Assembly: GCA_965203325.1 (NCBI GenBank)
Contig: OZ241875.1
Coordinates: forward strand, 3,328,001-3,392,000
DNA: 64,000 nucleotides
Direction: 5' to 3'
DNA from: a bacterium
GTDB lineage: Bacteria > UBA8248
Shown: in pieces, positions 1 to 64,000 of the stretch
How positions within the stretch are numbered: position 1 is the first letter of the stretch
How the letters are laid out: each line of letters begins with the position of its first letter
Made by a program: the position numbers and the translations under genes
The notes under the pieces: generated by a model
Seen by the model: the letters and a program-made list of their open reading frames with translations, nothing else
Databases searched by the model: none
Told to the model about the DNA's origin: nothing

Positions 1-272
1 ATCATGTAAACCATGCGGTAGACGGACTCGATGAGGGCGGCGTGTCCGGACGATAATGTGGCAGCGGGAGGCTCGTCGAGCCGCTCCTCGGCCGCGGCGA
101 GGGCACCCGAACGGACGAGTTCGCCGACCGGAATGCCGTGCCGCGCCGCGGCTTTTTCTAACAGACGCCACTCCAAACCCGAGAAGCGAATGGAGTGCGG
201 CACTCGCGGGTCGCTCGGGTTTTCCGCTGGCTTGTTGCCCTTTCCGGACTTTTTCTGATCGTTTCGCGTCAT
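1..272 (-). CDS. Ribbon-helix-helix (MobC/CopG-like) DNA-binding protein, runs off the left edge
   Basis: Absent from the ORF track because there is no stop in the window. Manual translation from ATG 272 (GAGGAAG upstream): MTRNDQKKSGKGNKPAENPSDPRVPHSIRFSGLEWRLLEKAAARHGIPVGELVRSGALAAAEE..., an RHH strand-helix-helix pattern. Same position relative to DUF2493 as the 11757 gene. Confidence 0.65.
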   Translation of the reverse strand, partial: MTRNDQKKSGKGNKPAENPSDPRVPHSIRFSGLEWRLLEKAAARHGIPVGELVRSGALAAAEERLDEPPAATLSSGHAALIESVYRMVYM

Positions 273-1007
273 CTTTTTCGCTTCCTCAGGAGGGGATCCG
301 TCAACGAAACGGACCGCATCGACCGCGATTTCGGTTCCGGCACGGCTCGTTTCAGACGAAACCCCGGGCGTTTTTGGACCTTCGGCGCTCGATTCTACGC
401 CCCGCCTTCAGGGTTTTTCGGCCGCCCTCGAGCGGGTTCTCCGCGCAGGTGGCAACCCCGGCGTACCGCGAAAAGGCCGGTATCGGGAGCATTCAAACGC
501 ATTGCGCAGCGTAACACGTCGTGTTACGGGATGCCACCGATTGCAACCAGACTGGTATCTATGCGCGACGTGCGCAGCCATGCCCCGTCAGGGATGAGAA
601 TGGGCGTGTATGCTCTGAGCTTACACTCGTCCGCGATAAGCCTGTCGCCCCGTGTCGTTGATATGGGACGGGATAGCAGCCCGTTCGTCATATGCCGGAA
701 TCCAGCAGCCCGCTGCGTTCCGGTGTGAAATCCGAAGCGCCGAAGGGCGACTAACGGCGGATTCCTGGGAACGAACGACGGGGGAATTTGCGCCGGAGAG
801 AATGGCAAGCGGGAGCCGCCGCGGCGATTGAGCGGACAGAGCGGGGGGCAAGAGGATGTGAGGGTGCTGAACCTTGCGCCTGGATTCACAAGCGGCGGAC
901 GCACGGGGCGCTGCATCTTGCGCTTTTCATCACAAGCAGACGAACGACACGGGAAGCAACGAGCCGCGCCGCCGGGCGGCGACGACGCGGCTCGTCGAGC
1001 GTTCACG

Positions 1008-1958
1008 TCACGCTACTTTCTGGACGGGTATGCCGAGCGAGCGGGCCTTGTCGACGAGGTTGTCGGTGATGCCCGAGCCGGGGAACGCGACCACGCCCTT
1101 GGGGAGGAGGCTGAGCAGCTCGTCGTTGCGCCGGAAGGGAGCGGCCCGACCGTGGGCGTCCCAGTCGGGCTTGCAGACGATCTGGTGGACGCCGTTCCGC
1201 TCGGCCCAGCCGGCTGCTATCTTCTCGGCGCCGGGGCCGCCGCCGTGGACGAGGACGACGTCGGCGTACTTGGCTTTCAGCTTGTCGAGCTGGCCGATGA
1301 TTTTACCCGCGTCGGTGGCCTCCTTGCCGCCCGCGACGGCGACGAGGGTTCCCTGGGGGAGGTGGGCGGTGTTCTCGCGGTCCTTTCTCGCCCGCTGGAA
1401 GTCGCGCGCCTCAATCACCGCCGACGTGAGCTTGCCGGTCTGCGAGACGTGCGATCCTCGTCGGGGCCGCCATACCTCGCCGGTCTCGACGCGGTAGGCC
1501 TCGGCGGCCATGTCGCGCAGCCCCTCGAAGGCGTCGCGACGGGCGGTGAGATTCCCGGCCCGGTCGGTGGCGAGTTCGAGTTCGCGGGACCTGATCTCGG
1601 AGCCGTCCTGCTCGCGCTGGAGTTCACGGATGCCGGGGATGAGTTTGTCGGCGGCGCGGTCGAGCCGCTGTGTCTGGGCGTCGAGGGTGTTGACGAAGCC
1701 CCACAGGAGACTCGCCCGCTCATCCGCCAGCTGCGTTCCGTCGGGCGCGGCCTCGGCGAGTGCGCCGAAGGCCTTGAGGACGGCGGCGGTGGACTCCGCT
1801 TCGCCCCACACGGGCCGGTTGTCGAACTCGTCCGGGCCCGGGGTCGCGCCGAACAGCTGGGCCTGCTCGCAGACCATGGCGGTGAAGGATTCGTTCTGCG
1901 CTTCGATGTTGTCGACCTCGTGCATGATCATCTCCTTGTGTGTCTCGGTGGCGGTCAT
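1008..1958 (-). CDS. DUF2493 (SLOG/YspA-like) domain protein
   Basis: C-terminal VAVAGGKE...VLVHGGGPGAEKIAAGWAERNGV...AAPFRRNDELL...VAFPGSGIT motif set; AAGGAG RBS. Confidence 0.85.
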   Translation of the reverse strand: MTATETHKEMIMHEVDNIEAQNESFTAMVCEQAQLFGATPGPDEFDNRPVWGEAESTAAVLKAFGALAEAAPDGTQLADERASLLWGFVNTLDAQTQRLDRAADKLIPGIRELQREQDGSEIRSRELELATDRAGNLTARRDAFEGLRDMAAEAYRVETGEVWRPRRGSHVSQTGKLTSAVIEARDFQRARKDRENTAHLPQGTLVAVAGGKEATDAGKIIGQLDKLKAKYADVVLVHGGGPGAEKIAAGWAERNGVHQIVCKPDWDAHGRAAPFRRNDELLSLLPKGVVAFPGSGITDNLVDKARSLGIPVQKVA

Positions 1959-1979
1959 CGTTCACTCCTTTCGTTGTCC

Positions 1980-2354
1980 TCAGGCGAGGGGATGGTTGAA
2001 TTCGGGAAGAGCGTAGCCACGCTCGTTGCGCCCCACTTCTTTCGGCATCCCGTCGAGATACCCGGCGGCCCACTCGGCGGCGCGCGCGAGTACGTCGCCG
2101 TGGCACGGGAGGGGATGGCAGTGGCAGCCGAGCTCGCAGCCTTGAAGGTCGGCGAGTTCGTGGAGGTCCTGCTCCTCGCGCCGGATTTTTTCCCACAGCC
2201 ATCGCCGGTATTTCTCGATCACCTCGGCGCGCTCGCCGTCCTTGCCGATCCGGAAGGGGTTTCCCCACTTCGTCGCGCGGTCGATCCTGACCAGCAAGCC
2301 GCCTCCGAATGGGGGCGCAACGTAGTCGTTCAGGTTCACCACGGTGGTTTCCAT
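1980..2354 (-). CDS. DUF4326 domain protein
   Basis: RIDRxTKWGNPF...LGCHCHPLPCHGDVL signature; AAGGAG RBS. Confidence 0.9.
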   Translation of the reverse strand: METTVVNLNDYVAPPFGGGLLVRIDRATKWGNPFRIGKDGERAEVIEKYRRWLWEKIRREEQDLHELADLQGCELGCHCHPLPCHGDVLARAAEWAAGYLDGMPKEVGRNERGYALPEFNHPLA

Positions 2355-2390
2355 GCCTTTCTCCTTCGTAGAGAGTTAACGGATGCGCTT

Positions 2391-2619
2391 CTTAGCGCCC
2401 CATTTTCAGCACGTAAGGGCATCGGGCGGTGTTACCGATGCCCGTAGGCGAGCGAATCAAGGGCTTGTCATTTTCCGGGGGGTTCCCGAAAAACACGCCT
2501 CATAGAGCGGCGCTCCTGTCTTTCGCCGCTCGGCGTTTTTTGGGGGGCACCGGCAAATGATGGCCGCTCGCGGCCACCCTTTATTCGCTCGGCGTTCGTG
2601 CTAAAATGAGGACGCTAAG
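2391..2619 (+). promoter_or_regulatory. Long imperfect stem-loop, candidate Frpo/ssi-type single-stranded-DNA promoter
   Basis: Outer arms CTTAGCGCCCCATTTTCAGCACG and CGTGCTAAAATGAGGACGCTAAG with nested inner stems; TGcTAAAAT -10 on the distal arm. Confidence 0.6.
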
Positions 2620-2945
2620 AGAGAGAGGGTAGTACCGCCACCGGGACACAAGAGCCTTTGGTGTTTCACGATGAAGGCGAAGCTCATCGGGAAACAGTCT
2701 CTCATGCTGCGGAAAGGGTCATTTCGGGCCGTCTTTTTCCGGCCCGAAATTCCCGCAGCGGGGGGTGGACCGAGCCACTGTCTGGAATTATGGAATGATT
2801 ACAGGAGCATGCCGATCTTCCGGGAACACGGTTCATCGTTCGCGGAACCGGAGATCTTCTAGGTGTTCCTGGTAGACGAGAGGGCCGGTGGGGCGGGAAA
2901 GGCGCGGGCGCGGCGCTTCGGCGGCAGACTTTCTCTGAATAACGA

Positions 2946-2985
2946 GCAAAAGAAAAGGCCGACGCGCGAGGCGCCGGCCCTTCAA
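2946..2985 (-). terminator. Intrinsic terminator after ssb
   Basis: GC hairpin followed by a T-tract on the minus strand; conserved in copy B. Confidence 0.6.
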
Positions 2986-2989
2986 GCAC

Positions 2990-3436
2990 TCAAAATGGAA
3001 TTTCTTCCCCCACAACGCCAGCCGCCACAGCCGCCGTCTCGGGGTGCGCGCCGTTGCCGTTGCCATTTCCGTTCCCGTTCACCTTGTCGAGGAACTGCAC
3101 GCGTCCCCCCGGCGCGATGAGGATCTCGGTCGAGAACCGATCCGAATCCTCGTCATCCTTCTTCCAGCGGCGGGTCTGGAGCTTGCCGGCCACGTAGACC
3201 AGGCGGCCCTTCTTCGCGTGCTTTTCGAACATATCGACCAGGCCGGGCTGGAAGGTCACGACCCGGTGCCACTCGGTCTTGTCCACCCGCTCGCCGGACT
3301 GCTTGTCGATGTAGCCCTCATCCGTCGCGATGGACAGGTTGGCGACGCGACCTCCGCTGGTGAGGTGGTTGACGGTGACGTCGGCGCCGAGACGCCCGAT
3401 CAGTTCCGCTCTGTTGAGTCCGAATGCCATTTTCAT
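2990..3436 (-). CDS. ssb: Single-stranded DNA-binding protein
   Basis: LNRAELIGRLGAD...KTEWHRVV...LVYVAGKLQTRRW; C-terminal EEIPF. Confidence 0.97.
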   Translation of the reverse strand: MKMAFGLNRAELIGRLGADVTVNHLTSGGRVANLSIATDEGYIDKQSGERVDKTEWHRVVTFQPGLVDMFEKHAKKGRLVYVAGKLQTRRWKKDDEDSDRFSTEILIAPGGRVQFLDKVNGNGNGNGNGAHPETAAVAAGVVGEEIPF

Positions 3437-3509
3437 ACTCCTTCAGGTTGTGGTGTGGATGATGAAGTTGGGCAGTCTGAAATCCTCTCTCCCGACCCCC
3501 CGGTTCGTC

Positions 3510-3641
3510 CTAGATGCTGCAGAACTCCACTTCGCCCCCCGCCTCGTCGCGAATCTTGCGGATCGTGTACGCGTCGAGTCCGAGTTCTGCGAGCAGTTCG
3601 TCCGTGGTGGGAACATCGACGTCAAAGTCGTTCTCGTACAT
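3510..3641 (-). CDS. 43-aa acidic small protein (MYENDFDVDVPTTDELLAELGLDAYTIRKIRDEAGGEVEFCSI)
   Basis: AGGAGG RBS 7 nt before ATG; co-oriented and directly upstream of ssb; below the ORF-track cutoff. Confidence 0.55.
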   Translation of the reverse strand: MYENDFDVDVPTTDELLAELGLDAYTIRKIRDEAGGEVEFCSI

Positions 3642-4347
3642 GGCCAGGCCTCCTATCGGGGTTGTCGCCGGCGGCGGGAGCTGGAGACTGTCTCCCTCTC
3701 CCCTGCCGGGCCTTTGCCCGGCTCCCCGCTTCGCTCTTCCTCTGCGAGGGGGGTCCGCAACCGGTGTCGGAACTTTCGTGGGCCGTGAACGGCCTCCGTC
3801 CCGACCGGGTAGTCTCGGAAACAGACGGGAGCGGGAACCAGGCGAGCGCGCCCCTGGTCCGGGGTTCGGATGGATGAGGAGCGGAGAAATGGAAGCGCAT
3901 CGGGAGGGACGGGGTTCGGGGCGGCGACTATCCTGTCACCGCCGGTGAGGTTCATCGTCGGTGATCCCGCGCCGTGGACCGGGGTGTCGGCGTTGATGCT
4001 GCCGGGGCAGGCTGCCGGGTTAGCTCCGCGCTGCCTAGCGGGTCGGGATTGTGTTCGGCGCATTCGTCACCGATGGCGAGACTGCTCTGCCGGGTTGCTC
4101 CGCCCCGTGTGGTCGTATCCGGTCTCGCGACCGGGCTCCCTGCCTGCCGTCTTGCGCAGCGCGCCCGGGTCCGGTTGGCGGCACAGCGGGGTGGCCTTCC
4201 CCCCGCCCCCGGCGGGAAGGGAGCCGGACGGCTTCTGGACGGCGATACGTATCCGCTGACGAGCGGCGGAGCAGAGGCCGGTTGGTGCCCCCCCGCCAGA
4301 CGTATACGGGCCGGCTGCACGTGCAGGCGGCGAGCCGGTGCAAGCAC

Positions 4348-5157
4348 CTACCAGCTGGTGAACCTGGCCATAGGCGACGCGTCTTCGATGATTTCCACTT
4401 CCTCGCGGGAAAGCTTCTCGAAGGCGAGGCACATGGCGACCTCCTCCCAGGAGTCCCAGGGTCCGTGCTCCTCGCCCGTGGCGAGTTCGACCACGGTGTA
4501 GCGCGGCGGGTAGAGGGGCAATCCCTTGTGCTCGCCCGAGGAGTGCCAGGAGCGCCGCGCACACGGTTCGCACCGGGCGGCAAGGCCCGCCGGCCGGCCA
4601 CAGTCCACGCAGAGCCACCGTGCGCGCCTTTTTGCGTAGCGCGCCCGGCTCGCGGCGTTCTTCTTTGGAGCGCGTCCCTCCCCGAGCGCGGCGCACGGGC
4701 CGCATTGCGCGGCGACGGCGAACGTCGGCCTCCCGCAGCGGCCGCACAGGCCTTTCGCTCTCCTGGCGGCGTAGAGCTTTTGCTCTTCAGCGCGCCTCAC
4801 CTCCCGGCAGGTCTCGCACACGGCGCCGCCCTCTACCGGGGGACGCTCTCCGCAGGCCGTGCAGAGGCCGGCCGCCTTGCGTTCGCGCCTTCGCCTCTTG
4901 CTCCTCTCCCGCGCCATGCGGCGTCGTCCCTCGGGGTTCTTCCCCCCGTAGGGGTCCCCGGCGGCCTTGCCTCTCGCGTAGCGGGCGCGCTCGGCGGCCC
5001 GCCCCCTCTCGAGGCAGGGTTCGCACATGCTGCGCCCGGGCGCGGGAGGATGTTTTCCGCACTTGGGGCACAGGCCCATCGCTCGGCGTTCGGCGGCGCG
5101 CCGGCGGTGGCGTTCGCGCTCTTTCTTTCGTCCCTCCTCGGGGTCCTTGTACGGCAT
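4348..5157 (-). CDS. Basic protein with four CxxC...CxxC zinc-finger-like repeats
   Basis: GLCPKCG..CEPC, GLCTACG..CETC, GLCGRCG..CGPC, WLCVDCG..CEPC separated by Arg-rich helices; GGAGGGGGAG RBS. Confidence 0.75.
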   Translation of the reverse strand: MPYKDPEEGRKKERERHRRRAAERRAMGLCPKCGKHPPAPGRSMCEPCLERGRAAERARYARGKAAGDPYGGKNPEGRRRMARERSKRRRRERKAAGLCTACGERPPVEGGAVCETCREVRRAEEQKLYAARRAKGLCGRCGRPTFAVAAQCGPCAALGEGRAPKKNAASRARYAKRRARWLCVDCGRPAGLAARCEPCARRSWHSSGEHKGLPLYPPRYTVVELATGEEHGPWDSWEEVAMCLAFEKLSREEVEIIEDASPMARFTSW

Positions 5158-5171
5158 CCGTCTCCCCCTCC

Positions 5172-5486
5172 TCAGCGCCGGCTGCTTTGGGCAAAAAATC
5201 CCGTGGCGTACGCCCCCCAGTATTGAACCCCGCTGTCCCTGGTGCGCAGGCCCGTGCAGACGATGATCTCGTCCCGCGCGGGCCGCATCTCCCGGACGGC
5301 TTTCCGGGTGGCCGTCGCTCTCTTCATCCTGCGCCCGCTCCCGGTCTTCGCTTCCGCAGCGGGAATGGGGCGGATATCGCCGTCCATCGTCGACTTGAAC
5401 CGTTCCACGGCGTATCGCTCGTCTTCGAGTCCTTGGCCGAAGGTGTGGGTGAGGAAGGTGTTCGACTCTCGCATGGTCGTCCGCAT
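5172..5486 (-). CDS. Hypothetical protein
   Basis: AAGGAGG RBS; operonic with the 4348-5157 gene. Confidence 0.55.
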   Translation of the reverse strand: MRTTMRESNTFLTHTFGQGLEDERYAVERFKSTMDGDIRPIPAAEAKTGSGRRMKRATATRKAVREMRPARDEIIVCTGLRTRDSGVQYWGAYATGFFAQSSRR

Positions 5487-5877
5487 CGCGCGCCTCCTTG
5501 CTGTGGGTGGTCGGGAAGGCGGAGAACGTCCTCTCCCGGACGCCCTTCCGCCGCCCCCTCCCGGCCCGGCTCTACCTCTCGCCGGCGCGTGGCCGGGGGG
5601 AGGTGCGCGATGAACGCCCCGGCGCTCGGGGCCGGGCGAGGCGCGCTGCGGAAAAATTTTTTGTCATATCCCTGCGCAGCCGGTCGCATGCGAGACCGCG
5701 TATGGCGCGCGGGCGTTGGAAACTGGATATAGAAAACTCTTGCAAACGAGATGTTTATGCTTTATTCCCGTTCTGGATGCAGGCGATGCGAGCCTATGCT
5801 CGCATGACGTCGTAGGCTCAGGGCGTAAGGTTCGAACGCGAAGGAGGGATGCGGATGAACGGGAACGGGGGAACTGC

Positions 5878-5945
5878 CTGAGGACGCCGGGCTTGCGTCC
5901 GATGCCGTCGGAGAGTGGACCGAAGATGATCTGCCCGAGGCCGGA
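5878..5945 (-). pseudogene. Fragment of a Bcr/CflA-type MFS transporter
   Basis: Isolated GLGQIIFGPLSDGIGRKP (MFS motif A) with no surrounding gene. Confidence 0.5.
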
Positions 5946-5972
5946 ACGGCGCCACGGGCAAATACTTTGTAA

Positions 5973-6156
5973 GGGGGGCTGTTGAAAAAGCCCGCACAGT
6001 GCCCTGCAAGTAGAGGGTTTGTAGGGACAGGCCCCCGTGCCTGTCCCTGCGAAGCGCAACCACGAGGATGGACATATCCGATACGGGCGGCCACAGGGGG
6101 TCGCCCTTACGAGTGAATGCGGTTTTGGCCATCTTCCGGCGAATGCCGGAATGACG
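5973..6156. repeat. MITE end plus REP cluster
   Basis: GGGCTGTTGAAAAAGCCC end; GTAGGGACAGG..CCTGTCCCTGC and TTCCGGCGAATGCCGGAATGACG palindromes. Confidence 0.6.
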
Positions 6157-6313
6157 AACGAAAACTTCTCGGCAAACGAGAGATTGTCCCGCAGGGGCCG
6201 CATACATGCGTACATGGACGCCCCCACCGATTCATGTTTAGATACGGATACGTAGATAACCAGCGAGAACGCGAAGCAGGAACAGCCTGATTGAGTCAAG
6301 AGAAGGGGGAACA

Positions 6314-7231
6314 ATGGAATTGAAAGCGAGACGAAGGTTTGTGGGAATGTATAGAAATTATTTTGTGAGGGAGGACAAAAAAAGTCTATCTATACGGTCC
6401 ATAAAATACCTCGCCTTGTGTTTTGCTTTGTTATTTCCATTGAATGCTTTTTCAGTGGGAGATCTTCTTGGTTGCAATAGTAGTGATACACTGGAAAGAT
6501 ATAATAAATTACATAAGCTGATAAAAAATGATTCAAATATTGCCCTTGTGTATAATTTAGCTATCACTTCTTTGTGTCTTGGAAAAACAAATGAGGGAAT
6601 GTCTCATCTTCAAAGGGCTTCGGATTCAGGCCATATTGTAGCTACTTATTTATTGGGTCTTTATTATAAAAAAAATCACACTTTTGATTCTGCGGAAAGT
6701 GTTGAAGGTATAGAAAATCTAAATAATGCTATTCATTACTATACTAAAGCGGCTCAAATAATTGAATCTTTAACTAATTACCCCGAAGGGGCAACAGAAG
6801 ATATGATGTATATTGAATCCACAGTTTATACTAGCTACTATGTGTTTAGAAATTTACCTGATCTTTATTTTAAAGGATATTCTTTTGCAATTAGAGATAT
6901 TGTGAATGGTAGTACAAGAGTTTCTTATACTGATACTTTAGATGTTTTAAATAATATGCGTACAACAGCTATTATGTGTGTAGAAAGGCCTTCTCTTTCT
7001 GTTTGGAAAAGTAAAAGAGATATAATTTATCAAGCTCAGCAAATTAAATGTGAAGCTTTACTACGTTTTGCAGAAGCTGTTTATCCTTTGGAGCAACAAA
7101 GACTACAGATAGCTCAGAACTGTGCAATTCCTCCCAGCAAATGTTCTGAACATAAGGCAATAGTCGGTCAAATTGGTCAGTTGGTTGGGAATATGTTTAA
7201 CCAAATAAGGTCAGCTCCTAAAATAAATTAG
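6314..7231 (+). CDS. Secreted Sel1-like repeat protein, very AT-rich
   Basis: Hydrophobic signal segment; EGMSHLQRASDSGHIVATYLLGLYY and AIHYYTKAA Sel1-like helices; sharp GC drop. Confidence 0.75.
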   Translation: MELKARRRFVGMYRNYFVREDKKSLSIRSIKYLALCFALLFPLNAFSVGDLLGCNSSDTLERYNKLHKLIKNDSNIALVYNLAITSLCLGKTNEGMSHLQRASDSGHIVATYLLGLYYKKNHTFDSAESVEGIENLNNAIHYYTKAAQIIESLTNYPEGATEDMMYIESTVYTSYYVFRNLPDLYFKGYSFAIRDIVNGSTRVSYTDTLDVLNNMRTTAIMCVERPSLSVWKSKRDIIYQAQQIKCEALLRFAEAVYPLEQQRLQIAQNCAIPPSKCSEHKAIVGQIGQLVGNMFNQIRSAPKIN

Positions 7232-7246
7232 ACATTGATTTTTTAG

Positions 7247-7390
7247 GAGTTACAGTCACACCTGGTGTATGGCCGTAGTGAATCAAGCGGCACTCCTGCC
7301 CATTTCTCTTTTGCCCACTCCATCAATGAAATTCACATCGGCGACCACGTCCAGTTGACGGAAGCCGCGCAGGCGTCTTGCCCACCCGGA
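7247..7390 (-). mobile_element. IS256-family right-end remnant
   Basis: Minus strand encodes WARRLRGFRQLDVVADVNFIDGVGKREMGRSAA*, resembling IS256 transposase C-termini, followed by ATACACCAGGTGTGACTGTAACTC (IR-like). Confidence 0.55.
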
Positions 7391-7421
7391 TGAATACGTT
7401 GGTGCTGAGAAGATAACCCTC

Positions 7422-8921
7422 TCACCGCGCCTCGAAGAAGCGGCGCACGGCGTGGTCGGGACTGAACTTGCCCTCTATGGCGTCGCGCAGCCAGTCGGCC
7501 ACCATGAGGTAGAAATCGGGCAGGCGTCCGCCCATCGTGTGGGCCTCGTTCTCATATACCCAAAGCTCCCTGGGGCCGCCCAGGAGGTCGAAGAGCCGCT
7601 CGGCGTCCTCCAGCGGGCAGAGCTCGTCGAACTCGCCCATCGCCAGAAGCGTCGGACACTTGATGTCGCCCGCGATATGCTCGAGCGTCATCTGCTCCGC
7701 CATGGCGTCGAACTCGTCCTCGTCGTGGATGTTGGACATGTACTGGTAATTCGCGCGGTAGGCGGGTTTCCCGCCCTTGAAGATGGAGTCTTTCTGGAGA
7801 TACACGCCCATCGCGCCCACACAGGCTTTCAGTCGCTTATCGTGCGCCGCCACGCGCGGCCCCCAGTAGCTGCCCATGCTCCAGCCGTAGAGGCCAATCC
7901 GCTCGGCGTCCACCTCGGGGCGTGATTCGAGATAGTCGATGGCGGCGGAACCCGCTCGCTCGAAGTTGTCCAGCGTCACCCAGGTCTCGCGCGTGTTGCT
8001 CTCCCCCTGGCCGGGGCCGTCGATGCTGAGCGTGGCGAGGCCGCGCCGCCTGAAGTGGTTGTGGTAGGGATTGGGGAGAAACTCTTTGATGGTGTCCATC
8101 CCCGGCACGATGATGACGCAAGGCGCATTTTCCACCCCCGGCACCGTCTGCAAAATGCCCGGAATCGTCTTTCCGTTCTCGAAGGGAATTTCCACGCGCT
8201 CCACGGGCGCTTCGTCGAACAGATCGATGAACTTCTCGTAGCAGGCGATCATCCTGGCATACAGTTCGAGCTTTTGCGGCGTGTTCTTGTGGATGACGCC
8301 GCAGGCGGGGCCGTAATAGAGCGCTGCGCGGTGGTAGAACTCCGCCGCCGACTCAAGGTGGCCGGCGGCCTCGGCTTCTCTCGCGAGCGCTTCTTCCTGG
8401 GCGGCGGTGCGCGCCCACTCCTTGGGCACGGAGCCGGGCAACTTGATGCGCTCGGTCGTCCGCCGCACGTCGGCGGGCAGGAAGGCGGGGCACTCGACGT
8501 TCTGGCCCCGCTCGGCCACCACCTCGATTCCCTTGTCCTTGAGGAAAGTGGTGAGCCGCTCGTTCAGCCATTTTGGATACGGCGAGGCGAGCGCCACCTT
8601 TGCGATGCCCGTCCGCTCTTCGATCACCGCGATGATGTCCGCATCCATGCCCGGACGCACGAAGCTGCCGCCGGTGCAGCCGAAGCAGATGGCATCGAGA
8701 CTCGCGTGGCCCGTGAATTCCATCAGGAGGCGGAGAGCGGTGCCTGTGGTCATAACGGCTGCCGCCCCGGTCAATAGAAAAAATCGTCTGTATGCGCAGG
8801 CGGATTGTGGAGCTTGAGTCCTCCGGAGAATCGGAATATCATCGCCATGCTCTCTTGGGCGCAGACATGCAATGCCCTTTTCGTGATCAAGTTGTTGTGT
8901 TGCGATAGTGTTGACAATCAT
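7422..8921 (-). CDS. Chimeric ORF: maleate isomerase/Asp-Glu racemase fragment fused to an FrsA/DHPON-type alpha/beta hydrolase
   Basis: AICFGCTGGSF and VALASPY motifs, then PGMDTIKE, DGPGQGE, GWSMG nucleophile elbow; AT-rich unrelated 5' end. Confidence 0.7.
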   Translation of the reverse strand: MIVNTIATQQLDHEKGIACLRPREHGDDIPILRRTQAPQSACAYRRFFLLTGAAAVMTTGTALRLLMEFTGHASLDAICFGCTGGSFVRPGMDADIIAVIEERTGIAKVALASPYPKWLNERLTTFLKDKGIEVVAERGQNVECPAFLPADVRRTTERIKLPGSVPKEWARTAAQEEALAREAEAAGHLESAAEFYHRAALYYGPACGVIHKNTPQKLELYARMIACYEKFIDLFDEAPVERVEIPFENGKTIPGILQTVPGVENAPCVIIVPGMDTIKEFLPNPYHNHFRRRGLATLSIDGPGQGESNTRETWVTLDNFERAGSAAIDYLESRPEVDAERIGLYGWSMGSYWGPRVAAHDKRLKACVGAMGVYLQKDSIFKGGKPAYRANYQYMSNIHDEDEFDAMAEQMTLEHIAGDIKCPTLLAMGEFDELCPLEDAERLFDLLGGPRELWVYENEAHTMGGRLPDFYLMVADWLRDAIEGKFSPDHAVRRFFEAR

Positions 8922-8994
8922 TATTTAATGAATTCCTTTATCAGATAAAACAAAAATTATCAGTAATTTATAAGCCTATCAAATTTGTGAATAC

Positions 8995-9243
8995 ATGTTC
9001 GAGAAGCACGCGAAGAAGGGACGCCTGGTCTACGTGGCCGGCAAGCTGCAGACCCGCCGCTGGAAGAAGGACGAGGAGGACTCGGATCGGTTCTCGACCG
9101 AGATCCTCATCGCCCCGGGCGGGCGCATTCAGTTCCTGGACAAGGTGAACGGGAACGGCAATGGCAACGGTAACGGCAACGGCGCGCACGCCGAGACGAC
9201 GGCGGTGGCGGCAGGCGTAGTCGGGGAAGAGATCCCGTTCTAG
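8995..9243 (+). pseudogene. ssb: 5'-truncated ssb
   Basis: C-terminal 82 aa nearly identical to the 2990-3436 product, with one extra GN unit; N-terminal half replaced by AT-rich DNA. Confidence 0.85.
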
Positions 9244-9249
9244 GCTCAC

Positions 9250-9287
9250 AAGGGGTCGGCGCCTCGCGCGTCGACCCCTTTTTCTTT
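9250..9287 (+). terminator. Intrinsic terminator
   Basis: GGGGTCGGCGC...GCGTCGACCCC followed by TTTTTCTTT. Confidence 0.7.
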
Positions 9288-9582
9288 GCTCCTTATCCAG
9301 AGGAGGTCCGCCCTGTCGGCTCTCTCATCTACCAGGAACACCCGGTAAATCTCCGGTTCCGTGAACGATAAACCATGTTCCCGGAAGATCGGCATGCACC
9401 TGCAATCATCCCGTATTCAGGATAGTGGCTCGGTCCACCCCCCGCTGCGGGAATTTCGGGCCGGAAAAGACGGCCCGAAATGACCCTTTCCGCAGCATGA
9501 GAGATTGTTTCCCGATGAGCTTCGCCTTCATCGTGAAACACCAAAGGCTCTTGTGTCCCGGTGGCGGTACTACCCTCTCTCT

Positions 9583-9771
9583 CTTAGCGTCCTCATTCTA
9601 GCACGCACGGCGCGGGGTCAAGGGTGCTTTTGCAAAAAACGCAAAAGCATCTTTTTTCAGAAAAAATCGGTGAAGCGTGGATTTTTTCCGCTGCGCGCCC
9701 TCCGGGTGAAAAAAGACGGAAAACCGCCCCTGACGCCCACGCCTAGCACGTGCTGAAAATGGGGCGCTAAG
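9583..9771 (-). promoter_or_regulatory. Second long stem-loop, candidate ssDNA promoter
   Basis: Same outer arms as 2391-2619 with a different interior; minus strand has TTGACC-N15-TAGAAT on the distal arm. Confidence 0.6.
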
Positions 9772-9807
9772 AAGCGCATCCGTTAACTCTCTGGAAAGGA
9801 GAAAGGC

Positions 9808-10182
9808 ATGGAAACCACCGTGGTGAACCTGAACGACTATGTTGCTCCCCCGTTCGGCGGCGGCTTGCTGGTCAGGATCGACCGCAGGACGAAGTGGGGA
9901 AACCCCTTCCGGGTCGGCCAGGACGGCTCCCGCAGCGAGGTCATCGAGAAATACCGGCGATGGCTCTGGGAAAGAATCCGGCGTCAGGAGCAGGACCTCT
10001 ACGAACTCGCCGACCTGCAAGGCTGCGAACTCGGCTGCCACTGCCATCCCCTCCCGTGCCACGGCGACGTACTCGCACGCGCCGCCGAGTGGGCCGCCAG
10101 CTATCTCGACCAGATGCCGAAAGAAGTGGGGCGCAACGAGCGTGGCTACGCTCTTCCCGAATTCAACCATCCCCTCGCCTGA
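9808..10182 (+). CDS. DUF4326 domain protein (paralogue)
   Basis: Same motifs as 1980-2354. Confidence 0.9.
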   Translation: METTVVNLNDYVAPPFGGGLLVRIDRRTKWGNPFRVGQDGSRSEVIEKYRRWLWERIRRQEQDLYELADLQGCELGCHCHPLPCHGDVLARAAEWAASYLDQMPKEVGRNERGYALPEFNHPLA

Positions 10183-10203
10183 GGACAACGAAAGGAGTGA
10201 ACG

Positions 10204-11163
10204 ATGACTGCCACCGCAATTCACGACCACAAGGAGATGATCATGCACGAGCACGCAGAGCACGAAGCGCAGAACGAAACCTTCACTGCCATGGTATGCG
10301 AACAGGCCGCCCTGTTCGGCGCCACCCCCGGCCCCGACGAGTTCGACAACCGGCCCGTCTGGGGCGAGGCCGAGGCAACCGCCGCCGTCCTCAAGGCATT
10401 CCACCTGCTCGCCGAGGCAACGCCCGACGGAACCCAACTGGCCGATGAGCGAAGAAACCTCCTGTGGGGCTTCGTCAACACCCTCGACGCCCAGACACAG
10501 CGGCTCGACCGCGCCGCCGACAAGCTCATCCCCGGCATCCGTGAACTGCAGCGCGAGCAGGACGGCTCCGAGATCAGGTCGCGCGAGCTCGAACTCGCGA
10601 CCGACCGGGCCGAGAACCTCACCGCCCGCCGCGACGCCTTCGAGGTGCTGCGCGACACGGCCGCCGAGGCCTACCGCGTCGAGACCGGCGAGGTCTGGCG
10701 GCCACGGCGAGGATCACACGTCTCGCAGACCGGCAAGCTCACGTCGGCGGTGATCGAGGCGCGTGACTTCCAGCGCGCGAAAAAGGACCGCGAGAACACG
10801 GCCCACCTCCCCCAGGGAACGCTCGTCGCCGTCGCGGGAGGCAAGGAAGCCACCGACGCGGGAAAAATCATCGGCCAGCTCGACAAGCTGAAAGCCAAGT
10901 ACGCCGACGTCGTCCTCGTCCACGGCGGCGGCCCCGGTGCGGAGAAGGTTGCAGCCGGCTGGGCCGAACGGAACGGCGTCCACCAGATCGTCTGCAAGCC
11001 CGACTGGGACGCCCACGGCCGGGCCGCTCCTTTCCGGCGCAACGACGAGCTGCTCTCCCTCCTCCCCAAGGGCGTGATCGCGTTCCCCGGCTCGGGCATC
11101 ACCGACAACCTCGTCGACAAGGCTCGAAGCCTCGGCATCCCTGTACAACGCGTGGCCGCCTGA
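10204..11163 (+). CDS. DUF2493 (SLOG/YspA-like) protein (paralogue)
   Basis: Same motifs as 1008-1958. Confidence 0.85.
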   Translation: MTATAIHDHKEMIMHEHAEHEAQNETFTAMVCEQAALFGATPGPDEFDNRPVWGEAEATAAVLKAFHLLAEATPDGTQLADERRNLLWGFVNTLDAQTQRLDRAADKLIPGIRELQREQDGSEIRSRELELATDRAENLTARRDAFEVLRDTAAEAYRVETGEVWRPRRGSHVSQTGKLTSAVIEARDFQRAKKDRENTAHLPQGTLVAVAGGKEATDAGKIIGQLDKLKAKYADVVLVHGGGPGAEKVAAGWAERNGVHQIVCKPDWDAHGRAAPFRRNDELLSLLPKGVIAFPGSGITDNLVDKARSLGIPVQRVAA

Positions 11164-11481
11164 TGTGAACACTCCTCGGGTCGCGTCGCCACCCCGGCGG
11201 CGCGGCCCGTTGCCTCTCTTCTCGATCACTCCACCGCTCCTCTCCTGGTTGCTCCGCTCACCTCCTCCCGCTCAATCGCCGCGGCGGCTCCCGCTCGCCA
11301 TTCTCTCCGGCGTAAATTCCCCCGTCGTTCGTTCCCACGAATTCGGCAATCTGACGCCCTTCGGCGCTTCGGGTTTCACACCGGACGCATCGCTGATGCA
11401 GGTGTCGCGTTGGTGCGACTGCCCGCGATATGCTGTGAAAATTCGCATCCCCGAGTGTTCCTGTCGTGCCGAGAAAAATAA

Positions 11482-11624
11482 TACCAATCTGGTAGCACTC
11501 GAACCTTTTGAAATCATTTCGCTTATAGAATCGCGTATGCTCATGTAATACGGGAAGTTCCTGCAAGATACCAGATTGGTAGTACACGGAGGCGCGCTGC
11601 GCTATGATGGCTACCATTTTGGTA
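11482..11624. promoter_or_regulatory. Three TACCA-N3-TGGTA palindromic operators (candidate oriT/RHH sites)
   Basis: TACCAATCTGGTA 11482, TACCAGATTGGTA 11569, TACCATTTTGGTA 11612; related AACCAGACTGGTA at 545. Confidence 0.6.
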
Positions 11625-11756
11625 GTTCATGAAACGGCATCAAGGGCATCGTTTTTGGGCCCGATGCGGGTGTGTTTGGTGCAGGAAATGAGTATTTTTG
11701 CGGTCGTTTTGCGACCGGTACGGATGAAAATCTTGTTGAGGGGAGCGGCGAAACGG

Positions 11757-12062
11757 ATGGTTCAGACGATACAGAAGAACATCAGGGTCACGCCCGAACA
11801 GTGGAAACGAATTGAAAATGAGGCCGAACAGCGCGAAATGTCGCCCAACCGAATGGTGATAGAGCTCGTGATGGAAGCCCTGGAGCGCCGCGAATGGCCC
11901 CAAACCGAAGCGGAAATCCACCTGCTTCGCTCCGCTATGTTCGTCGCACAGGCCATCATTCGCGACATGGAGAAGGACGGACGAGATGAAGAAATAGAAC
12001 AAATCAGCAGAAACATTTCCGAAGTCGCGCCGGAATTGCCGGGCAAATCGGCACAGAATTGA
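11757..12062 (+). CDS. Ribbon-helix-helix DNA-binding protein
   Basis: KNIRVTPEQWKRIENEAEQREMSPNRMVIELVMEAL; GAGGGGAG upstream of ATG 11757. Confidence 0.65.
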   Translation: MVQTIQKNIRVTPEQWKRIENEAEQREMSPNRMVIELVMEALERREWPQTEAEIHLLRSAMFVAQAIIRDMEKDGRDEEIEQISRNISEVAPELPGKSAQN

Positions 12063-12453
12063 ACCGATTTCGAAAAAATTCACAGGCAATCCAGGCAAGT
12101 TTCGGATGAAAATGGTCGCAATATCAGGCTTAAGGTGGCCCATGCCTGCCCTCTTCAGACCGCACGGATTCTCTGGACGCTAGAGATGGCAAAGTGGGAA
12201 GAGGGAGCAGGACTGATTCGTTTGGGCATCTCCTGCTGTTCGATGTCTCGCTTGCGGCAAGCGCTTTGGAGGGATATTAGATGTAGCCTTCGTCTTTTAC
12301 TGCTCGGACAATGTGTTATTATGCCGCAGGCGAACACTGTTCGGTGTCGTTCCCTATGCGAGCTTATCGGACGATTAATGACTCTTGGTAATTTTGAAGG
12401 CGATTCAGCGAACGTCACTACTAGTTCCAACCGTCAATGAATGAATCTCGAGG

Positions 12454-13419
12454 ATGGGTATAGTCATCGACAGGAAAATTCCGAACAGACTTTATAAGTA
12501 TCGCGATTTTAGCAATCACACCTTGGACATGATCTTAAGCGATAACGTCTACTTCGCGGATCCGATCACTTTCAACGATCCCCTGGATACTAGGCCGTCA
12601 CTGGAGATCGATTTGGATGAAAGTCAACTAGAAGATATCGTGAGGAGACTTGTCGAACGAAGCACTAGGATCCAGATGGAAGCCGCGGCAGATACCATCG
12701 GGTACCATGGCCCCGATACGATGGCTCACATCAAGCGGCAGAGTCGGCGAAAGGCTGATCGGCTTATTGAGGAAATCGATTACCACGCCACGAATCCGTA
12801 TTACGATTCCGAAGATCGAAAACGTTTTCTTTTAGGTCACTACATTGAGAAGGAATTGCTTCGCCAATACGACAAGGGGGTCGTATCGCTTGCTGAGCGG
12901 GTTACGTGCCCCTTGATGTGGAGCCATTATGGCGATCAGCATCGTGGCGTTTGCATCGGGTATTCTGTTCCGCCTAGCGCAGACGATCTTTACAAGGTGA
13001 AGTACGGCGGTAGCAGGCTGATCGAGACGAGCAAGGTAGCCGCCATGCTAAATGGAGATGATACCGCCCGCGTCCAGGTTTACGAAGCTGTACTTTTGCG
13101 GAAAGCCCGTAGTTGGAGCTATGAGCGCGAGTGGCGGCTGATTGGTCGTCGTGGACTTCGAGACTCTCCGCTAGAGATGGAAGAGATTATTTTTGGCATG
13201 AGATGCACGCAGTCGGCAAAATATGCGGTGATGAAGGTAATGCAGAATAGGGAGCGGCCGGTAAAATACTACGAGATGCGTGAGGTTGCGGGAACGTTTC
13301 GTCTGAGAAAATTCGCTTTCAACAAAGATGACCAATTGTGTGTATATTTTCCGAGAAGGGCTCTCACTATAATTGAAGCATTTCAAGATTATACAACTTC
13401 ACCCAAGCAGAAACGTTAG
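12454..13419 (+). CDS. DUF2971 domain protein
   Basis: LYKYR, FNDPLD, LMWSHYGDQHRGVCIGY, K..WSYEREWR. Confidence 0.9.
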   Translation: MGIVIDRKIPNRLYKYRDFSNHTLDMILSDNVYFADPITFNDPLDTRPSLEIDLDESQLEDIVRRLVERSTRIQMEAAADTIGYHGPDTMAHIKRQSRRKADRLIEEIDYHATNPYYDSEDRKRFLLGHYIEKELLRQYDKGVVSLAERVTCPLMWSHYGDQHRGVCIGYSVPPSADDLYKVKYGGSRLIETSKVAAMLNGDDTARVQVYEAVLLRKARSWSYEREWRLIGRRGLRDSPLEMEEIIFGMRCTQSAKYAVMKVMQNRERPVKYYEMREVAGTFRLRKFAFNKDDQLCVYFPRRALTIIEAFQDYTTSPKQKR

Positions 13420-13634
13420 GCCCAGGAAACTAGGGTTTAGGCAGTAAAGGGTAACGGATTCACGTTAGCAAGAGTTTCAAGTGGTCGATCTCGTCCTGAT
13501 ATTGGATTTCAAGTCATATTTCATGTTTGTGGAATAGAAGTTCCGTATTACACATTGATTTATCTGTTAGTTTTTCGATGCACATCTCGGCACGTACTTT
13601 GCGGATCTCCTTCAGTTCGCGGACTGTTGGTCAA

Positions 13635-14096
13635 TCAACTTTTTGACGGTATATCCAAGGTGGTTTCAAATTCTCGGTCGTTCCCACGAATCCAATGTTC
13701 GAGCGCATCGGCTGTCCTATCCACTAAATCCCCTTGCAGCGCACATTCCCAAACCACTGCTACTCGCCAACCACTTTCCAGCAATTTCTTCCGCACATTT
13801 CGGTCACGCTCCATATTAGCACGGAACTTTGCTTGCCAGAATTCCGCTCGGGTAGCGGGATCGGTTGCTCGAGAGCAGCCGCTATGTCGATGCCAGAAAC
13901 AACCATGCACGAAACATACCGCGCGGAAACGATCGAAAGCCATATCTGGCGTGCCAGGAAGTTTGCGAACATGAAGTCGGTATCTGAGACCCCGTCCGTG
14001 AAGCGCACGGCGCAGAACAAGTTCCGGTTTCGTGTCCCGGCTACCGACGCGTGCCATTATGCGAGAACGCGTTGCTCGATCCACTATGTCGGACAT
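13635..14096 (-). CDS. vsr: Very-short-patch repair endonuclease
   Basis: RSRIMARVGSRDTKPE, LPGTPD, FVHGCFWH, VVWEC. Confidence 0.95.
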   Translation of the reverse strand: MSDIVDRATRSRIMARVGSRDTKPELVLRRALHGRGLRYRLHVRKLPGTPDMAFDRFRAVCFVHGCFWHRHSGCSRATDPATRAEFWQAKFRANMERDRNVRKKLLESGWRVAVVWECALQGDLVDRTADALEHWIRGNDREFETTLDIPSKS

Positions 14097-14205
14097 TGTC
14101 AGCCCTGTTCACATCGATGAGTTAGCTTGTGATAAATAAATTGTCCTTCGACCCTAAGTGCAGCCGAAACCGTTCAGGCTAGGCCAAGTCTGCTCACCCA
14201 TTGTC

Positions 14206-14952
14206 TCACTCTCTCCAATAAACCTCCGTTGCGAGGTACTCGTGGATTACAGACTTTACCGACACACTATCGCCCCAGTCTTCGGCCGTATACCGATAAA
14301 CACCATCTTGAACGATGACCCATGACCCAAACATATCTGCCTGACGTGGGTCGACCTGAAAGCGCATCCTCTGGAACATCCGAGTTCCGATCTCCGACCA
14401 TAGTCCTAATTCCGAATATGCGGTTTCAAATTCCTCATATTGCTCTTGGGAAAGGAGTTGTAGTGGAACGGCTATGACCGTTTCTGGTTTCTCTACCAGC
14501 CAGCGATCTAGATCATACGATGCGTGACAACGCGCGTTTTTAACTATCACCCTATTCACTCTCTCTGGTTCCGGCACGAAGGTAATTTCAGATTCACCGA
14601 ACAGTGTCTCGGTCTCTATCCTTGCTTCTTCTATTCGCGCGCGAAGTCCCTGCTGCCGCATGAACGTTTTGGCCATCCCTGCATTCTTCTGCTTTTGTGG
14701 ATCTGTCGACCCGGTCAGCACTGCACTCAAAAGCGCTGCCAAATACTCTTCGTCACGTGAAAAACTTGAATTGCATTCACGACACGCCGCTGTAGTCATT
14801 AACTCTTCTGGGTAGGGTTTCATCAAAAGGGACTTTGAAGGAATGTGTTCTTGCGTAGAATTCGTCTCATCTAGTTTTATTCCACAGTGTACGCAAGTGC
14901 GTTCTGGCCACCTTAGACGCTCGTCTACATAAGACTCTGTAAAGCGTTTCAC
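14206..14952 (-). CDS. HNH endonuclease
   Basis: CVHCG...TQEHIPSK...ACRECNSSF. Confidence 0.8.
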   Translation of the reverse strand: MKRFTESYVDERLRWPERTCVHCGIKLDETNSTQEHIPSKSLLMKPYPEELMTTAACRECNSSFSRDEEYLAALLSAVLTGSTDPQKQKNAGMAKTFMRQQGLRARIEEARIETETLFGESEITFVPEPERVNRVIVKNARCHASYDLDRWLVEKPETVIAVPLQLLSQEQYEEFETAYSELGLWSEIGTRMFQRMRFQVDPRQADMFGSWVIVQDGVYRYTAEDWGDSVSVKSVIHEYLATEVYWRE

Positions 14953-15059
14953 TCACTCCTCCATCTGGACACAGGAGATTTCAACGCCGTAAATTCACCA
15001 GAAGGCCAAGATTGATACGCTGCTGCACTTCGCTATCTTATGAGCATCCTGCAATACCG

Positions 15060-16139
15060 TCACTCATCCCGTACAAACCCGTGTTGAGCAAGGTGAGACG
15101 CTATCGAGCGGCCAATAACTTCGCCGAGCAATACTGGAACCGCGTTCCCAATCATTCGGCCGACCGCCTTGAACTGGACCCGTTTACCTTGCGAAACAAA
15201 TTGATAGTCACTTGGGAATGATTGCAAGATAGCGCCTTCCCGCAATGACAAGGCCCGATCCTGTTCCGGATGACCAAAGCGGCCGTTCCCAAATCCAAAA
15301 AACTGCGTTGTGATTGTGGGTGCCGGTTCGTCGAACTTCATTCTCCCATACACCGACCTATATCCTTTTCCCGTCTTGAGTCGGTGGCATGGCGCTACCA
15401 ACTCCTCGTCCCAATCAGCCCAGCTACCTCCCGGAACCGATGCCCTGATGCGCTTCAAGTTCATGGGTGACAAGCGGCTCGCTCTATGCAAGCCGTCAGT
15501 CTTATCCGTCTCTCCTGCTGCCAAAGGTGGGAGTTTTCCAATTACCTGCTCTACGGTTTGATAGTTTTCCGGGGAATAGGTCGGCTTCTCCAGCTTTATC
15601 CTGCCATGCAAAGACGCCATCACGACTAACCGGGACCGCCGTTGTGGAAGGCCGTATGCTGGAAGGAATGCGATACGGCGGCTAACACTGTATCCTGCCT
15701 TTCTCAACGACGCCAAGAAGCTTCGAAAGACTTTTCCGCCTTGATAGTCCATGAGGCGTGGTACATTTTCCATCGAAACTACATCTGGCTTGATTTCAGT
15801 AACCAATTCGCAGAATCGCCCAATCAGTCGCCAATTTGGGTCATCATTTTTCTGGTTGTACACCGAAAACGGCTGGCAAGGCGTGCATCCCACCAATATT
15901 TTCGGTTGATCGCGCTCGAATAACTCAACCACCTCGCTGGACGAAAGATCGTCGACATCCCGACAAATGAATTTTGTATTGTTATTATGCTCAAAGGGAT
16001 ATTGACATTCGGCATCAACATCCACTCCAGCTACAATCCGAAACCCAGCCCTCGCTAAACCATGCGTCAAGCCACCCGCTCCGCAAAACAGATCCACAAC
16101 CGAGCCAGGTGGCTGCGACTGTGCGTATTGTGTGTGCAT
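15060..16139 (-). CDS. dcm: DNA (cytosine-5) methyltransferase
   Basis: DLFCGAGG, GCTPCQPFS, MENV, QRRSR, LSLREGAILQSFP, IGNAVP. Confidence 0.97.
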   Translation of the reverse strand: MHTQYAQSQPPGSVVDLFCGAGGLTHGLARAGFRIVAGVDVDAECQYPFEHNNNTKFICRDVDDLSSSEVVELFERDQPKILVGCTPCQPFSVYNQKNDDPNWRLIGRFCELVTEIKPDVVSMENVPRLMDYQGGKVFRSFLASLRKAGYSVSRRIAFLPAYGLPQRRSRLVVMASLHGRIKLEKPTYSPENYQTVEQVIGKLPPLAAGETDKTDGLHRASRLSPMNLKRIRASVPGGSWADWDEELVAPCHRLKTGKGYRSVYGRMKFDEPAPTITTQFFGFGNGRFGHPEQDRALSLREGAILQSFPSDYQFVSQGKRVQFKAVGRMIGNAVPVLLGEVIGRSIASHLAQHGFVRDE

Positions 16140-16268
16140 CCTTTTCTGATTTTGGGCCTTAACCAATGTCGTCCTCTGTTAGTTCTAGGCATATCACCCT
16201 ACTCAATCGGTGTTCTCCTGCCTTTCCTGTATTGGCAACTCGCTCATATCTTGTTCTTCGTATTGTGC

Positions 16269-16943
16269 TTAATGGGACAATACCTTATTCAACGCTCCAC
16301 AAAGCATCTTATTATTTCGCATCTGTGCGTCTTCCAACACACGCTCTCGTATTTCTGACAACCCGTTCATCCCATATAGCGATACAATCAGGCACAAAAG
16401 AAGCTCTAGAGACGACTCGGCCGCCAGCGGAAACGTCGGGTATCGTGTTGAAAGTGGCAGAGCGTGCATTATTGGATCATCTCGCGCACCCATCGACCGA
16501 CAGGGTTGAGCATGGCAATAGTCGTGGTTCTCTCCCTCCTCGGGCGTTTCGTATCTAAATCCGACAAATGCGGTGTGCTTACTTTCCGTGCGGGCATCTT
16601 CCGCCTGATAGGTAGGTTTCTGGGACCAAATGCCAAAGTAAAATGCACATTTTGGTAACGCTAAATCAAAATCCCAGCGACACCATAATGCGGCAGCTGC
16701 TGACGTTTCCTTCGTAGGAGGTACAATGTAGATTGCCTGATTCTCCCTAAACTGACCTCTGTTACCTCCGTGAAGAAAATGCCTTTCCAATTCTGTCCGC
16801 TCGATTGGACTGAACTTCCTTGTAGCTTCAATAGTCGCGGCATTAACTGCAGGTGGCCTATCAAGACGTGTCCACTCTGTTCCCTTGCTTTGAAGCAAGC
16901 TTAGAACAAGCCCAACAGCCTTTTGCTCTTCTGTAGCGGGCAA
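16269..16943 (-). CDS. Hypothetical protein in the MORC/Dcm operon
   Basis: Starts 3 nt after the stop of the receiver gene; GFRYETPE..HDYCHAQP motif. Confidence 0.7.
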   Translation of the reverse strand: MPATEEQKAVGLVLSLLQSKGTEWTRLDRPPAVNAATIEATRKFSPIERTELERHFLHGGNRGQFRENQAIYIVPPTKETSAAAALWCRWDFDLALPKCAFYFGIWSQKPTYQAEDARTESKHTAFVGFRYETPEEGENHDYCHAQPCRSMGARDDPIMHALPLSTRYPTFPLAAESSLELLLCLIVSLYGMNGLSEIRERVLEDAQMRNNKMLCGALNKVLSH

Positions 16944-16946
16944 TGA

Positions 16947-18143
16947 TCATCCCCCGAATGCCAAGCGTCTCTGTGGGCCATAATTTATCCCCTCAATATT
17001 TTTCATATACCGCCGATCATGCAAATTATGAAATCCCGCTCTGAAATCAGTTGCCTCTGACCTTTCGGCAAACACCGAGCAATCCTCTAAAAACACAACG
17101 TCTGGGACATTGCTAAAGTCAAAAGCCGCTCTCTGGGTGCTTATTTCTTCGTTTGTTTCCAGCCTCTGATACCAAACCGCCGGCTTCGACAAACAGTCTG
17201 AAGGCTTGAACCAATAATTTTCATCCAAGACGTTATTCAACGGTTTCATGTGGTGTATAGTGTCATTCCAAGCGCCTATGTCCGATACATTTTTCCCCAG
17301 CAAGAACGGGAACCTCTGCAACAAGTGCGGCACATCAATAAGAACATCCTGCGGTCCTAATATCTCTCGCTCCAGTAGCTTCCCAATTCGTGCAGCCACA
17401 AATCGAGCACTGGCCTCTGGCTCACTCTCCAAGAGTGCTTCTGCATCGCGGCCATTTGGTGTCATAGAAAGAAACGATTTAAATGTTATTGTTTCGAGTT
17501 CGTTAAAGTTACTTGCCTTAGGTGCAATAAACTCAAATGCGGTGTCGGATAAGCGGAACACATCTATCACTTCCATGCCCAGCGTTTCAACGATGGAACA
17601 ATCGAAGCCCTTATTCACCATGTTTACCCTGGCCCTTTGGGTCTCCACAGCCTGAGAGAGAGTTTGCCAAGACCAAGGTCTGAATCCCTCCCATGGTGGT
17701 CCTTTCCACAAACTTGGGGTCGCAATCAATTTGTCGTTTATATTCAGATCTGCGTGACTTGTTAAATGACCTCGAAGACTCAGATCAAAATCAGTTCCTC
17801 GATATTGATTGAGAACCACAATTACGGAGCAATAGGAAAACGTGCGTGCAAGTCTCGCTATGCTTTCTCCAGTGTGCTGCGCATTGTTGTCATCGATGTG
17901 TAAAAGATCGTAATCGATAAAAAGAATATCCGCGTCATCGAATAGGCACTTCTCATTTTTGCGCTGCTGTTTTTCCCGTACGGTTCCTCTTCGTTGCAAC
18001 ATTTCCCTTGTGGCGTCACGCACGTCATCGTTGGTTGGTACTGGAAGTAATTTGTACTCTGGAGGTGCGACTTCCTGGATTTTCTCAACCCAGTGTTCCG
18101 CGATTTCTTGTTCATCATCACAGACAAGAACGGAATATGTCAT
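16947..18143 (-). CDS. Response-regulator receiver-like domain with long C-terminal extension
   Basis: SVLVCDDE and ILFIDYDL (acidic pocket and putative phosphoacceptor Asp); ATGA overlap with the upstream gene. Confidence 0.75.
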   Translation of the reverse strand: MTYSVLVCDDEQEIAEHWVEKIQEVAPPEYKLLPVPTNDDVRDATREMLQRRGTVREKQQRKNEKCLFDDADILFIDYDLLHIDDNNAQHTGESIARLARTFSYCSVIVVLNQYRGTDFDLSLRGHLTSHADLNINDKLIATPSLWKGPPWEGFRPWSWQTLSQAVETQRARVNMVNKGFDCSIVETLGMEVIDVFRLSDTAFEFIAPKASNFNELETITFKSFLSMTPNGRDAEALLESEPEASARFVAARIGKLLEREILGPQDVLIDVPHLLQRFPFLLGKNVSDIGAWNDTIHHMKPLNNVLDENYWFKPSDCLSKPAVWYQRLETNEEISTQRAAFDFSNVPDVVFLEDCSVFAERSEATDFRAGFHNLHDRRYMKNIEGINYGPQRRLAFGG

Positions 18144-20371
18144 TTTCCTGAACTCCAAGACATTTGAAATGCAGCAGTCCACTCTGGCGACGGCTTGATG
18201 AACGCTACCCGGGCATGTCTCTGATTCGCTATCATTCGTACTATTGTCAGACCAAGCCCCATGCCTCCAAGTCCAAGCTCCCGTCGCTCCTCCGAAATCG
18301 CGGTATATCGCGTGAACGGCTCGAAGAGTTCCTCCGAATTCTCATAATCTACACCTGAGCCATTGTCCTCGACCCGAACCCAAGCGGTTCGCCCTGTCCT
18401 TCCACCAACACACCTTATCCGCCGTTCACTTAAATCGAGTGTCGCATTGGCTGCGTTAATAAATACGTTTTGAAACAAGGAATTCCATTCGGCAAATGTA
18501 GCTGCAGGTAGATATATGTCTGAAGGTATCGTTATTTCAAATCCTATTCCTGGGATCAGCGGTTGAACGTTTTCGAAAACTTGTTTCACCACTTCTGCCG
18601 CTGACAGCGCTTCTACTTCATCTCGATCATCCGATTCCAGAAGCGGACCGAACAATCTGCGAGTCTTTTCCACCCTGTCTACCCATTTGCCGACTTGATC
18701 AACGATGTCACCGATACGCGGCTCCTTCAAGTCTCGTCCTATCCTGCGCAATCTTCGTAGCAATTGGCGGGCCCGCTGCATTTCCTTGCGGCTCTCGTGT
18801 TCCAAGGCGAGCGCTGCCATTCCAGCAGTAGCCAGAGGACCGAGCAACGTTCGAGCCCCTTCTTCCGCTGTACGCTCTTTGTCCAGTATCTCGGAAAGGC
18901 CGTTGAATTCATCTTCCAACGCCTCGATCGTATCGTCGTCGGGATAAGTTCTGCGGGCTTCAAGAAGCAGCGAATGAACCCTTCCAAGCTTCTCGGTCGA
19001 CGGCTCCTTGGGACGTAACACGTCGGCCTTCTGTTGCTCCCTGAGACGTTGCCTCGTTGCGTAATAGTCCAACGACCAACGCACCGCATCTCGAAGGGAC
19101 TGATACGTTTGGTTCGCTACAAGACGATCTCTCGTCACTTGTATTTTGAGAAACTCGCCACTCTCTTTCTGGGACTCGCTCGCGGTTTGCGCTTCATTTC
19201 CGGTATCAATCGACACAACGCCAAATAGGCGTCCTTGTGTCGGCAAATCGTTCAACGCCCGTCGTACTTGAAGTCGTTCGGGAAGTAGATTGGATCTGTT
19301 TCTCCGATGCGAGTGGTCGAACTCGATTCCGAGCCAATCCTGCTCGACGCCATAATAGGGAAGCCGAAATCCCGCATCATATACTTGTACACCACCAAAC
19401 CGCTCGAAATATTCGCGCGCGGTCTTAACTTCTATACCACCCGCTTGTCTACCGGAAAGCTTGAAGACCCTGATCTGCCATTTCGCAGACCCGATCAATG
19501 GATCGGTGTCGAAAGCTTCAGAATATTGCTCTCCAGACCGAAACATGACTTTGACGTGTGCCTTTGTATTGTCACCGTCTCTGGCCAACTCTCCTGAAAT
19601 AACGGCTATATAGTTCTGCAGCGCAGCTTGCATTTGCCGGTCAAAAGAATCTTCGATGCCGGGCAGAGTCGAGTCCAATTCTATGCGAAAGTCATCTGGA
19701 GCCGCCTCTTGGTTGGTCAATACGCCGTAGCTAGGAATTGGTGACTGAATCATCCACAACTGACGACCCAAATCGCGAATACGTTCCGCATCCCAGTCTT
19801 GCTTGAGATTCATCATTTTTACGAGAGTGCCGTGTGGCTTTTCCCTTGGAAAGGACATATCGCGTCGCTCAGTCTTGTACAACGCTTTAGCCTCTGTGAG
19901 ATTACCCGCTTCTATTGCATCGTCCCAATCTACAACCGCTCGTAACTGTCGAGTAGGCTTCTCTTTGGGAGCCGTTACGAGTTCAAGCTCATGAGCGAGA
20001 AACTGAACCGAGAGTCGACCTACTCCTTTTGAGCCGGTGACATTTCGCCCAAAGAGTCGGCTATTTGTGCGGTTTTGTTTGTTTCTCGTTCCAATGGTCA
20101 TCCAATGTTCCAAAAACTCATCTTCGGTCATGCCATGACCGTTGTCGGTTACCGTGATTTCATTTTCGTCAATCGAAATTGTGCAAAGTGTGGCATCTGC
20201 GTCGTACGCGTTCTTTATCAGTTCCGCGAGAGCAATATGCGGTTGGCCGACAAGTAGTTCTCCGAGTTCTCGCAGCAAAGCCGAGTCAGCTTGAAACATT
20301 ACGGGCTTATAACCGTGGAGTGAACCCGCAAGCGTTTCTGTTTCAGATGTGCCAATATCGTTCATCACCAA
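18140..20371 (-). CDS. MORC/MutL-type GHKL ATPase fused to a histidine kinase module
   Basis: N-terminal ELIKNAYDADA, DNGHGM, GSKGVGR, HGT; C-terminal LEHE (H box), NVFINA, EDNGSG, LFEPF, GMGLGL. Confidence 0.9.
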   Translation of the reverse strand: MVMNDIGTSETETLAGSLHGYKPVMFQADSALLRELGELLVGQPHIALAELIKNAYDADATLCTISIDENEITVTDNGHGMTEDEFLEHWMTIGTRNKQNRTNSRLFGRNVTGSKGVGRLSVQFLAHELELVTAPKEKPTRQLRAVVDWDDAIEAGNLTEAKALYKTERRDMSFPREKPHGTLVKMMNLKQDWDAERIRDLGRQLWMIQSPIPSYGVLTNQEAAPDDFRIELDSTLPGIEDSFDRQMQAALQNYIAVISGELARDGDNTKAHVKVMFRSGEQYSEAFDTDPLIGSAKWQIRVFKLSGRQAGGIEVKTAREYFERFGGVQVYDAGFRLPYYGVEQDWLGIEFDHSHRRNRSNLLPERLQVRRALNDLPTQGRLFGVVSIDTGNEAQTASESQKESGEFLKIQVTRDRLVANQTYQSLRDAVRWSLDYYATRQRLREQQKADVLRPKEPSTEKLGRVHSLLLEARRTYPDDDTIEALEDEFNGLSEILDKERTAEEGARTLLGPLATAGMAALALEHESRKEMQRARQLLRRLRRIGRDLKEPRIGDIVDQVGKWVDRVEKTRRLFGPLLESDDRDEVEALSAAEVVKQVFENVQPLIPGIGFEITIPSDIYLPAATFAEWNSLFQNVFINAANATLDLSERRIRCVGGRTGRTAWVRVEDNGSGVDYENSEELFEPFTRYTAISEERRELGLGGMGLGLTIVRMIANQRHARVAFIKPSPEWTAAFQMSWSSGK

Positions 20372-20439
20372 CTCACGCTCTCAACTTAAAGTTATTCTCT
20401 TGTGCCCACGAAATTCGAAACATGTGACCTTCCAAGTTG

Positions 20440-20755
20440 ATTTTAGCATAATGGCCTATTGCGGGATGTGGGGGCAACCGAAGGTTAAGTCCATCTTGGC
20501 GATAAATGCGGTGGCGAGTATAAGCATGAAAGAGTCGAGCATTCAGCCAAAGAGTTTGTAAACGGCATGGCGCATACAAACGGGATTGAAAGTGTATGGG
20601 CTGGTTTTGAAAGCATTGTCATCGTTATGTTGATGAGTTCACTTTCAGGTTGAATGACACTAACTGCGAAATTGATACAATGAATCGTACTAAATCGTTG
20701 TGCAAAGGAATGGATTGACGAAGAATTACTTGTGCTTGTTTGACAGCCGATTGAA
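20440..20755 (+). pseudogene. IS1595-family transposase remnant
   Basis: KHERVEHSAKEFVNGMAHTNGIESVWA, then after a frameshift/deletion HRYVDEFTFRLN. Confidence 0.8.
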
Positions 20756-20837
20756 GAGAGGTTGTTTTAAGGAATTGATGTATTGTCGCTCCTTCACATA
20801 TTTTTCTTCTACCTAGCCGAAATCGGAGAAAATCGAA

Positions 20838-21029
20838 ATGAACCTAGTACCAATAGACGATGATATTGGCAATGTTTTTTGGATAAATCCAAATAAAGTG
20901 TGTTCTGTGATCAAAGGTGAAGCCCAATCCATGGACACAGAAACGACTTTAATTTTTTTGGAAGGGGGTCATGTTGTATCTTTGGAATTGCCTCCTGGGC
21001 AAACTGCCCATGCGCTCATGAATTCCTAA
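20838..21029 (+). CDS. Small hypothetical protein (possible IS1595 passenger)
   Basis: GGAG RBS; 63-aa protein-like sequence. Confidence 0.45.
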   Translation: MNLVPIDDDIGNVFWINPNKVCSVIKGEAQSMDTETTLIFLEGGHVVSLELPPGQTAHALMNS

Positions 21030-21585
21030 TTATATAGGTCAAGGAGAATAATGAATGAAGCAAATCAAACAAACCCCTTTTACTCTCTTGATACTTGAAC
21101 TAAACAGTCTAATTGATTCAGGGGAATATAATGATATTTCAATAGAAGAAGTTTAAGGCTGGGTTGATCAGAAAAAAATCATCCCATCGCTTTATGAAAG
21201 AACAAAAGGTGGGATTGATCTAAGTATTTCTGGGGAAGATGGGCCTTATCCTTATTTCTTCGATCTATATCATAACCAGATGTATGCCCTTTCAGGAGGA
21301 TATGCGGGTAATCACCGTCGAAAATGGGGGGTAGAAAATCTTGGTCTTTGTCTTTTATTGGCATGGACTAATGAATTGATACAGCAAGGAAGTGGGTGGC
21401 GTCCTAATGAAGATTATGCGACGTAGAAGATAAAATAGAGAATGATGAAGTAGAGAAAAGTAAGATTGAAGAGGCTGCAAAGCACATATTGCTATATGTG
21501 CCTGACAGGAAAGGAAATCTGGAAAAACGTATGCCGACTCGTGAAGAGTTAGAGAAGAAATAGAAGTTGGAGAAGAAGTAATTTT

Positions 21586-22053
21586 ATGGATATAGATAGC
21601 TTAGACATTCCAGATGAGCCAGAAAGATTCAAAGAATTATGTGAAAAGATTGGCCTCGCTTTGATAATGACTCAGGAAGCGCATGTTTCACTATGCCTTT
21701 ACGATGTCTCTTATCGTGTACACAAGGGGCAATTAGAAAAAGAACAATTTAGTGAAAAACTGAATTCCAAATTGGATAATAAGAAATTAACTATGGGGGT
21801 AATAGCAGGGAATATCAAAAAATACGCACCTTTGAGCGGTGATCTTTCAAGGCGTGTGGAATTATTAGTCGATGACAGAAATTGGCTTGCACATAGATTA
21901 AATCAAGAATTAACTCCACTTGTTCTTGCTCGTAGTAGAGGTGAGGAATTCGATATTAGTCCTCTTATTTGCAAATTGGATAATATTGCCAATCAAGCCT
22001 GTGAAATTGTGTTTGAGTTGAATGTTATAGGTAATGAACTGATGCCAAATTAA
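21586..22053 (+). CDS. Helical protein with HEPN-like RxxxxH motif
   Basis: LTMGVIAG...DDRNWLAH. Confidence 0.6.
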   Translation: MDIDSLDIPDEPERFKELCEKIGLALIMTQEAHVSLCLYDVSYRVHKGQLEKEQFSEKLNSKLDNKKLTMGVIAGNIKKYAPLSGDLSRRVELLVDDRNWLAHRLNQELTPLVLARSRGEEFDISPLICKLDNIANQACEIVFELNVIGNELMPN

Positions 22054-22274
22054 GGTCTGCGGATTTAAATATATAATTCCTACAGTGATTCGCCGGGCGG
22101 TGGAGGAGGTCCATAATCATGATAGGTATTTGCCAAATATCTCGTTGCCCGACCTGCTGCCGGTATAATGAATGCCGTCCCGGCTTTTTTGTCGGCACGA
22201 TGTTAAAGCCGTTGCACCGGTGAGACATCCAACAAAGATATACTTTGAGCGTTTTTACCGCCTATGTCGCCGTT

Positions 22275-22405
22275 TTCGTCAACTCAGCCGCAAAAAAACC
22301 ATGGACGTACGATCCCCGAAGTGGTGAAAGGGTTGCTCAATGCCAGCACGGATGTGAACGCAAAAGACGAGCCGGGAGGGACCTCGCTTATTTCGGCGTT
22401 GCAGG
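22275..22405 (+). pseudogene. Ankyrin-repeat fragment
   Basis: PEVVKGLLNASTDVNAKDEPGGTSLISA matches an ankyrin repeat. Confidence 0.55.
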
Positions 22406-22486
22406 ATGGTTGTCACCGGGCGGGGGTTTGTAAGTCGGAACGCTTCCCAGTTCCCCAGGAGGTCAGGCTAAATTCAGAATGGAAAG

Positions 22487-23227
22487 TCAAGGTTGTGTAA
22501 ATTGATCATTCAACAAGTTTTTGTCAATAATTGCAGTATCGAAAATTTCAATCAAATTCCGAGACTTTTCCCAGAAATCGATCACAAATTGATAATTTAC
22601 AATAACCTTATCATCAATTGTATAAGTAAACGTAGGATTAGAACTCTGAAAATCCGCGTTTACGCGACCATCTGAGTGGACAAGGAAATGACGGATCTCA
22701 AGATACGGTTTCAGATCGTCTACTACACAATCGGGCACCCCCAAGCCAAGTTTTGTACTAATCTTTTGTAATAGCTTCAGGCTGCTGCGTTCGTTTTCCA
22801 ACGCTTGAAATACAGCTTCAGCCACGTACTTACAGACCTCTTCCCAACTACCCAGCCTCAACAGCGTTTGAGCATCTGTACTGAATGAATGCTCTCCGAT
22901 CATGCGCCCACCATCGAACCCGCTCTGAGCAGCTTGCTCCAGAATCGTCTTCATGTAGTGCATGACTTCCTCATAAACATTTTTCACAAACGATCCGTAA
23001 ACTGTAGATCGGAGATGGTTGATCACTAATTCTCTACTTTTATCGCTGTTTGCCCGCCGTTCGAGATGAGAATGTCGATTAGGGTTAACTTTAGCAAGCA
23101 CATACTGTGATTTTTGATCTGTTAAATCATTTTTCAAAACCGATATCCGAAGAACGTCCAGCAACTCGATATCGTCCAAGAAGTAATTTACCTTGGTTTC
23201 AAAGCTTTGTCGGGCTTTTGAGGGCAT
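22487..23227 (-). CDS. HEPN-domain protein (putative RNase)
   Basis: Helical; YEE near N-terminal third; EIRHFLVHSDG (RxxxxH). Confidence 0.7.
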   Translation of the reverse strand: MPSKARQSFETKVNYFLDDIELLDVLRISVLKNDLTDQKSQYVLAKVNPNRHSHLERRANSDKSRELVINHLRSTVYGSFVKNVYEEVMHYMKTILEQAAQSGFDGGRMIGEHSFSTDAQTLLRLGSWEEVCKYVAEAVFQALENERSSLKLLQKISTKLGLGVPDCVVDDLKPYLEIRHFLVHSDGRVNADFQSSNPTFTYTIDDKVIVNYQFVIDFWEKSRNLIEIFDTAIIDKNLLNDQFTQP

Positions 23228-24139
23228 CGTGTCATTCCATATTCAATGATTACTTTTCAAAATAAATCTGCTGCTGAGCTTATCTATGGAACTATGCCAG
23301 ATAAAGACTCAGCCTAACATTGTCTCTGGCCCGAAGAGCATAGTCGTTGTAGTCGACACGCCACAGGCGCGAGTCTAACACCGCTATAGGGTACGCCCAT
23401 TGGCGGCTGTACCAACATTGAGGCACATAGTTGCATGGCCCCAAGCAAGCTGTTGCGGGCCGACCTTTGGAGAGTGCTCCGACAGGCACGCCCTAGGATA
23501 CGCAGAGGTTTGATTCTCCTCGTTTGCGTTTTGATAACTTGTTGCGGAAGGTGGTTTCTGGACGAAACCCGGAGATGAATGCTTCTCAATGATATCAACG
23601 AGATAACTGAATTTTACGCCTGATGGAATTTCCCCGCTGCCTGAAAACACGCGAATTACAGGAATCAGCAGAAGTATTTCCCAAGTCGCGCAGCAATGCC
23701 CTTGCCTACCCGGCCCTCTGCGTAGGGCTATATGGAACAAGTGAGTTTTGGTGCAGGCTGTATATCTATGGGCTCGCAATGATTCCCTTCCCAGGATACG
23801 GACCATTGCAGCTTTGAGTATTGCCGGAGGTACTTAATATAGGAGCACTTGACCAGAGCAGGGCATCCCAGAAACCAAACCGCGCTGCGGAACATTGAGG
23901 TTACGTGCTCGGCGTTGATGAGGTTTACGGTTTTCCCGTAAGCGAATGTACCACGATATGTTGATGCATTTCGCTGATTGGATGCAATTACCGAACACTA
24001 TTGGATGACAGTCCATATCGCAAGAAATCTTCACCATTATATACGGTGTGGATTAGCTTTCTTTCCTGTTTGCAGAATGGAAAGAGAGGAATGATTTGGG
24101 TTCAGGTCGGTGAAGCTCACCCCGCCCGCTTTTACTTGT

Positions 24140-25852
24140 TTACCGCTTTCCGCCGAAACCCGCTGAAAGGTCAGCGCGCTCGAGCACGCCGCCCATTCCC
24201 TCGTGCGCAGTGCCAAAGAACGCGCCGGTGACCTCGCCTTCATCACCCCCGGTCTGCACGAAGGTGTTCTCTCGAACTTCAATCGTGTACCCCAGATCGC
24301 CGTCGCCCCACATCGTGCCGCTACCAACTGCTCCGGGCGCTTCCTTCACCCCCCATTTCTCGATGTTGTTGAAGTCGAGTTGGCCGTCGAGGCTCGCCAG
24401 TTGGACAACGAGACGAACGCCCCCGGCGACCGTTTCCGCCGACGGAGTAATGCCCAGGAGCGCGCCGTTCCAGGTGACGGTTCCCGACAATGCTGAATTA
24501 TCCGCCAGATTCATCTCCGGTTTAGGACCTGAGGCCCAGGGCTGCGCCAGACTGTTTCTTGCAGCAACGCCGAACGAAACTCCCCCTCCCTCAAAATCCA
24601 TTTTCCCAAGAAGATGAAACGACGTGTCGTCCCAAGCCCCTAGGTTTTCCGCCGTTAATTCCTCGGGCTGAGTGCCCGGCTCGAACCTGCTGTAGGCCGC
24701 AAGCAGAGCCTCGCTGTCTATTTTTGGAAGATGTTTGGTTACCAGCAGAAAGTTATCTCGCATTACCGATTCCGGGAAGCGAGTAGAATCAAGATGTCCC
24801 AGAAAACCTAAGGCGTGTATGAGTTCATGGAGGACAATCGAGAATACATCCTCTGCGGGGTATATTTTCCGTACCGTGTCTGACTCTACCACGGGATTTT
24901 CCAGCATTTTCTCTTCAAAATTACCTGTAGCGGGATTAAGCACCCAAGCCGCGTTCCTGATTCGTTTGGTGTCGAACCACAGATGCGACGCTCGTTTTCT
25001 TTTGAATTCAAATCGCTGTCTCTCCGAATTGTACTCAGAAATAGTTCCTCCACCATCGCTAATCCCCGCAGAACCAGGACGATAGTTCGAGTTTGCGAGA
25101 TTCCAGTCTTCTGCCGATGGGGCGAAGTCGACAAAAATCTGTCCGTCAGGAATATCTTCCATAGCAGCCAGAGGAGGGGCAGGATCCCTGCTGAACAGGA
25201 TGCGTTTCTCATACGGCAAGGCTGCGTTGATGTGTTGAACGGCGCGGACCACATATTCGGTGAACTCCTCACTCGTTCCCTCGGCAAGGCGGATAGTCGG
25301 CCGATCCGCAAACGTGGGAAGGCCCAGTGTATGAGACCCAAACGTGAATCCCTCGCCTGCTTGCGATAGTCCACCACCCACCATTTTCTCCAGATATTCG
25401 AGGACTCTGTCTGCACCGACACCGTCCTGCACTTCGCCGGATGAAACGGAGACTCCGTTGTAGTCAACCCTTGGCGTTAGCTGATCGGCTGGCGGCGAGA
25501 CATTGGAACCTAAGTACAGAGTATCCCCAAGCTCGACGATGGGCGCTTGCACTTCAAGAAGATCGCTTTCCTCATCGCCTGGTGCGAGAGTCGTCGGCGA
25601 GGCCGAAAGCGTGACCACCATGGGCTGCGCGGACGCGGGGGCGGTGAGAAAGAGCGAGAGCACCCCCAGCAGCAGCGCAAGCGCCGGGAGGAGAAGGGAG
25701 AAGCGGGCGCGGCGGCGCACGGAACGCGGGTCAGGTCTGCGCGGGGAGCCTGCCGAAGTCGCCGGCAGGCGCTGAGCGCTCATGCCGGCCTCTTCTTCGG
25801 ATGACGGGCTGTAGCCGATGCCGCCACCGGTTGCAAGCCGCGCGGTTCTCAT
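24140..25852 (-). CDS. Exported zinc metallopeptidase with C-terminal TbpB-like beta-barrel
   Basis: Signal LLLPALALLLG..APASA; HELIHALGFLGH plus SVM Met-turn; C-terminal GAFFGTAHEGMGG..AGFGGKR; GGAGGGG RBS. Confidence 0.8.
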   Translation of the reverse strand: MRTARLATGGGIGYSPSSEEEAGMSAQRLPATSAGSPRRPDPRSVRRRARFSLLLPALALLLGVLSLFLTAPASAQPMVVTLSASPTTLAPGDEESDLLEVQAPIVELGDTLYLGSNVSPPADQLTPRVDYNGVSVSSGEVQDGVGADRVLEYLEKMVGGGLSQAGEGFTFGSHTLGLPTFADRPTIRLAEGTSEEFTEYVVRAVQHINAALPYEKRILFSRDPAPPLAAMEDIPDGQIFVDFAPSAEDWNLANSNYRPGSAGISDGGGTISEYNSERQRFEFKRKRASHLWFDTKRIRNAAWVLNPATGNFEEKMLENPVVESDTVRKIYPAEDVFSIVLHELIHALGFLGHLDSTRFPESVMRDNFLLVTKHLPKIDSEALLAAYSRFEPGTQPEELTAENLGAWDDTSFHLLGKMDFEGGGVSFGVAARNSLAQPWASGPKPEMNLADNSALSGTVTWNGALLGITPSAETVAGGVRLVVQLASLDGQLDFNNIEKWGVKEAPGAVGSGTMWGDGDLGYTIEVRENTFVQTGGDEGEVTGAFFGTAHEGMGGVLERADLSAGFGGKR

Positions 25853-25859
25853 ACCCCTC

Positions 25860-26105
25860 CGTAATTCAGGTTTGCCTGTGAAGGATGTTTTCATTTCCTG
25901 CCCCCCTGGCCCTCGCCAGGACAAGGGCCCCTTGTCTTGCTCCTTGCGCAAAGTAACCAGATTCAAGCTCTTTTATTATACAAAAACTGTCTATCCTATT
26001 CGTATTTAATATCTTTGCTTTCATGCCATTATTGTGTATTCATGCATTTTATCGTATTTTCCGGTCCCGGGAAGGGGGAGAGATGAACGAAAGCGACGAG
26101 GCGGG
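25860..26105. repeat. AT-rich divergent regulatory block, homologous to ~36570-36815
   Basis: TACAAAA..GTCT..CGTATTT..TCTTTG.TTTCATGC..CCGGTC.CGGGA..ATGAA.GAAAGC..CGAGGCGGG occurs in both. Confidence 0.75.
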
Positions 26106-26141
26106 GCGCGCTTGCAGGACGCGGCGCAGGAGGTTCACGTC

Positions 26142-27269
26142 ATGACCGATACGCACACCGGTTGCGGGCGGACTGAGGCCCGCGGCGCCCTGAGCCGGCG
26201 CACGTTCCTGGGCCGCGCCGCGAGCCTCGGCGCAGCCGCGGCGGGGCTGTTCGGCGCCGACCCGGCGGATGCCATCGCCGACGAGGGGAATCCGTTCCTG
26301 ATCGGGCTCGAGGAACACTTCACGACACGCGAGCTTCAGCGGCTGCACGGGGCCGGGGACGCGCGCCTGTTCTCGGGCGGCGGCCGCAGGCCCGAACTCC
26401 TCGACGTGGGCGCCGGCCGCATCTCGGACATGGACGAGGCGGGTATCGGCATCCAGGTGCTCTCGGCGGTGACGCCCGGCGCCCAGAACCTGCCCGGAGC
26501 CGAAGGCGTGGCCTACGCCCGCAAGCTCAACGCCTGGGTCGCCGGCGAAGTCGTCGCGGCCCGGCCGGAGCGGTTCCGTGCCTTCGCCACGCTGCCCCTG
26601 AGCCGGCCCGAGGCGGCGGCCGACGAACTCGAGCGCTCGGTCCGCGAGCACGGTTTCGTAGGCTGCATGAGCTATGGCGCCATCGCCGGAAAGTTCCTCG
26701 ACCACGCCGACTTCGCGCCCGTGCTCGCCCGCGCCGAGGCGCTCGGCGTGCCGATCTACATCCACCCGAACTGGCCTTCGGCCCGGGCCATGGCGGTCTA
26801 CTACGACGGGATGGGCGACGCCCTGGCGAGCCGGATTCTCGGCGGCCCGGGCTATGGCTGGCACCAGGAGGTCGCGCTGCAGTGCCTGCGCATGATCGTG
26901 GGCGGAGTCTTCGACAGGTTTCCACGGCTGCAGGTCGTCGTCGGTCACATGGGCGAAGGGCTTCCCTTCTACTACTGGCGGTTCGGGGAAGACCTGGCCC
27001 GCATCGCGAAGGAGAGATTGCACAAACCGTTGCAGCAATACTTCCACGACAATCTCTGGATCACGACCAGCGCGTTCTTCCGCGACGAGCTGCTGGCCCT
27101 GGCGCTGGCGGCCATGGGCGAGGATCGGATCATGTTCTCGGTCGACTATCCCATGGCGAGCGCCAGGGCGGGCGCCGACTGGTTCCGGGCGGTCGACCTG
27201 CCCCGGACCACGAAGGAGAAGATCGCGCACGCCAACGCCCGGAGACTGCTCGGGATCCAGGCGTCGTGA
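26142..27269 (+). CDS. Tat-exported amidohydrolase_2 (ACMSD/decarboxylase-like)
   Basis: SRRTFLG twin-arginine signal; LEEH, YIHP, GHMGE, FSVDYP. Confidence 0.9.
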   Translation: MTDTHTGCGRTEARGALSRRTFLGRAASLGAAAAGLFGADPADAIADEGNPFLIGLEEHFTTRELQRLHGAGDARLFSGGGRRPELLDVGAGRISDMDEAGIGIQVLSAVTPGAQNLPGAEGVAYARKLNAWVAGEVVAARPERFRAFATLPLSRPEAAADELERSVREHGFVGCMSYGAIAGKFLDHADFAPVLARAEALGVPIYIHPNWPSARAMAVYYDGMGDALASRILGGPGYGWHQEVALQCLRMIVGGVFDRFPRLQVVVGHMGEGLPFYYWRFGEDLARIAKERLHKPLQQYFHDNLWITTSAFFRDELLALALAAMGEDRIMFSVDYPMASARAGADWFRAVDLPRTTKEKIAHANARRLLGIQAS

Positions 27270-27404
27270 AAAGGATGCCACGGCCGGTCGAACGGCACCG
27301 CTCCTGCCCTCCATCCGCACCGGCCCGTTCTTGTCGGTCCCGTTGCGGACATCCGAAGCCCGGCCGGAGAATGCCCCGACAGACATCCGCCGGGATGCGC
27401 AGAT

Positions 27405-27553
27405 GCTGTAACGAATCCGCTTCCGACTTGATTACTTATTACAGAAACCGAGTCCCTAACAAAACTCCCAAAAAACAAATACCCACAATATTTTCAACAA
27501 ACTACAAAGACTTCACGTCCACTAGAAACCCCCCACCGCCTATAACCACGCGG
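27405..27553. repeat. ~150 bp diverged direct repeat, copy 1
   Basis: TGTAAC..CCGCTT.CG.CTTG.TTAC ... TTTCAACAAACTACAAAGA ... CCCCCACC..CACGCGG also at 37016-37162. Confidence 0.8.
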
Positions 27554-27849
27554 AAGGCAATATGCTACTTCTCAATTCCTCAGGCCGCCGGTTCCGTTTC
27601 GTGTTGTTCACAAGAACATCCGTGCTACAACCGCTTCGAACCTCGCAGGACGACATCACCTACTGGCTCTTCCCCAACAAATTCTGTGAAACTCGCCTTG
27701 AGGTTCACGTCAAAGTATAGGCCGAGTGTTCATCGCTCGCCCAGTCACGCAGTTCTCAGAGAGCGACACGTCTTGGCAGGACGGCTGAAGGCCGCCTAGG
27801 CGTACAGGCGTAAGCCACCTCGGCGTCGAGGCTCGTATCGGGGTGAAGC

Positions 27850-28050
27850 ATCGGCTGGAATCAAGCGTGCGCGGCTTCCAGTGGCGGGCGTGGCGTTCGA
27901 GGAACTCGTCCGCGAACTCCGCCATAAGGCGGCCGGGATATCTGGAACCCGTGCCCCTTCTCCTGCGGGTCGAGCAACGTCGGCAGGGTTCGGCGCGCTT
28001 CCTGGCGAGCCTTGGGTACGGCCATTCGGTCGGCGGAATTCTTCAGACTT
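27850..28050 (-). pseudogene. Tyrosine integrase N-terminal remnant
   Basis: SADRMAVPKARQEARR (arm-binding-like), frameshift, then MAEFADEFLERHARHWKPRTL. Confidence 0.6.
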
Positions 28051-28433
28051 CGCGCACCGCTGCTCGTTCGGTTATCTCAGCGCACAAGGCATCGCCGTAC
28101 ATGTTCCCGCAGCGCAGGGACAGGATGGGCAAGTGTCAGCCTACAAGGCGGTGGTTCTCCGCTCATTTGTTGCCGCAAGCGTAAGCGTGGGCGGCGCACC
28201 CGTTACTGCGGAGTAGTGGCTCGGGCACAATTGATCGATGCCGACGTATCCAGCGAGGGCGAGCGAGGCGAAGGTTGCGACGAGTTCAGCGCGAAGCACT
28301 GGTGTGAATGTTGGCCGATGCGCGGCTTGGGCGCGGTCACGTGAGGGAGCACCCAGTATTGATGGCGACCTTTCGGCAAGGTTCTACGGAGATATGGCGG
28401 ATGGGGCCACGTGACTGAAACCGCTTGTTCGGG

Positions 28434-30950
28434 TCAGAACCCACCCGGCATCGAAGGATCTAGCCCCTCTCCAATCAGATAGGGTGCGGTCCGCTCCACG
28501 AGGTTCCGTTCGAATTCTCGCCCGAATTTGGAGGCCCCCAGAAGCATATTGTATATTTCTTTGGCGTCTTCTCCGTGGGCATCAAACCATTTGGGATTGG
28601 CGTAACGAACTTGGCAGAGTCCGCGGTACCCCATTGTGATGTATCGCAACTCGATACTCGGTTCCCCGTTGCGCCGAGGTCGTTGGTCGTGAACGCCTTT
28701 AAGAAGATTTTCTAATTGTCGGTGCAGGAATCGCTTCACTCGTTGGAAGCGTTCCTCGTTCTCGTTTAGCACCTTGCTCACCGCAATTCTTCGCGCCATC
28801 GGGTGCGTCACCGCGGCGAGTAGAAATTTGTCTTGTTTCTGACCTCCAGTGCTCTCCCATTCTCCGATCAATGTATCGTAGATCGTCCTGAGGCTGTCCT
28901 CGCTCCGGGCGGCTCGTCCGACACCCGAGTAGATCGACCACGCCGAGTAGGGGTTATCGATATGGAGTGTACGTCCTCCCTTCCCTTGCGGGTTCTCTAT
29001 CGCATCCAGCAGTACTTCGACCGTTCGTTCCGGGCAGCTGGTGAAGAGCCAAGTGAGTGGCATGTGCAGTCGGTTCGCAGTTGCAGGTTTAAGTTTTTTT
29101 CGGCTGCTTATCCTGGACTCGAGGTCCCGAAGCAACGCGTCGGTAGATTCTCGCAGTAGTCTCAACGAAGCCTGGTGTTGCTGTGGATCATTCGTTCGAG
29201 GGGGTTGTCCATCCGAGCCTAGAGGGAATTTCCTCTCGTTCCACTGATTCTGTGTGCATGTGTACAAATCATCCTTGAGCTGGTAGTTGATCTCCTCCTC
29301 ACCAGCGTCGACTACCCGTTTGAGCAAAGGCTTGAGATCATTCCATCCCTCCTGGCTCGCCTCGAATATGTACAACTCGGGAATGCTGTGGAATGCCTCA
29401 GGGCGATCCGTGGCCATGTCACTCCATTTGATACTGGATCTGGATGCAGCGAGCGCCTCAACCGTGCCGTTCGGGAGGTGTTCAACGATTTCGAGCCGGG
29501 CTTCTTCGGAAAGCGGACGAACCCGTGCAAGGGGCTCCACGATTCTAACGTGATCGCTTGGCCGGATCGTGTGTCCGGTACTCCATCCGCTGTAGCGCTC
29601 GTCCCATGCCCCTTCGTTGCCCCGGCGAAGGTGAAGGTGGATGTGCTCGATGCCCGGTGCCAGGGTGACGCGTCGATCCTCATGGGGACGGGTATGGTAT
29701 GTCTCGCCCGCTGGGATCGCCTCATTCCGGGGCACTACCGACATCCATGAGGTATCCGTTTCCTTCCCATCGGTGCTTACTCGCTTACGAACTTCGAGAT
29801 CGATACCGGTCACTTCATCCAGCCAAGCTGGCGCCTGTGGATCACGCCCTAGGACATCCGCAAGGCGCGACGCCGCCCGAGCCGTATCCGCGCCGGTAAC
29901 ACGGAAAATTCGGATTCCTGCGGCGAGTTCCCGGACCAGTGCTTCGAAGCCAACTGTCATTTCGACACCGACGGGGCTCTCAACGACGATGGCGAGGGGA
30001 GTGCCTTCGGTCTGACTACGGAAATTTTCAATTCGCTGCATAAGAGCAGGCGGCAACGACGCCTTCGCCCACTGGATCGATGGTGCATCACGCCCCACCG
30101 CCCACGTTCCGCCCGCTATAGGCCAGCTCCGATGCTCGATCGCGTTCACATCGATACCTAGTTCCGCGAGCGCCTTCTGCGACATGCCTGTCGCGAGGAT
30201 CTCCACGTATCGCGTCCATCGGTGAATTGCTTCGAGGTCTTTGGCGCCTTGGTCTACCAGGGTCGTCCGTGTGGCCTGCGTCCTCCGTGCGGTCCACGCC
30301 TCATTCTCCTCGCAGTCATCCATCACGGGTTTCCTGACGATGTGCATTGGACCCGTGCTCGTACTACTTGATGGCCAAGCGCGAAGTTCCAGCACCGTCC
30401 AGAATATCCTTCGGTTGACGCTGATTACGAGAACGGTGCCGGGCTTGTCTCCGATTTCTCCTCGGTCCATTACCGCCTTCAGGGCTGCTACGGAGCGCCA
30501 GACCAGCTCGACTCGACTCCGAGTGAGCGTGGTAGGCCGTGCCTCTATCAGTGCGTAATGCAGTGTTTCCAGCGCGGTCTTGCCTGTATCTTCTTGAACA
30601 TTCGGGGTTCCGAGATACCGGCCATCCGGTATGACGAGGGCGAGATGGGCAGGGTTGTCCGTCCTCCGGGCTGCCTCCGTGACGAGTTGCCACAAGGCAG
30701 CGGGCAGTGCACTTCTGTTCTGTGGCGGGCATTTTCCGTGCCCGGCCGCGTAAGCAAGGGCGTCTATTGCGTCGATGAGCGTCGCCCTCGTTCGCGCGTC
30801 CCTTGCCGCTGAAAGTGCTTGCGCACCGAAGAGCCAGATATCCTTGTGTTGGTAAAGGCAAGACCGGAAGCCGAGAGCCCTTGCCTCTCCATCTTCGTCA
30901 ACCAGGTGGTCGAGCCAGCCGTTAACATCGAGGGTGACAAACTGAGTCAT
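28434..30950 (-). CDS. Large protein with divergent Hsp70/actin-like N-terminal domain
   Basis: FVTLDVNG, LALVIPD, ELVWRSVAA, VLVISV occur in Hsp70-NBD order; ATG 30950 is 1 nt after the upstream stop. Confidence 0.6.
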   Translation of the reverse strand: MTQFVTLDVNGWLDHLVDEDGEARALGFRSCLYQHKDIWLFGAQALSAARDARTRATLIDAIDALAYAAGHGKCPPQNRSALPAALWQLVTEAARRTDNPAHLALVIPDGRYLGTPNVQEDTGKTALETLHYALIEARPTTLTRSRVELVWRSVAALKAVMDRGEIGDKPGTVLVISVNRRIFWTVLELRAWPSSSTSTGPMHIVRKPVMDDCEENEAWTARRTQATRTTLVDQGAKDLEAIHRWTRYVEILATGMSQKALAELGIDVNAIEHRSWPIAGGTWAVGRDAPSIQWAKASLPPALMQRIENFRSQTEGTPLAIVVESPVGVEMTVGFEALVRELAAGIRIFRVTGADTARAASRLADVLGRDPQAPAWLDEVTGIDLEVRKRVSTDGKETDTSWMSVVPRNEAIPAGETYHTRPHEDRRVTLAPGIEHIHLHLRRGNEGAWDERYSGWSTGHTIRPSDHVRIVEPLARVRPLSEEARLEIVEHLPNGTVEALAASRSSIKWSDMATDRPEAFHSIPELYIFEASQEGWNDLKPLLKRVVDAGEEEINYQLKDDLYTCTQNQWNERKFPLGSDGQPPRTNDPQQHQASLRLLRESTDALLRDLESRISSRKKLKPATANRLHMPLTWLFTSCPERTVEVLLDAIENPQGKGGRTLHIDNPYSAWSIYSGVGRAARSEDSLRTIYDTLIGEWESTGGQKQDKFLLAAVTHPMARRIAVSKVLNENEERFQRVKRFLHRQLENLLKGVHDQRPRRNGEPSIELRYITMGYRGLCQVRYANPKWFDAHGEDAKEIYNMLLGASKFGREFERNLVERTAPYLIGEGLDPSMPGGF

Positions 30951-30951
30951 T

Positions 30952-32460
30952 TCAGGACGTAACCTTTGCGGCCCATTTCTCCAGCCTTGTATCCCAAGCG
31001 TGTGCGCGGTCCCATGGGAGTTCGCCGACTGATCCATCGTTGTCAATGTAGAGGTCCTGTGCGTCCCACCAGATATTGCATCTCGGACCGGCCGCGGCGA
31101 TTGCGCCGAGCAAGCCACCATCGTCATTGATTCGGTATTCTATGACCCTTAATGAGCTGTTGCTCGCAATCCCTAACGTAGATCGGATGCCTGCGTCCTG
31201 GAGATAACATCCCTGATTTGGTGCGTCTATTGTTCTAATGACAGGGCCGTGCGCAAGTATCCCGTTGTCAGCGCGGTCATGGATAGCTTGGTGGAGCTTC
31301 ATTGCCGCACGGAGCCCGAGCAACTCCATGAATGTTCGATGTTGCCACATCCATTCGAGTTCGGCGGCAGTACTTCTCGCGCGCAATTCCAGCCAAGCGC
31401 GCCAGATTTCCCGGTAGCGGGGGTCGAAGCGCAACGGAAAGTTGGGTTGAACGGGAGGTCTAGCCTCGGGCACCTCGCGTTCTCGAAGGATGCCCTCGAT
31501 GCGCCGAGCGCGGAGTTGGTGGGCCTCGATGATCGCCTTGCGCGCGCCGTCCATATCTGGCGCAGAAACACGGTTGGCGAGCCAGCCTTTCGTCTCCAGC
31601 ACCGTCAATGCTGCGAAGGCCCGGAGCACCCGATTTTCAAGGGTTGCGATAGTCTCGTATCGCTTCGGCGCCTTGATTCGCTGTCGGGCACCAGCCCGTT
31701 CGGCCGTGTTTCTACCAGGCTGGGCCGAAAGCCAACGGAGAGTCTTCGCGTCGGTGCGGTGCACTGTCTGAAGCTTTAGCATCCGGTGTTCGGTTCGAAG
31801 CACCGCTCGCGGTCGTTTGGCGAGATCTTCAAGCACGGCGCGTAACTGTCTTGCCTGCCTCGCAAGGAGTTCGCCTTGCGGATCGCCCTCTTCAAGCCGC
31901 TGGTCGTTCCAGATGCGCTCCAGCCGATCGTAGGCAGCCCCGATCGAGGGCTCGGTTGCAAATGCGCTTGGCGCCGCACTGAGCACCCTCCCGGCGCGCC
32001 TCAGGAGTATGACTCTGGGTCGTCGGGCCTGACCGTCACGGCGGCGATCATCCTGCGGCCTCTGCCAAGCTGTTACGTCCAAGACGAGAACTGTCCCTGG
32101 CTTCAGGGTGATCACCATCGTTCGATCCGTTCCGACGCGCCATGGGACGAGCCAAGCTTGTAACTTTTCCCCAGAGAATTGCTCACTTCCGGTGGTTCCT
32201 GCAAGCAGTTGACCTGGTTTCCGTCCCGGGATTCGGGGAAGTGGCTGACGGTGACGCCCTTCCAGAATTGGGTACTGCTGCGGTAGTTCCCCGCACTCAG
32301 CCACGATGACGGGCGGCCCTTTTCCATCAGTCGGAGACAGCCTTGTCCGGCAGTCGGGAGCGATTTTCTCCCACATTGCCGGGGCAACTCCGGCAGCTTC
32401 ACGACTGAATTCTTGGTATGACTCACAGAGCCACATGGTTGTCCGTCTCAGGATTTCCAT
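30952..32460 (-). CDS. McrC-like DUF2357 protein, nuclease motif not evident
   Basis: DAKTLRWLSAQPG, YETIATLENRVL, PNFPLRFDPRYREIW. Confidence 0.8.
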   Translation of the reverse strand: MEILRRTTMWLCESYQEFSREAAGVAPAMWEKIAPDCRTRLSPTDGKGPPVIVAECGELPQQYPILEGRHRQPLPRIPGRKPGQLLAGTTGSEQFSGEKLQAWLVPWRVGTDRTMVITLKPGTVLVLDVTAWQRPQDDRRRDGQARRPRVILLRRAGRVLSAAPSAFATEPSIGAAYDRLERIWNDQRLEEGDPQGELLARQARQLRAVLEDLAKRPRAVLRTEHRMLKLQTVHRTDAKTLRWLSAQPGRNTAERAGARQRIKAPKRYETIATLENRVLRAFAALTVLETKGWLANRVSAPDMDGARKAIIEAHQLRARRIEGILREREVPEARPPVQPNFPLRFDPRYREIWRAWLELRARSTAAELEWMWQHRTFMELLGLRAAMKLHQAIHDRADNGILAHGPVIRTIDAPNQGCYLQDAGIRSTLGIASNSSLRVIEYRINDDGGLLGAIAAAGPRCNIWWDAQDLYIDNDGSVGELPWDRAHAWDTRLEKWAAKVTS

Positions 32461-32463
32461 CCA

Positions 32464-34497
32464 TTAGTATGTGTAGCCCGGCCAAGTGAAGATTTGAGAA
32501 GCTTGAGAGGCAGTCGCGGCGTCCTGTAACGCTTCTGCAAAATCAGGGTCGCCCAAAGTGTCTTCGCTCAGTCGCCGCAGTCCATCGACGGTTTCCTGGC
32601 AGTCGCTCATTTCAGACCCAGCGAGCTTCGGAAGAAGACGCATGTTGATTTGGTCAATCATGGGAATCCGCCAGTCCTGTCCAGGGTATCGTTGGATGTA
32701 AGCCTTGATGCTCTGTGCAATTCGGTAACCAAACCCTCTTCCTGCGCTCTGCATCAATTTCGCGAGTTCTTCGAGTGTTTCGTCGACTTGTTGGGCTCCT
32801 GCCACGACTGTCGTTTGACGATCAGACCATTCGAGCCAACGCTTGTAGGGGAGATAGCCTGCGGCTTCCTCAACGCCGTGTTCGGGCGCAGCGCTGTGTT
32901 CGCGAAGCGTGCCCGGCTCGGGTGGTGCGAAGCGGATCGAGTTTGCTCGGTCCAGAACCTTGTCGGATAGCGCTTGGGTGGTCTCATCCTCGTTCAGCGT
33001 GCCGACCCAGAGGACATTGTGCGGCACATAGAGGTGTTTTGGGCGTTCGTTCTCGGCGTAAGGGAGATCGATCGCGATCTGTGCATCCTCGCGATCTTCC
33101 CAGTCTCCGTGTCCGTTTACCCGTGGCCCTCGCATTTCAAGCCTTGAAAGAAACTCGGAGAAATAGTACTCAGTTCGTGCGAGATTCATCTCATCAAGGA
33201 GGATAATGAGCATCCTCTCGTCCCAATCTCGGTCAGGTTCGATCCCAATGTCTTGCGCAAACTTCTTGTCAAAGCGCCCAAGTGCACGCGCCCGATCAGT
33301 GGGCCGATAGCGCTCTGCGACGAAGTCGTAAAAACCGAGGATATCCTGTGGTGAGTCCCAGCCCGGTTCCACAGGTACATGCAGGAAATGGATCCCGAAG
33401 AACCGGGCGTATGCTCTCGGAAGCTGGCTCTTGCCGGTGCCGCTCAGCCCGCTCAGCACGGTCAGGGGCGAGAGGTCATTCACTTTCAACGCCGTGTGGA
33501 AGGCGCGGATAATTTGCCCTGGATACCGTAGCCCCAAATCCTTCAAGGTGATCTCAAACTCGGTGAGCAGATCGTCTTCGGTCGTTTCTGCGCGCATTTC
33601 CTTATATCCAAGCAAAGAGTCCGGAGTGATCCGGAACGCGCTCAGCTTTTCTTCACTAGAGGCGTCTGTGTCACCATCCGGCATTTCTCCTCGTCTCGCC
33701 GCGAGCTCCGTAGTGGCGTGGTTTAAGGCCTCATTGGTCTCAGCGAGGCGTTTCTGGCGTCCGGTCAACTCTTTGTTCAGGTCCTCCATCTGGTCCTTGA
33801 GTTGATTCACTTCCCCAAGAAGACGTTCATTTTGTGGTTTCAAGGTATCTGTCTGCTCTTGTTTTATTCGCTCAAGCAACTCCTGAGCCTCTTTGGTTTC
33901 GTCATTGAGACGCTCTCTCTTGCTCTCGAGCCTCCCTGCCTCATCTTCGGCCTGCGAACGCCGAGCGTCGGCTACGGCGTATTCTTTCTGAGCATCCTCG
34001 GTCGCCTGTCTCAGCTTGTCGTAGGCTTCCATCCTTTCGGCAAGCAGTTCTTTCCAGGCGCTTTCGCTTCCTGTCATCTCGGGCGGATAGGGATCGAGTG
34101 CTGCTTGAATCTCTCGAAGTCGCTGACCGGCCTCGGCTCGTCGGAGTTCAAGTTCGTCGATACGTTTCGATTCCTCTCTTTCGAACTCCTCCAGTTCTTG
34201 GCGCATCGCTTCGAGATTCTCATGATCGCGCCGAACTGCTTCCCAACGGTCTAGAGCATCTTGGGCTCGGAGCCCGTCTTTGAGGATCGCCTCCCGCTTC
34301 GCGCGCAACTCTTCAATCTCAGCTAACTCGTTGGCTCTTGCTTGTCTGAGCGCTTCAATCGATTGCTCCTCGGTTCCGCGGCTTTTCAGCCCATATAGTT
34401 GTCCTATAAGGAACATGACAACGAGCAATGCGAACATGGCTCCGAAGAGCATAAACTCGACAGCATTCCCATCGAGGCTGAGGCCGCCAACCGTCAT
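32464..34497 (-). CDS. McrB-like AAA+ GTPase with N-terminal TM helix and long coiled coil
   Basis: FMLFGAMFALLVVMFLIG; heptad region; Walker A GLSGTGKS, Walker B LLDEMNLA, NEDE motif, LSDKVLDR. Confidence 0.9.
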   Translation of the reverse strand: MTVGGLSLDGNAVEFMLFGAMFALLVVMFLIGQLYGLKSRGTEEQSIEALRQARANELAEIEELRAKREAILKDGLRAQDALDRWEAVRRDHENLEAMRQELEEFEREESKRIDELELRRAEAGQRLREIQAALDPYPPEMTGSESAWKELLAERMEAYDKLRQATEDAQKEYAVADARRSQAEDEAGRLESKRERLNDETKEAQELLERIKQEQTDTLKPQNERLLGEVNQLKDQMEDLNKELTGRQKRLAETNEALNHATTELAARRGEMPDGDTDASSEEKLSAFRITPDSLLGYKEMRAETTEDDLLTEFEITLKDLGLRYPGQIIRAFHTALKVNDLSPLTVLSGLSGTGKSQLPRAYARFFGIHFLHVPVEPGWDSPQDILGFYDFVAERYRPTDRARALGRFDKKFAQDIGIEPDRDWDERMLIILLDEMNLARTEYYFSEFLSRLEMRGPRVNGHGDWEDREDAQIAIDLPYAENERPKHLYVPHNVLWVGTLNEDETTQALSDKVLDRANSIRFAPPEPGTLREHSAAPEHGVEEAAGYLPYKRWLEWSDRQTTVVAGAQQVDETLEELAKLMQSAGRGFGYRIAQSIKAYIQRYPGQDWRIPMIDQINMRLLPKLAGSEMSDCQETVDGLRRLSEDTLGDPDFAEALQDAATASQASQIFTWPGYTY

Positions 34498-35471
34498 CGC
34501 GAGGTCTCCGTTCCTTCGTTGGTTCGTTGTGCGTCATTCAGTTCATCAATCATGGCGCGTATCCGCTGGCGGGCCTTTGCTTCCAGGCCAATGAGATCTT
34601 GGAGCCGGGCAGAAGCCGCTTCTTCTCGGGTTTTCACGGTTGTCAACTTGGCCTCCGCCCTGATCAGCTCGTCCCTGGTTCGGTCGCGTTTCTCCTGGAC
34701 CGTTGCTAGTGTAGTGCGTATGGTTTGGATCTCGCCTTGGAGGTTCGCAAGCCGTGTGGTTTGGCGCTGGTTTCCTCTCTTGAGTTCGTCCTTCTCTTCT
34801 TTCAACCGTGCGATCTCATTGCGGATTCCCTGCGCCTCCGCAGTCAATCCCTTGAGTTCTGCTCGTATCGATTCCAGCAGCCGACCTGTGCTGGCGGCAT
34901 CGGACTCGTCCTGCAACAACTTTTGCTTTTGCGCGGCGTGTGCGCCTTTGGTCTGTGCCAGATTCTGCAATACTACGCTCAACTCCTTTCGCACCTCGTC
35001 TCGGCGCTTCCGTTCCGCCTCGGATCGCTTTGACAGATCATTGATTTCATCTTTGTAACTCTTGATTGACCCGGTGAGTTGATCTCCCCTTGTTTTCAGC
35101 ATGCCTATATCCGAGTTGAGGGCTGCCACTTCTTTCGCCAGGCGGTCGCGCGCACCGCGTGTTCTTGTTTCTTCTGCTTGTAGGTTTGGCAGTTTCTTGG
35201 CGATGGTGCTGGCTCGTTCGGCTTTCATCTCTAGATCCGCGAGTTCCGCCTTCCGCTCCGCTATCTTTGCGATCAGTGAATTACGTTCTTGCCGTAAGCC
35301 CGGCAGGCGGGCGGCGATATCAGCAGCCTCTCTCCGGTTCTCGGGCAAAGTCAGAATTTCCTCTCCAATCGCCACGCACGCCAGTGCAAGTATCACCGTA
35401 ACGACCGCCAGAAGCCCGATTGTGAGTCCAACGGTGCGGCGTTGGCGCTTGGCTGTATCCGATGTTGTCAT
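34494..35471 (-). CDS. Membrane-anchored coiled-coil protein
   Basis: VGLTIGLLAVVTVILALACVAIG followed by continuous heptads; ATGA overlaps at both ends. Confidence 0.85.
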   Translation of the reverse strand: MTTSDTAKRQRRTVGLTIGLLAVVTVILALACVAIGEEILTLPENRREAADIAARLPGLRQERNSLIAKIAERKAELADLEMKAERASTIAKKLPNLQAEETRTRGARDRLAKEVAALNSDIGMLKTRGDQLTGSIKSYKDEINDLSKRSEAERKRRDEVRKELSVVLQNLAQTKGAHAAQKQKLLQDESDAASTGRLLESIRAELKGLTAEAQGIRNEIARLKEEKDELKRGNQRQTTRLANLQGEIQTIRTTLATVQEKRDRTRDELIRAEAKLTTVKTREEAASARLQDLIGLEAKARQRIRAMIDELNDAQRTNEGTETSR

Positions 35472-36460
35472 GCGTTCTCCTCCGTCGTGCGATCGCGACC
35501 GGCAAGCGGCACCGCTGACGCAGCTTCCTCGGCGATGTGTTTGATGCATTCCATTTCATCTCGTTCAATCTCGTCGGTCCAGAGCCGTATCGGTCGCCAG
35601 CCAAGTCGTTTAAGCACTCGATCCCGACGTTCGTCTTCAGGCCGGCGGCGGTTCGGCAGCTCTTCGTGCCAGTGGCGTCCGTCAACTTCAACGTCTAGCC
35701 TTACGGGCAGTCCGCTGGCGTTGCCGATTACGGCGAAATCAAGGAAGTAATGGGATACCGGGTGTTGCGGAATGGGATCCAGTCCCGCGGCAGTGAGCGT
35801 CTCGCCGAAGCGACGTTCGATTTTTGATCTGCGTGGGAGCGGCCTGAACAAAGGATCGTGATAGAACTGCCAGCGCTGTCGCGCCACTCGGTGGAGGTCA
35901 TCCTCGGCACTTGAGGCAGCGCAGAGTGCTGCAATGAGGTGGACTGTCAGGCCGCGATTTCTCGCTGCCTCGAGCATGCGGCGAAACGGCGGACAAGGGG
36001 CTGGACGTTCGACCCAGTCTCGTCGCGCAATGAGCAGGTCTGGACGTTCGTAGGCACTTTCGATATATGTGACCATCTCCTCAGCCGTCGTCTCGTCTGC
36101 CAGGATGATGCGAAGCTGCCCCGCCTCGCGCCTTACAATCTGGATTTCGTTCTCTGCGGTCTGCGCTGTCAGTCCCGCCTCGGTAAAAGTCCAGCCGATC
36201 ACTGGCGTGTTCGTCTGCAACAGTCGCCATCGGTTCAAGCCATTGAGGGTTAACTCCCCTCGGACGAGGGCCTTTCGGATTGTCTCAAGATGGGTTTGGC
36301 CGAATTGTCTTGGCCGATATGTTCTCAGCCTTCCTCCCAATGGGCGCCGGAGATACCGGCTATGCTGTGCTGGTCCAAGGTAAATCGGTTGGGTCACAGT
36401 CGGTGCTTCCCTTGGTGTGGTTTCACCCCACCTGTAGAGTGTTGCATGCCGTAGCGACAA
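35468..36460 (-). CDS. Protein with C-terminal DUF559/Vsr-like endonuclease
   Basis: SKIERRF..QHPVSHYFLDFA..DVEVDGRHWH..DERRDRVLKRLGWRPIRLW. Confidence 0.85.
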   Translation of the reverse strand: MSLRHATLYRWGETTPREAPTVTQPIYLGPAQHSRYLRRPLGGRLRTYRPRQFGQTHLETIRKALVRGELTLNGLNRWRLLQTNTPVIGWTFTEAGLTAQTAENEIQIVRREAGQLRIILADETTAEEMVTYIESAYERPDLLIARRDWVERPAPCPPFRRMLEAARNRGLTVHLIAALCAASSAEDDLHRVARQRWQFYHDPLFRPLPRRSKIERRFGETLTAAGLDPIPQHPVSHYFLDFAVIGNASGLPVRLDVEVDGRHWHEELPNRRRPEDERRDRVLKRLGWRPIRLWTDEIERDEMECIKHIAEEAASAVPLAGRDRTTEENA

Positions 36461-36569
36461 TGGTGCAGTTCGTGAAGCTTTGTTGGTCCCTGTGAAAGGA
36501 AAGCTTGTCCGCCTCGGCTACTGCCGGTTATAAGTCTTGCAGCACTTATTGCAATTCATTTTCCGTGTT

Positions 36570-36815
36570 CCAGGGTCGCCGGTGAACGGTATTTCCGTTA
36601 CCCGCACACTCAAGGCTCCTGTCGGGACAGGGTTCCTTGCGCTTCCTCATGCCCGTTGCACACAATTGCCGGATTCATCCTTATTCTACAAAATTCGTCT
36701 GTCTTTTGCGTATTTTTTGTCTTTGGTTTCATGCATTTATAGCACATTTATATATTTTTCGCCTTGGCATCCGGTCACGGGAGGCAGGTGATATGAAGGA
36801 AAGCAGCGAGGCGGG
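36570..36815. repeat. Second copy of the AT-rich divergent regulatory block
   Basis: Aligns with 25860-26105. Confidence 0.75.
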
Positions 36816-36985
36816 ACACATCTCGCGGCCGTGTGCGGCGCTTGCGCTGATCACCGCGAGCCCCGACCCAGAGACCGTGCTACGTGAGGTGGTGGAAGGC
36901 ACCCGCGCGCTCACTAGCGCGGGCGACGGCGTGATCCCCACGGTGGACGAATCGGGAGGGCCGCGGTAGTTCGTCATCGAATACC
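36793..36985 (+). pseudogene. GAF-domain sensor N-terminal remnant
   Basis: ITASPDPETVLREVVEGTRALTSAGDGVIPTVDESG then a stop. Confidence 0.6.
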
Positions 36986-37015
36986 TCGACAGGGGTGCTT
37001 CGCACTGCGCGGGAG

Positions 37016-37162
37016 TTGTAACTTACCCGCTTTCGGCTTGTTTACGGATTGCGGAAGGCGAATTCTGAAAGAGACCTCCATATACCAATACTGACAATGC
37101 TTTCAACAAACTACAAAGATTCCCCGTCCGCTGAACCCCCCCCACCCCCTGAAAACACGCGG
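37016..37162. repeat. ~150 bp diverged direct repeat, copy 2
   Basis: Aligns with 27405-27553. Confidence 0.8.
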
Positions 37163-37252
37163 GAGAGCGGGATGCGCGCCCCCTCCCGCCGGGCGTCCGG
37201 GCGTCAATACGGGCAGCGCCAGGCAGCCGTGCAATGCGGGAGACCGCGCCGG

Positions 37253-38131
37253 CTACCTGCGCTTCGCGCCGAACGCGCCGACGTACGCCCCGGTGTCGAA
37301 GGCGCCGAAGGCCTCCTCGTGGCCGGGGCCGTGGAAGCGGCCGGACAGGCGGTCCGTGCCGGGCGCGCCTTTCGCGAAGGCGCCGCCGGAGAGCCGCATG
37401 CCGCGCCATTCGAGCGCCACGCCGGCGCCGCCGTCGTCGAGGTCGACGTCCACGTCGACCAGGGGCCGCGCGAGGTCCGCGATCCGCAGCTCGGCGGTGC
37501 CGGGGAGGCGCGCGAAGTCGCGGGTCCGCGCCGCCTCGGCGATGCCGCTCCAGGTCGCGCCGCCCGTACCCGCCGGGTTCGTCCCCGACGGCTCGCCCGC
37601 CGCCCAGGCGTGCGCCGCACGGAACGTGCCGGTCCAGGTCCGCCCGCCGGCCGAGGCCGACAGGTCGCCCGTCCCGATCTCCACCGCCGCGTAGCCGTGC
37701 ACGCCCCAGAAGCCGTGGCGCGTGAACTCCGCCCCGGTGACCGTCGCCGACGCCCCGGCGAAGGCCCGCGTGAGCGGGGGCCCGCCCGTCGCGCCGCTCG
37801 CCGTGGCGAACCCGGCCCGCATGCCCGTGCCCGCGCGGCCCGCGAGCGCCCGCAGGTCCTCCGCCGGGCAGCCGGCGCCGGGGCAGCCGAGCGGCGTCGA
37901 CCCGGTCTCCCCGATCGGCTCTTCTCCCGCGCGCGTGAGTTCATAATCGAAATAAAGCCCCGAGACGAGCGGCGCGGCGGGTTCGCCGGCCGCGGGCGGC
38001 GGCTGTGTGTCGGGAGGCCGTGTTTCGGGAGGCCGTGTGGACGGCGGCGCCGACGTGTTCCCGCCACCGCAGGCGGCGAGGGTCAGCGCGCACGCGAGCG
38101 CGGCGGCGCAACAAAGTATCCGGTGTGTCAT
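37253..38131 (-). CDS. Surface lipoprotein with TbpB-like C-terminal barrel
   Basis: Lipobox LAAC-GGG, Pro-rich linker, C-terminal LSGRFHGPGHEEAFGAF..GAFGAKR. Confidence 0.8.
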   Translation of the reverse strand: MTHRILCCAAALACALTLAACGGGNTSAPPSTRPPETRPPDTQPPPAAGEPAAPLVSGLYFDYELTRAGEEPIGETGSTPLGCPGAGCPAEDLRALAGRAGTGMRAGFATASGATGGPPLTRAFAGASATVTGAEFTRHGFWGVHGYAAVEIGTGDLSASAGGRTWTGTFRAAHAWAAGEPSGTNPAGTGGATWSGIAEAARTRDFARLPGTAELRIADLARPLVDVDVDLDDGGAGVALEWRGMRLSGGAFAKGAPGTDRLSGRFHGPGHEEAFGAFDTGAYVGAFGAKRR

Positions 38132-38183
38132 GAGAGTCGTTCTCCTTTCAGATCGGAGGCATGTCCGCATCGGCGCATCCCCC

Positions 38184-41100
38184 TCAGAACCGCAGGCTGA
38201 GGTCGAGCCCCAGTTCGTGCTCGGGCTCGGACACGGCGCTCTCGCGCCGCTCGCCCGCCAGTTCCACGCGAAGGTCCGCGCCCCGCGCCTCGTACCGCGC
38301 ACCGAGCCTGAGGCGCCGGCTCTCCCCGCCGGCGAGGCCGGCTTCCGCGAACGGCGTCAGCACCCCGCCCGACGCCGTCCCGAACCCGTAGCCGACCTGC
38401 GCGTCGAGCGCGCCGTCGTCGCCCGAAGCCGCCGGGTTCGGCATCTCCTCCGCCCACAGCGCCCGCGCGCCGCCCGTTCCCGCGCCCCAGCGGGGCGCGA
38501 GCGCGAAGAACAGGCCGCGGCCGCCGGCGCCCGGACCGGCGCGCACCGTCAGGCTCACGCCCCGCTCCTCCGCACCCTCCTCGCTGTGCGCCGCGAGCCA
38601 GCGCCCGCGCATCTCCACCGATATCCCGGGCGCCGCGTAGCGCACGCCGCCGGCGAGCTCGAACCCGCTGCCCTCGAGCCCGTCGCCGCCGTCGTGGCGC
38701 ACCGCCGCCTCCAGGAAGGGCTCCAGGCTGCTCTCGCCCGCCAGCGCGAAGCGCCGCGAGGCCTCGAGCCCCGCCCGCAGCCGCCAGCTGTCGGCGGAGA
38801 GCCCGTGGATCGCGTCCGGGCCGTCATCGGTCTCCATCTGCGTGACGCTCGCGTCGGCGCGCACCGCCAGCGCCGCGCCGGCGAGTCCGCCGAGCGCACG
38901 CCTGACCCCCACCGACGCCATCCGCATCGTGAGGTCGCCGGTCTCCGCGTCCGCGTCCCCGGGCTCATGGCGCGCCTCGCCCCAGCCCGCGCCCGCCACC
39001 GCGCGCAGCTCCAGGCCGTCCGCGAGCGTCCAGCGCCCGTAGGGATAGACCGCCGTCAGCGTCGTCTCAAGCCGGCCCCGGCCGGTGAGCGCGCCCCCGG
39101 CGAAGGAATAATCCGCCTCGCCCGTCCCGCGGCTCACCGCGAGGCCCGCCACCCACGGGTCCGAGCGCCCGTCCACGCCCAGCCAGCCCGTGCGCAGCTT
39201 CCCGTCGTAGCGGAGCCCCGTCTCGCCGCCTCCCGCGAACGTCCCGAGATCCCCCCGGCCCCACACCGCCCACTGCGGCCCCGCCGGGCCGGCGTCCTCC
39301 GCCGAGGCGAGACGCACCGAGAAGGCGCTCGCGCCGAACAGGTCGGACGCCGCAAGCGCCCGGCTCTCCGTGCAGCCCAAAGCCGGCACAAGGCCGGCGG
39401 CGGCGTACCGCTCCGGCGCGCAATCGCGCAGCGCGTAGGCCGCGGCGGAACCATCGAGCGACACCGCCTGCCCGGCCAGCGTCACGCCGCTCGCGCCGAT
39501 GTCGGCGAACCTGCCCCCGATGTTGTCCAGCGCGCTCGCCGTCGCCCTTCTCGCCACCGCCGCCAGCGCGCGCCTCACAGCGCCCTCAACCGCCGCGCGC
39601 CGCGGGTCCGCCGCCACCGCGACCACGAAGGTGAGCGCCGCCTCGTCGCCGTCCGCGTCCCGCACCGTCCAGGTGTAGCGCCGCGACCCCTGCGACCGCG
39701 ACGGCGTTCCGGTCAGCCTCCGCGTGGCCCCGTCTAAGCTCAGCCCCGGGGGCGGGGAAGGCGCCAGGCGGTAGGTCAGCGTCCCGTCGCCGCCCGTCGC
39801 CGCCGGAAGCGCCAGCGCCGCGATCGCCGTGCCCGCCGTCCATGACTGGTCCGCGACCGCCGCGTCGCCGAACGACGGCATCAGGTTCTCCTCCACCTCG
39901 ACCGTGAAGGTGAGCGCCGCTTCGTCCCCGTCCGCGTCCCGTACCGTCCAGGTGTAGCGCACCGGCCCCTGCGGGGTGTCCGGCGTGCCGCTCAGCGTGC
40001 GCGCGCCCAGGTCCAGCGCCAGGCCCGAAGGCGGCTCGGGCGTCAGGCGGTAGGTCAGCGTCCCGTCGCCGCCCCTCGCCGCCGGAAGCGTCAGCGCCGT
40101 GATCGCCGTGTTCTGCTTGTACGACTGCGCGGCGACCGCCGCGGACCCGAAGCTCGGCGTCAGGTCCGGCGCGCCGCCACCGCCTCCGCCCCCGCCTACA
40201 TTGCCGCCACCTCCGCCTACATTGCCGCCCCCGCCGCCGCGGTCGTCGTCCCGGATCGTAATCTGCACAGAACGCGGGCTGCCCGCCGTCACCTCAGACG
40301 GCAGCGTCCCCAGCGCCACCGTGAACGTCTCGTCGTCGGTGTCGCTGTCCTGCGCCGTGGTGATGGTCCCCGTTCCGTTGGTCGCGCCCGAGGCGATCGT
40401 GATGCCCGTCAGCGTCCCGTGGTCCTCGGGCTCGGCCGTGCCGTCGGTGATCGTCAGCGGTATCGTCACGCTGTTCGACAGCGCCGCCGACAGCGTCGCC
40501 GTCACGGTCACGCTCGATCCCTCCGCCACCGTCGGCGAGGCCGACAGCGTCACCGTGGGCGTGGTCGTGTCCAGCGTCGCCACGGCCCCCTCGGTCGTGC
40601 CCGTCGCGTGCGCCCAGAAGCCCTTGCCGCTCGCGTTCTCCGCGCGCACCCGCACCCGGTAGGTCGTGCCGTCGTCGAGGCCCGTGATCGCCTGCGAGGC
40701 CGCCGTGCCGCTGCGGCTCACCGCCACCCATTCCGTCGCCACGTTCGTGCCCACGGCCGCGCCGGCGGCGACCGTGTTCGATGCGGTATAGTGCACGTCG
40801 TAGCCCGTCAGCGTCCCCGAGGGCGCCGTCCAGGCGAGGTCCAGCCTGCCGTCGCCGGGCGTCACCGTCAGGCCCGCCGGCGCGGCCGGCGCGTTCTGCG
40901 CATGCCGCGTGACGGTGACCGTCCAGGTCGTGTTGGCCCCCTGCCCCAGCGTCGACGACGCCACCACCTCGATGGCGTTCGCGCCGGCGTCCAGCGCGAT
41001 CGCCCCGCTCGTGTCGCCGCTTGTCAGCGACACCGCGGCGGCGCCCCGCTTGCCCACCGACAGCACGTACCCCCCCAGCACGCCGACCGTCGGCCTCGCC

Positions 41101-43271
41101 TTCACGTGCGTCACCGCGTGCGGCACCGCCGCCGTGTAGTCCGTCACGCGCGGCGAGAAGCCCGGGCTCAGCGCCAGCGCGTCGTAGCTCGCATTCTCGC
41201 CCTGCGCCTTGGTGAGCGCCAGGCCCGTCAGCAGCAGGCCCTCCGGCGTGCCCGCGCCCTCCACCCAGGGGCTCACCAGCCTTCCGCCGGCGTTGCTCGC
41301 TCGCACCCGCACCCGGTAGCGCTGCAGGTTCCGGCCCCTGACCGTGTACGAGGTCGCCGTGGCATCGTTGTGGGGCCCGCTCGCGCGCTGGAGCGCCACC
41401 CAGCCCACGGCCTCGTCGACACCGCGCGCGCGGGCGTCCGCCGCGACGGCGGTCGAGGTGGTGTAGTCCACCCAGTAGGCCGTCACCGTCCCCACCGGCG
41501 GCGCCGTCCACGACAGGTCCAGCCTCCCGTCGCCCGGCGTCACCGTCAGGCCGGTCGGCGCCGCGGGCGCCAGCGCGGCCTCCACCGGCGCCGTCCAGAC
41601 GCCCGCGGACATGCCGTCGCGCTTCACCGAGCGGACCCGCACCAGGTAGGTCTCGCCGACGGCCAGGCCCGTGAAGGTGTGGCTCGTGCCCGTCACGTCC
41701 GTGTCGGTGTTCGGCCAGGCCGCGGCCGACTTCAGCTTGCTCTGCACCTCGTAGCGCACCACGTCCACGCCCGCCGGCGCCTTCCAGCGCGCCGTCAGCT
41801 CGCGGTCTCCCGGCCTCAGCGTCAGGCCCGACGGGACGTTCGAGCTCGGCGTGCCGGTGGCGAAGACGTAAGCGCCCTCCGGGCCCGCCGTGCGCAGGCG
41901 CACCCGGTACGCCCTGCCGTTGGTCAGGCCGGTAATCGTGTACGAGGTGTCGGTGTCGTCGACATCAGCAGACACGGCCACCCAGTGCGTGGCCGCGTTC
42001 GAGCCCGAGCTCGCCGCGGCGTCGGCGACCGCGCCGGCGCCCGTCCTCGGCGCCGAGGTGTAGTCCAGCTCGTAGCCCACGAAATCCCCGTCGGGCCGGG
42101 TCCAGGTTACGAGGAGCTGCGCATTGCCCGGCGTGACCGTCAGGTCGGGAAGGCCGAGCGCCTCCGGCGTGCCGGCGCCGAACGCCCAGGCGCCGTCGCC
42201 CCCGGCGCTCGTCGCCCGCACCCGCACCCGGTGGGCGGACCCGCTCGGCAATCTGCCAATCCTGTGCGAGGTCCTCGCGCCGTGACCGTTGCGGGACACC
42301 GCCACCCAGCCAGTCGCGCCGTTGGTGCCGGCCTGCACCGCCGCGTCGTTCGCGACCGTGTCCACGGTCGCCGACGTGTAGTGCACGTCGTAGCCCGTCA
42401 CCGTCCCCGGCGGCGCCGTCCACGACACGTCCAGCCGCGTCGGGCCCGGCGTGACGCGCAGACCCGTCGGCGCGGCCAGCGGCACCGCCGCGCCGTTGAC
42501 GCGGATTTTCATCGACCGACCACTAAATTCGGCGGTCCAGGTCGACGAAGCGGTCGGCGCGGCGGATCCGTTTCGAAAGTAGTTACCTGCGTTGGCGATG
42601 CTCCAGCCGGCGGCCGCTCCGCTGTCTTCCGCATCAGCGGCGTTATGCGTGAGCCTAAAGGTGGTGAGAGTCTCGGCAGTGGTGTAAACGACCACGTGGT
42701 ATTCGGTGCTCGCCGCGAGCGTGGTGCCTGCCGGCGCCGAAAAGGTGGAGGCCCTTGCGCCCGTCGGGAAGCTCGAGGGGACTGTCAGGTCCGCGAGCTT
42801 CGACCCGGGCTTGCCGCTGCTGGATGACCAAAGCTCCGCCTCGATCGTCGCAATCTGCTGCGCGGTCAGGGCGGCGGTAGTGACGTTCGTACGTATCTCG
42901 ATGCTTTCGAGGGTGTAGCCGCCGCCGTTGGCGCCTGTCGTGAAGCCTTGAGCGCGGGCGAATACTCTGGCCGTTTGCGGGTTATCTGCCCCCGTCTGCC
43001 CGATGTTGCTCACGAGCACGTCGGCGGAGGCCGGCGCGGCGGCGAACGGGGAGAGCAAGAACGCGCCGAGCAGCAGCGCGAGGACGGGAAGGAGGAGGGA
43101 GAGGCGGCGGGCGCGGGGGCGCCCGGAGCGCGGCTCAGGCTTGCGCCTGGAACCTGGCCGGGAATGCGGGACGCCGTTCGGGCCGCTCGTGCCGCCCTTT
43201 TCTTCGGATGACGGATGACGGACCATGCCGCCCCCGGTTGCAAGCCTCTCCATGCGATGTCTCATTTTCAT
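38184..43271 (-). CDS. Large autotransporter adhesin (FN3 repeats, cadherin-like, Calx-beta-like, two Ig repeats, beta-barrel)
   Basis: Extended signal peptide; about five LxVTPG..L.WTAP..Y.VRVR repeats; two LP.A.GGDGTLTY.L repeats; C-terminal LDLSLRF. Confidence 0.9.
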   Translation of the reverse strand: MKMRHRMERLATGGGMVRHPSSEEKGGTSGPNGVPHSRPGSRRKPEPRSGRPRARRLSLLLPVLALLLGAFLLSPFAAAPASADVLVSNIGQTGADNPQTARVFARAQGFTTGANGGGYTLESIEIRTNVTTAALTAQQIATIEAELWSSSSGKPGSKLADLTVPSSFPTGARASTFSAPAGTTLAASTEYHVVVYTTAETLTTFRLTHNAADAEDSGAAAGWSIANAGNYFRNGSAAPTASSTWTAEFSGRSMKIRVNGAAVPLAAPTGLRVTPGPTRLDVSWTAPPGTVTGYDVHYTSATVDTVANDAAVQAGTNGATGWVAVSRNGHGARTSHRIGRLPSGSAHRVRVRATSAGGDGAWAFGAGTPEALGLPDLTVTPGNAQLLVTWTRPDGDFVGYELDYTSAPRTGAGAVADAAASSGSNAATHWVAVSADVDDTDTSYTITGLTNGRAYRVRLRTAGPEGAYVFATGTPSSNVPSGLTLRPGDRELTARWKAPAGVDVVRYEVQSKLKSAAAWPNTDTDVTGTSHTFTGLAVGETYLVRVRSVKRDGMSAGVWTAPVEAALAPAAPTGLTVTPGDGRLDLSWTAPPVGTVTAYWVDYTTSTAVAADARARGVDEAVGWVALQRASGPHNDATATSYTVRGRNLQRYRVRVRASNAGGRLVSPWVEGAGTPEGLLLTGLALTKAQGENASYDALALSPGFSPRVTDYTAAVPHAVTHVKARPTVGVLGGYVLSVGKRGAAAVSLTSGDTSGAIALDAGANAIEVVASSTLGQGANTTWTVTVTRHAQNAPAAPAGLTVTPGDGRLDLAWTAPSGTLTGYDVHYTASNTVAAGAAVGTNVATEWVAVSRSGTAASQAITGLDDGTTYRVRVRAENASGKGFWAHATGTTEGAVATLDTTTPTVTLSASPTVAEGSSVTVTATLSAALSNSVTIPLTITDGTAEPEDHGTLTGITIASGATNGTGTITTAQDSDTDDETFTVALGTLPSEVTAGSPRSVQITIRDDDRGGGGGNVGGGGGNVGGGGGGGGAPDLTPSFGSAAVAAQSYKQNTAITALTLPAARGGDGTLTYRLTPEPPSGLALDLGARTLSGTPDTPQGPVRYTWTVRDADGDEAALTFTVEVEENLMPSFGDAAVADQSWTAGTAIAALALPAATGGDGTLTYRLAPSPPPGLSLDGATRRLTGTPSRSQGSRRYTWTVRDADGDEAALTFVVAVAADPRRAAVEGAVRRALAAVARRATASALDNIGGRFADIGASGVTLAGQAVSLDGSAAAYALRDCAPERYAAAGLVPALGCTESRALAASDLFGASAFSVRLASAEDAGPAGPQWAVWGRGDLGTFAGGGETGLRYDGKLRTGWLGVDGRSDPWVAGLAVSRGTGEADYSFAGGALTGRGRLETTLTAVYPYGRWTLADGLELRAVAGAGWGEARHEPGDADAETGDLTMRMASVGVRRALGGLAGAALAVRADASVTQMETDDGPDAIHGLSADSWRLRAGLEASRRFALAGESSLEPFLEAAVRHDGGDGLEGSGFELAGGVRYAAPGISVEMRGRWLAAHSEEGAEERGVSLTVRAGPGAGGRGLFFALAPRWGAGTGGARALWAEEMPNPAASGDDGALDAQVGYGFGTASGGVLTPFAEAGLAGGESRRLRLGARYEARGADLRVELAGERRESAVSEPEHELGLDLSLRF

Positions 43272-43692
43272 TTTCCGGGTCCTTCCCTCTGGTGGAATCC
43301 TCAGAGCCGAACAAAGATGCGAATCCGCCTGATATTCGCCATGCTTCCGCCGGGGACCGCCCGGCGGACGTGCCGGGCGACCCCCTGGAGGAAACCGCTA
43401 CTGCCGGTTCGCCGTATCCCGGGCAGCTCGAAATACGGTAGACTTGCGGACTCGCAGTCCGGGCCGGTGGTTCCGCGAGACAAGAATCCCTGCGGTATGC
43501 GCCCACCTCGAACCCGGGCTGGTGTCCGCTAATTGCCGTTATTGGCCCCCAGAAGCCTTGTTTTCCGCCGAAAAACCCGTTTCGGGGGGCATTCGGGCCG
43601 CAAATGAGCGAAAGGTGAGCGAAAAAAGGCGCAAAACGGCGCCCGAAACCCCTCCGGGGACCCCGGAATTGCGCTTGACATGGCCGTGAGAG

Positions 43693-44040
43693 GTGTTAAA
43701 TTTTCCGATAATGGCAATTATCGGACTCCAGAAACCCGCCGTTTCGCCGGTATTCCCCTGCGAAACGGCTTTTTTTGTGGAAATTCCCCGTCGTCGTCCA
43801 TACTTGGCAATCGAGGAGGCGCTCGGGCGGCCTCAAGCAATGGAAACGGCCGCCGACCTGGAAGGGTGGTTTCTCGGCATGACGACGGGGGCAAGACCAT
43901 CCGACCCGACGCTCAGGGGATTCGAGCGCTCGGGAAACCCCGAGACCGACGCCGGGATAGCGGCGTACCTGGGGGATCTCTACGAGGGGGGGCACTCGGC
44001 GGCCGTGGCCGCAATGGCGAGCCTGCGCTACGGGCGGTGA
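43693..44040 (+). pseudogene. Possible tyrosine recombinase N-terminal remnant
   Basis: DAGIAAYLGDLYEGGHSAA resembles an integrase core-binding helix; no catalytic domain follows. Confidence 0.35.
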
Positions 44041-44128
44041 GGTTCGCCCGGCGCTTCGTCGTGAGCATGTCCTTCGCTCCGGGCAGGTCCGCCGCGTGCA
44101 GGACGCCCGTCTTCTCCCGAATATCTCT

Positions 44129-44848
44129 CTACCGCCTCTTCCTCATCCGGGCGGCTCTCTCCTCGGACGTGGAGGTCCACCTCCGCGCGGAGGCCCACTT
44201 CTCGAGGTCTTCGAGCAGGTAGCGCACCCGGTATCCGATGCGAAGAAAATCAGGCCCCTCTCCGCTCACGCGGTAGCGCTCGAGCGTCTTGGGCGAGAGG
44301 CCGAGCCAGGCGGCCGCCTCCCGCGTGTCCAGGTGGTTCTCCTCCGCGCGCTCATCGGCGTCTCCCGCGGCGCCGGGTTCCCCGGCGGCGTCCCACGTCC
44401 CGTCGAACGGGTCGGGCAAGTCCGCGAGCCTCTCGCGTATGGCGCGGACCTCTTCTCCCGTCGCGTTGGCCGCCATCCAGGCGCGCACCCGGTCGAAGGT
44501 CTTGAGATACGGCGAGGCGCCCCGGCGCAGCCTCCCCACGAAGGAGGGATTCCCCACGGCCTCCTCGCCCAGGATCGAGACCTTGGTCCCGCTCACCGCG
44601 AGAAACGCCTCGACCTCGGCCCGCAGGAGCGGTCCCAGGGGCGGATACCCCATGAACGCCAGCACCCGGTCCGCCGTGTCGACCCGCAGGGGCCGCCCCC
44701 GGGCGTGCAGTCCCACGAAGCCGGGAACCCCCAGCGCGCCCACCCCGAAGCGCCTCGCGCTCATCCCGCGGCGCGCGCGCCAGAGCGCAATGCTCCGGCG
44801 CAGCCGCTCGTCCAGCGGGGTGCCGGTATCGTCGTCGAACGCGGTCAT
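44129..44848 (-). CDS. Excisionase/AlpA-like HTH_17 protein with two tandem N-terminal HTH-like repeats
   Basis: HLDTREAAAWLGLSPKTLERYRVSGEGPDFLRIGYRVRY; repeats G..ALG.PGFV..DRVLAFM and G..AVGNPSFV..DRVRAWM. Confidence 0.8.
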   Translation of the reverse strand: MTAFDDDTGTPLDERLRRSIALWRARRGMSARRFGVGALGVPGFVGLHARGRPLRVDTADRVLAFMGYPPLGPLLRAEVEAFLAVSGTKVSILGEEAVGNPSFVGRLRRGASPYLKTFDRVRAWMAANATGEEVRAIRERLADLPDPFDGTWDAAGEPGAAGDADERAEENHLDTREAAAWLGLSPKTLERYRVSGEGPDFLRIGYRVRYLLEDLEKWASARRWTSTSEERAARMRKRR

Positions 44849-45323
44849 GGCGCGCGAACATAAGGAAAGAACGAGCGCCCGTTCAATCGTTGTTTCTAGC
44901 GCGGAAGGTACACCCGGGAAGAGTCCGCGACCGCTCCCGCGAGCGGGTCGCTCATCGGTTCAGCCTGAAATCACGGGGTTTCCCGGAAAACGAGGGTCGC
45001 CGGAGAACGTGCAGCGAGGCGCTGCGGAAAAAAAGGAAGGACGCCGCCTCCCGGGCGAGAGCTCGAAAGCCTCTTTCGTTCACGCCGCGGCGCCCGGCGA
45101 GTTGCATCTCGACCGGAGAAGCCCCTGCTGCGGCAAGGCGCTGCGCGCTGCCCGTGCGCAGGTCGAAACGGCGCCGATTCCCTTGTTTCATTCGTTTCTA
45201 TCGTATCGTATGCTGATGTTCCGGGTCGTCCGCCAAATACAATACGGCCAAGCCGAAATAGGCGGACATTCCTTCGTGGATTGTATGCCAACGGCCCGGA
45301 TTCTGGAGGGCATATAAAATATT

Positions 45324-45366
45324 CGGCCGGGTAGGCGGGGCGCAGCAATGCCTCCGCCTACCCGGC
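45324..45366. repeat. Strong hairpin (REP/terminator-like)
   Basis: GGCCGGGTAGGCGG ... CCGCCTACCCGGCC perfect 14-bp stem. Confidence 0.6.
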
Positions 45367-45723
45367 CCACGGATACCCGACACGGATTCGCCGGAGTGCG
45401 CGGCAGTTTTAGTCAATCCGCTTTCGTTTTGATTACATAGCTGAAAATGCAGATTTGAGAAAGATTCGAAAAAATAAATATATATAATGTTATCAATAGG
45501 TTACAATAATTTAACGGACGATGAAAATTGCTTGAATATCAAAAGGGGGGGTAGGGGGGGTTGCCTTTCAGGTCAAGGGGGGAGTGAATCCCTTCTCTAC
45601 TCGGTCGCGATTGACCCCCGAAGCGCGCCGGCCCGCAACGCTTGGGACGGCTCGGCATTCCGCGGGCGGTGTACTAGAATGGGCGGACGCCACCTCTTTA
45701 TATACCTCTCTGATGGAGACGAC

Positions 45724-47430
45724 ATGTCCGTTCGCGAATCCGTAGACGCCGATTCCCTGTGGAAAAACCTGGAAGACCTCTGCCGCTGGGAGCGCTACAC
45801 CGGCACCGAGGGCGAGAACGAGGCCGTGCGCTACGTCGAGGCGGAACTCACCGCGCTCGGGATAGACGTGGCCGTCCACGCGTTCGATTCCCTCATCAGC
45901 ATCCCCGGCGAGACGACGCTCGAAGTGCCCGGAGAAGGGGGCGGGACGATCCGCGCCATCAGCGCGGTGTTCGGCGCATCCACGGGAGCGGCGGGCGTGC
46001 GCGGCCAGGCGGTCCATGTCGGCGAAGCCGGCCCGCCCGACACGCCGTTCACCGATCCTCTCTATACGGGCGCAACCGGCGAGGCCCCCGTGGCGGGGCG
46101 CGTCGTCGTGGCCGAGGGGATGGTGAGCCCCGGCCGGTTTTATTATTTCGAGCGGCGCGGCGCGGTCGCGCAGGTCTACGTCAACCACGGCAACGCGCAC
46201 GAGCTGACCGTCTCCACCATCTGGGGTGCGCCGACGCCCGAGAGCATCGCGCGGCTGCCCGGGACGCCCGTCGTCACCCTCTCGCGCGGGCAGGGCGCTG
46301 CGCTTCTGGAGCGGTTAAAGAGGAGGGAGGAGGTCGAGCTGCTCATCCGCGTGGAGATGGACACCGCCTGGCGGGAGACCCTGATGCCGGTCGCCACCAT
46401 CGCGCCCGGTAGCGGGGCCGGGGATTACGTCCTCGTCGGCGGGCACATCGACTCCTGGCACATCGGTGCGAACGACAACGCGGCGGGCGACGCGACCCTG
46501 ATGGAGCTTGCGCGCGTCGCGCACGGGAGGCGGGGCGAGCTTGCGCGCGGCCTTAAACTAGCCTGGTGGAACGGGCACTCGCACGGGCGCTTCTCGGGCT
46601 CCACCTGGTACGCGGACCACATGTTTCACGAGCTGCGCCGGAACTGCGTCGCGTACTTGAACATCGACCAGCCCGGCTGCGTGGGTGCCACGCTCTACCG
46701 CCCGTTCTGCACGGCGGACGTGCGCGACTGGGTGCGGGACGCCCTCGCGCGTCTGGGGGGTCAGGATACCGAGCCGGATCACCCCCGCAAGATGGCCGAC
46801 CAGTCGATGTGGGGGGTGGGCGTGCCCTCGTTCTCCTTCCTGCCCGTCCTCCCGCCCGGCCACCCCGACTTGCGGAAGGATCACCCCGGCGACGGCTTCC
46901 CGGAGTACTGGCACCACCCCGCCGACACGCTGGACAAGATGGACAAGGACCTCCTCGCCGAGCACTGCCGCCTCTATGCGGACGCGCTCCACGAACTCTG
47001 CGCGCTCGAGCGCGCCCCGCTCAACCCCGCCGCGACGGCCGCCGTCGTGAATGAGGAGATAGAGCGGCTGGAATCGCTCGCAGGCGAAGCCGTGGACCTG
47101 GGCGATCTGAAAGAGGCGGGGGCGCGCTTCGCCCGCGCGTGCGCGGCGCTTGATGCGAAGCTGGATGGCATGGACGCCGCGGCCGCCAACCGCGCGCTGC
47201 TCGACATGAGCCACGCGGTCAATCCCGTGCTCTACACGCTGGCGGGGCCGTTCGACCACGACCCGGCGAGCGGCGCGTTCCGGATGCCGGGGCTTCAGTG
47301 CATCGCCCACTACGCCGAACGCGGGCCTGCGAGCGATGCGGGCAAGGTCATCTACACGCGCGTCCTGCGCGAGAAGAACCGCGTCGTCGCCGGCCTCGCC
47401 GCCGCCAGCGCCATCGCGGAGGGGGTATAG
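45724..47430 (+). CDS. M28 family peptidase with PA domain
   Basis: GGHIDSW..GANDNAAG, YLNIDQ, WHHPADT; GGAG RBS. Confidence 0.9.
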   Translation: MSVRESVDADSLWKNLEDLCRWERYTGTEGENEAVRYVEAELTALGIDVAVHAFDSLISIPGETTLEVPGEGGGTIRAISAVFGASTGAAGVRGQAVHVGEAGPPDTPFTDPLYTGATGEAPVAGRVVVAEGMVSPGRFYYFERRGAVAQVYVNHGNAHELTVSTIWGAPTPESIARLPGTPVVTLSRGQGAALLERLKRREEVELLIRVEMDTAWRETLMPVATIAPGSGAGDYVLVGGHIDSWHIGANDNAAGDATLMELARVAHGRRGELARGLKLAWWNGHSHGRFSGSTWYADHMFHELRRNCVAYLNIDQPGCVGATLYRPFCTADVRDWVRDALARLGGQDTEPDHPRKMADQSMWGVGVPSFSFLPVLPPGHPDLRKDHPGDGFPEYWHHPADTLDKMDKDLLAEHCRLYADALHELCALERAPLNPAATAAVVNEEIERLESLAGEAVDLGDLKEAGARFARACAALDAKLDGMDAAAANRALLDMSHAVNPVLYTLAGPFDHDPASGAFRMPGLQCIAHYAERGPASDAGKVIYTRVLREKNRVVAGLAAASAIAEGV

Positions 47431-47444
47431 ATTCCCGCGCCTTC

Positions 47445-47760
47445 GGGGGTATTGAAAAAAGCCCGAGGAGAGAGGAATCAACTCCCCCCTTGAGGGGGAG
47501 TCACAGAGGCCGAGTCCTCTGGACGAAGGCCGATGTGGTGGGGGGACATGTCACAGAAAAACTCCCCCCACCGATTCGCTTGCGGGCTTACGCCCTTACC
47601 TCATCGACTCCCCCTCAAGGGGGGAGTTGATTGTTCTTCTCCTTGGTCGGGGCATTGCTCTTTCATGCCCCCCTGTTAAGGGGGGGTAGGGGGGGTTGGT
47701 TTTTCGGTCGAGCGGGGCGTCCCCTCCATCCCCGAAAAGGGGACTTCTTCAACAACCCCC
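47445..47760. mobile_element. MITE-like element carrying REP-like palindromes
   Basis: Ends GGGGGTATTGAAAAA and TTCTTCAACAACCCCC; interior ACTCCCCCTTGAGGGGGAGT...ACTCCCCCTCAAGGGGG shared with 51603-51851. Confidence 0.65.
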
Positions 47761-48336
47761 TCACGCAAGGTCCGCGAAAGGCCCCGGGTCCGCATCCAGT
47801 CCCAGATAGCTCGTCCGTATGTGGTTCCACAGGGCGAGCTTTCCCCAGTCGGGGGATTCGAGGACGCGGTAGCGCGCGTCGAAATAGGGGTTGGGGAGGT
47901 AGAAGGTCGTCATCTGCTCGTCGCGCCCGTTCATGAGCGCGAGTGAGTAGCTCACCGGCGCGTGGCCCGCGACGGGGGGGTTCTGGTAGATGCGGAGCAG
48001 CGTCGCCCGCGCGCACCTGCGCCACCGCGCCAGCTCGGGCGGGCAGGGGTGCCGCGCGTCGCCTAGGTGTTCGCCGATGCACAGGTGGAAGTGCCAGTCG
48101 CCGAGGTCGACGGTGAGGTAGCCGTCCAGGTAGCTGATCTTGCGCGGCGGGGCCTTCACGCGGCACTCGAATACGGCCCCCTGGATGCAGGGGCCGAAGA
48201 CGAGCGATTCGTAGTGGTTCTCGAACAGGTCGCGCAGGAGGGTTTCCAGGAGTTCGCGCGTGGGCCGGAACTCCCAGACGGATTGACTGCTCCCGTCCGC
48301 GCCTGTCTCTTCGCGGTACTCCACGTCCGCCTTCAT
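47761..48336 (-). CDS. Hypothetical protein, possibly ChuX/HutX-like fold, last gene of the btu operon
   Basis: FGPCIQGAVFE..DGYLTV..WHFHLCIGEH..FYLPNPY. Confidence 0.6.
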   Translation of the reverse strand: MKADVEYREETGADGSSQSVWEFRPTRELLETLLRDLFENHYESLVFGPCIQGAVFECRVKAPPRKISYLDGYLTVDLGDWHFHLCIGEHLGDARHPCPPELARWRRCARATLLRIYQNPPVAGHAPVSYSLALMNGRDEQMTTFYLPNPYFDARYRVLESPDWGKLALWNHIRTSYLGLDADPGPFADLA

Positions 48337-48398
48337 GCCGCTACCCCGTTTGCGAACCGCGCCGCCCCTGTGGCGAGGGCCGGGCGGCTCTCGAAGCG

Positions 48399-48815
48399 TC
48401 AGTCGGTCGTCCGCGTGAGAGTATAGCGTATGGTGAGCACGAGTGTCTTATCGAGCCAGGGCAGGGGGGCCGCTTTCCGCACCGCTTCCAGGGAGGCGTG
48501 GTCGAGATGGGCGTTGCCCGAGGTCTTCTTGATCCGTAAATTCCGCAACCGCCCGTCGGGCAGCACCCGGAAGCTCACCGTGGCCGCGCCCTCCGCCCCC
48601 GATTCACGCGCGAGCGGGGGATAATGCTGGTGGCGCCTGATGCGCCCGAGGATGGCCGCGACGCGCGCGTCCGCATCCGTCCCCACCCGGCGCTTCCTGA
48701 AGGTGAAAGAGGGCGCCTCGGGCGGTTCGTTCACGGAAGTCTCGATCTCCTGCGCGGGGAGAGGCGCAGGAATGGAGAGAACAAGGAGCGCGATGAGGGC
48801 AAGGGCTGTTCTCAT
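48399..48815 (-). CDS. tonB: TonB C-terminal domain protein
   Basis: YPPLARESGAEG..VSFRV..G..SGNAHLDHASLEAV. Confidence 0.85.
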   Translation of the reverse strand: MRTALALIALLVLSIPAPLPAQEIETSVNEPPEAPSFTFRKRRVGTDADARVAAILGRIRRHQHYPPLARESGAEGAATVSFRVLPDGRLRNLRIKKTSGNAHLDHASLEAVRKAAPLPWLDKTLVLTIRYTLTRTTD

Positions 48816-49597
48816 TCTCTCTCCTCCATCGTTCGCAGGATGAAGTATCGCTCGTCCCCGCCGTTCACCGGCAGTATCTGCGCGCGCACCCCGAACGCCT
48901 GTTCGATGAATTGGGGCCGCAGGACGCTTCGCGGGTTCCCGGAGACGAGGACTTCTCCCTGGTGGAGCAGGAGCAGTTCGTCGCAGTAGCGGTGCGCGAG
49001 GTTCAGGTCATGCACCGAGACCACCACGGTGCGGCCCCCGGAAGCCTGTGCGCGGAGGATGGCCAGGATGTCGAGACAGTGCCTCACGTCCAGATTCGCA
49101 AAGGGCTCATCGAGCAGCAGGACGGGCGTCTGCGCGGCGAGGGTTCTCGCGATCAGCACGCGCTTCATCTCCCCGCCCGAGAGTTCGTTGATCGCGCGGC
49201 CCGCCAGGTCTCCCGCGTCCACGTCTTGAAGCGCCGCATTCACCGCCTCGCGGTCCGCATCGGTCTCAGGCGCGAGCCTGCCCTGGTGGGGGTATCTCCC
49301 CATCATCACCGTCTCGTCGGCGCGGAAGGGAAAGGCGGGTTCGTGCTTCTGGGCGAGATAGCCGACGCGGCGGGCGATTTCTTTCCTGTCGAAGGCGTCG
49401 ATGGATTCGCCTTCGAGAGAGATGCGCCCGCTTTTCAGGGGCACGAGACCCGCGAGCGCGCGCAGGAGCGTCGTCTTGCCCGCGCCGTTGGGTCCGATGA
49501 CGCCCGTGAGCGCGCCGGGGCGGAAATCGGCCGACACGCCCTTGAGCACAATCCGCTCGCCGAGTTCGACGGTTGCGTTTTCGACGCTGAGCCGCAT
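48812..49597 (-). CDS. btuD: ABC transporter ATPase (cobalamin/Fe-chelate)
   Basis: GPNGAGKTT, LSGGE, LLLDEP. Confidence 0.85.
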   Translation of the reverse strand: MRLSVENATVELGERIVLKGVSADFRPGALTGVIGPNGAGKTTLLRALAGLVPLKSGRISLEGESIDAFDRKEIARRVGYLAQKHEPAFPFRADETVMMGRYPHQGRLAPETDADREAVNAALQDVDAGDLAGRAINELSGGEMKRVLIARTLAAQTPVLLLDEPFANLDVRHCLDILAILRAQASGGRTVVVSVHDLNLAHRYCDELLLLHQGEVLVSGNPRSVLRPQFIEQAFGVRAQILPVNGGDERYFILRTMEERE

Positions 49598-50631
49598 CAG
49601 AAGGTCTCCGCGCGCGCACGGTTCTTGACGATGAGGTACAGGAAGAAGGGCCCGCCGATACCCGCCGAGAGGACGCCCAGGCGTATCTCGCCCCCGGGGG
49701 AGAGCGTCCGCGCGAGCAGGTCCATCCCCGTCACGAAGACCGCGCCCGCGATCATGCTCAAGGGGAGGAGTCTCCGGTGGTCCGGCCCGGCCAGCATCCG
49801 CACGATGTGGGGGACGAGCAGGCCCACGAAGCCGACCACGCCCGCCACGGCCACCGACGCTCCGGCCGCGGCGGCGGCGATGACGAGGATCCACGCCTTC
49901 GTCCGCGCCGTGTCCACGCCGAGCGCCATGGCGGATTCTTCCCCCGACATCATGAGGTTGAGTTCGCGCCCGAAAAACGCGGCGGCGACCGCGGAGGCGG
50001 CGAAAAAGGGCGCCACGAGGATCACGTGCTCCCAGGTGCGGTTCGTGAGGCTCCCCATGAGCCAGAAGAGGATCTGGCGCGCGATCTCGAAATCGCTCAC
50101 GCTGTAGCTGAGCACGAGCGTCGTCAGCGCGCCCGCGATAGAGTTCACCGCCATGCCGCAGAGGATGAGCGCGCCCAGGGGCGTGTGTCCCTTGTGCGAT
50201 GCGACCAGCGAGACGAGGAACACCGTCGCGAGCGCGCCGCCGAAGGCGCTCAGGGGAACGGCCCAGATCGAGGCGGCCCCCAGACCCAGGGCGATGGCGC
50301 TCGTCGCGCCCAGCGCGCCGCCCGTGCTGGCACCTACGACGGCGGGGCTCGCCATCGGGTTCCGGAAAAGGCCCTGCAGCATCACGCCCGAGAGCGCCAG
50401 CGAGGCGCCGACGAAAGCGCCCGTGAGCGTGCGGGGGAGGCGGATGTGCCAGATGATGGCGCGCTCGTGCGCGGAGACGCCCGCCCCCTCGGTTGAGATG
50501 AGGCCGAGTTCGCTCAGGATGATTTTCACGATTTTATCGGCGCCGATATCCGCCACACCCAGACGGACGCTGAGCGCGGCAAGGAGCAGGGCGAGGGTGA
50601 CGAGCACAGCCGCCAGGGCGTATTTCCTCAT
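49597..50631 (-). CDS. btuC: FecCD/BtuC permease
   Basis: IRLPR, QGLFRNPMA, GEESAMALG, GFVGLLVPH. Confidence 0.85.
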   Translation of the reverse strand: MRKYALAAVLVTLALLLAALSVRLGVADIGADKIVKIILSELGLISTEGAGVSAHERAIIWHIRLPRTLTGAFVGASLALSGVMLQGLFRNPMASPAVVGASTGGALGATSAIALGLGAASIWAVPLSAFGGALATVFLVSLVASHKGHTPLGALILCGMAVNSIAGALTTLVLSYSVSDFEIARQILFWLMGSLTNRTWEHVILVAPFFAASAVAAAFFGRELNLMMSGEESAMALGVDTARTKAWILVIAAAAAGASVAVAGVVGFVGLLVPHIVRMLAGPDHRRLLPLSMIAGAVFVTGMDLLARTLSPGGEIRLGVLSAGIGGPFFLYLIVKNRARAETF

Positions 50632-51494
50632 GGATAAAGCCCTCTCACCAGATCGTCCAGTGCGCCTGCGATGTATTGCGACACGCTCGAGAAGCGCGGG
50701 TAGGGGATCTCGACGATCTTCTTTTCCCGCAGGGGGGCGTAGACCCCGTTCGCGCGGATGACGTCCTTCATGCCCGCGCCTGATTCGGGGTGCGCCCCCA
50801 CCATGATGACGTCCGGGTCCCAGGCGATGATTCGCTCCGCCGACACCCTCCGCGCTCCCCGCAACCCGCGTTCGGCGGCGGCGTTCACGCCGCCTGCAAG
50901 GCGGATGAGCGCATCGTGCGAGGTGCCTTCGCCCGTCACCCACCCGCCCCGCACGAGAGTGAGAATGCGCGGGGGCTTCGCATCGGGCGGTATGCGCGCG
51001 CGGATGGCGCGGATTCTCTCGCGGGCATCTTTAATGAGTTTTTGCGCCTTCGCTTCTTCACCGATCAGGCGGCCCATCTTCTCGATGCTTGCGAAAACGT
51101 CCGCAACGCCGCTGAAAGAGGAGAATCTGGACACCGGCACTCCGGCGGCCCGCAGGTGGTTCAGGAACGCGGCGCTCGAATACGAGGCGACAAACACCAT
51201 GTCCGGCCTTAATGCGATGATGCGCTCGGGCGCGCTGTCGATGAGGGGGATGCTCCCCACCTTATCGGCGACGTTGGAATAGCCCGGATGTCCGGCCAGC
51301 TTGTGCAGGCCGACGATTCTTTCTCTGGGCGCGAGAGCGAGGAGCATCTCGGCGGTGGCGAGCGTCATGGCGATCAGCCGTTCGGGCTTCCTGGCGGCGC
51401 GGGCGGGTGCGGCCCCCTCCGGCATCGGGGAGAGCGCAGCCCATAGAAGAGCCGCCGCCAGGAAGCGAATTTTGAGATTATTCCATAATCGCAT
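50628..51494 (-). CDS. btuF: Periplasmic cobalamin/Fe-chelate binding protein
   Basis: PERLIAM..ATAEMLLAL, ERIIALRPD. Confidence 0.8.
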   Translation of the reverse strand: MRLWNNLKIRFLAAALLWAALSPMPEGAAPARAARKPERLIAMTLATAEMLLALAPRERIVGLHKLAGHPGYSNVADKVGSIPLIDSAPERIIALRPDMVFVASYSSAAFLNHLRAAGVPVSRFSSFSGVADVFASIEKMGRLIGEEAKAQKLIKDARERIRAIRARIPPDAKPPRILTLVRGGWVTGEGTSHDALIRLAGGVNAAAERGLRGARRVSAERIIAWDPDVIMVGAHPESGAGMKDVIRANGVYAPLREKKIVEIPYPRFSSVSQYIAGALDDLVRGLYP

Positions 51495-51602
51495 CTACCG
51501 TCCCTTGCGCAAAGCCCCGCTTTAAGGGCTGTTGGAAAACCCCTCCAAAGAGGAGATATCCCTCTCTCCTCGGTCGGGTTTCAAATTCACTCCTCCTCAA
51601 AA

Positions 51603-51851
51603 GGGGCTGTTGAAAAAGTCCACAGAAGGAGCGCGCTAGATTTCACTCCCCCCTTGAGGGGGAGTCAACGAGACAAGGGCGAAGCCCGCAGGCGAGTTGG
51701 TGGGGGGACATTCCACAGAGTAAACCTCCCCCCACCGATTCAGCCTTCGCAAAAACCGCTCGGCTTCATCGACTCCCCCTCAAGGGGGGAGTGAACTTCA
51801 AAATCTTGCGCTCAACCAAAATCGCTCCACAAGGCCTTTTCCAACAACCCC
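51603..51851. mobile_element. MITE-like element between btuB and btuF
   Basis: Ends GGGGCTGTTGAAAAA and TTTTCCAACAACCCC; extra left end at ~51526. Confidence 0.65.
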
Positions 51852-53890
51852 TAGAAGACCGCCCTCACGCCCGCGAACCACTGTACTCCGGGCGCGCCGT
51901 AGCCGTAGACGGCCTCGTATTCCTCATCGAGCGCGTTGTTCACCTTGAGCTCGACCGTCAAGTCTTTCACCTTCGATTTTCTCGTCCTGTCGAACATCGA
52001 GATACGGTCCTTCACGACGTCCAAAGAGAGCGCCAGGTCCACCCGCGTGAAGCCGGGGTTCACCACCCTCGGGTAGGGCCAGGGTGCGGAGTCGTCGATG
52101 TCCCACCTGTCGCTCACCGTGTTGACGCGCAGGGTCGCTTTCAGTCGCTCGGGGTGGTAGCTGACCGAAGCGCTCCACCACCAGTCCGGGCGTCTTAAGA
52201 GTTCTTCTCCCTCCACGTAGCTCGGCGCGCCGAGGCCTCCGGTTTCGAGCGTCTCCGTGTCCATGAGGTTGTAGCTCGCATGGGCCGAGAAGTCGTGAAA
52301 ATCAAGTAGCGAGAAGGAGAGTTCCGCGCCCTTGACGCGCGCCTTCTGGATGTTCTCGTAGTTCGTGCCGTTCTCGAAAGGCGTGAACGAGTAGGCGATC
52401 AGGTCGTCGATATCGTTCACGTAATACGTGGCGCTGAACTTTATCTTGTTGCCCGCCAGGAACTGATCGAAACCCGCCTCCCAGCTTTTTTGCCGCTCGC
52501 TCTTGAGATTCGGGTTGCCGGGGCCATAGACGTCGAGCAACTCGGCGAAGGAGGGCCGCTTGACGCCCTCGCCCACAGCACCCCTTATCCGTGCGCCGGT
52601 TCCGGGGATTTTATAGGAAGCGGAGAGTTTTCCGGTCGTCTCGTCTTCGCCGACGTCGAAGGTGTCCACCCGCGCTCCGCCCGCGAGGGTGAAGCCGTTT
52701 TGGAATTGAAACTGCTGCTGCGCATAGAAGGAGGTGGCTCGCCTGTCACTGTCGTATTCGCTGTCCCCGAAAGCGGACGCGCTCTTGATGGAGATGTCCT
52801 CCGTCTCCCATTCGACACCCAGCGTGGACACCGACCGGCGAAGCGCGCGGAAGCCCAGTTGCTCCCCTGTGAGCCTCACGTTCACCTGGGTGTCGAAGTG
52901 AAGCCGGGTGCCGTCCGTCTCCGTTTTGCTCGCGCTCGGGTCCAGCTCGTCGGGTTTGTTCTCATCGAGCGTGTCTCTCAAATAAACGGAGACGCGCGGA
53001 ACAAATTCGAGCCACGGGAAAAGCTTCAAGTGCGCGCGTGCGCCGATGAGTTGTTCGGTGAGGTCCCTGTATTTGTTGGGTTCGGTGTAGCCCTGGTGAG
53101 CGGGACCCGGAAGGTCGTAGTGGTTCCGGTTGGCGTGATAGAGAAAACGCACCCTGGCGTTTTCAGACAGGAAATGATCCAGCCCCACCGTCCCCACGGT
53201 GCGGTAGTAGCCGTCGTTCGGAAGATGGCCTTCCGTGTCGAGGCGGCTCAGGCTCGCCATGTATCCGCTCTTCGCCGTTCCGCCCTTCAGCTTGAATGTC
53301 TCCTCGAACGTCTCGAAGCTGCCGCCCCTCGCGCGGACGGTGAAAGAAGGCGCTTCTCCGGGCTTACCAATGTCCGTAATAAAATTCATGACGCCCGAAG
53401 CCGCGTCCGAACCGTACAGCGGGCTTTGGGGGCCTTTCAGGATTTCGGCTGTGCCCACCCACTCGGGTGACAAGTGCCCGAAGTCGTACGCGCTCCCGTC
53501 CGGGAAGGTGAGCTTGAAGCCGTCCATCATCACGCTGGTGAAGTTGCTCTCGCTCCCTCTCAGGAACAGGCTCGACTGGCCGCCCCGTCCGCTCGTCTGC
53601 GGGAGGATGACGCCCGCTCCCTCGCTCAGGAAGTCGATCATGTCGCCGGGCTGGAGGCTCTCGATTCTTTCGAGGTCGAACACCTCCACCGAATCGGCCA
53701 CGTCGCTGACCCGCTCGGGCGTGCGCGTCGCCGTGACGGTGATGGGGTCGAGGTAGAGTTCCTCTTCGGCATTTTGCGCGCCGGCCTTGCTTGCCCCTCC
53801 CAACAGAATGAGTGCGGCGAGCCATAGAGCGGATATAATCCGGATGAAGCGGATGGATGATCGGGTGGGTTTTCTTGCGACGCCTTGCAT
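51851..53890 (-). CDS. btuB: TonB-dependent cobalamin receptor
   Basis: TonB box ITVTATR, FLRG..DG, EILKGPQSPLYGSDA, terminal F; under cobalamin riboswitches; AAGGAGG RBS. Confidence 0.85.
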   Translation of the reverse strand: MQGVARKPTRSSIRFIRIISALWLAALILLGGASKAGAQNAEEELYLDPITVTATRTPERVSDVADSVEVFDLERIESLQPGDMIDFLSEGAGVILPQTSGRGGQSSLFLRGSESNFTSVMMDGFKLTFPDGSAYDFGHLSPEWVGTAEILKGPQSPLYGSDAASGVMNFITDIGKPGEAPSFTVRARGGSFETFEETFKLKGGTAKSGYMASLSRLDTEGHLPNDGYYRTVGTVGLDHFLSENARVRFLYHANRNHYDLPGPAHQGYTEPNKYRDLTEQLIGARAHLKLFPWLEFVPRVSVYLRDTLDENKPDELDPSASKTETDGTRLHFDTQVNVRLTGEQLGFRALRRSVSTLGVEWETEDISIKSASAFGDSEYDSDRRATSFYAQQQFQFQNGFTLAGGARVDTFDVGEDETTGKLSASYKIPGTGARIRGAVGEGVKRPSFAELLDVYGPGNPNLKSERQKSWEAGFDQFLAGNKIKFSATYYVNDIDDLIAYSFTPFENGTNYENIQKARVKGAELSFSLLDFHDFSAHASYNLMDTETLETGGLGAPSYVEGEELLRRPDWWWSASVSYHPERLKATLRVNTVSDRWDIDDSAPWPYPRVVNPGFTRVDLALSLDVVKDRISMFDRTRKSKVKDLTVELKVNNALDEEYEAVYGYGAPGVQWFAGVRAVF

Positions 53891-53958
53891 GATGTGATGC
53901 CTCCTTGAGCGGCCCAAGCGCTCGAAACGGACCCCTTGCGGGGTCGTGTGGAGATGAT

Positions 53959-54102
53959 GCCGACAGGCCGGTCTTCTGGCTCGCGCCGATGGCCGCCTTT
54001 CATTCCTTCCCGGGTGTATCCCGGTGGACTGCATGAAAGGCGCGTCGCTTACAGCTGCCGGGCAGCTCCGGATTCGCACCGGATTCCCGTACACCTGCCG
54101 GC
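53959..54102 (-). ncRNA. Cobalamin riboswitch (proximal)
   Basis: AGGTG..GGGAATCCGGTGCGAATCCGGAGCTGCCCGGCAGCTGTAA..CCACCGGG..GGGAAGG..GAGCCAGAAGACCGGCC. Confidence 0.92.
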
Positions 54103-54132
54103 TGTTTCAGCGGCGGACGCTCCGCCGCGCTT

Positions 54133-54472
54133 ATGGTTGTTGAAAAAGCCCTCCGACGAGTGCTTGTTGACTCCCCCAATCGAGAGCGTTCACCGTCATT
54201 CCGGCAATCAATGCCGACCGAGGAGGGAGGGATTGCCCGGAATCCATTTTTACGCCTTTTGCCTTTTGTCCTGATACCTGCGCATCGGCGGGAAATGAAA
54301 CGCCGCCTATGTTCACCCGAATCCGCAAATGGATTCCGGCTTTCGCCGGAATGACGAACCAAACCACACCGCGTATTGTAGTGACAGCCCCTCCTCGGGG
54401 CTGTCCCACAGGTCGCGACCTGTCCCTACGGCGAACGCTCTCGAAAGTCGGACAGGCCTTTCTCAACAACTC
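54133..54472. mobile_element. MITE-like element with REPs between the riboswitches
   Basis: Ends GGTTGTTGAAAAAGCCC and GGCCTTTCTCAACAAC; CGTCATTCCGGC and GCCGGAATGACG plus GTAG-type palindromes inside. Confidence 0.6.
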
Positions 54473-54607
54473 TCGCTTATGACGAAAGAACAGGCGCGCG
54501 TCCGCGTGGGGCACGCGCTCCGGATGTTGCTCTCGACTTGGTGTGTGAAGATGCCAGGATACCACCCACCTCCCGTTCCGCGAGGACGTGACGGGTCAAA
54601 AGGTTGC

Positions 54608-54765
54608 CGCAGGTCGGTCTCCTGGCTTCCGGATCAGCCTACTCACGGCCCCTTCCCGGCGGCGTGCGCCAGTGGTTTCGGCCGCTTTCGTCCCCGGTCA
54701 CAGTGGCGGGTCCGCGCCGGATTCTCACCGGCTTCCCGGGCTTTCACCGAGAAAGCCCACCTGCG
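54608..54765 (-). ncRNA. Cobalamin riboswitch (distal)
   Basis: AGGTG..GGGAAGCCGGTGAGAATCCGGCGCGGACCCGCCACTGTGA..CCACTGG..GGGAAGG..AAGCCAGGAGACCGACC. Confidence 0.92.
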
Positions 54766-54828
54766 ACAGGTCGGAACAAATGCTTTCCAGCTACAAAATC
54801 AGCGCGCTGCGATGGCCGGCATCAGATA

Positions 54829-55332
54829 TCAGACCGCCTCGTACTTGTCGCGCGTGATGGTGTCGAGATCGATGCCTTCGATGCGGACGAGGCGCGTCTC
54901 CCCCTCGCGCTTGGGCGAGTGGAATTCGCCCACGTCGTAGGCCTTCGAGAGGCCCGGCGTGAGGTCGTAGCTGCGCACGGCCCGCACCTTGCCGGGCGCT
55001 GCGCCGTTGGGCCGCTCGACGAGTTCGTAGTCCGTCATCGTGGTGGTGCCCACCGCCTGGCCGTAGATGGCCCAGGATTCCCCGTGGTCGTGCGGGGAAC
55101 TTCCGGTCACGCCCTTGTGAACGTGGGCGAAGATGCAAAAGCCGATCTCGGGGTCCTTGTAGAGCATCTTGCGGGGGGAGTCGTTGTCCGGCCCGAGGTG
55201 CTCCTGAACGAACTCTTGGTTCACCAGCACTTTCTCCAGTGCGTCGCTCACCTTCTGGAGGCCCGCCTTGCTGGAATCGGATTTCAGAATCTCGTGGCAT
55301 TCGGCTGCGAATTTATCGAGGATTTCACCCAT
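54829..55332 (-). CDS. Cupin, cysteine-dioxygenase-like
   Basis: SSPHDHGESWAIYG..GEFHSP. Confidence 0.75.
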   Translation of the reverse strand: MGEILDKFAAECHEILKSDSSKAGLQKVSDALEKVLVNQEFVQEHLGPDNDSPRKMLYKDPEIGFCIFAHVHKGVTGSSPHDHGESWAIYGQAVGTTTMTDYELVERPNGAAPGKVRAVRSYDLTPGLSKAYDVGEFHSPKREGETRLVRIEGIDLDTITRDKYEAV

Positions 55333-55499
55333 CGTTCGCTCTCCTTGTGTTTGAGAGGTTGATTTTCCATTCATTCTAACGGCAGCCCGCGTCTTTTGCA
55401 AAACGATTGAGAGGGGAGCGTGCTTTTCGCGTATTCGGTGTATGATGCGGGAATATCCCGAAGCGGCATAAAGGCGGACTCCCACAAGGGGGCTTTTGG

Positions 55500-56276
55500 G
55501 TGGATACGTCGAAGCAGCGGAACATCGAGACCTTCACGCGGATGGCGGAGACCTACGGCGGCTATTACAGCGACGCGGAACAGGCGCGCCTGGGCGCGAT
55601 GGCCGAGCGGGTCGGCTTCGGCGAAGGCTCCTGGCTGGTCGATTTCGGGATGGGCACGGGCACTTCCGCAAAGCCCTTTCTGGCGGCGGGCGGGAACGTC
55701 GTGGGTCTCGATCTCACCCCCGCGATGACCAAGAGAGGGCGCGAGCGCCTGCGCGAGTGGGGTCTGGAAGCGAACGCCCGCTACGTCATGGCGAACGCGC
55801 ACGAAGCACCCCTGGCGGCGGGGGCCGCCGATGCCGCCATCTGCCGCCACACGTTTCATCATCTCGAAGACCCCAAAAAAGTTTTCGGTGAGATGGCCCG
55901 CGCCGTCCGTCCCGGCGGCCACGTCTTCCTGATCGACTACCACTACCCCGACGAAGCCGAAGAGCGCGAGAAGATAGAAGAACTCGACCGGGTGCGGGAG
56001 CCGACCATCACGCGGCATCTCTCCGGAAAGGAGATGGAAGGTTTGTTTCACGCGGAAGGAATCCGGGTCGAGGAGAAAGTGGTCGACCGGACGGACACGC
56101 CCTTCGATGAATGGATGGACCTCGCCAAGACCTCGCCCGATGTGTTCCCGAAACTGAGAGCCGCCTTCGAGCGCCTGCGCGACCAGGGCGGAAGCTGGTA
56201 TGAGGAAAGCGGCGAGGGCTCTGAATTCTCCGTCATCAGGAAACGCCTGACCATCCTGGGCCAAAAACCGGCCTGA
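55500..56276 (+). CDS. Class I SAM-dependent methyltransferase
   Basis: VDFGMGTG, GLDLT, FHHLEDP, RAVRPGG. Confidence 0.9.
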   Translation: MDTSKQRNIETFTRMAETYGGYYSDAEQARLGAMAERVGFGEGSWLVDFGMGTGTSAKPFLAAGGNVVGLDLTPAMTKRGRERLREWGLEANARYVMANAHEAPLAAGAADAAICRHTFHHLEDPKKVFGEMARAVRPGGHVFLIDYHYPDEAEEREKIEELDRVREPTITRHLSGKEMEGLFHAEGIRVEEKVVDRTDTPFDEWMDLAKTSPDVFPKLRAAFERLRDQGGSWYEESGEGSEFSVIRKRLTILGQKPA

Positions 56277-56289
56277 GTATCTTATCCCC

Positions 56290-57981
56290 TCAAAGCTCTT
56301 GGGGCGGTTTGCCCAGTGGAGCGGGCTTGACGACCGCGTCGATGAGATAGGGTTTGCCGCTTTGCGCGGCCTCGGCGAGGTGCGCTTCCAGCTCATCCGG
56401 CGAATGGACGCGCGCGGCGTCCACGCCCATCGATTCGGCCAGCCTGATGAAATCGAGGCTCGGTTCCGTCAGGTCCATGCCGACGAATTTGTGAAACTCC
56501 TTCGCCTTGCCGTCGAGCGCGAGCACGCGCCCTTTGAGAATATGGTAGGCCCCGTTGTTCGCGATGACGAATATCGCGCCGATATCGTATTTCGCCGCCG
56601 TCCAGAGCGTCTGGTTCGAATACATGGCCGAGCCGTCGCCCGAGAGGCAGATGACGGGGCGGTCGGGCGTCGCTATCTTCGCTCCCAGCGCCATCGGCAG
56701 GCCGGTCCCGATGCCGCCGCCCTTTCTCCCGAAAATCTGGGACGCTTTGCGCCCCACCGCGCGCCGGAAGCCGGGTCCGGCGGAGGTGAGCGCCTCATCC
56801 ACCCAGACGGACCCTTCGGGCGCGCCCGCGCCGAGTGCGCGGTGAAAGGCGGGAAGGGACATGCCTTCCGAAAAATCGCTTTGCTCCGCCGGGGGCGGGG
56901 CGGCCTCGCGCGCGCTCTGGTTTTCCTGAGCGATTCGCTCCGCGCGCGCTTTCGCCCCCGCTGCCTCGTCCGCCGTCTGCGCTTTCGCCACGGCTCCCGT
57001 CAGGACGGGGAGGGTGGTTTTCGGGTCTCCGTAGAGTGCGGCGTCCAGGCCGAAGTTCTTGCCCATCTCCCATGCGTTGAGATCCAGGTGAACGACCCGG
57101 CAGCTCTCGGGCAGCGGGCGTACGTCGGCGGGGTATGAGAACAGGAATACCTCCGTGCCGATGAGGAACACCAGGTCTGATTCTGCGAGGCGCTCCCGCA
57201 AGGGTCTGGCGAGGATGGGGAGTTTCCCGGCGTAGAGCGGGTGCGCCATGGGATATGTGATCAGGTTGGCGAAGTTCTCCTCGAACGCCTTGGCGCCGAT
57301 TTGCTCGGCGAATGCCGCCAGCTCGTCCAGCGCGCCCGAGTGCGCGACGCCGGCGCCCGAAACGATACAGGGCCGCTCGGCTTTCGCGATGAGCGCCGCG
57401 GCCGCCTCGACCGATTCCGCCGATGCGGCGAAGCGCGTGTGGATGCGCGTGGGCTTTTCCTTAAGTCCGGAGGCGGGGCTTAGCATGACGTCGCCGGGCA
57501 GGGAGAGGAAGACCGGCCCGGTCGGCGGCGTCATGGACACCTTGACGGCGCGGCGCACGGCTTGTTCCAGATCCTCGACGCGGCGCACCTCGTACGACCA
57601 CTTCACGAGCGGCTCCGCCATGCGCGCGAGATCGTCATAGAGGATGATTTCCTGAAAGTGCCCGCTCTGGGGCTGGTTCCCGGCGGTGACGAGCATGGGC
57701 GCACCCGAGCGCTTGGCGTTGTAGAGAAGCCCCATCGCGTTACCGAGGCCAGGGGCGACGTGGAGGTTGATGGCGGCGGGTCTTCCCGTGCTTAAGCCGT
57801 AGCCTTCCGCCGCCGATACCGCCACGCCCTCGTGCAGCGTGAGGATGAACTCGAGTCTTTCTTCGTTCACGAGCGCGTCCATGAGGGGAAGCTCCGTCGT
57901 GCCCGGGTTCCCGAACAGGTGCGTCACGCCCTCATCGAGCAGGGTTTCGAGCAGCAAGGATGCGCCGTTTGCATTTCTCAT
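56290..57981 (-). CDS. ThDP-dependent enzyme (benzoylformate decarboxylase-like)
   Basis: FGNPGTTELP, LHE, GDGSAMY...NN. Confidence 0.9.
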   Translation of the reverse strand: MRNANGASLLLETLLDEGVTHLFGNPGTTELPLMDALVNEERLEFILTLHEGVAVSAAEGYGLSTGRPAAINLHVAPGLGNAMGLLYNAKRSGAPMLVTAGNQPQSGHFQEIILYDDLARMAEPLVKWSYEVRRVEDLEQAVRRAVKVSMTPPTGPVFLSLPGDVMLSPASGLKEKPTRIHTRFAASAESVEAAAALIAKAERPCIVSGAGVAHSGALDELAAFAEQIGAKAFEENFANLITYPMAHPLYAGKLPILARPLRERLAESDLVFLIGTEVFLFSYPADVRPLPESCRVVHLDLNAWEMGKNFGLDAALYGDPKTTLPVLTGAVAKAQTADEAAGAKARAERIAQENQSAREAAPPPAEQSDFSEGMSLPAFHRALGAGAPEGSVWVDEALTSAGPGFRRAVGRKASQIFGRKGGGIGTGLPMALGAKIATPDRPVICLSGDGSAMYSNQTLWTAAKYDIGAIFVIANNGAYHILKGRVLALDGKAKEFHKFVGMDLTEPSLDFIRLAESMGVDAARVHSPDELEAHLAEAAQSGKPYLIDAVVKPAPLGKPPQEL

Positions 57982-58018
57982 CTGTCTGGCCTCTGGCTAG
58001 TCGTGGAAAAGGTAAGGA

Positions 58019-58756
58019 TTAGTGGAAGTAATTGCCGCCGTTCACCAGGAGGGTCTGGCCGGTGACGTAGGCGTTCCGGATCATCATCATGACGGCGTCG
58101 ACCGTCTCCTCCACAGTGCCGAACCGCGCCATCGGCGTGTTCGGCGGGGCGGCGCGCAGGTCCTGTGTCGTCATGTCGGTGTCGATGATGGCGGGCGCCA
58201 CGCTGTTCACCGTTATTCCTTCTTTCACCAGGGCGGCGGCGTAGCCGTGGGTGAGGCCGTGCATGCCCGCCTTCGAAGCCGCGTAGTGCGGCCCGACGCG
58301 CCCGCCCGTGAAGGCGGCGTTCGAGGAGACGTTCACGATTCTGCCCCACCGCGCCTCTCGCATGTCGGGCAGGACGGCCTGCGTGAGCAGAAACGCGGAT
58401 TTGAGATTCACGGCAAGCGTGGCGTCCCAATCGGCCTCGGTGAGTTCGTCGAAAGGTTTCGTGATGGCGATCCCTGCGTTGTTGATGAGGATCGAGACGG
58501 GGCCGTAGCGTTTTCTCGTCTCATCCACGAGGCGGCGCGCGTCTTCGGCCTGCGATACGTCCGCCTGGATGATAAAGGCCGCACCGCCCGCCTCTTCTAT
58601 CAGGCGGCGGGTCTCCTCCGCCTCGTCCGCGCGCTCGCGGTAGTTCACCGCCACGCGGCAGCCCGCGCTCCCCAGGGCCAGCGCGCACCCGCGTCCGATG
58701 CCCCGGCTCGCGCCGGTGACGATGCAGGTTTTTCCTTTCATAAGGTCTGGCGACAA
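58019..58756 (-). CDS. SDR family oxidoreductase (FabG-like)
   Basis: TGASRGIG, NNAG, YAASK. Confidence 0.92.
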   Translation of the reverse strand: MSPDLMKGKTCIVTGASRGIGRGCALALGSAGCRVAVNYRERADEAEETRRLIEEAGGAAFIIQADVSQAEDARRLVDETRKRYGPVSILINNAGIAITKPFDELTEADWDATLAVNLKSAFLLTQAVLPDMREARWGRIVNVSSNAAFTGGRVGPHYAASKAGMHGLTHGYAAALVKEGITVNSVAPAIIDTDMTTQDLRAAPPNTPMARFGTVEETVDAVMMMIRNAYVTGQTLLVNGGNYFH

Positions 58757-58867
58757 CGGCGCGTCTCCCCGGAGTGTGAAAGCCCCATCCTAATTCATCC
58801 GCCGCGAGAAGGGCAGTCGCAGGGGGGAATTTTATCGTCTCGGGGCCGTGGTGGTATATTGCCCGGC

Positions 58868-59884
58868 ATGAGTGGAGAAAACATTCGCTTGGCTTGCGTC
58901 GGTCTGGGCCGCTGGGCCGGCGTGCTGGCGGAAGGGGTCCGGAAAACGCCGGGGCTTCGAATCGCCGCCTGCCATACGAGGTCGGACGAGCGCAAGGAAG
59001 CTTTCGCCGAAAAATACGGTTGCAGGCCCTGTCCCGATTATGCGGCCATACTCGACGACCCGGATATCGACGCCGTCGTCCTCACCACGCCCCACAGCGC
59101 GCATAAAGAGCAAGTCCTCGCGGCGGCCCGCGCCGGGAAGCACGTCTTCGTCGAAAAGCCGATCGCCGTCACGCTCGGTGACGCCCGCGCCTGCGTGGAG
59201 GCCTGCGAGAGCGCGGGCGTCGTCTTGATGGTGGGGCATTGCTGGCGCTGGGTGGCGTCGGTCCAGGAGGCGAAATCGTTGCTCGATGCGGGCGCCCTCG
59301 GCGAGGTGACGCAGGCGGCGGGGCATTTCGGCAACCCGCGCGCCCGCAACTACGGCAGGGAAATCTGGCGCGACGACCCCGAAGAATCCCCCCTCGGGCC
59401 GTTCACGGGGCCGGGCTTTCACCTCCTGGATATCCTGAAGTACCTCCTGGGGCCGGTCGAGGAAGCATTCGCCGTACTGGAGCGGAAGATGTCGTCGGGG
59501 CGGATACCGGACACCGCTTCGGGCGCGCTCCGGTTCGCTTCAGGCCCGATCGCCCAGGTGAGTTCGAGCTTCGTGACGCCGCGCCGCTACCAGTTTTCCC
59601 TGTTCGGAACCGAGGCGAACCTCTACGTGAACGCGGATCTACAGGGCGGAACCCCCGCCGCACCCGGCCTCGTCATCCACAGGCGGGACGAGGAGGCGCC
59701 CGAAGTCCTCGCGGTCGAGAAGACCGACATGATCGCCCGCCACATGGCGTCTTTCGCGGAAAGCATCCGCGATGGCGCGCCACCTTTCACCGACGGACGG
59801 GAGGGAGCCGCCCTCGTCGCGCTGCTCTGCGCCATGCTCGCCTCATCGAAGGCGGGCGGATGGGCGCAAGTGGAAACGCCTTGA
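58868..59884 (+). CDS. Gfo/Idh/MocA oxidoreductase
   Basis: VGLGRW, GKHVFVEKP, HLLD. Confidence 0.9.
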   Translation: MSGENIRLACVGLGRWAGVLAEGVRKTPGLRIAACHTRSDERKEAFAEKYGCRPCPDYAAILDDPDIDAVVLTTPHSAHKEQVLAAARAGKHVFVEKPIAVTLGDARACVEACESAGVVLMVGHCWRWVASVQEAKSLLDAGALGEVTQAAGHFGNPRARNYGREIWRDDPEESPLGPFTGPGFHLLDILKYLLGPVEEAFAVLERKMSSGRIPDTASGALRFASGPIAQVSSSFVTPRRYQFSLFGTEANLYVNADLQGGTPAAPGLVIHRRDEEAPEVLAVEKTDMIARHMASFAESIRDGAPPFTDGREGAALVALLCAMLASSKAGGWAQVETP

Positions 59885-59926
59885 GGGTATCAGGCGGCAT
59901 CGGATTTTATTGCCCGCCTCAAAAAA

Positions 59927-60829
59927 TCACTTCCCCCACACGACGGCCCATGCGCCCAGCACCGAGCAGGCCCCGCCGATGATGACCTGCGCGCTCACGC
60001 GCTCCTGTTTCCTGAAGAACAGCCAGGAGAAGAGGATGACGATCAGGATCGAGAGCCGGTTGATGGGAACCACCTGGATGACCTCGCCGTCCTTGATCGC
60101 CCACCAGAAGAAGAACGCGGCCAGAAAGTTGCACGTCGCGCCCAGGGCCGTGATGAGGAGCGAATGGCGGGTGAAAGGGCTGCTTTTCATCTGGAGCGCC
60201 GGGAAGAAGAAGGCGCTCGCGAGCAGGAGCGTGAGCGTCGTCATGTTCGAGACGCCCATCCCGAGCGTGACCGAGGGGATGTGGACGAAGCCGTATTTTC
60301 TCACGATGTGGGAGATGCTCGCAAACGCCGCACCCGCCACGGGAATGAGGTAGTAGGTGAGGGGGATGCGTCTCTGGGTGGCTTTCCTGTCGTAAAGGAG
60401 CAGGACGCCGCCCGCCATGATGCCGAGCGTTCCCAGCGTAACGAGAGGGGTGAGCCTCTCGCCCAGCAGAATCACGGCCAGTCCCGAGGACCAGACGAGG
60501 CCCGTCTGCGTCAGGATGGGCGTGCGGGCCAGCCCCACGAGCTTGATGGATATCATCCCCATGTAGCGCCCGCCCAGCCCGCCGACCGCGCCCACGAGAA
60601 CGAACCACAGGATGCCGTAGAGCGGCCAGTGGTCGAGTCCCTCGCCCGCCGCGTAGAGGCCGAGCGCGAAGATGGTGGTGATGATGGTTGCGATCACCGT
60701 CGTCACGAGCGGGCTCAGGCTCATGAGCGCGCCCCGGTAGAGCGTCCTGGCGACCGAGATGAAAAACGCCGAGAGAAGCGCCATCAGGTTGGGATGAAGG
60801 GAGTCGAACAAGCGTAAAACCCAGAGCAA
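59927..60829 (-). CDS. EamA/DMT transporter
   Basis: Two 5-TM halves; LGERL and KQERV motifs. Confidence 0.85.
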   Translation of the reverse strand: MLWVLRLFDSLHPNLMALLSAFFISVARTLYRGALMSLSPLVTTVIATIITTIFALGLYAAGEGLDHWPLYGILWFVLVGAVGGLGGRYMGMISIKLVGLARTPILTQTGLVWSSGLAVILLGERLTPLVTLGTLGIMAGGVLLLYDRKATQRRIPLTYYLIPVAGAAFASISHIVRKYGFVHIPSVTLGMGVSNMTTLTLLLASAFFFPALQMKSSPFTRHSLLITALGATCNFLAAFFFWWAIKDGEVIQVVPINRLSILIVILFSWLFFRKQERVSAQVIIGGACSVLGAWAVVWGK

Positions 60830-60907
60830 GGGAAAACGCCATTATCCACCGGCGGTGAGAGCGGGGCAAGGTGTGGGCGGTTTTGAGTAGAGAGGGATAG
60901 CGTCTTC

Positions 60908-61041
60908 GTAGGGGCGGACCGATGTGTCCGCCCCCCTGTCATCATGGCGAACATACGTGCGGGCGGACACATCGGTCCGCCCCTACGGAAAAATATGGTT
61001 CTTGTGTGAGGAAGCAGGGACAGGTCGCGACCCGTCCCTGC
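60908..61041. repeat. GTAG-type REP cluster
   Basis: GTAGGGGCGGACCGATGTGTCCGCCC with its inverted copy, and GCAGGGACAGGTCGCGACCCGTCCCTGC. Confidence 0.75.
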
Positions 61042-61045
61042 AGAC

Positions 61046-61771
61046 TTACGCGGATAGATGTTGCGCGGTAGTGGCCGCCGCCGTCCCGTTTGCGGCTGGA
61101 GCGCATCCGTTCGCGGTCGCGCGCATCATCCGCTTGAGCGCGAGAACGGCGCTCTCGGGGCTGCTGAGCACCGTCGAATCCACACGGCGGGAGACCGCAT
61201 CCCGCGCCCGCGCCATGGAGAACTGCGCGAGCAGGACGACGTCGGTACGAGGCCTCTCAGCCGCGGCCTGTGCGATGAGTGCATCATGCGTGTCAGGGTC
61301 ACCCGCATGGAGGGCGTCGAGTGCGCCCGGCACGTAGGAGTTTTCGATTGTGAGGTCGACTTTTCTTTGCTCGGCCAGGGCTTCGAGTTCGCGCCTTATC
61401 GAGGGGCCGGACGGCCGGAACGTGGAGAGGACTTGGATACGGCCTTCAAGCGCCAGCGCCTCATCGAGCATCGCCTGGTTGGGTTTCAGGACGGGAACCA
61501 GGAGCCTCGCCCCTGCGGTCTCGATTGCCGGGCCGAAGGCCGAGCAGGAGAAGAGGATCGCCTGAGCACCCCCTCGGTGCGCGAACGTAGCGAGCCTCTC
61601 CACGCGCTCGTTGATCTCGGTCGTGAGGTGGCCGATCCGGTCCAGATCGCGGGCCAGGGATTCGTCGATGAGCTGGACGACCTCGGCTTCGGGCCAATGG
61701 TTTTCGAACGCGGCTTCGATGGGCGATACCGCGACGCGCGTCGCATGAACGACGCCGATGATGGTGGACAT
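61046..61771 (-). CDS. Asp/Glu/hydantoin racemase family protein
   Basis: ILFSCSAFG, VLLAQFSMA, VLSSPESAV. Confidence 0.8.
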   Translation of the reverse strand: MSTIIGVVHATRVAVSPIEAAFENHWPEAEVVQLIDESLARDLDRIGHLTTEINERVERLATFAHRGGAQAILFSCSAFGPAIETAGARLLVPVLKPNQAMLDEALALEGRIQVLSTFRPSGPSIRRELEALAEQRKVDLTIENSYVPGALDALHAGDPDTHDALIAQAAAERPRTDVVLLAQFSMARARDAVSRRVDSTVLSSPESAVLALKRMMRATANGCAPAANGTAAATTAQHLSA

Positions 61772-61859
61772 GGTTTCGGGCGTATCCTTACAAATGATCG
61801 CGTATGAATATGATGACAACGACGCGGGATTCTAGGCGAAACGCGGTTTGATGGCAAGG

Positions 61860-61926
61860 GCGGGGCGGACATTCAGGTCCGTCCCTATGCCAGAACCCGT
61901 AGGGGCCGTTCGCGAACGGCCCCTAC
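61860..61926. repeat. GTAG-type REPs
   Basis: GTAGGGGCCGTTCGCGAACGGCCCCTAC perfect palindrome. Confidence 0.75.
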
Positions 61927-61944
61927 AGGCTTGGGTTCTCACAT

Positions 61945-63714
61945 CTACTTCTCAGGCACCACGGGCAGCATGATGTAGGATGCGTGCTCGGGTCCGCAGT
62001 GGAGCGTCACGTTCTTGCCGAAAATCTCCTCGGGCCTGTCCGTGGGGTCGTCGTGCAGAAACGGCCCGCAGCCCCGGAACACGTTCTTCATGTTCGAGAG
62101 CTTGTGCGTGGTGACGCAGCTGTATTCGTAGTCCTTGCCGCGCACGCTGAGCGCCAGCCGGTAGCCGGGGGGCACCACGATGCAGGTGGGCCAGACCTCG
62201 ATGTCGAGCTCGTATATCTCGCCCGGCGTCAGGTATTGCTTCTCATCATGCGCCTGGTAGGGCTTCCACTCCGTCGAGAGTTCGGGCACGAGCTTTCTTT
62301 GCGAGGCTCTGAGCCAGCCCTGCGCGATGGGCGTGTTCGGGTCGAGCGTGCCCTGGAAGGTGATCTCCTTCATGTCGGGCGTGAACAGGCGCAGGACCAG
62401 AAACAAGTCCGCATCCTGGGTTTCGGATGAGACGAAGAGTTTCGAAGCCATGGGACCGGTTATCTCCGTCTCCTCATCGAACGGCGGGAACATGAACGTC
62501 ACGCCGTCACTGAAGCCCCCGTAGGTGATGGTCTGATCGGTGTCGAGCGGCGCTGAATCGAGGCACATTTGGGCGGGGTTCAGGTAGAACTTCGTCCACT
62601 TCGTCCGCGCGAGGGGCCATTCGTTCTCGCCGCGCTCGACGAATTTCTCCCCGACGTGGCGCACCTTGAGCATGACGGGCGGCTTCTCCATCCAGCCGGT
62701 TTCCTCGCCTTTCAAGTAGTGGCCGAAGAACTGCTTCTGGAGCTTCTCCCCGTAGGGGGTGTAGAACTCCGTCCAGTGCTCGAAGCCGTGGACTTCCAGC
62801 CATTTCTCGGTGGACGCCGCGCGCATGAAGCCTTCGTAGTTCCCCCTCGGGTGCAGACCCTGTCCGCCCCAGCTCGCCGCCGAGATGAAGGGCGTCTTTA
62901 TTTTCTCCCAGTGGGCGGAGCGATCCTGATACCACTCGCCGTCGAGCGGACGCTCCAGGATGTCGCCCCCGTAGTCCGAGCGGTTTTTCTCCATTTCCTC
63001 CTCGCTCAGGGTGTCGGGGCCGCATACCAGACCGCCGTGGACGCGGCTCTTGGGGCCGTTCTCGCCCAGGCCGTGCTGCACGGACTTCACCTGCATGTCG
63101 TACCAGTTGGCCAGGAACGTGGTGAGGATGCCGCCCTGGTGGCTCATGTCGCGGTAGAAATCCGCCGCGCCCTCCCAGACGCACATGGCTTCCAGGTACT
63201 TGGGCTGCAGACCCGCCACGTGCCACTGGTTGATGGCGTAATACGATATGCCCGTGAGGCCCACCTTGCCGTTGCACCAGGGCTGCTCGCCCGCCCATTC
63301 GATGCAGATGGCGAAGTCCTTGGTCTCGCGCGGGGAGAAGTGGTCGATGTAGCCTGGCGAGCGGCCCGCGCCGCGCGAGTCCACGCGCACGCAGATGTAG
63401 CCGTCGGGCACCCATTTCTCGGGGTCCACGACCTCCCAGCTCTGGTGGATGTTCGAGGAACCCGCGATGGCGTCGGGGTGGCCTGTGGCGAAAAGCTCCC
63501 ACGCCGTCTCGTAGCCGTCCTGCCATGCGAGGTCTTTCGCGTAGGGGCCGTAGCTCAGGATGACGGGGTATTCGCCGTCGTCATCGGGCCGGTAGACGTT
63601 CGCCCGCAGCACCAAGCCGTCTTCCATCCGGATGGGGACGTCCCATTCGATGAGAAAGCCGTGCATTTTTTCGGTTCGGTATTGCGGGTCCGTGCTCAGG
63701 TCGATGTCGCTCAT
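61945..63714 (-). CDS. CocE/NonD (S15) hydrolase
   Basis: DGLVLRANVYRP, PYAK, DSRGAGRS, GISY, QGWLRAS. Confidence 0.92.
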   Translation of the reverse strand: MSDIDLSTDPQYRTEKMHGFLIEWDVPIRMEDGLVLRANVYRPDDDGEYPVILSYGPYAKDLAWQDGYETAWELFATGHPDAIAGSSNIHQSWEVVDPEKWVPDGYICVRVDSRGAGRSPGYIDHFSPRETKDFAICIEWAGEQPWCNGKVGLTGISYYAINQWHVAGLQPKYLEAMCVWEGAADFYRDMSHQGGILTTFLANWYDMQVKSVQHGLGENGPKSRVHGGLVCGPDTLSEEEMEKNRSDYGGDILERPLDGEWYQDRSAHWEKIKTPFISAASWGGQGLHPRGNYEGFMRAASTEKWLEVHGFEHWTEFYTPYGEKLQKQFFGHYLKGEETGWMEKPPVMLKVRHVGEKFVERGENEWPLARTKWTKFYLNPAQMCLDSAPLDTDQTITYGGFSDGVTFMFPPFDEETEITGPMASKLFVSSETQDADLFLVLRLFTPDMKEITFQGTLDPNTPIAQGWLRASQRKLVPELSTEWKPYQAHDEKQYLTPGEIYELDIEVWPTCIVVPPGYRLALSVRGKDYEYSCVTTHKLSNMKNVFRGCGPFLHDDPTDRPEEIFGKNVTLHCGPEHASYIMLPVVPEK

Positions 63715-63755
63715 GTTCACCTCATCTCTTGAGTGGGAAGTTTCATCTTCCGCGC

Positions 63756-64000
63756 CTATTTCTCGGGAATCACCGGCAGCATCACGTAGGCCTCGTGCTC
63801 CCCGCCGCAGTGGAGCGTCACGTTCTTGCCGAACACATCAGGCGGCCTGTCCTTCGGGTCGTTGTGGATGAAGCAACCGCAGCCGGTGAATTCGTTTTTC
63901 ATGTTGGAGAGGCCGCCGCCTGACCCGCCGGGGTAGACGTAGTCCTTGCCGCGCACCGTGAAGGCGACCCGGTAGCCCTCGGGAATCACGATGCAGGTCG
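63756..64000 (-). CDS. Second CocE/NonD hydrolase, C-terminal part (runs off the right edge)
   Basis: PTCIVIPEGYRVAFTVRGKDY..MLPVIPEK, paralogous to the downstream gene. Confidence 0.88.
   Translation of the reverse strand, partial: TCIVIPEGYRVAFTVRGKDYVYPGGSGGGLSNMKNEFTGCGCFIHNDPKDRPPDVFGKNVTLHCGGEHEAYVMLPVIPEK

Follow-up and report, generated by a model that had tools for sequence, protein, structure and literature searches.

The template strand upstream of the DUF4326 gene in a UBA8248 bacterium folds into a long branched hairpin, and we consider it quite probable that this hairpin serves integrated MOBF mobilisable elements as a single-stranded DNA (ssDNA) promoter, the interior of which occurs as two homologous, recombining alleles. 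Most likely, such a promoter would act only once the element enters a new cell in single-stranded form and folds, a mode of action known from E. coli plasmids. The analyzed stretch of DNA (the window) is 64,000 nt long and corresponds to positions 3,328,001-3,392,000 of the forward strand of contig OZ241875.1 (GCA_965203325.1).

The cassette and its carrier elements

The genome is a single contig of 4.39 Mb (95%-complete). The window contains two copies of a cassette composed of ssb, the hairpin, DUF4326, and YAcAr/SLOG, inverted relative to each other. Their flanks are near-identical, as the preliminary description had reported (94% identity over 469 nt and 93% over 164 nt). Its picture of a simple two-copy duplication had to be abandoned because the chromosome holds 11 copies of the cassette. 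The outer hairpin arms were found at 11 genomic sites, all of them cassette copies, and nowhere else. Among same-genus genomes, the cassette count was 10 in two and 11 in one. The genes of the two window copies and their neighbors are listed below.

1008..1958, minus strand: YAcAr/SLOG (DUF2493) gene, copy 1 (PF10686, E 2e-21)
1980..2354, minus strand: DUF4326 gene, copy 1, the first under the hairpin (PF14216, E 5e-25)
2990..3436, minus strand: ssb gene, copy 1, with a terminator-like stem at 2983-2953 (PF00436, E 8e-24)
8995..9243, plus strand: 5ʹ-truncated ssb remnant, copy 2 (by sequence)
9808..10182, plus strand: DUF4326 gene, copy 2 (PF14216, E 1e-24)
10204..11163, plus strand: YAcAr/SLOG gene, copy 2 (PF10686, E 8e-21)
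11604..12062, plus strand: NikA-like ribbon-helix-helix gene beyond the copy 2 oriT, a putative relaxosome accessory (PF21983, E 8e-4, under the curated cut-off)
Genome 3324857-3327826: TrwC gene just left of the window

A sister copy of the NikA-like gene matched PF21983 with E 9e-5, also under the cut-off.

The neighborhoods of the cassettes were surveyed with a rough gene call and a Pfam scan of 58 nearby proteins. For 11 cassettes, the genome has seven full-length genes of TrwC-type (MOBF) relaxases with tyrosine and HUH motifs (PF08751, E about 1e-80, plus helicase domains) and two genes of TrwB coupling proteins. Tyrosine integrases in tandem adjoin several cassette copies, and many such pairs occur genome-wide. 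Both the relaxase-helicase and the integrase of a MOBF integrative mobilisable element were thus present. Profiles of VirB4 (PF03135) and VirB10 (PF03743) gave no match in the 95%-complete genome, and their controls matched. Mating-pair formation genes, which a self-transmissible ICE would carry, appear to be absent from the genome as far as VirB4/VirB10 are concerned, and we infer that the carriers are integrated mobilisable elements requiring a helper mating pore. None of the relaxase families DUF3363, MOBP, and MOBQ matched in the genome, the DUF3363 control being likewise silent. Many of the cassette copies may be immobile, and ssb is truncated in window copy 2.

The cargo of the elements is variable and includes genes for restriction-modification, ankyrin and cadherin-like repeat proteins, and CRISPR genes. 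The genome bears an unusual burden of mobilisable elements with ankyrin, cadherin-like, and defence genes. The nearest relatives of YAcAr, at 87-93% identity, were found in records labelled Nitrospinota bacterium, Alphaproteobacteria bacterium, or bacterium, and sponge- or coral-metagenome runs contained about 1/4 to 1/3 of the sampled words.

Several other features were observed in and around the window. Left of it, a CRISPR array, cas6, and a cas4-cas1 fusion adjoin the TrwC gene of copy 1. The region past the copy 2 oriT (12454-16166) codes for defence-like cargo, namely a DUF2971 protein, a Vsr endonuclease, an HNH protein, and a C5 DNA methylase. The segment between the inverted copies (6314-8921) contains two coding regions: one is AT-rich and matches TPR weakly, and the other is an alpha/beta hydrolase ORF whose N-terminal part weakly matches arylmalonate decarboxylase-like proteins. 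At the junction with this segment, the ssb of copy 2 is interrupted. Upstream of ssb lies an Arg/Cys-rich ORF with repeated CxxC motifs (4348-5157, minus strand), which had no Pfam match above the cut-off and has a short relative at the other copies. Repeat units of about 280-330 nt at 39600-42500, within a long ORF (38184-43271, minus strand), are probably repeated protein domains, and short palindromic repeat pairs at 47471-47637, 51642-51795, and 60907-60987 are REP-like. Elsewhere in the genome, ARAGORN called tRNA-Ala(cgc) at 710499, 1257701, 2074666, 2559617, and 4235605, inside repeated cadherin-like/Calx-beta genes; these five calls are probably false positives.

The nic motif and the predicted transferred strand

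A nic motif, TGCGT(N3-4)GTGT followed by G or A, was found downstream of YAcAr on the template strand in 11/11 copies, 1618-1695 nt 5ʹ of the hairpin, and the opposite strand had none at the 11 cassette copies. The pattern matched only 31 times genome-wide on both strands. As given in Table 1 of PMC3074121, the nic of F is TGCGTGGGGTGT/GGT, and the F nic 12-mer was exact in 3 of the 11 copies. According to PMC4176350, a MOBF nic consists of an inverted repeat, after which comes the single strand that is cut. The motifs of the two window copies are as follows.

714..726, plus strand: MOBF-type nic motif TGCGTTCCGGTGT, copy 1, with the predicted cut at 726/727
11378..11389, minus strand: MOBF-type nic motif TGCGTCCGGTGT, copy 2, with a short inverted repeat before it

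We also collected 80 loci by YAcAr similarity, which are kin and overlap partly with the elements of the same-genus genome sample. The motif was on the template strand downstream of YAcAr in 77 of them, absent in two, and upstream only in one; one of the 80 additionally had a coding-strand match. An oriT upstream of trwC, with transfer of the coding strand, was considered and dropped because the nic motif was on the other side in all copies.

Because the nic motif is on the template strand of DUF4326 in 11/11 copies, the hairpin is predicted to lie within the leading region and on the strand that is transferred, which is what an Frpo-like ssDNA promoter requires. The predicted order on the transferred strand is nic, YAcAr, DUF4326, hairpin, and ssb, with all genes antisense on it, and a comparable gene layout is described for the leading regions of F and many plasmids (PMC11541004, PMC9849209). 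The leading-region position near oriT was found in 11/11 copies, with nic inferred from sequence, and the strand that would be transferred is both the template and the bearer of the hairpin in the 11 copies and, by the position of the motif, in 77/80 related loci. The Frpo geometry invoked in the preliminary description therefore passed a test of strand and position in every copy, with a putative nic 1.62-1.70 kb 5ʹ on the template strand.

Folding of the hairpins

Both window hairpins were folded as ssDNA. The region 2380-2630 (plus strand) gave -80.6 kcal/mol (z -9.25) and 9570-9785 (minus strand) gave -60.4 kcal/mol (z -8.74), and in each case 0/200 shuffles folded as well. The self-complementarity that had been noticed in both regions was thereby confirmed, and the stem-loop is long and stable, as in an Frpo-like promoter. 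The complements folded similarly (z -9.61 and z -6.31), so folding by itself does not choose the strand. The parts of the hairpins are listed below.

2390..2620, plus strand: long form of hairpin allele A, a putative ssDNA promoter of DUF4326-YAcAr (fold z -9.25)
2390..2414, plus strand: proximal (template) arm of the outer stem, with bulged C 2407 opposite the -12/-11 step
2417..2443, plus strand: side hairpin of allele A, extruded from the template arm and absent in B
2504..2533, plus strand: optional 30-nt apical hairpin module of allele A, cleanly absent in 16/31 aligned A sequences
2580..2607, plus strand: boxes of the distal (non-template) arm, TTTATT, 16 nt, TAAAAT, with TG at 2599-2600 (extended -10)
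9582..9772, minus strand: hairpin allele B, with TTGACC (9621-9616), 15 nt, TAGAAT (9600-9595) (fold z -8.74)

Identity between the window copies drops sharply from 2415 to about 2595. The hairpin of allele B has A/T-tract inner stems and two cGNAg triloops. When 5.6 kb of the plus strand (701-6300) was scanned for long stems bearing a -10 on their 3ʹ arm, the single match was the allele A hairpin, and the same scan on the complement of 701-6300 gave 0 matches.

For comparison, we assembled a set of 63 complete hairpins from 13 genomes, consisting of the 11 of this genome and 52 from 12 genomes of the same genus. Arm matches were found in 15 of the 22 genomes of the same-genus sample; those in two genomes (G004 and G015) were chance matches and one was at a contig end (G011). 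Outside the genus, 78 genomes gave four arm matches, none with a partner arm. The template strand was the lower-energy strand in 62/63 hairpins, by only about 5 kcal/mol.

Putative promoter boxes in the stem

The boxes TAAAAT (2602-2607, plus strand) and TAGAAT (9600-9595, minus strand), each with TG-C before it, lie on the arm away from DUF4326 and on its template strand, exactly where a good -10 had been proposed. All 63 hairpins agree with this location (TAAAAT in 62/63, TAGAAT in 1/63). The proximal arm reads CATTTTCA in 63/63 hairpins, with one C bulged at the -12/-11 step, and its gene-facing reading in dsDNA is TGAAAAT. This set was selected by the arms; in a recheck of 54 protein-found loci with enough upstream DNA, chosen without reference to the hairpin, the bulge was retained in 53.

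The -35 differs between the alleles. In allele A, the distal -35, TTTATT, is poor, and the template arm encodes a better one, TTGATT. In linear DNA this TTGATT is about 46 nt from the -10, and it comes into register only with the side hairpin looped out; in the fold, the 27-nt side hairpin aligns the template-side -35 (AATCAA, 2455-2460) with the -10. In allele B, a spacer of 15 nt separates TTGACC from the -10; on the template side, manual counting gave about 17 spacer bases, and the first T is in a G-T pair. Read toward the gene in dsDNA, B gives CTGACG, 19 nt, GAAAAT, which could be a weak ordinary promoter. In a plain sigma-70 scan, run on copy 1 only, neither allele passed, the 15-nt spacer of B being outside the scan range. 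On sequence, the -35 and -10 would thus be rebuilt in the stem and face the gene only when it is folded, and the distal -10 was present in 63/63 hairpins. The base of the stem is about 36 nt from the ribosome-binding site and start codon in every copy.

Covariation

Among 31 aligned A sequences, 99.5% of the cells were paired, and changes on both sides were found at 7 of 74 pairs; no shuffle out of 500 reached this count and slid alignments gave 0-2 pairs, with the limit that the sequences are related, that relatedness inflates such counts, and that the changes mostly represent few events. Two of the nine pairs in the side hairpin of A have two-sided changes, seen in 8 and 9 of the 31 sequences. 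The triloops of allele B vary at N only, with GGA + GCA in 25/28 and GGA + GTA in 3/28. Triloops of the cGNAg type are especially stable in DNA. Selection at the level of structure, which had been suggested beforehand, gained support from this check, in which compensatory changes were accompanied by whole side-hairpins that were gained or lost cleanly.

Two interior alleles and their exchange

The 63 hairpins carry 35 A and 28 B interiors, and both alleles were present in 8 of the 13 genomes, with no hybrid or third interior type among these hairpins. Mean identity was 93% within A and 96% within B. A pattern scan of metagenomes returned at least 117 loci; among the matches listed, three had the partner arm, all of allele B, the others were chance matches, and no third interior was seen.

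The interiors had been described as unrelated and completely replaced, and this proved overstated. For window A against window B, 234/1000 shuffles scored as high in local similarity (not significant), and only 4/1000 in global alignment (significant). Strictly inside the -35 stem, the short form of A, in which the 30-nt module is missing, against B was matched by 0/1000 shuffles locally and 1/1000 globally, and the long form by 96/1000 and 41/1000. Pieces common to A and B are TAGGCG..GGGCG..TCA.GGG, the apex GAAAAA..CACG(C/G)TTCA.CG.TTTTTT, and CACCCTT before the -35. Since short A aligns with B inside the -35 stem, the alleles are homologues. They are old and diverged, with a common apical core, and their divergence proceeded through substitutions and through whole arms being gained or lost. 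The long A form in the window conceals the relationship to B.

The trees of the flanks are of low resolution, and the short flanks are themselves mosaic; on these trees, the allele label changed 14 times on the left and 15 times on the right, below the shuffled mean of about 21, so some allele-flank signal persists. In one pair, the 120-nt flanks were 99% identical on both sides and the alleles were different. Monophyly of B was rejected on the joined flanks (AU p 0.0006, 62 rows). These comparisons support exchange of the alleles between near-identical flanks by recombination, for which ordinary homologous recombination among co-resident elements suffices. The earlier idea of swappable interiors holds in so far as two old, homologous alleles have been exchanged between backgrounds; an open set of unrelated interiors was not found.

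A second hairpin family in the same slot

Of the 80 YAcAr loci, 15 (L110, L145, L149-L151, L153, L155, L157, L158, L160-L164, and L166, at about 3730-3980) have a hairpin unrelated to A/B, which we call family II, directly before YAcAr on the template strand. Its carriers include records titled Alphaproteobacteria and Gammaproteobacteria and elements without DUF4326. The distal arm has TTGGCG or TTGCTG, 16 nt, and GACAAT, CACGAT, GAAGAT, GACGAT, or CATGAT, a pattern derived from these same 15 loci; it also matched once in the host genome, near 593279. Near the -10, the proximal arm has mismatches. Interiors vary strongly among the loci, and L164 has almost none; a fixed promoter stem with a loose interior is thus not unique to the A/B hairpins. 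The hexamer TAGCCT was tried as the -10 of family II and rejected because a wider fold gave better boxes further out.

Regions upstream of DUF2493 on alphaproteobacterial plasmids (L285-L290) were also folded, and all 6 fold, with z from -2.8 to -9.5. A pattern search for promoter boxes on the 3ʹ arm found none in these six regions (0/6). Most of their hairpins have the short GGCCG(A/G)A...GGAGGAC motif of family II, and they are possibly unrecognised ssDNA signals of leading regions.

The adjacent conserved block and RNA-library contigs

Next to the hairpin lies a second conserved feature.

2630..2880 (copy 2: 9330-9575), no strand assigned: second conserved structured block, from the hairpin to the ssb terminator (z -5.23)

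This block is about 90% conserved across copies, is present in the 64 loci collected, and may represent a small RNA or a further ssDNA signal. In RNA run X24, one contig (depth 73.6) covers 2642-2876. One RNA-library contig spans the hairpin, with a joint from 2414 to 2593, and counts against a start at the base of the stem; it could be explained by DNA carry-over or read-through. Contigs of RNA run X20 lie on YAcAr, DUF4326, and ssb, and they hardly cover, if at all, the hairpin interior and 2684-2891. The RNA contigs are unstranded and have no start sites, and their gaps carry no weight as evidence.

Comparison with known ssDNA promoters

In Wen et al. 2025 (PMC12672017), ssDNA promoters are divided into three classes, and start sites are confirmed by 5ʹ RACE. 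Class 2 is described there and in 10.1101/2025.04.03.647016 as ssp2/Frpo3 of F and pESBL, upstream of klcA/ardB and ardA. In the F hairpin upstream of the antirestriction gene, which we picked as class 2 by its position and to which the boxes were assigned in this analysis, the distal arm has CCC-TTGCAT-15 nt-TAAGAT, a mismatch lies opposite the -10, and template bases are looped out. The hairpins studied here resemble class 2 in being long, branched, and located, as predicted, on the transferred strand before a leading-region gene. In both, the distal arm has ACCC-TTG...15 nt...GC-TAA(G/A)AT-G(G/A), the -10 faces a mismatch, and the template side has additional bases. The layout of allele B is the layout of the F class-2 hairpin. 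In local alignment of the distal arm with ssp2, 2, 5, and 3 of 500 shuffles scored as high for B, B2, and short A, values that are borderline given ten comparisons, and 79/500 did so for long A. The weak similarity is mostly limited to a promoter core of about 45 nt (about 100 nt gapped for short A), and this likeness could be convergence on sigma-70 boxes. Unlike class 2, the present hairpins belong to integrated elements without their own mating pore, occur in 11 copies per chromosome and as two alleles, and have DUF4326 and YAcAr as predicted targets, not antirestriction genes.

With class 1, namely Frpo1/Frpo2 of F and ssi1-3 of ColIb-P9 (Masai and Arai 1997, as cited by PMC9849209 and PMC11541004), they share the -35/-10 rebuilt in a stem of the transferred strand, the position, the A/T-tract stems upstream of the -35, the MOBF nic in F, and a nearby ssb. 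In contrast, there is no sequence similarity (112-459/500 shuffles as high), and the length is 190-230 nt here vs about 330 nt. On these sequence grounds, the A/B hairpins are not members of the class-1 Frpo/ssi group. The comparison with Frpo thus stands for the geometry, and the closest characterised analogue is class 2 of F (ssp2/Frpo3) instead of Frpo1/2. A simpler box pattern applied to F found class 2 and missed class 1, and the F region taken as class 3 (L284 5300-5790) gave no clear hairpin.

Several of the Frpo' and Frpo* candidates of Samuel et al. 2024 (PMC11541004, Supplementary Table 2) have, by eye, CCCTTG...GCTA and T-tract/A-tract stems, but the elements that carry them are enterobacterial or from insect guts. 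None of the names DUF4326, YAcAr, and DUF2493 appears in the nine supplementary files of PMC11541004 that were searched. The EGeRS1 leaders of pLS20 plasmids (PMC8708921) are likewise repeated structured sequences upstream of establishment operons. According to that report, its authors reject an ssDNA promoter because the fold contains no promoter and because of which strand is nicked, the non-template strand being named. For the present elements, the two tests lead toward the reverse conclusion.

BLAST of both hairpins against 72,556 plasmids gave short matches only, with E 0.7 or worse. An Rfam search of window 1-12000 with E up to 1 gave nothing on the hairpins; a match of sX14 to the ssb terminator was dismissed as chance-level (26 bits vs a cut-off of 80). 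A literature search, with most of the subscription literature outside it, found nothing on these elements or on allelic interiors.

Proposed mechanism and alternative explanations

We propose the following course of events. The TrwC-type relaxase would nick the F-type nic, and the strand templating YAcAr, DUF4326, and ssb would be transferred 5ʹ first via a helper mating pore. Folding and covariation predict that, about 1.65 kb in, this strand forms a branched stem of 190-230 nt. Its distal arm would provide the non-template -35 and the extended -10, TG-C-TAAAAT, and its proximal arm would be the template, in which the bulged C at -12/-11 would spoil the gene-facing -10 of dsDNA and also pre-distort the melting site within the fold. 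Extra template-side bases, in an internal loop in B and in the extruded hairpin in A, would compensate the 15-16-nt spacer. RNA polymerase with sigma-70 would start near the base of the stem, at about G2614, templated at 2396-2397. Transcription of DUF4326-YAcAr would be transient, as second-strand synthesis removes the fold. The chief function of the interior, with its two diverged homologous alleles, would be that of a structural clamp containing A/T tracts, and comparison of the sequences indicates that recombination among many co-resident elements shifts the alleles between flanks.

A broader version, which we offer tentatively and regard as rather unlikely, is that these are split promoters assembled by the fold, with a distal -10, a -35 partly on the template arm, and spacing set by looped-out template. 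A and B would then be functionally distinct modules, differing in strength, host sigma range, or roadblock time, that are shuffled under balancing selection; in dsDNA, the boxes might also fire outward and yield a small RNA from the adjacent block of 250 nt, so that the direction of this switch would depend on strandedness. If this version were true, the common layout of A, B, family II, and F ssp2 would be a homology-free rule for finding ssDNA promoters.

It is improbable, in our judgment, that the hairpin is mainly a signal for second-strand initiation or a replication roadblock, with DUF4326 mRNA being secondary. RNA polymerase would then prime synthesis there, or the stem would delay the conversion of ssDNA to dsDNA. 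As described in 10.64898/2026.01.09.698686, transcripts from F ssp1/Frpo prime complementary-strand synthesis, and ssp2, the closest analogue, acts in cis as a roadblock that UvrD resolves; the elements also carry ssb, and pairing of the interior seems more constrained than its sequence. The constant distance from the stem base to the ribosome-binding site and start codon is, however, what an mRNA promoter predicts, and the family II hairpins too sit directly before a gene. This function is compatible with an ssDNA promoter, and both may hold together.

The remaining explanations do without an ssDNA promoter. An ordinary dsDNA promoter firing outward, from about 2614 toward ssb, would make a small RNA or an ssb antisense RNA, with the hairpin as an incidental feature or a cruciform. 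TG-C-TAAAAT is a usable extended -10 in that direction, and it faces the conserved structured block that is covered by the X24 contig. We nevertheless consider this very improbable, because it leaves unexplained why 190-230 nt upstream of the boxes are self-complementary and show compensatory changes, why the far arm has an invariant bulge, and why there is a strict tie to the nicked strand; moreover, the plus strand has no terminator-like site at the end of the block, and no Rfam match was found. We give least credence to a structure acting as RNA, in a 5ʹ leader or attenuator of a read-through transcript, or to a REP/MITE-like palindromic insertion. The gene-sense strand does fold well as RNA (z -9.1 for A and -7.1 for B), and an RNA-library contig spans the hairpin. 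Against read-through stand the terminator-like stem after ssb and the fact that the sole promoter-like site of the minus strand (2815-2787) is in a stretch varying between copies, and a function as RNA gives no reason for conserved -10/-35 boxes on the antisense strand. Unlike REP/MITE repeats, the arms are confined in the genome to the 11 cassette copies, and no Rfam family matched.

Implications

In the literature examined, characterised ssDNA promoters are those of enterobacterial IncF and IncI plasmids. If the mechanism of a folded ssDNA promoter holds, its range includes mobilisable elements integrated in the chromosomes of a marine, host-associated lineage. Two surveys, PMC11541004 and PMC12826799, find further ssDNA promoters mainly by BLAST to a handful of sequences, and the A/B sequences would escape such surveys. 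The elements provide a natural experiment, with one fixed stem, two interiors, optional side arms, and a second family in the same slot. The features that were kept are the distal -10, the bulge or mismatch at -12/-11, and a short distal spacer with looped-out template bases. NAD+-linked roles are predicted for the DUF4326 and YAcAr domains in PMC7824862, which would be consistent with cargo for early counter-defence. DUF4326 and the YAcAr SLOG protein may be regarded as candidate factors of early establishment or counter-defence.

Follow-up and report, generated by a model that had tools for sequence, protein, structure and literature searches.

Kinase and receiver genes linked to restriction-modification were described by Bellieny-Rabelo, Pretorius and Moleleki (2021, PMC8011034) in a purely computational study of the HEF_HK (PF19191) and Response_reg_2 (PF19192) families; its available text gives a methylase link in 644 regions for HEF_HK, the sister family of the one examined here, and conserved Thr and Lys residues for the Response_reg_2 receivers. 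The initial annotation of the locus reported here had traced the kinase/receiver link to Iyer, Abhiman and Aravind (2008, PMC2292703), but the available text of that paper contains 'receiver' and 'two-component' 0 times each, and the attribution passes to the 2021 study. What the 2008 text describes is MutL/MORC-like ATPase heads whose operons also encode C5 methylases, Vsr and HNH nucleases; the paraMORC partners given there are helicases and nucleases, with no kinase-receiver pair in that text. The annotation also needs correction in that the related five-gene system Ambrosia of Pseudomonas aeruginosa (AbrR, AbrA, AbrB, AbrC, AbrD; van den Berg et al., bioRxiv 10.1101/2025.09.30.679545) has been tested: according to the available text, it blocks phages, a D60A substitution in its receiver abolishes defence, its methylase and HNH gene positions are barely expressed before infection, and pre-methylated phage is still sensitive. 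For Detocs (DtcA, DtcB, DtcC), the available text of Rousset et al. (bioRxiv 10.1101/2023.01.24.525353) describes a kinase that directly activates an enzyme-bearing receiver, with defence lost in His and Asp mutants.

The open reading frames of the window, by which we mean the whole 64,000-nucleotide stretch analysed, confirmed the six co-oriented genes that the initial annotation had placed on the minus strand at 13635-20371. Its reading of the individual genes was likewise upheld by the evidence given below: two GHKL ATPase domains and an H box in one protein, a receiver without a recognisable HTH, a 224-aa protein of no recognised family, and the Dcm, HNH and Vsr calls. All six genes lie in a low-GC island: the GC content is 0.50 in the cassette and 0.64 in the part of the window beyond the island. 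As annotated, the kinase gene overlaps the receiver gene (4 nt, ATGA); a 3-nt spacer separates the receiver stop from the small gene start, and from the small gene onwards, Dcm, HNH and Vsr follow one another at intervals of ~100 nt. Outside the cassette, and convergent with it, a plus-strand neighbour (12454-13419) matches Pfam DUF2971 and the PADLOC candidate defence family PDC-S31 (E 2.2e-44).

The kinase gene (18140-20371, minus strand) encodes 743 aa as its longest ORF and 741 aa in the form stored in the protein collection; its start is probably the ATG at 20365, which gives the 741-aa form. The protein is of a double-GHKL type, with a MutL/paraMORC-type ATPase head, a middle region, DHp-like helices bearing the H-box His, and a kinase CA domain. 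Residues 45-151 (19919-20239) match Pfam HATPase_c_3 (E 9.1e-26), residues 632-722 (18206-18478) match HATPase_c (E 6.1e-20), and residues 523-740 are matched by NCBIfam histidine-kinase models. The His of the 'LEHE' motif is residue 525 of the longest ORF (His523 of the 741-aa form; codon 18797-18799) and is shared by all 40 aligned kinases, one of them at 41% identity; the head motifs (E..N..D, DxGxG, GxxGxG) and the N-box Asn, DxGxG and GxGxGL of the CA domain are invariant in the same number. The head gave a weak match to the MutL-like model TIGR00585, and the BbrUII/HgiDII restriction-enzyme model (NCBIfam NF050001) matched the head only, at 92 bits where the cut-off is 550, with kinase residues 32-204 aligned to positions 9-182 of its 659. 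When compared by BLASTP with the bona fide HEF_HK protein of another locus, L012, the kinase aligned in three collinear segments (E 7e-13, 1e-5 and 1e-7), and its H-box His aligned with the His of the L012 HEF_HK domain. The kinase is thus distantly homologous to a true HEF_HK member, and it is the sole window protein to show such homology.

The receiver gene (16947-18143, minus strand) likely starts at the ATG at codon 14 of a longest ORF that extends to 18182, giving the 398 aa of the form stored in the collection. The protein matched no Pfam (even at E up to 10), NCBIfam or PADLOC family, HTH and winged-helix families included. Its AlphaFold2 model is confident (pLDDT 89.7) and shows a receiver fold from residue 1 to ~170, followed by a C-terminal domain of unassigned kind (~171-398) with many conserved Arg and Lys. 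VIA-align returned Z scores of 8.2-9.5 over ~115 residues at ~3.3 A, with receiver domains making up nearly all of the 50 matches listed; no full-length response regulator aligned past the receiver domain in the fold searches. All 40 receivers aligned have Asp9, Asp10 and Asp77, which two relatives at 26-32% identity also retain, and in a MAFFT alignment Asp77 is kept in L009, L010 and the canonical receiver of L012. Asp77, the predicted phospho-acceptor (codon 17913-17915), ends strand 3 of the model (residues 73-77). The initial annotation had made its relay depend on conservation of the His and the Asp, and both were conserved throughout the 40 sequences aligned for each protein. In alignments of the receiver family, the usual receiver Thr is replaced by Asn112 and there is no conserved Lys, so that canonical switching by phosphorylation is not assured, and the protein could be a pseudo-receiver. 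At E<=0.001 the family numbers 675 representative clusters; almost all are 385-450 aa long and matched end to end.

The third gene (16269-16943, minus strand) encodes a 224-aa conserved partner without a Pfam, NCBIfam or PADLOC family match, and none of its 98 homologues carries a Pfam domain. R130, E132, H140, H144, Q146 and C184 are invariant, and C148 is kept in at least 90%. Structure prediction, which the initial annotation had proposed for this protein and the receiver, gave a confident model (pLDDT 90.9) with no neighbour in the PDB by Foldseek (best E 0.19), none in BFVD (best E 0.023), and 0 of 48,161 chains at Z>=5 by VIA-align, in which the best Z was 4.6 and no receiver matched.

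The remaining genes, all on the minus strand, encode a Dcm-type C5 cytosine DNA methyltransferase (15060-16166; Pfam DNA_methylase, E 7.9e-58; PADLOC MTase_II, E 1.3e-90), a 248-aa HNH-type nuclease candidate (14206-14952) and a Vsr very-short-patch repair endonuclease (13635-14096; Pfam Vsr, E 1.5e-29; TIGR00632, 144.7 bits, above its cut-off). The HNH protein scored 25.1 bits with HNH_5, under the Pfam cut-off of 27.5, and of its CxxC...H...CxxCN pattern the CxxC, His36 and CxxCN are invariant in three sequences (the window and two relatives).

We surveyed 86 related loci, 23 of them fully flanked, and counted linkage on evaluable loci only. Immediately upstream of the receiver gene comes the kinase gene (70 of 72 loci), and immediately downstream comes the gene for the small protein (66 of 69). 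Of the 23 fully flanked loci, 22 include a C5 methylase: phmmer found it in 21, and L010 has a fragment that Pfam detected. The gene order varies among these loci and the identity is 27-54%. The initial annotation's methylase link is thereby borne out, and it also holds for actinobacterial plasmids and for the distant L009. Since the gene order of the cassette was found again in dozens of unrelated contigs, the association is far beyond chance. The annotation had also listed HNH and Vsr in the operon, and the survey did not bear them out as core parts: Vsr occurs in 14 of the 23 fully flanked loci (fused to Dcm in L009), and the window HNH type recurs in only 3 of the 86 (the window, L033 and L059) and is therefore a variable accessory. 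A recognisable nuclease gene is absent from 18 of the 23 complete loci; some relatives carry other kinds (AspBHI_N+Mrr_cat in L047 and L029, Mrr_cat+HNH_2 in L025). No further recurrent neighbour emerged among 221 flanking ORFs, the largest cluster covering three loci. The conserved unit is thus the kinase, the receiver, the small protein and the methylase, with HNH and Vsr outside the core. The frequency of Vsr implies constant host methylation, which fits self-marking and, equally, a non-defence epigenetic or repair role.

The cassette was acquired horizontally. Within the host phylum, 3 of 51 genomes carry it, and relatives are flanked by transposases, resolvases and an ArdC gene, with restriction-type neighbours also seen beside them. 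A search of 50,697 phage records gave 0 matches, and one of 72,556 plasmids gave only 2.

The resemblance to the HEF_HK systems, as described in the available text, lies in a soluble kinase with HATPase_c_3, a DHp-like H-box (His then Glu) and HATPase_c, an adjoining receiver-like protein without a known output domain, and linked C5 methylase, Vsr and HNH genes. L012, a true member ordered Vsr, Dcm, kinase, receiver and a 246-aa unknown, shares with the window this five-gene logic, small third protein included, and a collinear kinase. PF19191 and PF19192, in contrast, match well at L012 and match no window protein; the L012 proteins are longer (kinase 984 aa against 741, receiver 472 against 398, small protein 246 against 224), similarity of the window receiver and small protein to their counterparts is undetectable, and the Thr and Lys reported for PF19192 receivers contrast with Asn112 and the lack of a conserved Lys in the window family. 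One genome, G051, carries both types at separate loci. Ambrosia, compared by its published description only, likewise clusters a methylase, a kinase/HATPase protein, a receiver and an HNH nuclease; it is described with an N6-adenine methylase, an XRE regulator and a winged-helix receiver and without Vsr or a small third protein, whereas the window has a C5 methylase, no XRE match, no detectable HTH in the receiver, the extra 224-aa protein and Vsr. Detocs, from the available text, is similarly a three-gene kinase-receiver module in which a non-DNA-binding effector domain of the receiver is activated by phosphotransfer, but it has TPR-repeat sensing, a PNP ATP nucleosidase effector, a stand-alone receiver as third protein and no methylase; the window instead has a GHKL-head sensor, an output domain of unassigned kind and a third protein with no receiver match. 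The BbrUII/HgiDII and paraMORC restriction-modification systems, as far as they are described, share the MutL/MORC-like head beside C5 methylase, Vsr and HNH; beyond the head, the window kinase continues as a histidine-kinase core and BbrUII/HgiDII as a nuclease body.

We consider it about as likely as not that the locus belongs to the 'restriction-modification plus two-component' class and serves, as a mobile cassette linked to methylation, against phages or plasmids through a relay-driven output. Dcm would mark host DNA with 5-methylcytosine and Vsr would repair the resulting T:G mismatches, while the MutL/paraMORC-like head of a soluble dimeric kinase would act as the sensor, most likely of foreign (unmethylated) DNA or of an infection cue. 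Closure of the head may drive autophosphorylation of His525 and transfer of the phosphoryl group to Asp77 of the receiver, turning on an output formed by the receiver C-terminal domain and its 224-aa partner, to which the HNH protein would add an extra nuclease arm at the window locus. This reading draws on the tight coupling of the three genes and their tie to a C5 methylase, on the invariant His, Asp and ATP-site residues, on the links to HEF_HK, BbrUII/HgiDII, Ambrosia and Detocs, and on the signs of mobility and the adjoining PDC-S31 candidate. Weighing against it are the replaced Thr and Lys of the receiver, the failure of PF19191 and PF19192 to match, the undetectable similarity of the receiver and small protein to those of L012, the 18 of 23 complete loci that show no recognisable nuclease gene, and the scarcity of phage and plasmid matches. 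The defence role, the phosphotransfer, the sensed cue and the action of the output are what we infer, and DNA sensing by the MORC-like head, proposed in the initial annotation, is likewise a suggestion.

The triad of kinase, receiver and small protein might instead consist of regulators and not effectors. Under transcriptional control of the Ambrosia kind, which we consider unlikely, the kinase would sense infection, the receiver C-terminal domain would bind DNA and induce Dcm, HNH and Vsr, and the HNH protein, possibly methylation-dependent, would attack DNA. The published description of Ambrosia lends itself to this, with methylase and HNH positions near silent until infection, an essential receiver Asp and pre-methylated phage still sensitive. 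The ~100-nt gaps leave room for internal promoters, but a promoter scan found no excess (11 sites observed, 10.2 expected), and the conserved Arg and Lys of the receiver C-terminus are set against the lack of any HTH or winged-helix family match and of a response regulator aligning beyond the receiver domain. Methylation-dependent nuclease kinds do stand by three relatives (L047, L029 and L025), yet most complete loci have no nuclease gene to induce, the frequent Vsr and the Vsr-Dcm fusion argue for constitutive methylation, and none of the 17 XRE (PF01381) matches of the genome falls in the window.

We regard as improbable a non-immune role, in which the triad would be a methylation-linked DNA-repair or epigenetic module, such as a MutL-like helper of Dcm and Vsr for 5mC-derived mismatches or a regulator of the methylase. 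MutL stimulates Vsr in E. coli. The MutL-like head, with its weak TIGR00585 match, and the steady company of Dcm and Vsr where nucleases are rare would suit such a module, as would the available text of Iyer et al. (PMC2292703), which likens paraMORCs encoded next to methylases to the MutL of very-short-patch repair and the reference list of which includes a study on MutL stimulation of Vsr. The sporadic and mobile distribution (3 of 51 phylum genomes, a low-GC island, flanking transposases), the adjoining PDC-S31 candidate, the restriction-type neighbours of relatives and the defence function described for Ambrosia, the tested relative, all argue against it. We know of no place for a kinase-receiver relay in mismatch repair. 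That an ordinary type II system merely adjoins an unrelated soluble two-component-like triad seems very improbable: Dcm, HNH and Vsr could plausibly form a type II system by themselves, the ~100-nt gaps part them from the triad, and in L003 Dcm, Vsr and HNH_2 lie on the opposite strand, but 22 of 23 fully flanked loci combine the triad with a C5 methylase, in shuffled orders and at 27-54% identity, distant L009 and the actinobacterial plasmids keep the link, and the sister family shows it too in the regions reported in PMC8011034. On the sequence comparisons made here, we place the cassette as a branch of the restriction-like phage-defence class published in 2021.

The six co-oriented ORFs that the initial annotation had placed at 13635-20371 are real, are on the minus strand and lie inside a low-GC stretch running from about 12 to 25.5 kb of the window, where GC is 0.48 compared with 0.64 outside the island. 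They encode a double-GHKL kinase (18140-20371, minus strand), a receiver (16947-18143, minus strand) and a 224-residue small protein (16269-16943, minus strand), followed by Dcm, HNH and Vsr. The kinase stop and the receiver ATG overlap as ATGA, and only 3 nt separate the receiver stop from the start of the small gene; a promoter scan was uninformative, with 11 promoters found and 10.2 expected.

We compared 86 loci, made up of 80 metagenome contigs (27-54% receiver identity), five genome loci and the window, all scored with HMMs from our own alignments and by phmmer with the window Dcm, Vsr and HNH. The kinase lay directly upstream of the receiver in 70 of the 72 evaluable loci, the misses being locus L087, which has a kinase ORF that failed the distance filter, and L017, which holds Ns. 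Directly downstream of the receiver, the small protein was found in 66 of 69 loci; L082 is cut by an IS, and L086 and L087 carry an unrelated 243-residue ORF instead. Phmmer detected a C5 methylase in 21 of 23 fully flanked loci, or 22 counting a fragment found with Pfam in L010, and the IS-disrupted L082 was the only fully flanked locus without one. A Pfam scan of flanking ORFs (at least 110 residues, within 1.5 kb of the cores, near-duplicate ORFs of the sister contigs L016, L041, L056 and L087 left out) showed that nuclease-type neighbours are confined to 5 of the 23 complete loci, namely the window (HNH), L003 (HNH_2), L025 (Mrr_cat and HNH_2), L029 (AspBHI_N and Mrr_cat) and L076 (NOV_C). 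Because the kinase, receiver, small protein and methylase recur together and no other recurring neighbour was found in more than three loci, we concluded that these four genes are the conserved unit, with Vsr common and nucleases optional. Of the six genes originally proposed as the operon, the triad and the methylase are thus core parts; the window-type HNH (three of 86 loci: the window, L033 and L059) and Vsr (14 of the 23 fully flanked loci) are not.

The Dcm and Vsr assignments in the window are clear, and the methylase is a C5 enzyme. The HNH protein is sub-threshold in Pfam (25.1 bits vs 27.5), and its CxxC...H...CxxCN pattern is invariant in the window protein's two relatives. One distant relative, L009, shares its order with the window's genome, and there a single 639-residue ORF (L009:4793-6712, plus strand; Pfam Vsr and DNA_methylase) combines Vsr with the C5 methylase; L064 and L069 have ORFs of comparable length that may represent the same fusion. 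AspBHI-like genes (RE_AspBHI_N and Mrr_cat) directly follow the small gene at L047:1959-3155 and L029:8862-10049; this family is 5mC-dependent, which makes its position beside a Dcm-linked cassette a curious one. Locus L082 (5215-8057) is a decayed copy with only a fragment of the kinase, and a DDE transposase stands directly after its receiver, in the expected place of the small gene. An Eco57I-type N6-adenine methylase occurs near the most divergent relatives (L010:400-1866, L086:4337-6247 and L087:11158-13068), all three of which also hold a C5 methylase, in whole or in part.

For the kinase, the two GHKL ATPase domains and the H box claimed from the sequence were both recovered. The head is of the MutL/MORC type (Pfam HATPase_c_3, residues 45-151, E 9.1e-26), the C-terminal domain is a kinase-type HATPase_c (residues 632-722, E 6.1e-20), and NCBIfam histidine-kinase models span residues 523-740. 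Between the two ATPase domains sits an invariant His-Glu H-box, whose histidine (His525, numbered on the longest ORF of 743 residues) is present in all 40 kinases compared, including one at 41% identity, and aligns with the HEF_HK histidine of L012, a canonical HEF_HK/Response_reg_2 locus. The same 40 kinases are invariant for the E..N..D, DxGxG and GxxGxG motifs of the head and for the N-box, DxGxG and GxGxGL motifs of the CA domain. MORC and paraMORC ATPases (Iyer et al. 2008) are marked by a GHKL domain with intact ATP motifs and, after it, a transducer domain of S5 fold; in the window kinase the GHKL motifs are intact and invariant, and a conserved middle segment (residues 323-427) aligns with the L012 kinase. 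Unlike the BbrUII/HgiDII restriction enzymes, the window kinase matches their model (NF050001) in the head only, at positions 9-182 of 659, with 92.1 bits falling far below the cut-off of 550.

For the receiver, searches of Pfam, NCBIfam and PADLOC gave no family, for Pfam even at E up to 10, and no Pfam domain was present among the 120 listed of its 244 homologues. An exhaustive profile search returned 675 clusters at E<=0.001, of which 462 reach E<=1e-30 (representatives at 50% identity), nearly all 385-450 residues long and aligned end to end. In an AlphaFold2 model built from an alignment of 40 sequences (pLDDT 89.7), residues 1 to about 170 adopt a receiver fold. When VIA-align compared the model with 48,161 chains, Z scores were 8.2-9.5 over about 115 residues at about 3.3 Å, with receiver domains filling nearly all of the 50 listed rows; Foldseek agreed weakly, and a search of PDB sequence profiles produced only three chance-level matches. 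PorX, which ranked first in Foldseek (E 1.3e-3), was set aside as a match to the receiver domain only (TM 0.21, rmsd 19 Å). Asp9, Asp10 and Asp77 (numbered on the 398-residue form) are invariant in 40 of 40 receivers, so that, together with His525, the His and Asp residues of the supposed relay are conserved in homologues. Asp77 is the likely phospho-acceptor, because all three of these residues are kept in relatives at 26-32% identity while Asp79 is replaced by Asn in one divergent relative. An invariant Asn112 takes the usual Thr position at the end of strand 4, and the family has no conserved Lys after strand 5; a MAFFT alignment places Thr and Lys in those columns of the L012 receiver. The C-terminal domain (about 171-398) contains the invariant residues Asp270, Pro272, His273, Glu353, Asp354, Ser356, Arg378 and Tyr388. 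In agreement with the initial annotation, which saw no recognisable HTH output, no winged-helix or other HTH family was matched at E up to 10, full-length fold searches being dominated by the receiver domain, and the ESM Atlas returned nothing for the C-terminus.

The small protein, which had been called unknown, likewise has no family match in Pfam, NCBIfam or PADLOC; none of its 98 homologues carries a Pfam domain, and Pfam scans of all 44 alignment members gave single-member noise only. Arg130, Glu132, His140, His144, Gln146 and Cys184 are invariant, and Cys88, Cys99 and Cys148 are conserved in 90% or more of sequences. The structural check suggested for this protein yielded a confident model (pLDDT 90.9) with no neighbour by Foldseek against the PDB (best E 0.19), by VIA-align (none of the 48,161 chains reached Z 5, the best having 4.6) or in BFVD (best E 0.023), and there were no matches among PDB sequence profiles. 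Weak matches of this kind indicate neither a different fold nor a new one, and our reading of the model is only that no neighbour was found. Among the 50 VIA-align rows, nine were cysteine proteases (CE-clan or papain-like) or Legionella Ank effectors, but at Z of only 3.1-4.1 and about 5 Å, so we claim no such relationship. DUF2290 was also rejected, as its ESM Atlas score of 0.86 is below the guide value of 0.9 and Pfam gave it no support among the 44 members.

The same kinase architecture has been described, from computation only, by Bellieny-Rabelo et al. (2021; PMC8011034), who report that HATPase_c_3, HEF_HK and HATPase_c kinases adjoin Response_reg_2 proteins (91.6% linkage across 644 regions) in neighbourhoods enriched for C5 methylase, Vsr and HNH_2 genes. 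In Response_reg_2 they also find conservation of a Thr that ends strand 4 and a Lys that ends strand 5. None of the four papers that a literature search returned on PF19191, PF19192, HEF_HK or Response_reg_2 is experimental. Iyer et al. (2008), credited in the initial annotation with predicting such histidine kinase and receiver partners, is not the source, as neither a receiver nor a two-component system is mentioned in the term-searched text of that paper (PMC2292703). Like the 2021 system, the window has a group 1 kinase (HATPase_c_3, a DHp-like H-box, then HATPase_c), a receiver fold with an acidic pair and an acceptor Asp, and linkage to a C5 methylase and other R-M genes such as Vsr; unlike it, the window receiver has Asn112 and lacks the conserved Lys, and both Pfam profiles miss. 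PF19191 (HEF_HK) did not match the window kinase by hmmscan at E up to 10, nor did a whole-genome search find it at E<=0.001, and PF19192 (Response_reg_2) did not match the receiver; as positive controls on L012, the two profiles scored 101.6 and 104-107 bits. Both cassette types occur at separate loci in one gammaproteobacterial genome (G051), the canonical one as L012 (C1:4909000-4928999; Vsr, Dcm, a 984-residue kinase, a 472-residue receiver and a 246-residue unknown) and the window type as L002. The window and L012 kinases are collinear in the head, middle and DHp-CA regions (E 7e-13, 1e-5 and 1e-7), but no similarity was detected between the receivers (hhalign, BLASTP) or between the small proteins. 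With the profiles missing the window proteins, collinear kinases, and receivers and small proteins that are not detectably similar, the window therefore belongs to a sister lineage that is missed by current models.

The cassette is sporadic: of 51 genomes in the host phylum 3 carry it, and of the 29 high-quality ones 1 does, the window's own genome included in the count. It was found on 2 of 72,556 plasmids, both actinobacterial, where the genes are annotated "ATP-binding protein" and "hypothetical protein" and adjoin dcm, and in none of 50,697 phage records. The low-GC segment that carries the cassette is bracketed by an imperfect direct repeat of 35 nt (86% identity; 12002-12036 and 23663-23697), which may mark the boundaries of an insertion. 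We identified no integrase in the window. Convergent with Vsr is a DUF2971 gene (12454-13419, plus strand) that matches PDC-S31, a candidate defence family of PADLOC (E 2.2e-44); it may be a second defence gene within the island. At its left edge, a YAcAr/SLOG-domain protein (10204-11163, plus strand) and a weak NikA-like match (11604-12062, plus strand) hint at a mobilisable element. Four further ORFs of the island, of 155 (21586-22053, plus strand), 246 (22487-23227, minus strand), 140 (23384-23806, minus strand) and 608 residues (24140-25966, minus strand), had no Pfam or PADLOC match.

We propose a five-step defence model that, taken as a whole, has in our judgement about an even chance of being right. 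Dcm would mark self DNA while Vsr mends collateral mismatches; the GHKL head, a module that also occurs in Dcm-linked restriction proteins of the BbrUII/HgiDII type, would sense foreign DNA or infection; its ATP-driven closure would be passed to the DHp-CA core; His525 would phosphorylate Asp77; and output would follow through the receiver C-terminal domain and its small partner, with HNH as an added nuclease in the window locus. We infer every functional step of this model, and what we observed are the anatomy, conservation, linkage and mobility of the cassette. Detocs offers a precedent in defence for direct activation of an enzyme-bearing receiver by its kinase (bioRxiv 10.1101/2023.01.24.525353). 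No Pfam family for the Detocs PNP or another known effector was found on the window receiver C-terminus or the third protein, and the latter had no receiver match (best Z 4.6) of the kind expected for the stand-alone buffer receiver of Detocs.

The main rival is transcriptional control of Dcm and HNH resembling that of Ambrosia, a five-gene P. aeruginosa cluster of an XRE regulator, an N6 methylase, a kinase/HATPase, a winged-helix receiver and a type IV HNH. Ambrosia is described as blocking phages, with defence lost when conserved positions of each predicted functional domain are changed (receiver D60A included), methylase and HNH positions induced by infection, and pre-methylated phage still sensitive (bioRxiv 10.1101/2025.09.30.679545). 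The window also joins a kinase and receiver to a methylase and an HNH-like gene, but the latter is absent from most loci of its family, and, compared by description rather than by sequence, its methylase is of the C5 and not the N6-adenine type, it adds a conserved small protein and Vsr, and its receiver has no detectable HTH in place of the winged helix. The XRE profile (PF01381) had 17 matches genome-wide and none in the window, whereas Ambrosia has an XRE (HipB-like) gene. We consider Ambrosia-like control unlikely here. Less likely still is a repair or epigenetic role, which the presence of Dcm and Vsr would suit but which we regard as quite improbable, a kinase-receiver relay not being known to act in mismatch repair; and mere adjacency of unrelated units, hard to square with the linkage across loci, would surprise us greatly. 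We advance, with considerable doubt, a bolder proposal, that the receiver C-terminal domain and its 224-residue partner form a previously unseen phosphorylation-gated effector, and that the four-gene core is a methylation-guided immunity without a classical restriction nuclease. This proposal draws on the partner's confident model without a solved-structure neighbour, its invariant Arg/Glu/His/His/Gln cluster and its conserved cysteines, and the effector is possibly of a fold not seen before.

The family is sizeable, with its 675 receiver clusters coming from Pseudomonadota, Actinomycetota and the window's small phylum, and Pfam and PADLOC models miss it except for generic ATPase and methylase domains. 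Two of the three core proteins have no assigned activity and one has no structural relative that we could find, so the effector may use unfamiliar chemistry. Should the core function in the proposed way, it would show how a MutL/MORC-type DNA ATPase is coupled in bacteria to a His-Asp relay that controls immunity, and eukaryotic MORCs pose the same question of how ATP-driven clamping on DNA is turned into a signal.

Follow-up and report, generated by a model that had tools for sequence, protein, structure and literature searches.

The CoCoNuT systems described by Bell, Sahakyan, Makarova, Wolf and Koonin (eLife 2024; PMC11090510) are the closest known relatives of the operon examined here. In that paper, Type III-B has a Vsr effector but no HEPN domain; CnuA (coiled-coil) and CnuD (Hsp70-like) are encoded as proteins of their own alongside CnuB and a CnuC whose nuclease is dead. 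McrC acts as a GTPase activator for McrB. Anti-phage and RNA-targeting activities of CoCoNuTs are given there as predictions only, and a literature search found no experimental study of any CoCoNuT. Within the window, a 64,000-nucleotide stretch of bacterial DNA, five genes at 28434..36460 very probably form a helicase-free variant of Type III-B.

Gene order and relationship to Type III-B

All five minus-strand open reading frames were confirmed with the junctions first described: ATGA overlaps at g1/g2 and g2/g3, a 3-nt gap at g3/g4 and a 1-nt gap at g4/g5. The genes, with the evidence for each in brackets, are:

35468..36397, minus strand: g1, short counterpart of CnuHE, 309 aa (Pfam, family alignment, model, dN/dS)
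34494..35471, minus strand: g2, CnuA, 325 aa (hydropathy, flanking charge, -3/-1 small-residue pattern)
32464..34497, minus strand: g3, CnuB, 677 aa (motifs, Rhizobium homology, charge pattern)
30952..32460, minus strand: g4, CnuC, 502 aa (Pfam, profile-profile match)
28434..30950, minus strand: g5, CnuD, 838 aa (AlphaFold, Foldseek, VIA, family HMM)

The longest g1 reading frame opens at TTG 36460; the 309-aa form is present in the protein database, and GTG 36397 is probably the start. Homologues of g4 mostly begin at its ninth residue as called. A search for sigma-70-like promoters at the operon found none, terminator counts there were at chance level, and PADLOC matched no complete system.

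The first-pass annotation had described a tightly coupled five-gene operon related to CoCoNuTs and proposed it as a candidate new defence system. Both the coupling and the kinship held, the latter gene for gene (nuclease, CnuA, CnuB, CnuC, CnuD), while the novelty was overstated, as PMC11090510 already defines the same five-part Type III-B. An operon of the same order on a Rhizobium plasmid encodes a helicase-Vsr protein of 1032 aa and CnuA to CnuD of 446, 673, 498 and 786 aa, and the best plasmid matches of our CnuB are III-B-type Rhizobium operons (44% identity over 378 aa, E = 8e-100). The 90% cluster of the Rhizobium CnuB contains PDS29319.1, of the same accession series as PDS29263.1, a Type III-B CnuD example in PMC11090510.

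CnuA consists of a basic N-terminus, one hydrophobic segment and a long coiled coil; its profile matches are to coiled coils only, all below cut-off, and a separate coiled-coil-only protein between the nuclease gene and cnuB is what III-B has at this place. CnuB combines an N-terminal TM helix, a coiled coil of ~260 aa and an McrB-like AAA+ GTPase with an NxD motif. SMC/Rad50-type matches span residues ~44-276, the fused coiled coil of CoCoNuTs. The Walker A motif is found at 350 and Walker B near 433. The NxD motif, the N-E-D-E reported by the first-pass annotation, lies at 502; it and the other GTPase motifs are unchanged in 16 of 16 short-form rows, in keeping with CoCoNuT GTPases. CnuB matches AAA_5 weakly (Pfam, E = 0.002) and the PADLOC profile PDC-M26A more strongly (E = 6e-36), the latter over the coiled coil and P-loop only; the term PDC-M26 was not found in the literature.

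The earlier readings of g4 as McrC-like with no visible PD-(D/E)xK motif and of g5 as Hsp70-like were both upheld. The N-terminal McrC domain of g4 matches DUF2357 (Pfam, E = 7e-7), and residues 97-470 align with full III-B-type CnuC (profile-profile probability 100%, E = 1.7e-44). The C-terminal part is poorly conserved: among 31 aligned sequences, no residue is invariant after G417 and no PD-(D/E)xK residues are conserved. A DUF2357 McrC homologue, tightly linked to a separate nuclease where McrC is inactive, is the CoCoNuT arrangement, and the CnuC of Type III-B is described as having an Ig-like N-terminus and a PD-(D/E)xK fold that has been inactivated. While g5 matched nothing in Pfam or PADLOC, its AlphaFold model (pLDDT 88.5) resembles DnaK/Hsp70 (Foldseek E = 1e-10; VIA Z 21.6, rmsd 3.6, 314 aligned), and its top VIA match is the ribosome-associated Ssz1, within 1 Z of DnaK. 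In the model, residues of about 1-510 form Hsp70-like nucleotide-binding and substrate-binding domains and those of about 530-825 an all-helical region, the layout of a separate III-B CnuD (HEAT likeness aside). The family HMM matches Rhizobium CnuD (E = 3e-13), and the first phosphate-loop-like motif is conserved and the second altered. CnuC-CnuD fusions exist (P0052, P0130), implying that the two proteins act together.

The short first gene and the membrane segments

What sets the operon apart from published III-B is the short form without helicase, and this difference is real: the first gene encodes ~300-340 aa here versus ~1,030-1,100 aa in helicase-Vsr proteins. The C-terminus of g1 matches PF18741 (E = 3e-14) and PF04480 (E = 2e-8), and residues ~190-295 form a Vsr/DUF559/MTES_1575 nuclease resembling 3hrl (VIA Z 12.4, rmsd 2.3, 91 aligned) and Vsr itself (1cw0; Z 9.8, rmsd 3.3, 106 aligned). 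Both Pfam and fold thus identify the Vsr-like PD-(D/E)xK effector of Type III-B. Residues E194, D220, E237, D239, G240, H244 and R258 are invariant in 49 aligned sequences, and the nuclease looks intact. The search for relatives found 58 other short proteins.

As the first-pass annotation had stated, the operon has no intact SF1 helicase or HEPN gene and its only recognisable nuclease gene is the first; this "separate" nuclease, however, is CnuHE's own C-terminal portion (43% identity to the Rhizobium helicase-Vsr over 92 aa). The wHTH, OB fold and Walker A/B RecA1 lobe are absent from g1, which therefore lacks the fused Upf1-like SF1 helicase with N-terminal wHTH of III-B, and none of 49 family members matched AAA_11 or AAA_12. 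By model and fold search, residues ~60-180 form an alpha/beta domain similar to the C-terminal of the two RecA lobes in Upf1-like helicases: residues 61-180 match Upf1 with Z 7.2 (rmsd 3.3, 112 aligned) and SETX, Sen1 and IGHMBP2 with Z 7.0-7.1. The second RecA lobe of the helicase is the probable origin of this domain, with moderate support from fold and no significant support from sequence. Profile-profile comparison gave a local probability of 1.7% (P = 0.03), HMM comparison over 18 helicases a best E of 0.08, Foldseek no match at E <= 0.001 and an ESM Atlas search a single uninformative match at 0.77. Global profile alignment runs collinearly, although the Vsr part supplies the score. Since Hef, a non-Upf1 helicase domain, and thymidine kinases score like Upf1 against residues 61-180, Z values near 7 may reflect merely a common alpha/beta arrangement.

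Two other readings of the short gene were considered. A one-off truncation or pseudogene of cnuHE is ruled out by the short-protein family, dN/dS and the clade described below. As for a helicase encoded as a separate gene nearby, no match was found upstream in the genome itself or at 20 of 20 short loci, of which 12 include 3.5 kb or more upstream.

Hydropathy over 19 residues peaks at 2.83 in CnuA and 2.57 in CnuB. The first-pass annotation had taken the N-terminal TM helices as a distinguishing feature; since such segments are also present in 16 of 16 CnuA and 16 of 16 CnuB proteins of helicase-bearing III-B-type loci, they do not distinguish the short operon. Lys and Arg are more numerous after the TM segment of CnuB at 32 of 32 loci, and net charge is higher before the hydrophobic segment of CnuA at 31 of 32 (these counts and the signal counts omit L077, whose start was mis-called). 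On hydropathy and flanking charges only, CnuB is predicted to lie N-out/C-in with its GTPase inward, and CnuA N-in/C-out with its coiled coil outward. A signal-peptidase-like site occurs in CnuA at 13 of the 16 short loci but at none of the 16 full ones, by a rule set after the sequences were seen, and short-clade CnuA may be cleaved by signal peptidase. A cleaved signal, which had been listed as counting against a membrane-tethered GTPase, is thus possibly present in g2 (-3/-1 small-residue pattern); the idea of a tethered GTPase itself survives, and the charge pattern adds support.

With Type III-B, the operon shares the order nuclease-A-B-C-D, an NxD coiled-coil McrB, a Vsr effector, separate CnuA and CnuD (the latter with a helical tail), a DUF2357 CnuC without catalytic motif and the absence of HEPN and TerY-P; the hydrophobic segments of CnuA and CnuB are also common to both, and none of the six passages of PMC11090510 that mention "transmembrane" reports them. 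The short form is set apart by its first gene and by its separate long-stem clade, and shows occasional CnuC-CnuD fusion. Type III-C, as represented by a Synechocystis pSYSX-like locus assigned from gene content (L023), shares the DUF2357 CnuC, an NxD CnuB whose N-terminus carries a hydrophobic segment (hydropathy 2.39) and, according to the paper's account of this type, a separate CnuD, but differs in its PLD effector, gene order, lack of CnuA and distant CnuB. In Type III-A, CnuC is joined to an Hsp70-like and helical module, which the rare fusions here resemble, but there is also a HEPN effector, full helicase and TerY-P; of three III-A-like CnuB proteins tested, none had the N-terminal TM. 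CoCoPALM (PMC11090510, section 7) shares an McrB GTPase fused to a TM and coiled-coil segment, but its defining features are a neighbouring gene of the signal-peptidase family and an McrC with a coiled coil, and that section's passage on it describes no CnuD or Vsr gene; a SipA-like signal peptidase is absent from the five-gene operon and as a conserved neighbour. E. coli McrBC shares an AAA+ GTPase with an McrC-family partner (distant NCBIfam McrB match, E = 0.006), whereas the short operon lacks the methyl-DNA-binding domain, has NxD rather than NxxD and places the nuclease in a separate protein.

Distribution, phylogeny and selection

Scanning genome contigs with g5 alone gave no match, while an alignment query gave 20 loci. 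The five genes occur in order at 11 of these, bearing out the expectation of a conserved gene order, with a split or shortened gene in 3 of the 11. Eight of the 20 are fully intact, across diverse taxa, and two retain a cnuD fragment only. Ten of 37 metagenome loci are of the short type, five of those with the five genes in order. Within the host phylum, the operon is present in 1 of 51 genomes. The short form recurs across unrelated lineages and is probably horizontally mobile.

Among 253 flank ORFs of the 20 loci, there was no conserved flanking gene and no trace of a TerY-P module, which III-B also lacks. Two copies of a dispersed intergenic repeat flank the operon in the window:

27396..27556, no strand assigned: repeat copy downstream of the operon (BLAST)
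37006..37165, no strand assigned: copy of the same repeat upstream of the operon (BLAST)

The copies are 71% identical over 161 nt, and the repeat has 25 non-self BLAST matches in the genome, 15 being 90 nt or longer. They bracket a ~9.6-kb segment of lower GC, and a contig joint 27362-37102, skipping 9,739 bases, was seen in two of four runs. Defence-like genes lie 5-16 kb from the operon.

Short forms make up one clade in both the CnuB tree (16 of 16 rows, 100/100, on a long stem) and the CnuD tree (13 of 13). The trees left out cnuB ORFs under 500 aa and cnuD ORFs outside 750-950 aa; they and the charge counts also omit the near-duplicate or contig-end short loci L048, L050, L051 and L053-L056. 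Outgroup rooting (four proteins; 24 rows, reduced set) placed the root on the long stem leading to the short clade, an outcome probably due to long-branch attraction. AU tests on the same reduced set of 24 rows were neutral (p = 0.35 and 0.38), and a joint clade of the short form and III-B was neither recovered nor rejected in the CnuB tree (p-AU 0.35). The tree therefore does not demonstrate that the helicase was lost.

For g1, dN/dS was 0.31, 0.29 and 0.16 over residues 30-186 in three pairs, and 0.30 and 0.21 over the Vsr part. Values were below 1 in every computable region and pair, mostly 0.1-0.4. Thus, the short-form operon is under purifying selection.

A full III-B operon, its helicase-Vsr protein 1096 aa long, is present in the source genome as well, and one CnuB query detects both copies. 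The same query gave a single CnuB-like match in 10 of 10 other genomes with the short form, whose completeness is not given. Helicase-Vsr ORFs of ~1,030-1,080 aa occur elsewhere in two of these ten, and weaker relatives of 1,500-1,950 aa in four more; in four of the ten, the only match to the full helicase-Vsr query was the short gene itself.

A possible mechanism and competing explanations

We consider it likely that the operon is an active defence system, and reasonably probable that it is a functional, horizontally mobile, helicase-free III-B variant, most likely directed against phages or mobile elements. CnuB would sit in the inner membrane through an N-out/C-in helix, its coiled coil and GTPase ring cytoplasmic, and the coiled coil of CnuA would be exported and anchored or released, as an outer sensor or spacer. 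Nuclease-dead CnuC would serve as GTPase activator and as an adaptor holding CnuD, an Hsp70-like scaffold or ligand binder that is probably ATPase-poor. When a phage infects or the envelope is disturbed, the GTPase cycle would license g1 to cut nucleic acid with its Vsr domain. The target would be the genome entering near the membrane or, in abortive infection, the host's own nucleic acid; the leftover RecA-like lobe of g1 might be a docking or nucleic-acid-binding module. That the trigger is coupled to the envelope is possible, if somewhat less than probable. The full proposal, a so far undescribed stand-alone CoCoNuT subtype without the Upf1-like motor, is put forward tentatively: infection would be sensed across the inner membrane by the exported, perhaps released, coiled coil of CnuA, and the membrane-anchored McrB GTPase coupled to it would switch on a small Vsr nuclease.

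Vsr-family enzymes are mostly DNA nickases, which speaks against an RNA-targeting reading: CnuD would bind to RNA or to ribosomes, RNA would be the substrate of the Vsr domain, the membrane helices would do no more than position the complex, and the helicase would have been an accessory. This reading, which we regard as unlikely though deserving of weight, draws on the argument for RNA targeting through CnuD in PMC11090510, on the kept CnuD fold with its conserved first phosphate-loop-like motif and on the top match to Ssz1, tied with DnaK. However, the III-B parts most tied to RNA (the Upf1-like motor, OB fold and wHTH) are absent here, and simple localisation leaves the opposite orientations of CnuA and CnuB unexplained.

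The predicted exported coiled coil and anchored GTPase could instead belong to a membrane GTPase machine for conjugated-DNA exclusion, symbiont-related stress or another envelope task, and the lack of both conserved defence neighbours and a complete PADLOC match fits this. We think such a role improbable: McrBC ancestry and the kept nuclease fit defence, as do the patchy spread in the host phylum and the defence-like genes 5-16 kb away. It is quite improbable that the operon is a satellite dependent on a helicase supplied in trans, whether by a full III-B operon or as another Upf1-like helicase. The full operon of the source genome, the helicase-Vsr ORFs in two of the ten other genomes and the weaker relatives in four more would permit this; against it stand the single CnuB-like match in all ten, of completeness not given, and the four in which the short gene is the only helicase-Vsr match. 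Broken copies at several loci and the absent motor would suit a decaying III-B relic spreading without function, but purifying selection already largely refutes this very improbable reading, and the unchanged GTPase motifs, invariant nuclease residues and eight intact loci also oppose it.

In the published model, the Upf1-like helicase is central to Types II and III (PMC11090510). Since the short-form clade keeps the remaining components under purifying selection without the motor, it shows the core parts of the system. The repeated occurrence of this reduced form, in many bacteria that are not related, offers a natural experiment on the system's true requirements, and the presence of both full and short operons in the source genome makes a direct side-by-side test possible. 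The predicted opposite orientations of CnuA and CnuB, in full III-B-type loci too, point to an envelope trigger that is not part of the published account. If the membrane-anchored switch proposed above is correct, III-B-type systems would be triggered at the envelope instead of keeping watch on ribosomes or RNA, and the McrB motor would be used as a signalling switch rather than as a DNA translocase.

Operon anatomy and match to Type III-B CoCoNuT

The operon consists of five minus-strand genes, given in operon order by window position:

35468-36397, minus strand: g1, short counterpart of CnuHE, 309 aa (longest ORF from 36460); Pfam MTES_1575/DUF559
34494-35471, minus strand: g2, CnuA, 325 aa; sub-threshold Pfam coiled-coil families only
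32464-34497, minus strand: g3, CnuB, 677 aa; weak Pfam AAA_5
30952-32460, minus strand: g4, CnuC, 502 aa; Pfam DUF2357
28434-30950, minus strand: g5, CnuD, 838 aa; no Pfam match

Two junctions are ATGA overlaps, and the others are gaps of 3 nt and 1 nt. A structure model of g5, built from a 42-sequence alignment (pLDDT 88.5), resembles Hsp70/DnaK (Foldseek E 1.3e-10), and VIA aligned 314 residues of its nucleotide-binding domain at Z 21.6 and 423 residues of the 2-510 part at Z 20.8; residues ~530-825 are wholly helical. The anatomy described in the first-pass annotation was borne out.

The bulk of this architecture has already been published as Type III-B CoCoNuT (Bell et al., 2024; PMC11090510). 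That type is defined by a wHTH-helicase-Vsr fusion (CnuHE), a CnuA made of coiled coil only, an NxD CnuB, a CnuC with a dead nuclease, and CnuD as a separate protein resembling Hsp70. The best plasmid matches to the g3 GTPase were rhizobial (identity 43-44%). At the R. leguminosarum locus, a 1032-aa helicase is followed by proteins of 446 and 673 aa, a DUF2357 protein of 498 aa and one of 786 aa; g1, g3, g4 and g5 pair in order with genes of this locus (E 6e-22, 8e-100, 3e-22 and 2e-7), and g2 matches its counterpart weakly (E 0.009). PDS29319.1 (R. phaseoli) sits in the 90% cluster of the R. leguminosarum-locus CnuB, and the Type III-B CnuD example given in PMC11090510 is PDS29263.1. The R. 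leguminosarum-type operon is probably the III-B of that paper. Judged by its genes, the window operon would work like a Type III-B CoCoNuT without one defining feature: Type III-B carries a helicase in CnuHE, whereas the window operon has none. Because of this, we class it as a variant of III-B rather than a member. No description of a helicase-free CoCoNuT form was found in the literature searched, which did not extend to the III-B table of PMC11090510.

The first gene

Gene 1 is the true difference between the window operon and III-B. A search with g1 limited to 169-541 aa recovered 60 proteins: the query, one helicase fragment and 58 others of 207-365 aa that carry nuclease Pfams only. Searching for longer forms, we recovered 14 helicase fusions, which matched only 20-44% of the query. 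None of 18 helicase sequences matched at any of 20 short-form loci (20/20), at least 3.5 kb of upstream sequence being present in 12.

In the g1 model (pLDDT 79.8; residues 1-31 low), residues ~61-180 fold as an alpha/beta domain and residues ~190-295 as a Vsr domain, which matches 3hrl at Z 12.4. Many top structural matches of the alpha/beta domain are C-terminal parts of Upf1-family helicases (Z: Upf1 7.2, SETX 7.1, Sen1 7.1, IGHMBP2 7.0, ZNFX1 6.4); a Z near 7 is middling, and thymidine kinases and other helicases reach like scores. The alpha/beta domain occupies the place of the RecA2 lobe (AAA_12, 765-958), which precedes Vsr in the full protein, and g1 residues 94-288 align with the genome's own full CnuHE (31%, BLAST). 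Profile tests of the N-terminal part alone against the helicase were non-significant. We consider this domain probably a remnant of the RecA2 lobe. An SF1 motor is not possible from one RecA lobe without Walker motifs. The domain has been retained: its dN/dS is 0.16-0.31, and residues 47-91 include ten invariant positions among 49 sequences.

Conservation, spread and possible mobility

Using a CnuD alignment, we found 20 genome loci. Eleven have five genes in the same order, with a first ORF of 301-352 aa; eight are intact, and one each has a split cnuB, an interrupted cnuD and a shortened cnuD. The rest are one locus cut by a contig end with a CnuC-CnuD fusion, six short contigs and two with a cnuD fragment only. 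Metagenomes yielded 37 loci. In 10 of them the match to the short gene extends outside its nuclease domain (all five genes present in 5, the other 5 truncated where the contig ends); the remaining 27 are helicase-Vsr genes or fragments, with CnuB, CnuC and CnuD downstream in 13. The CnuB tree joins the short forms in one clade on a long stem (16/16 rows, 100/100), from a bootstrap that had not fully converged; they also make up one clade in the CnuD tree (13/13). The root of the CnuB tree had no resolution; the inferred loss of the helicase from the short form therefore rests on its presence in Types II, III-A, III-B and III-C, as described in PMC11090510, and not on the tree.

CnuC-CnuD fusions inside the short clade (L002:3744-7469 and protein P0130; 1241 and 1360 aa) parallel the CnuCD of Type III-A, and locus L002 has additional partial cnuD 3′ copies at 10269-14699. 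CnuA ranges from ~250 to 700 aa and is internally duplicated at several loci, and some CnuB coiled coils are likewise duplicated. This variation (L001:4121-8478, L004:2308-3687, L007:6123-8540, L010:939-2777, L015:4969-6558, L049:4873-6960) suggests a tunable ruler or a fast-varying sensor.

The window's genome also carries a full III-B operon at C1:601252-612721 (L024:5253-16722, plus strand), with a 1096-aa helicase-Vsr, CnuA, CnuB, CnuC, CnuD and TM segments; in the CnuB tree it is not sister to the window copy. Ten of 10 other short-form genomes gave a single CnuB-like match, the same query finding both copies in the window's genome, and in 4 of these 10 the full helicase-Vsr had no other match. 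Helicase-Vsr ORFs related to CnuHE (about 1,030-1,080 aa) occur at L036 and L037 (genomes G007 and G002); each of these genomes has just one CnuB match, in a short operon distant from that ORF.

Within the host phylum, only the window's genome matched (1/51). Among named homologues of g5, one in a Nitrospinae MAG is the closest (88%); the other loci belong to Paracoccaceae, other Alphaproteobacteria, Arenicellales, Pseudomonadales and Ca. Porisulfidus. We take several of these taxa to be sponge symbionts. Most of the operon is also covered in sponge metagenomes, by two runs of a single study.

GC is 0.53-0.64 in the ~9.6-kb segment that holds the operon, against 0.61-0.80 in flanking 500-nt windows. 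Neighboring features are:

27396-27556 and 37006-37165: two copies of a dispersed intergenic repeat, bracketing the operon
38184-43271, minus strand: high-GC gene whose 1695-aa product carries several fibronectin III, Ig and cadherin-like domains, adjoining the operon

The repeat has 15 other matches of at least 90 nt in the genome, and a 92%-identical operon at L047 has different flanks and a related copy upstream. The repeat may mediate cassette gain or loss. A contig joint leaving out 27362-37102 (2/4 runs, from two studies) is only suggestive of an operon-free allele, because its short side is 60 nt. At a distance of 8-16 kb from the operon there are defense-like genes (DUF2971, HNH, C5 methylase, HATPase). 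The low-GC island at 12454-23227 holds DUF2971, HNH, C5 methyltransferase and HATPase/kinase-like genes, an unannotated 411-aa ORF, response-regulator-like in look, and an unannotated 246-aa ORF (22487-23227), HEPN-like by eye.

Membrane segments and a model

The first-pass annotation had treated N-terminal TM helices as distinguishing, a view that did not hold: CnuA and CnuB have an N-terminal hydrophobic segment at 16/16 short-type and 16/16 helicase-bearing loci (19-residue mean 1.76-3.23; L077, with a mis-called start, was excluded from these and the charge counts). No such segment was found in CnuB of three III-A-like loci and one type-I-like locus, labeled by gene content. "Transmembrane" is used 6 times in PMC11090510, never about III-B.

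K/R is richer after the CnuB segment in 32/32 loci. CnuA net charge is higher before its segment in 31/32 (K/R alone: before in 26, ties in 4, after in 2). Flanking positive charge indicates the cytoplasmic side (the positive-inside rule), so the CnuB coiled coil and GTPase are predicted to face the cytoplasm and the CnuA coiled coil to face outward. Small residues at -3/-1, ahead of the first acidic residue, occur in 13/16 short-clade CnuA vs 0/16 at full loci; because this rule was chosen after the sequences were seen and the rows are kin, predicted cleavage of short-clade CnuA is a lead only.

Across the short clade the CnuB GTPase motifs are unaltered, and the g1 nuclease residues are invariant (49 aligned sequences). 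No conserved catalytic set was found in the CnuC alignment. CnuD keeps the first of two motifs that we take, from Hsp70, to be phosphate-loop-like, and not the second. The simplest model, predicted from sequence, is that a GTPase switch linked to the envelope would act through CnuC and CnuD to license the small Vsr nuclease.
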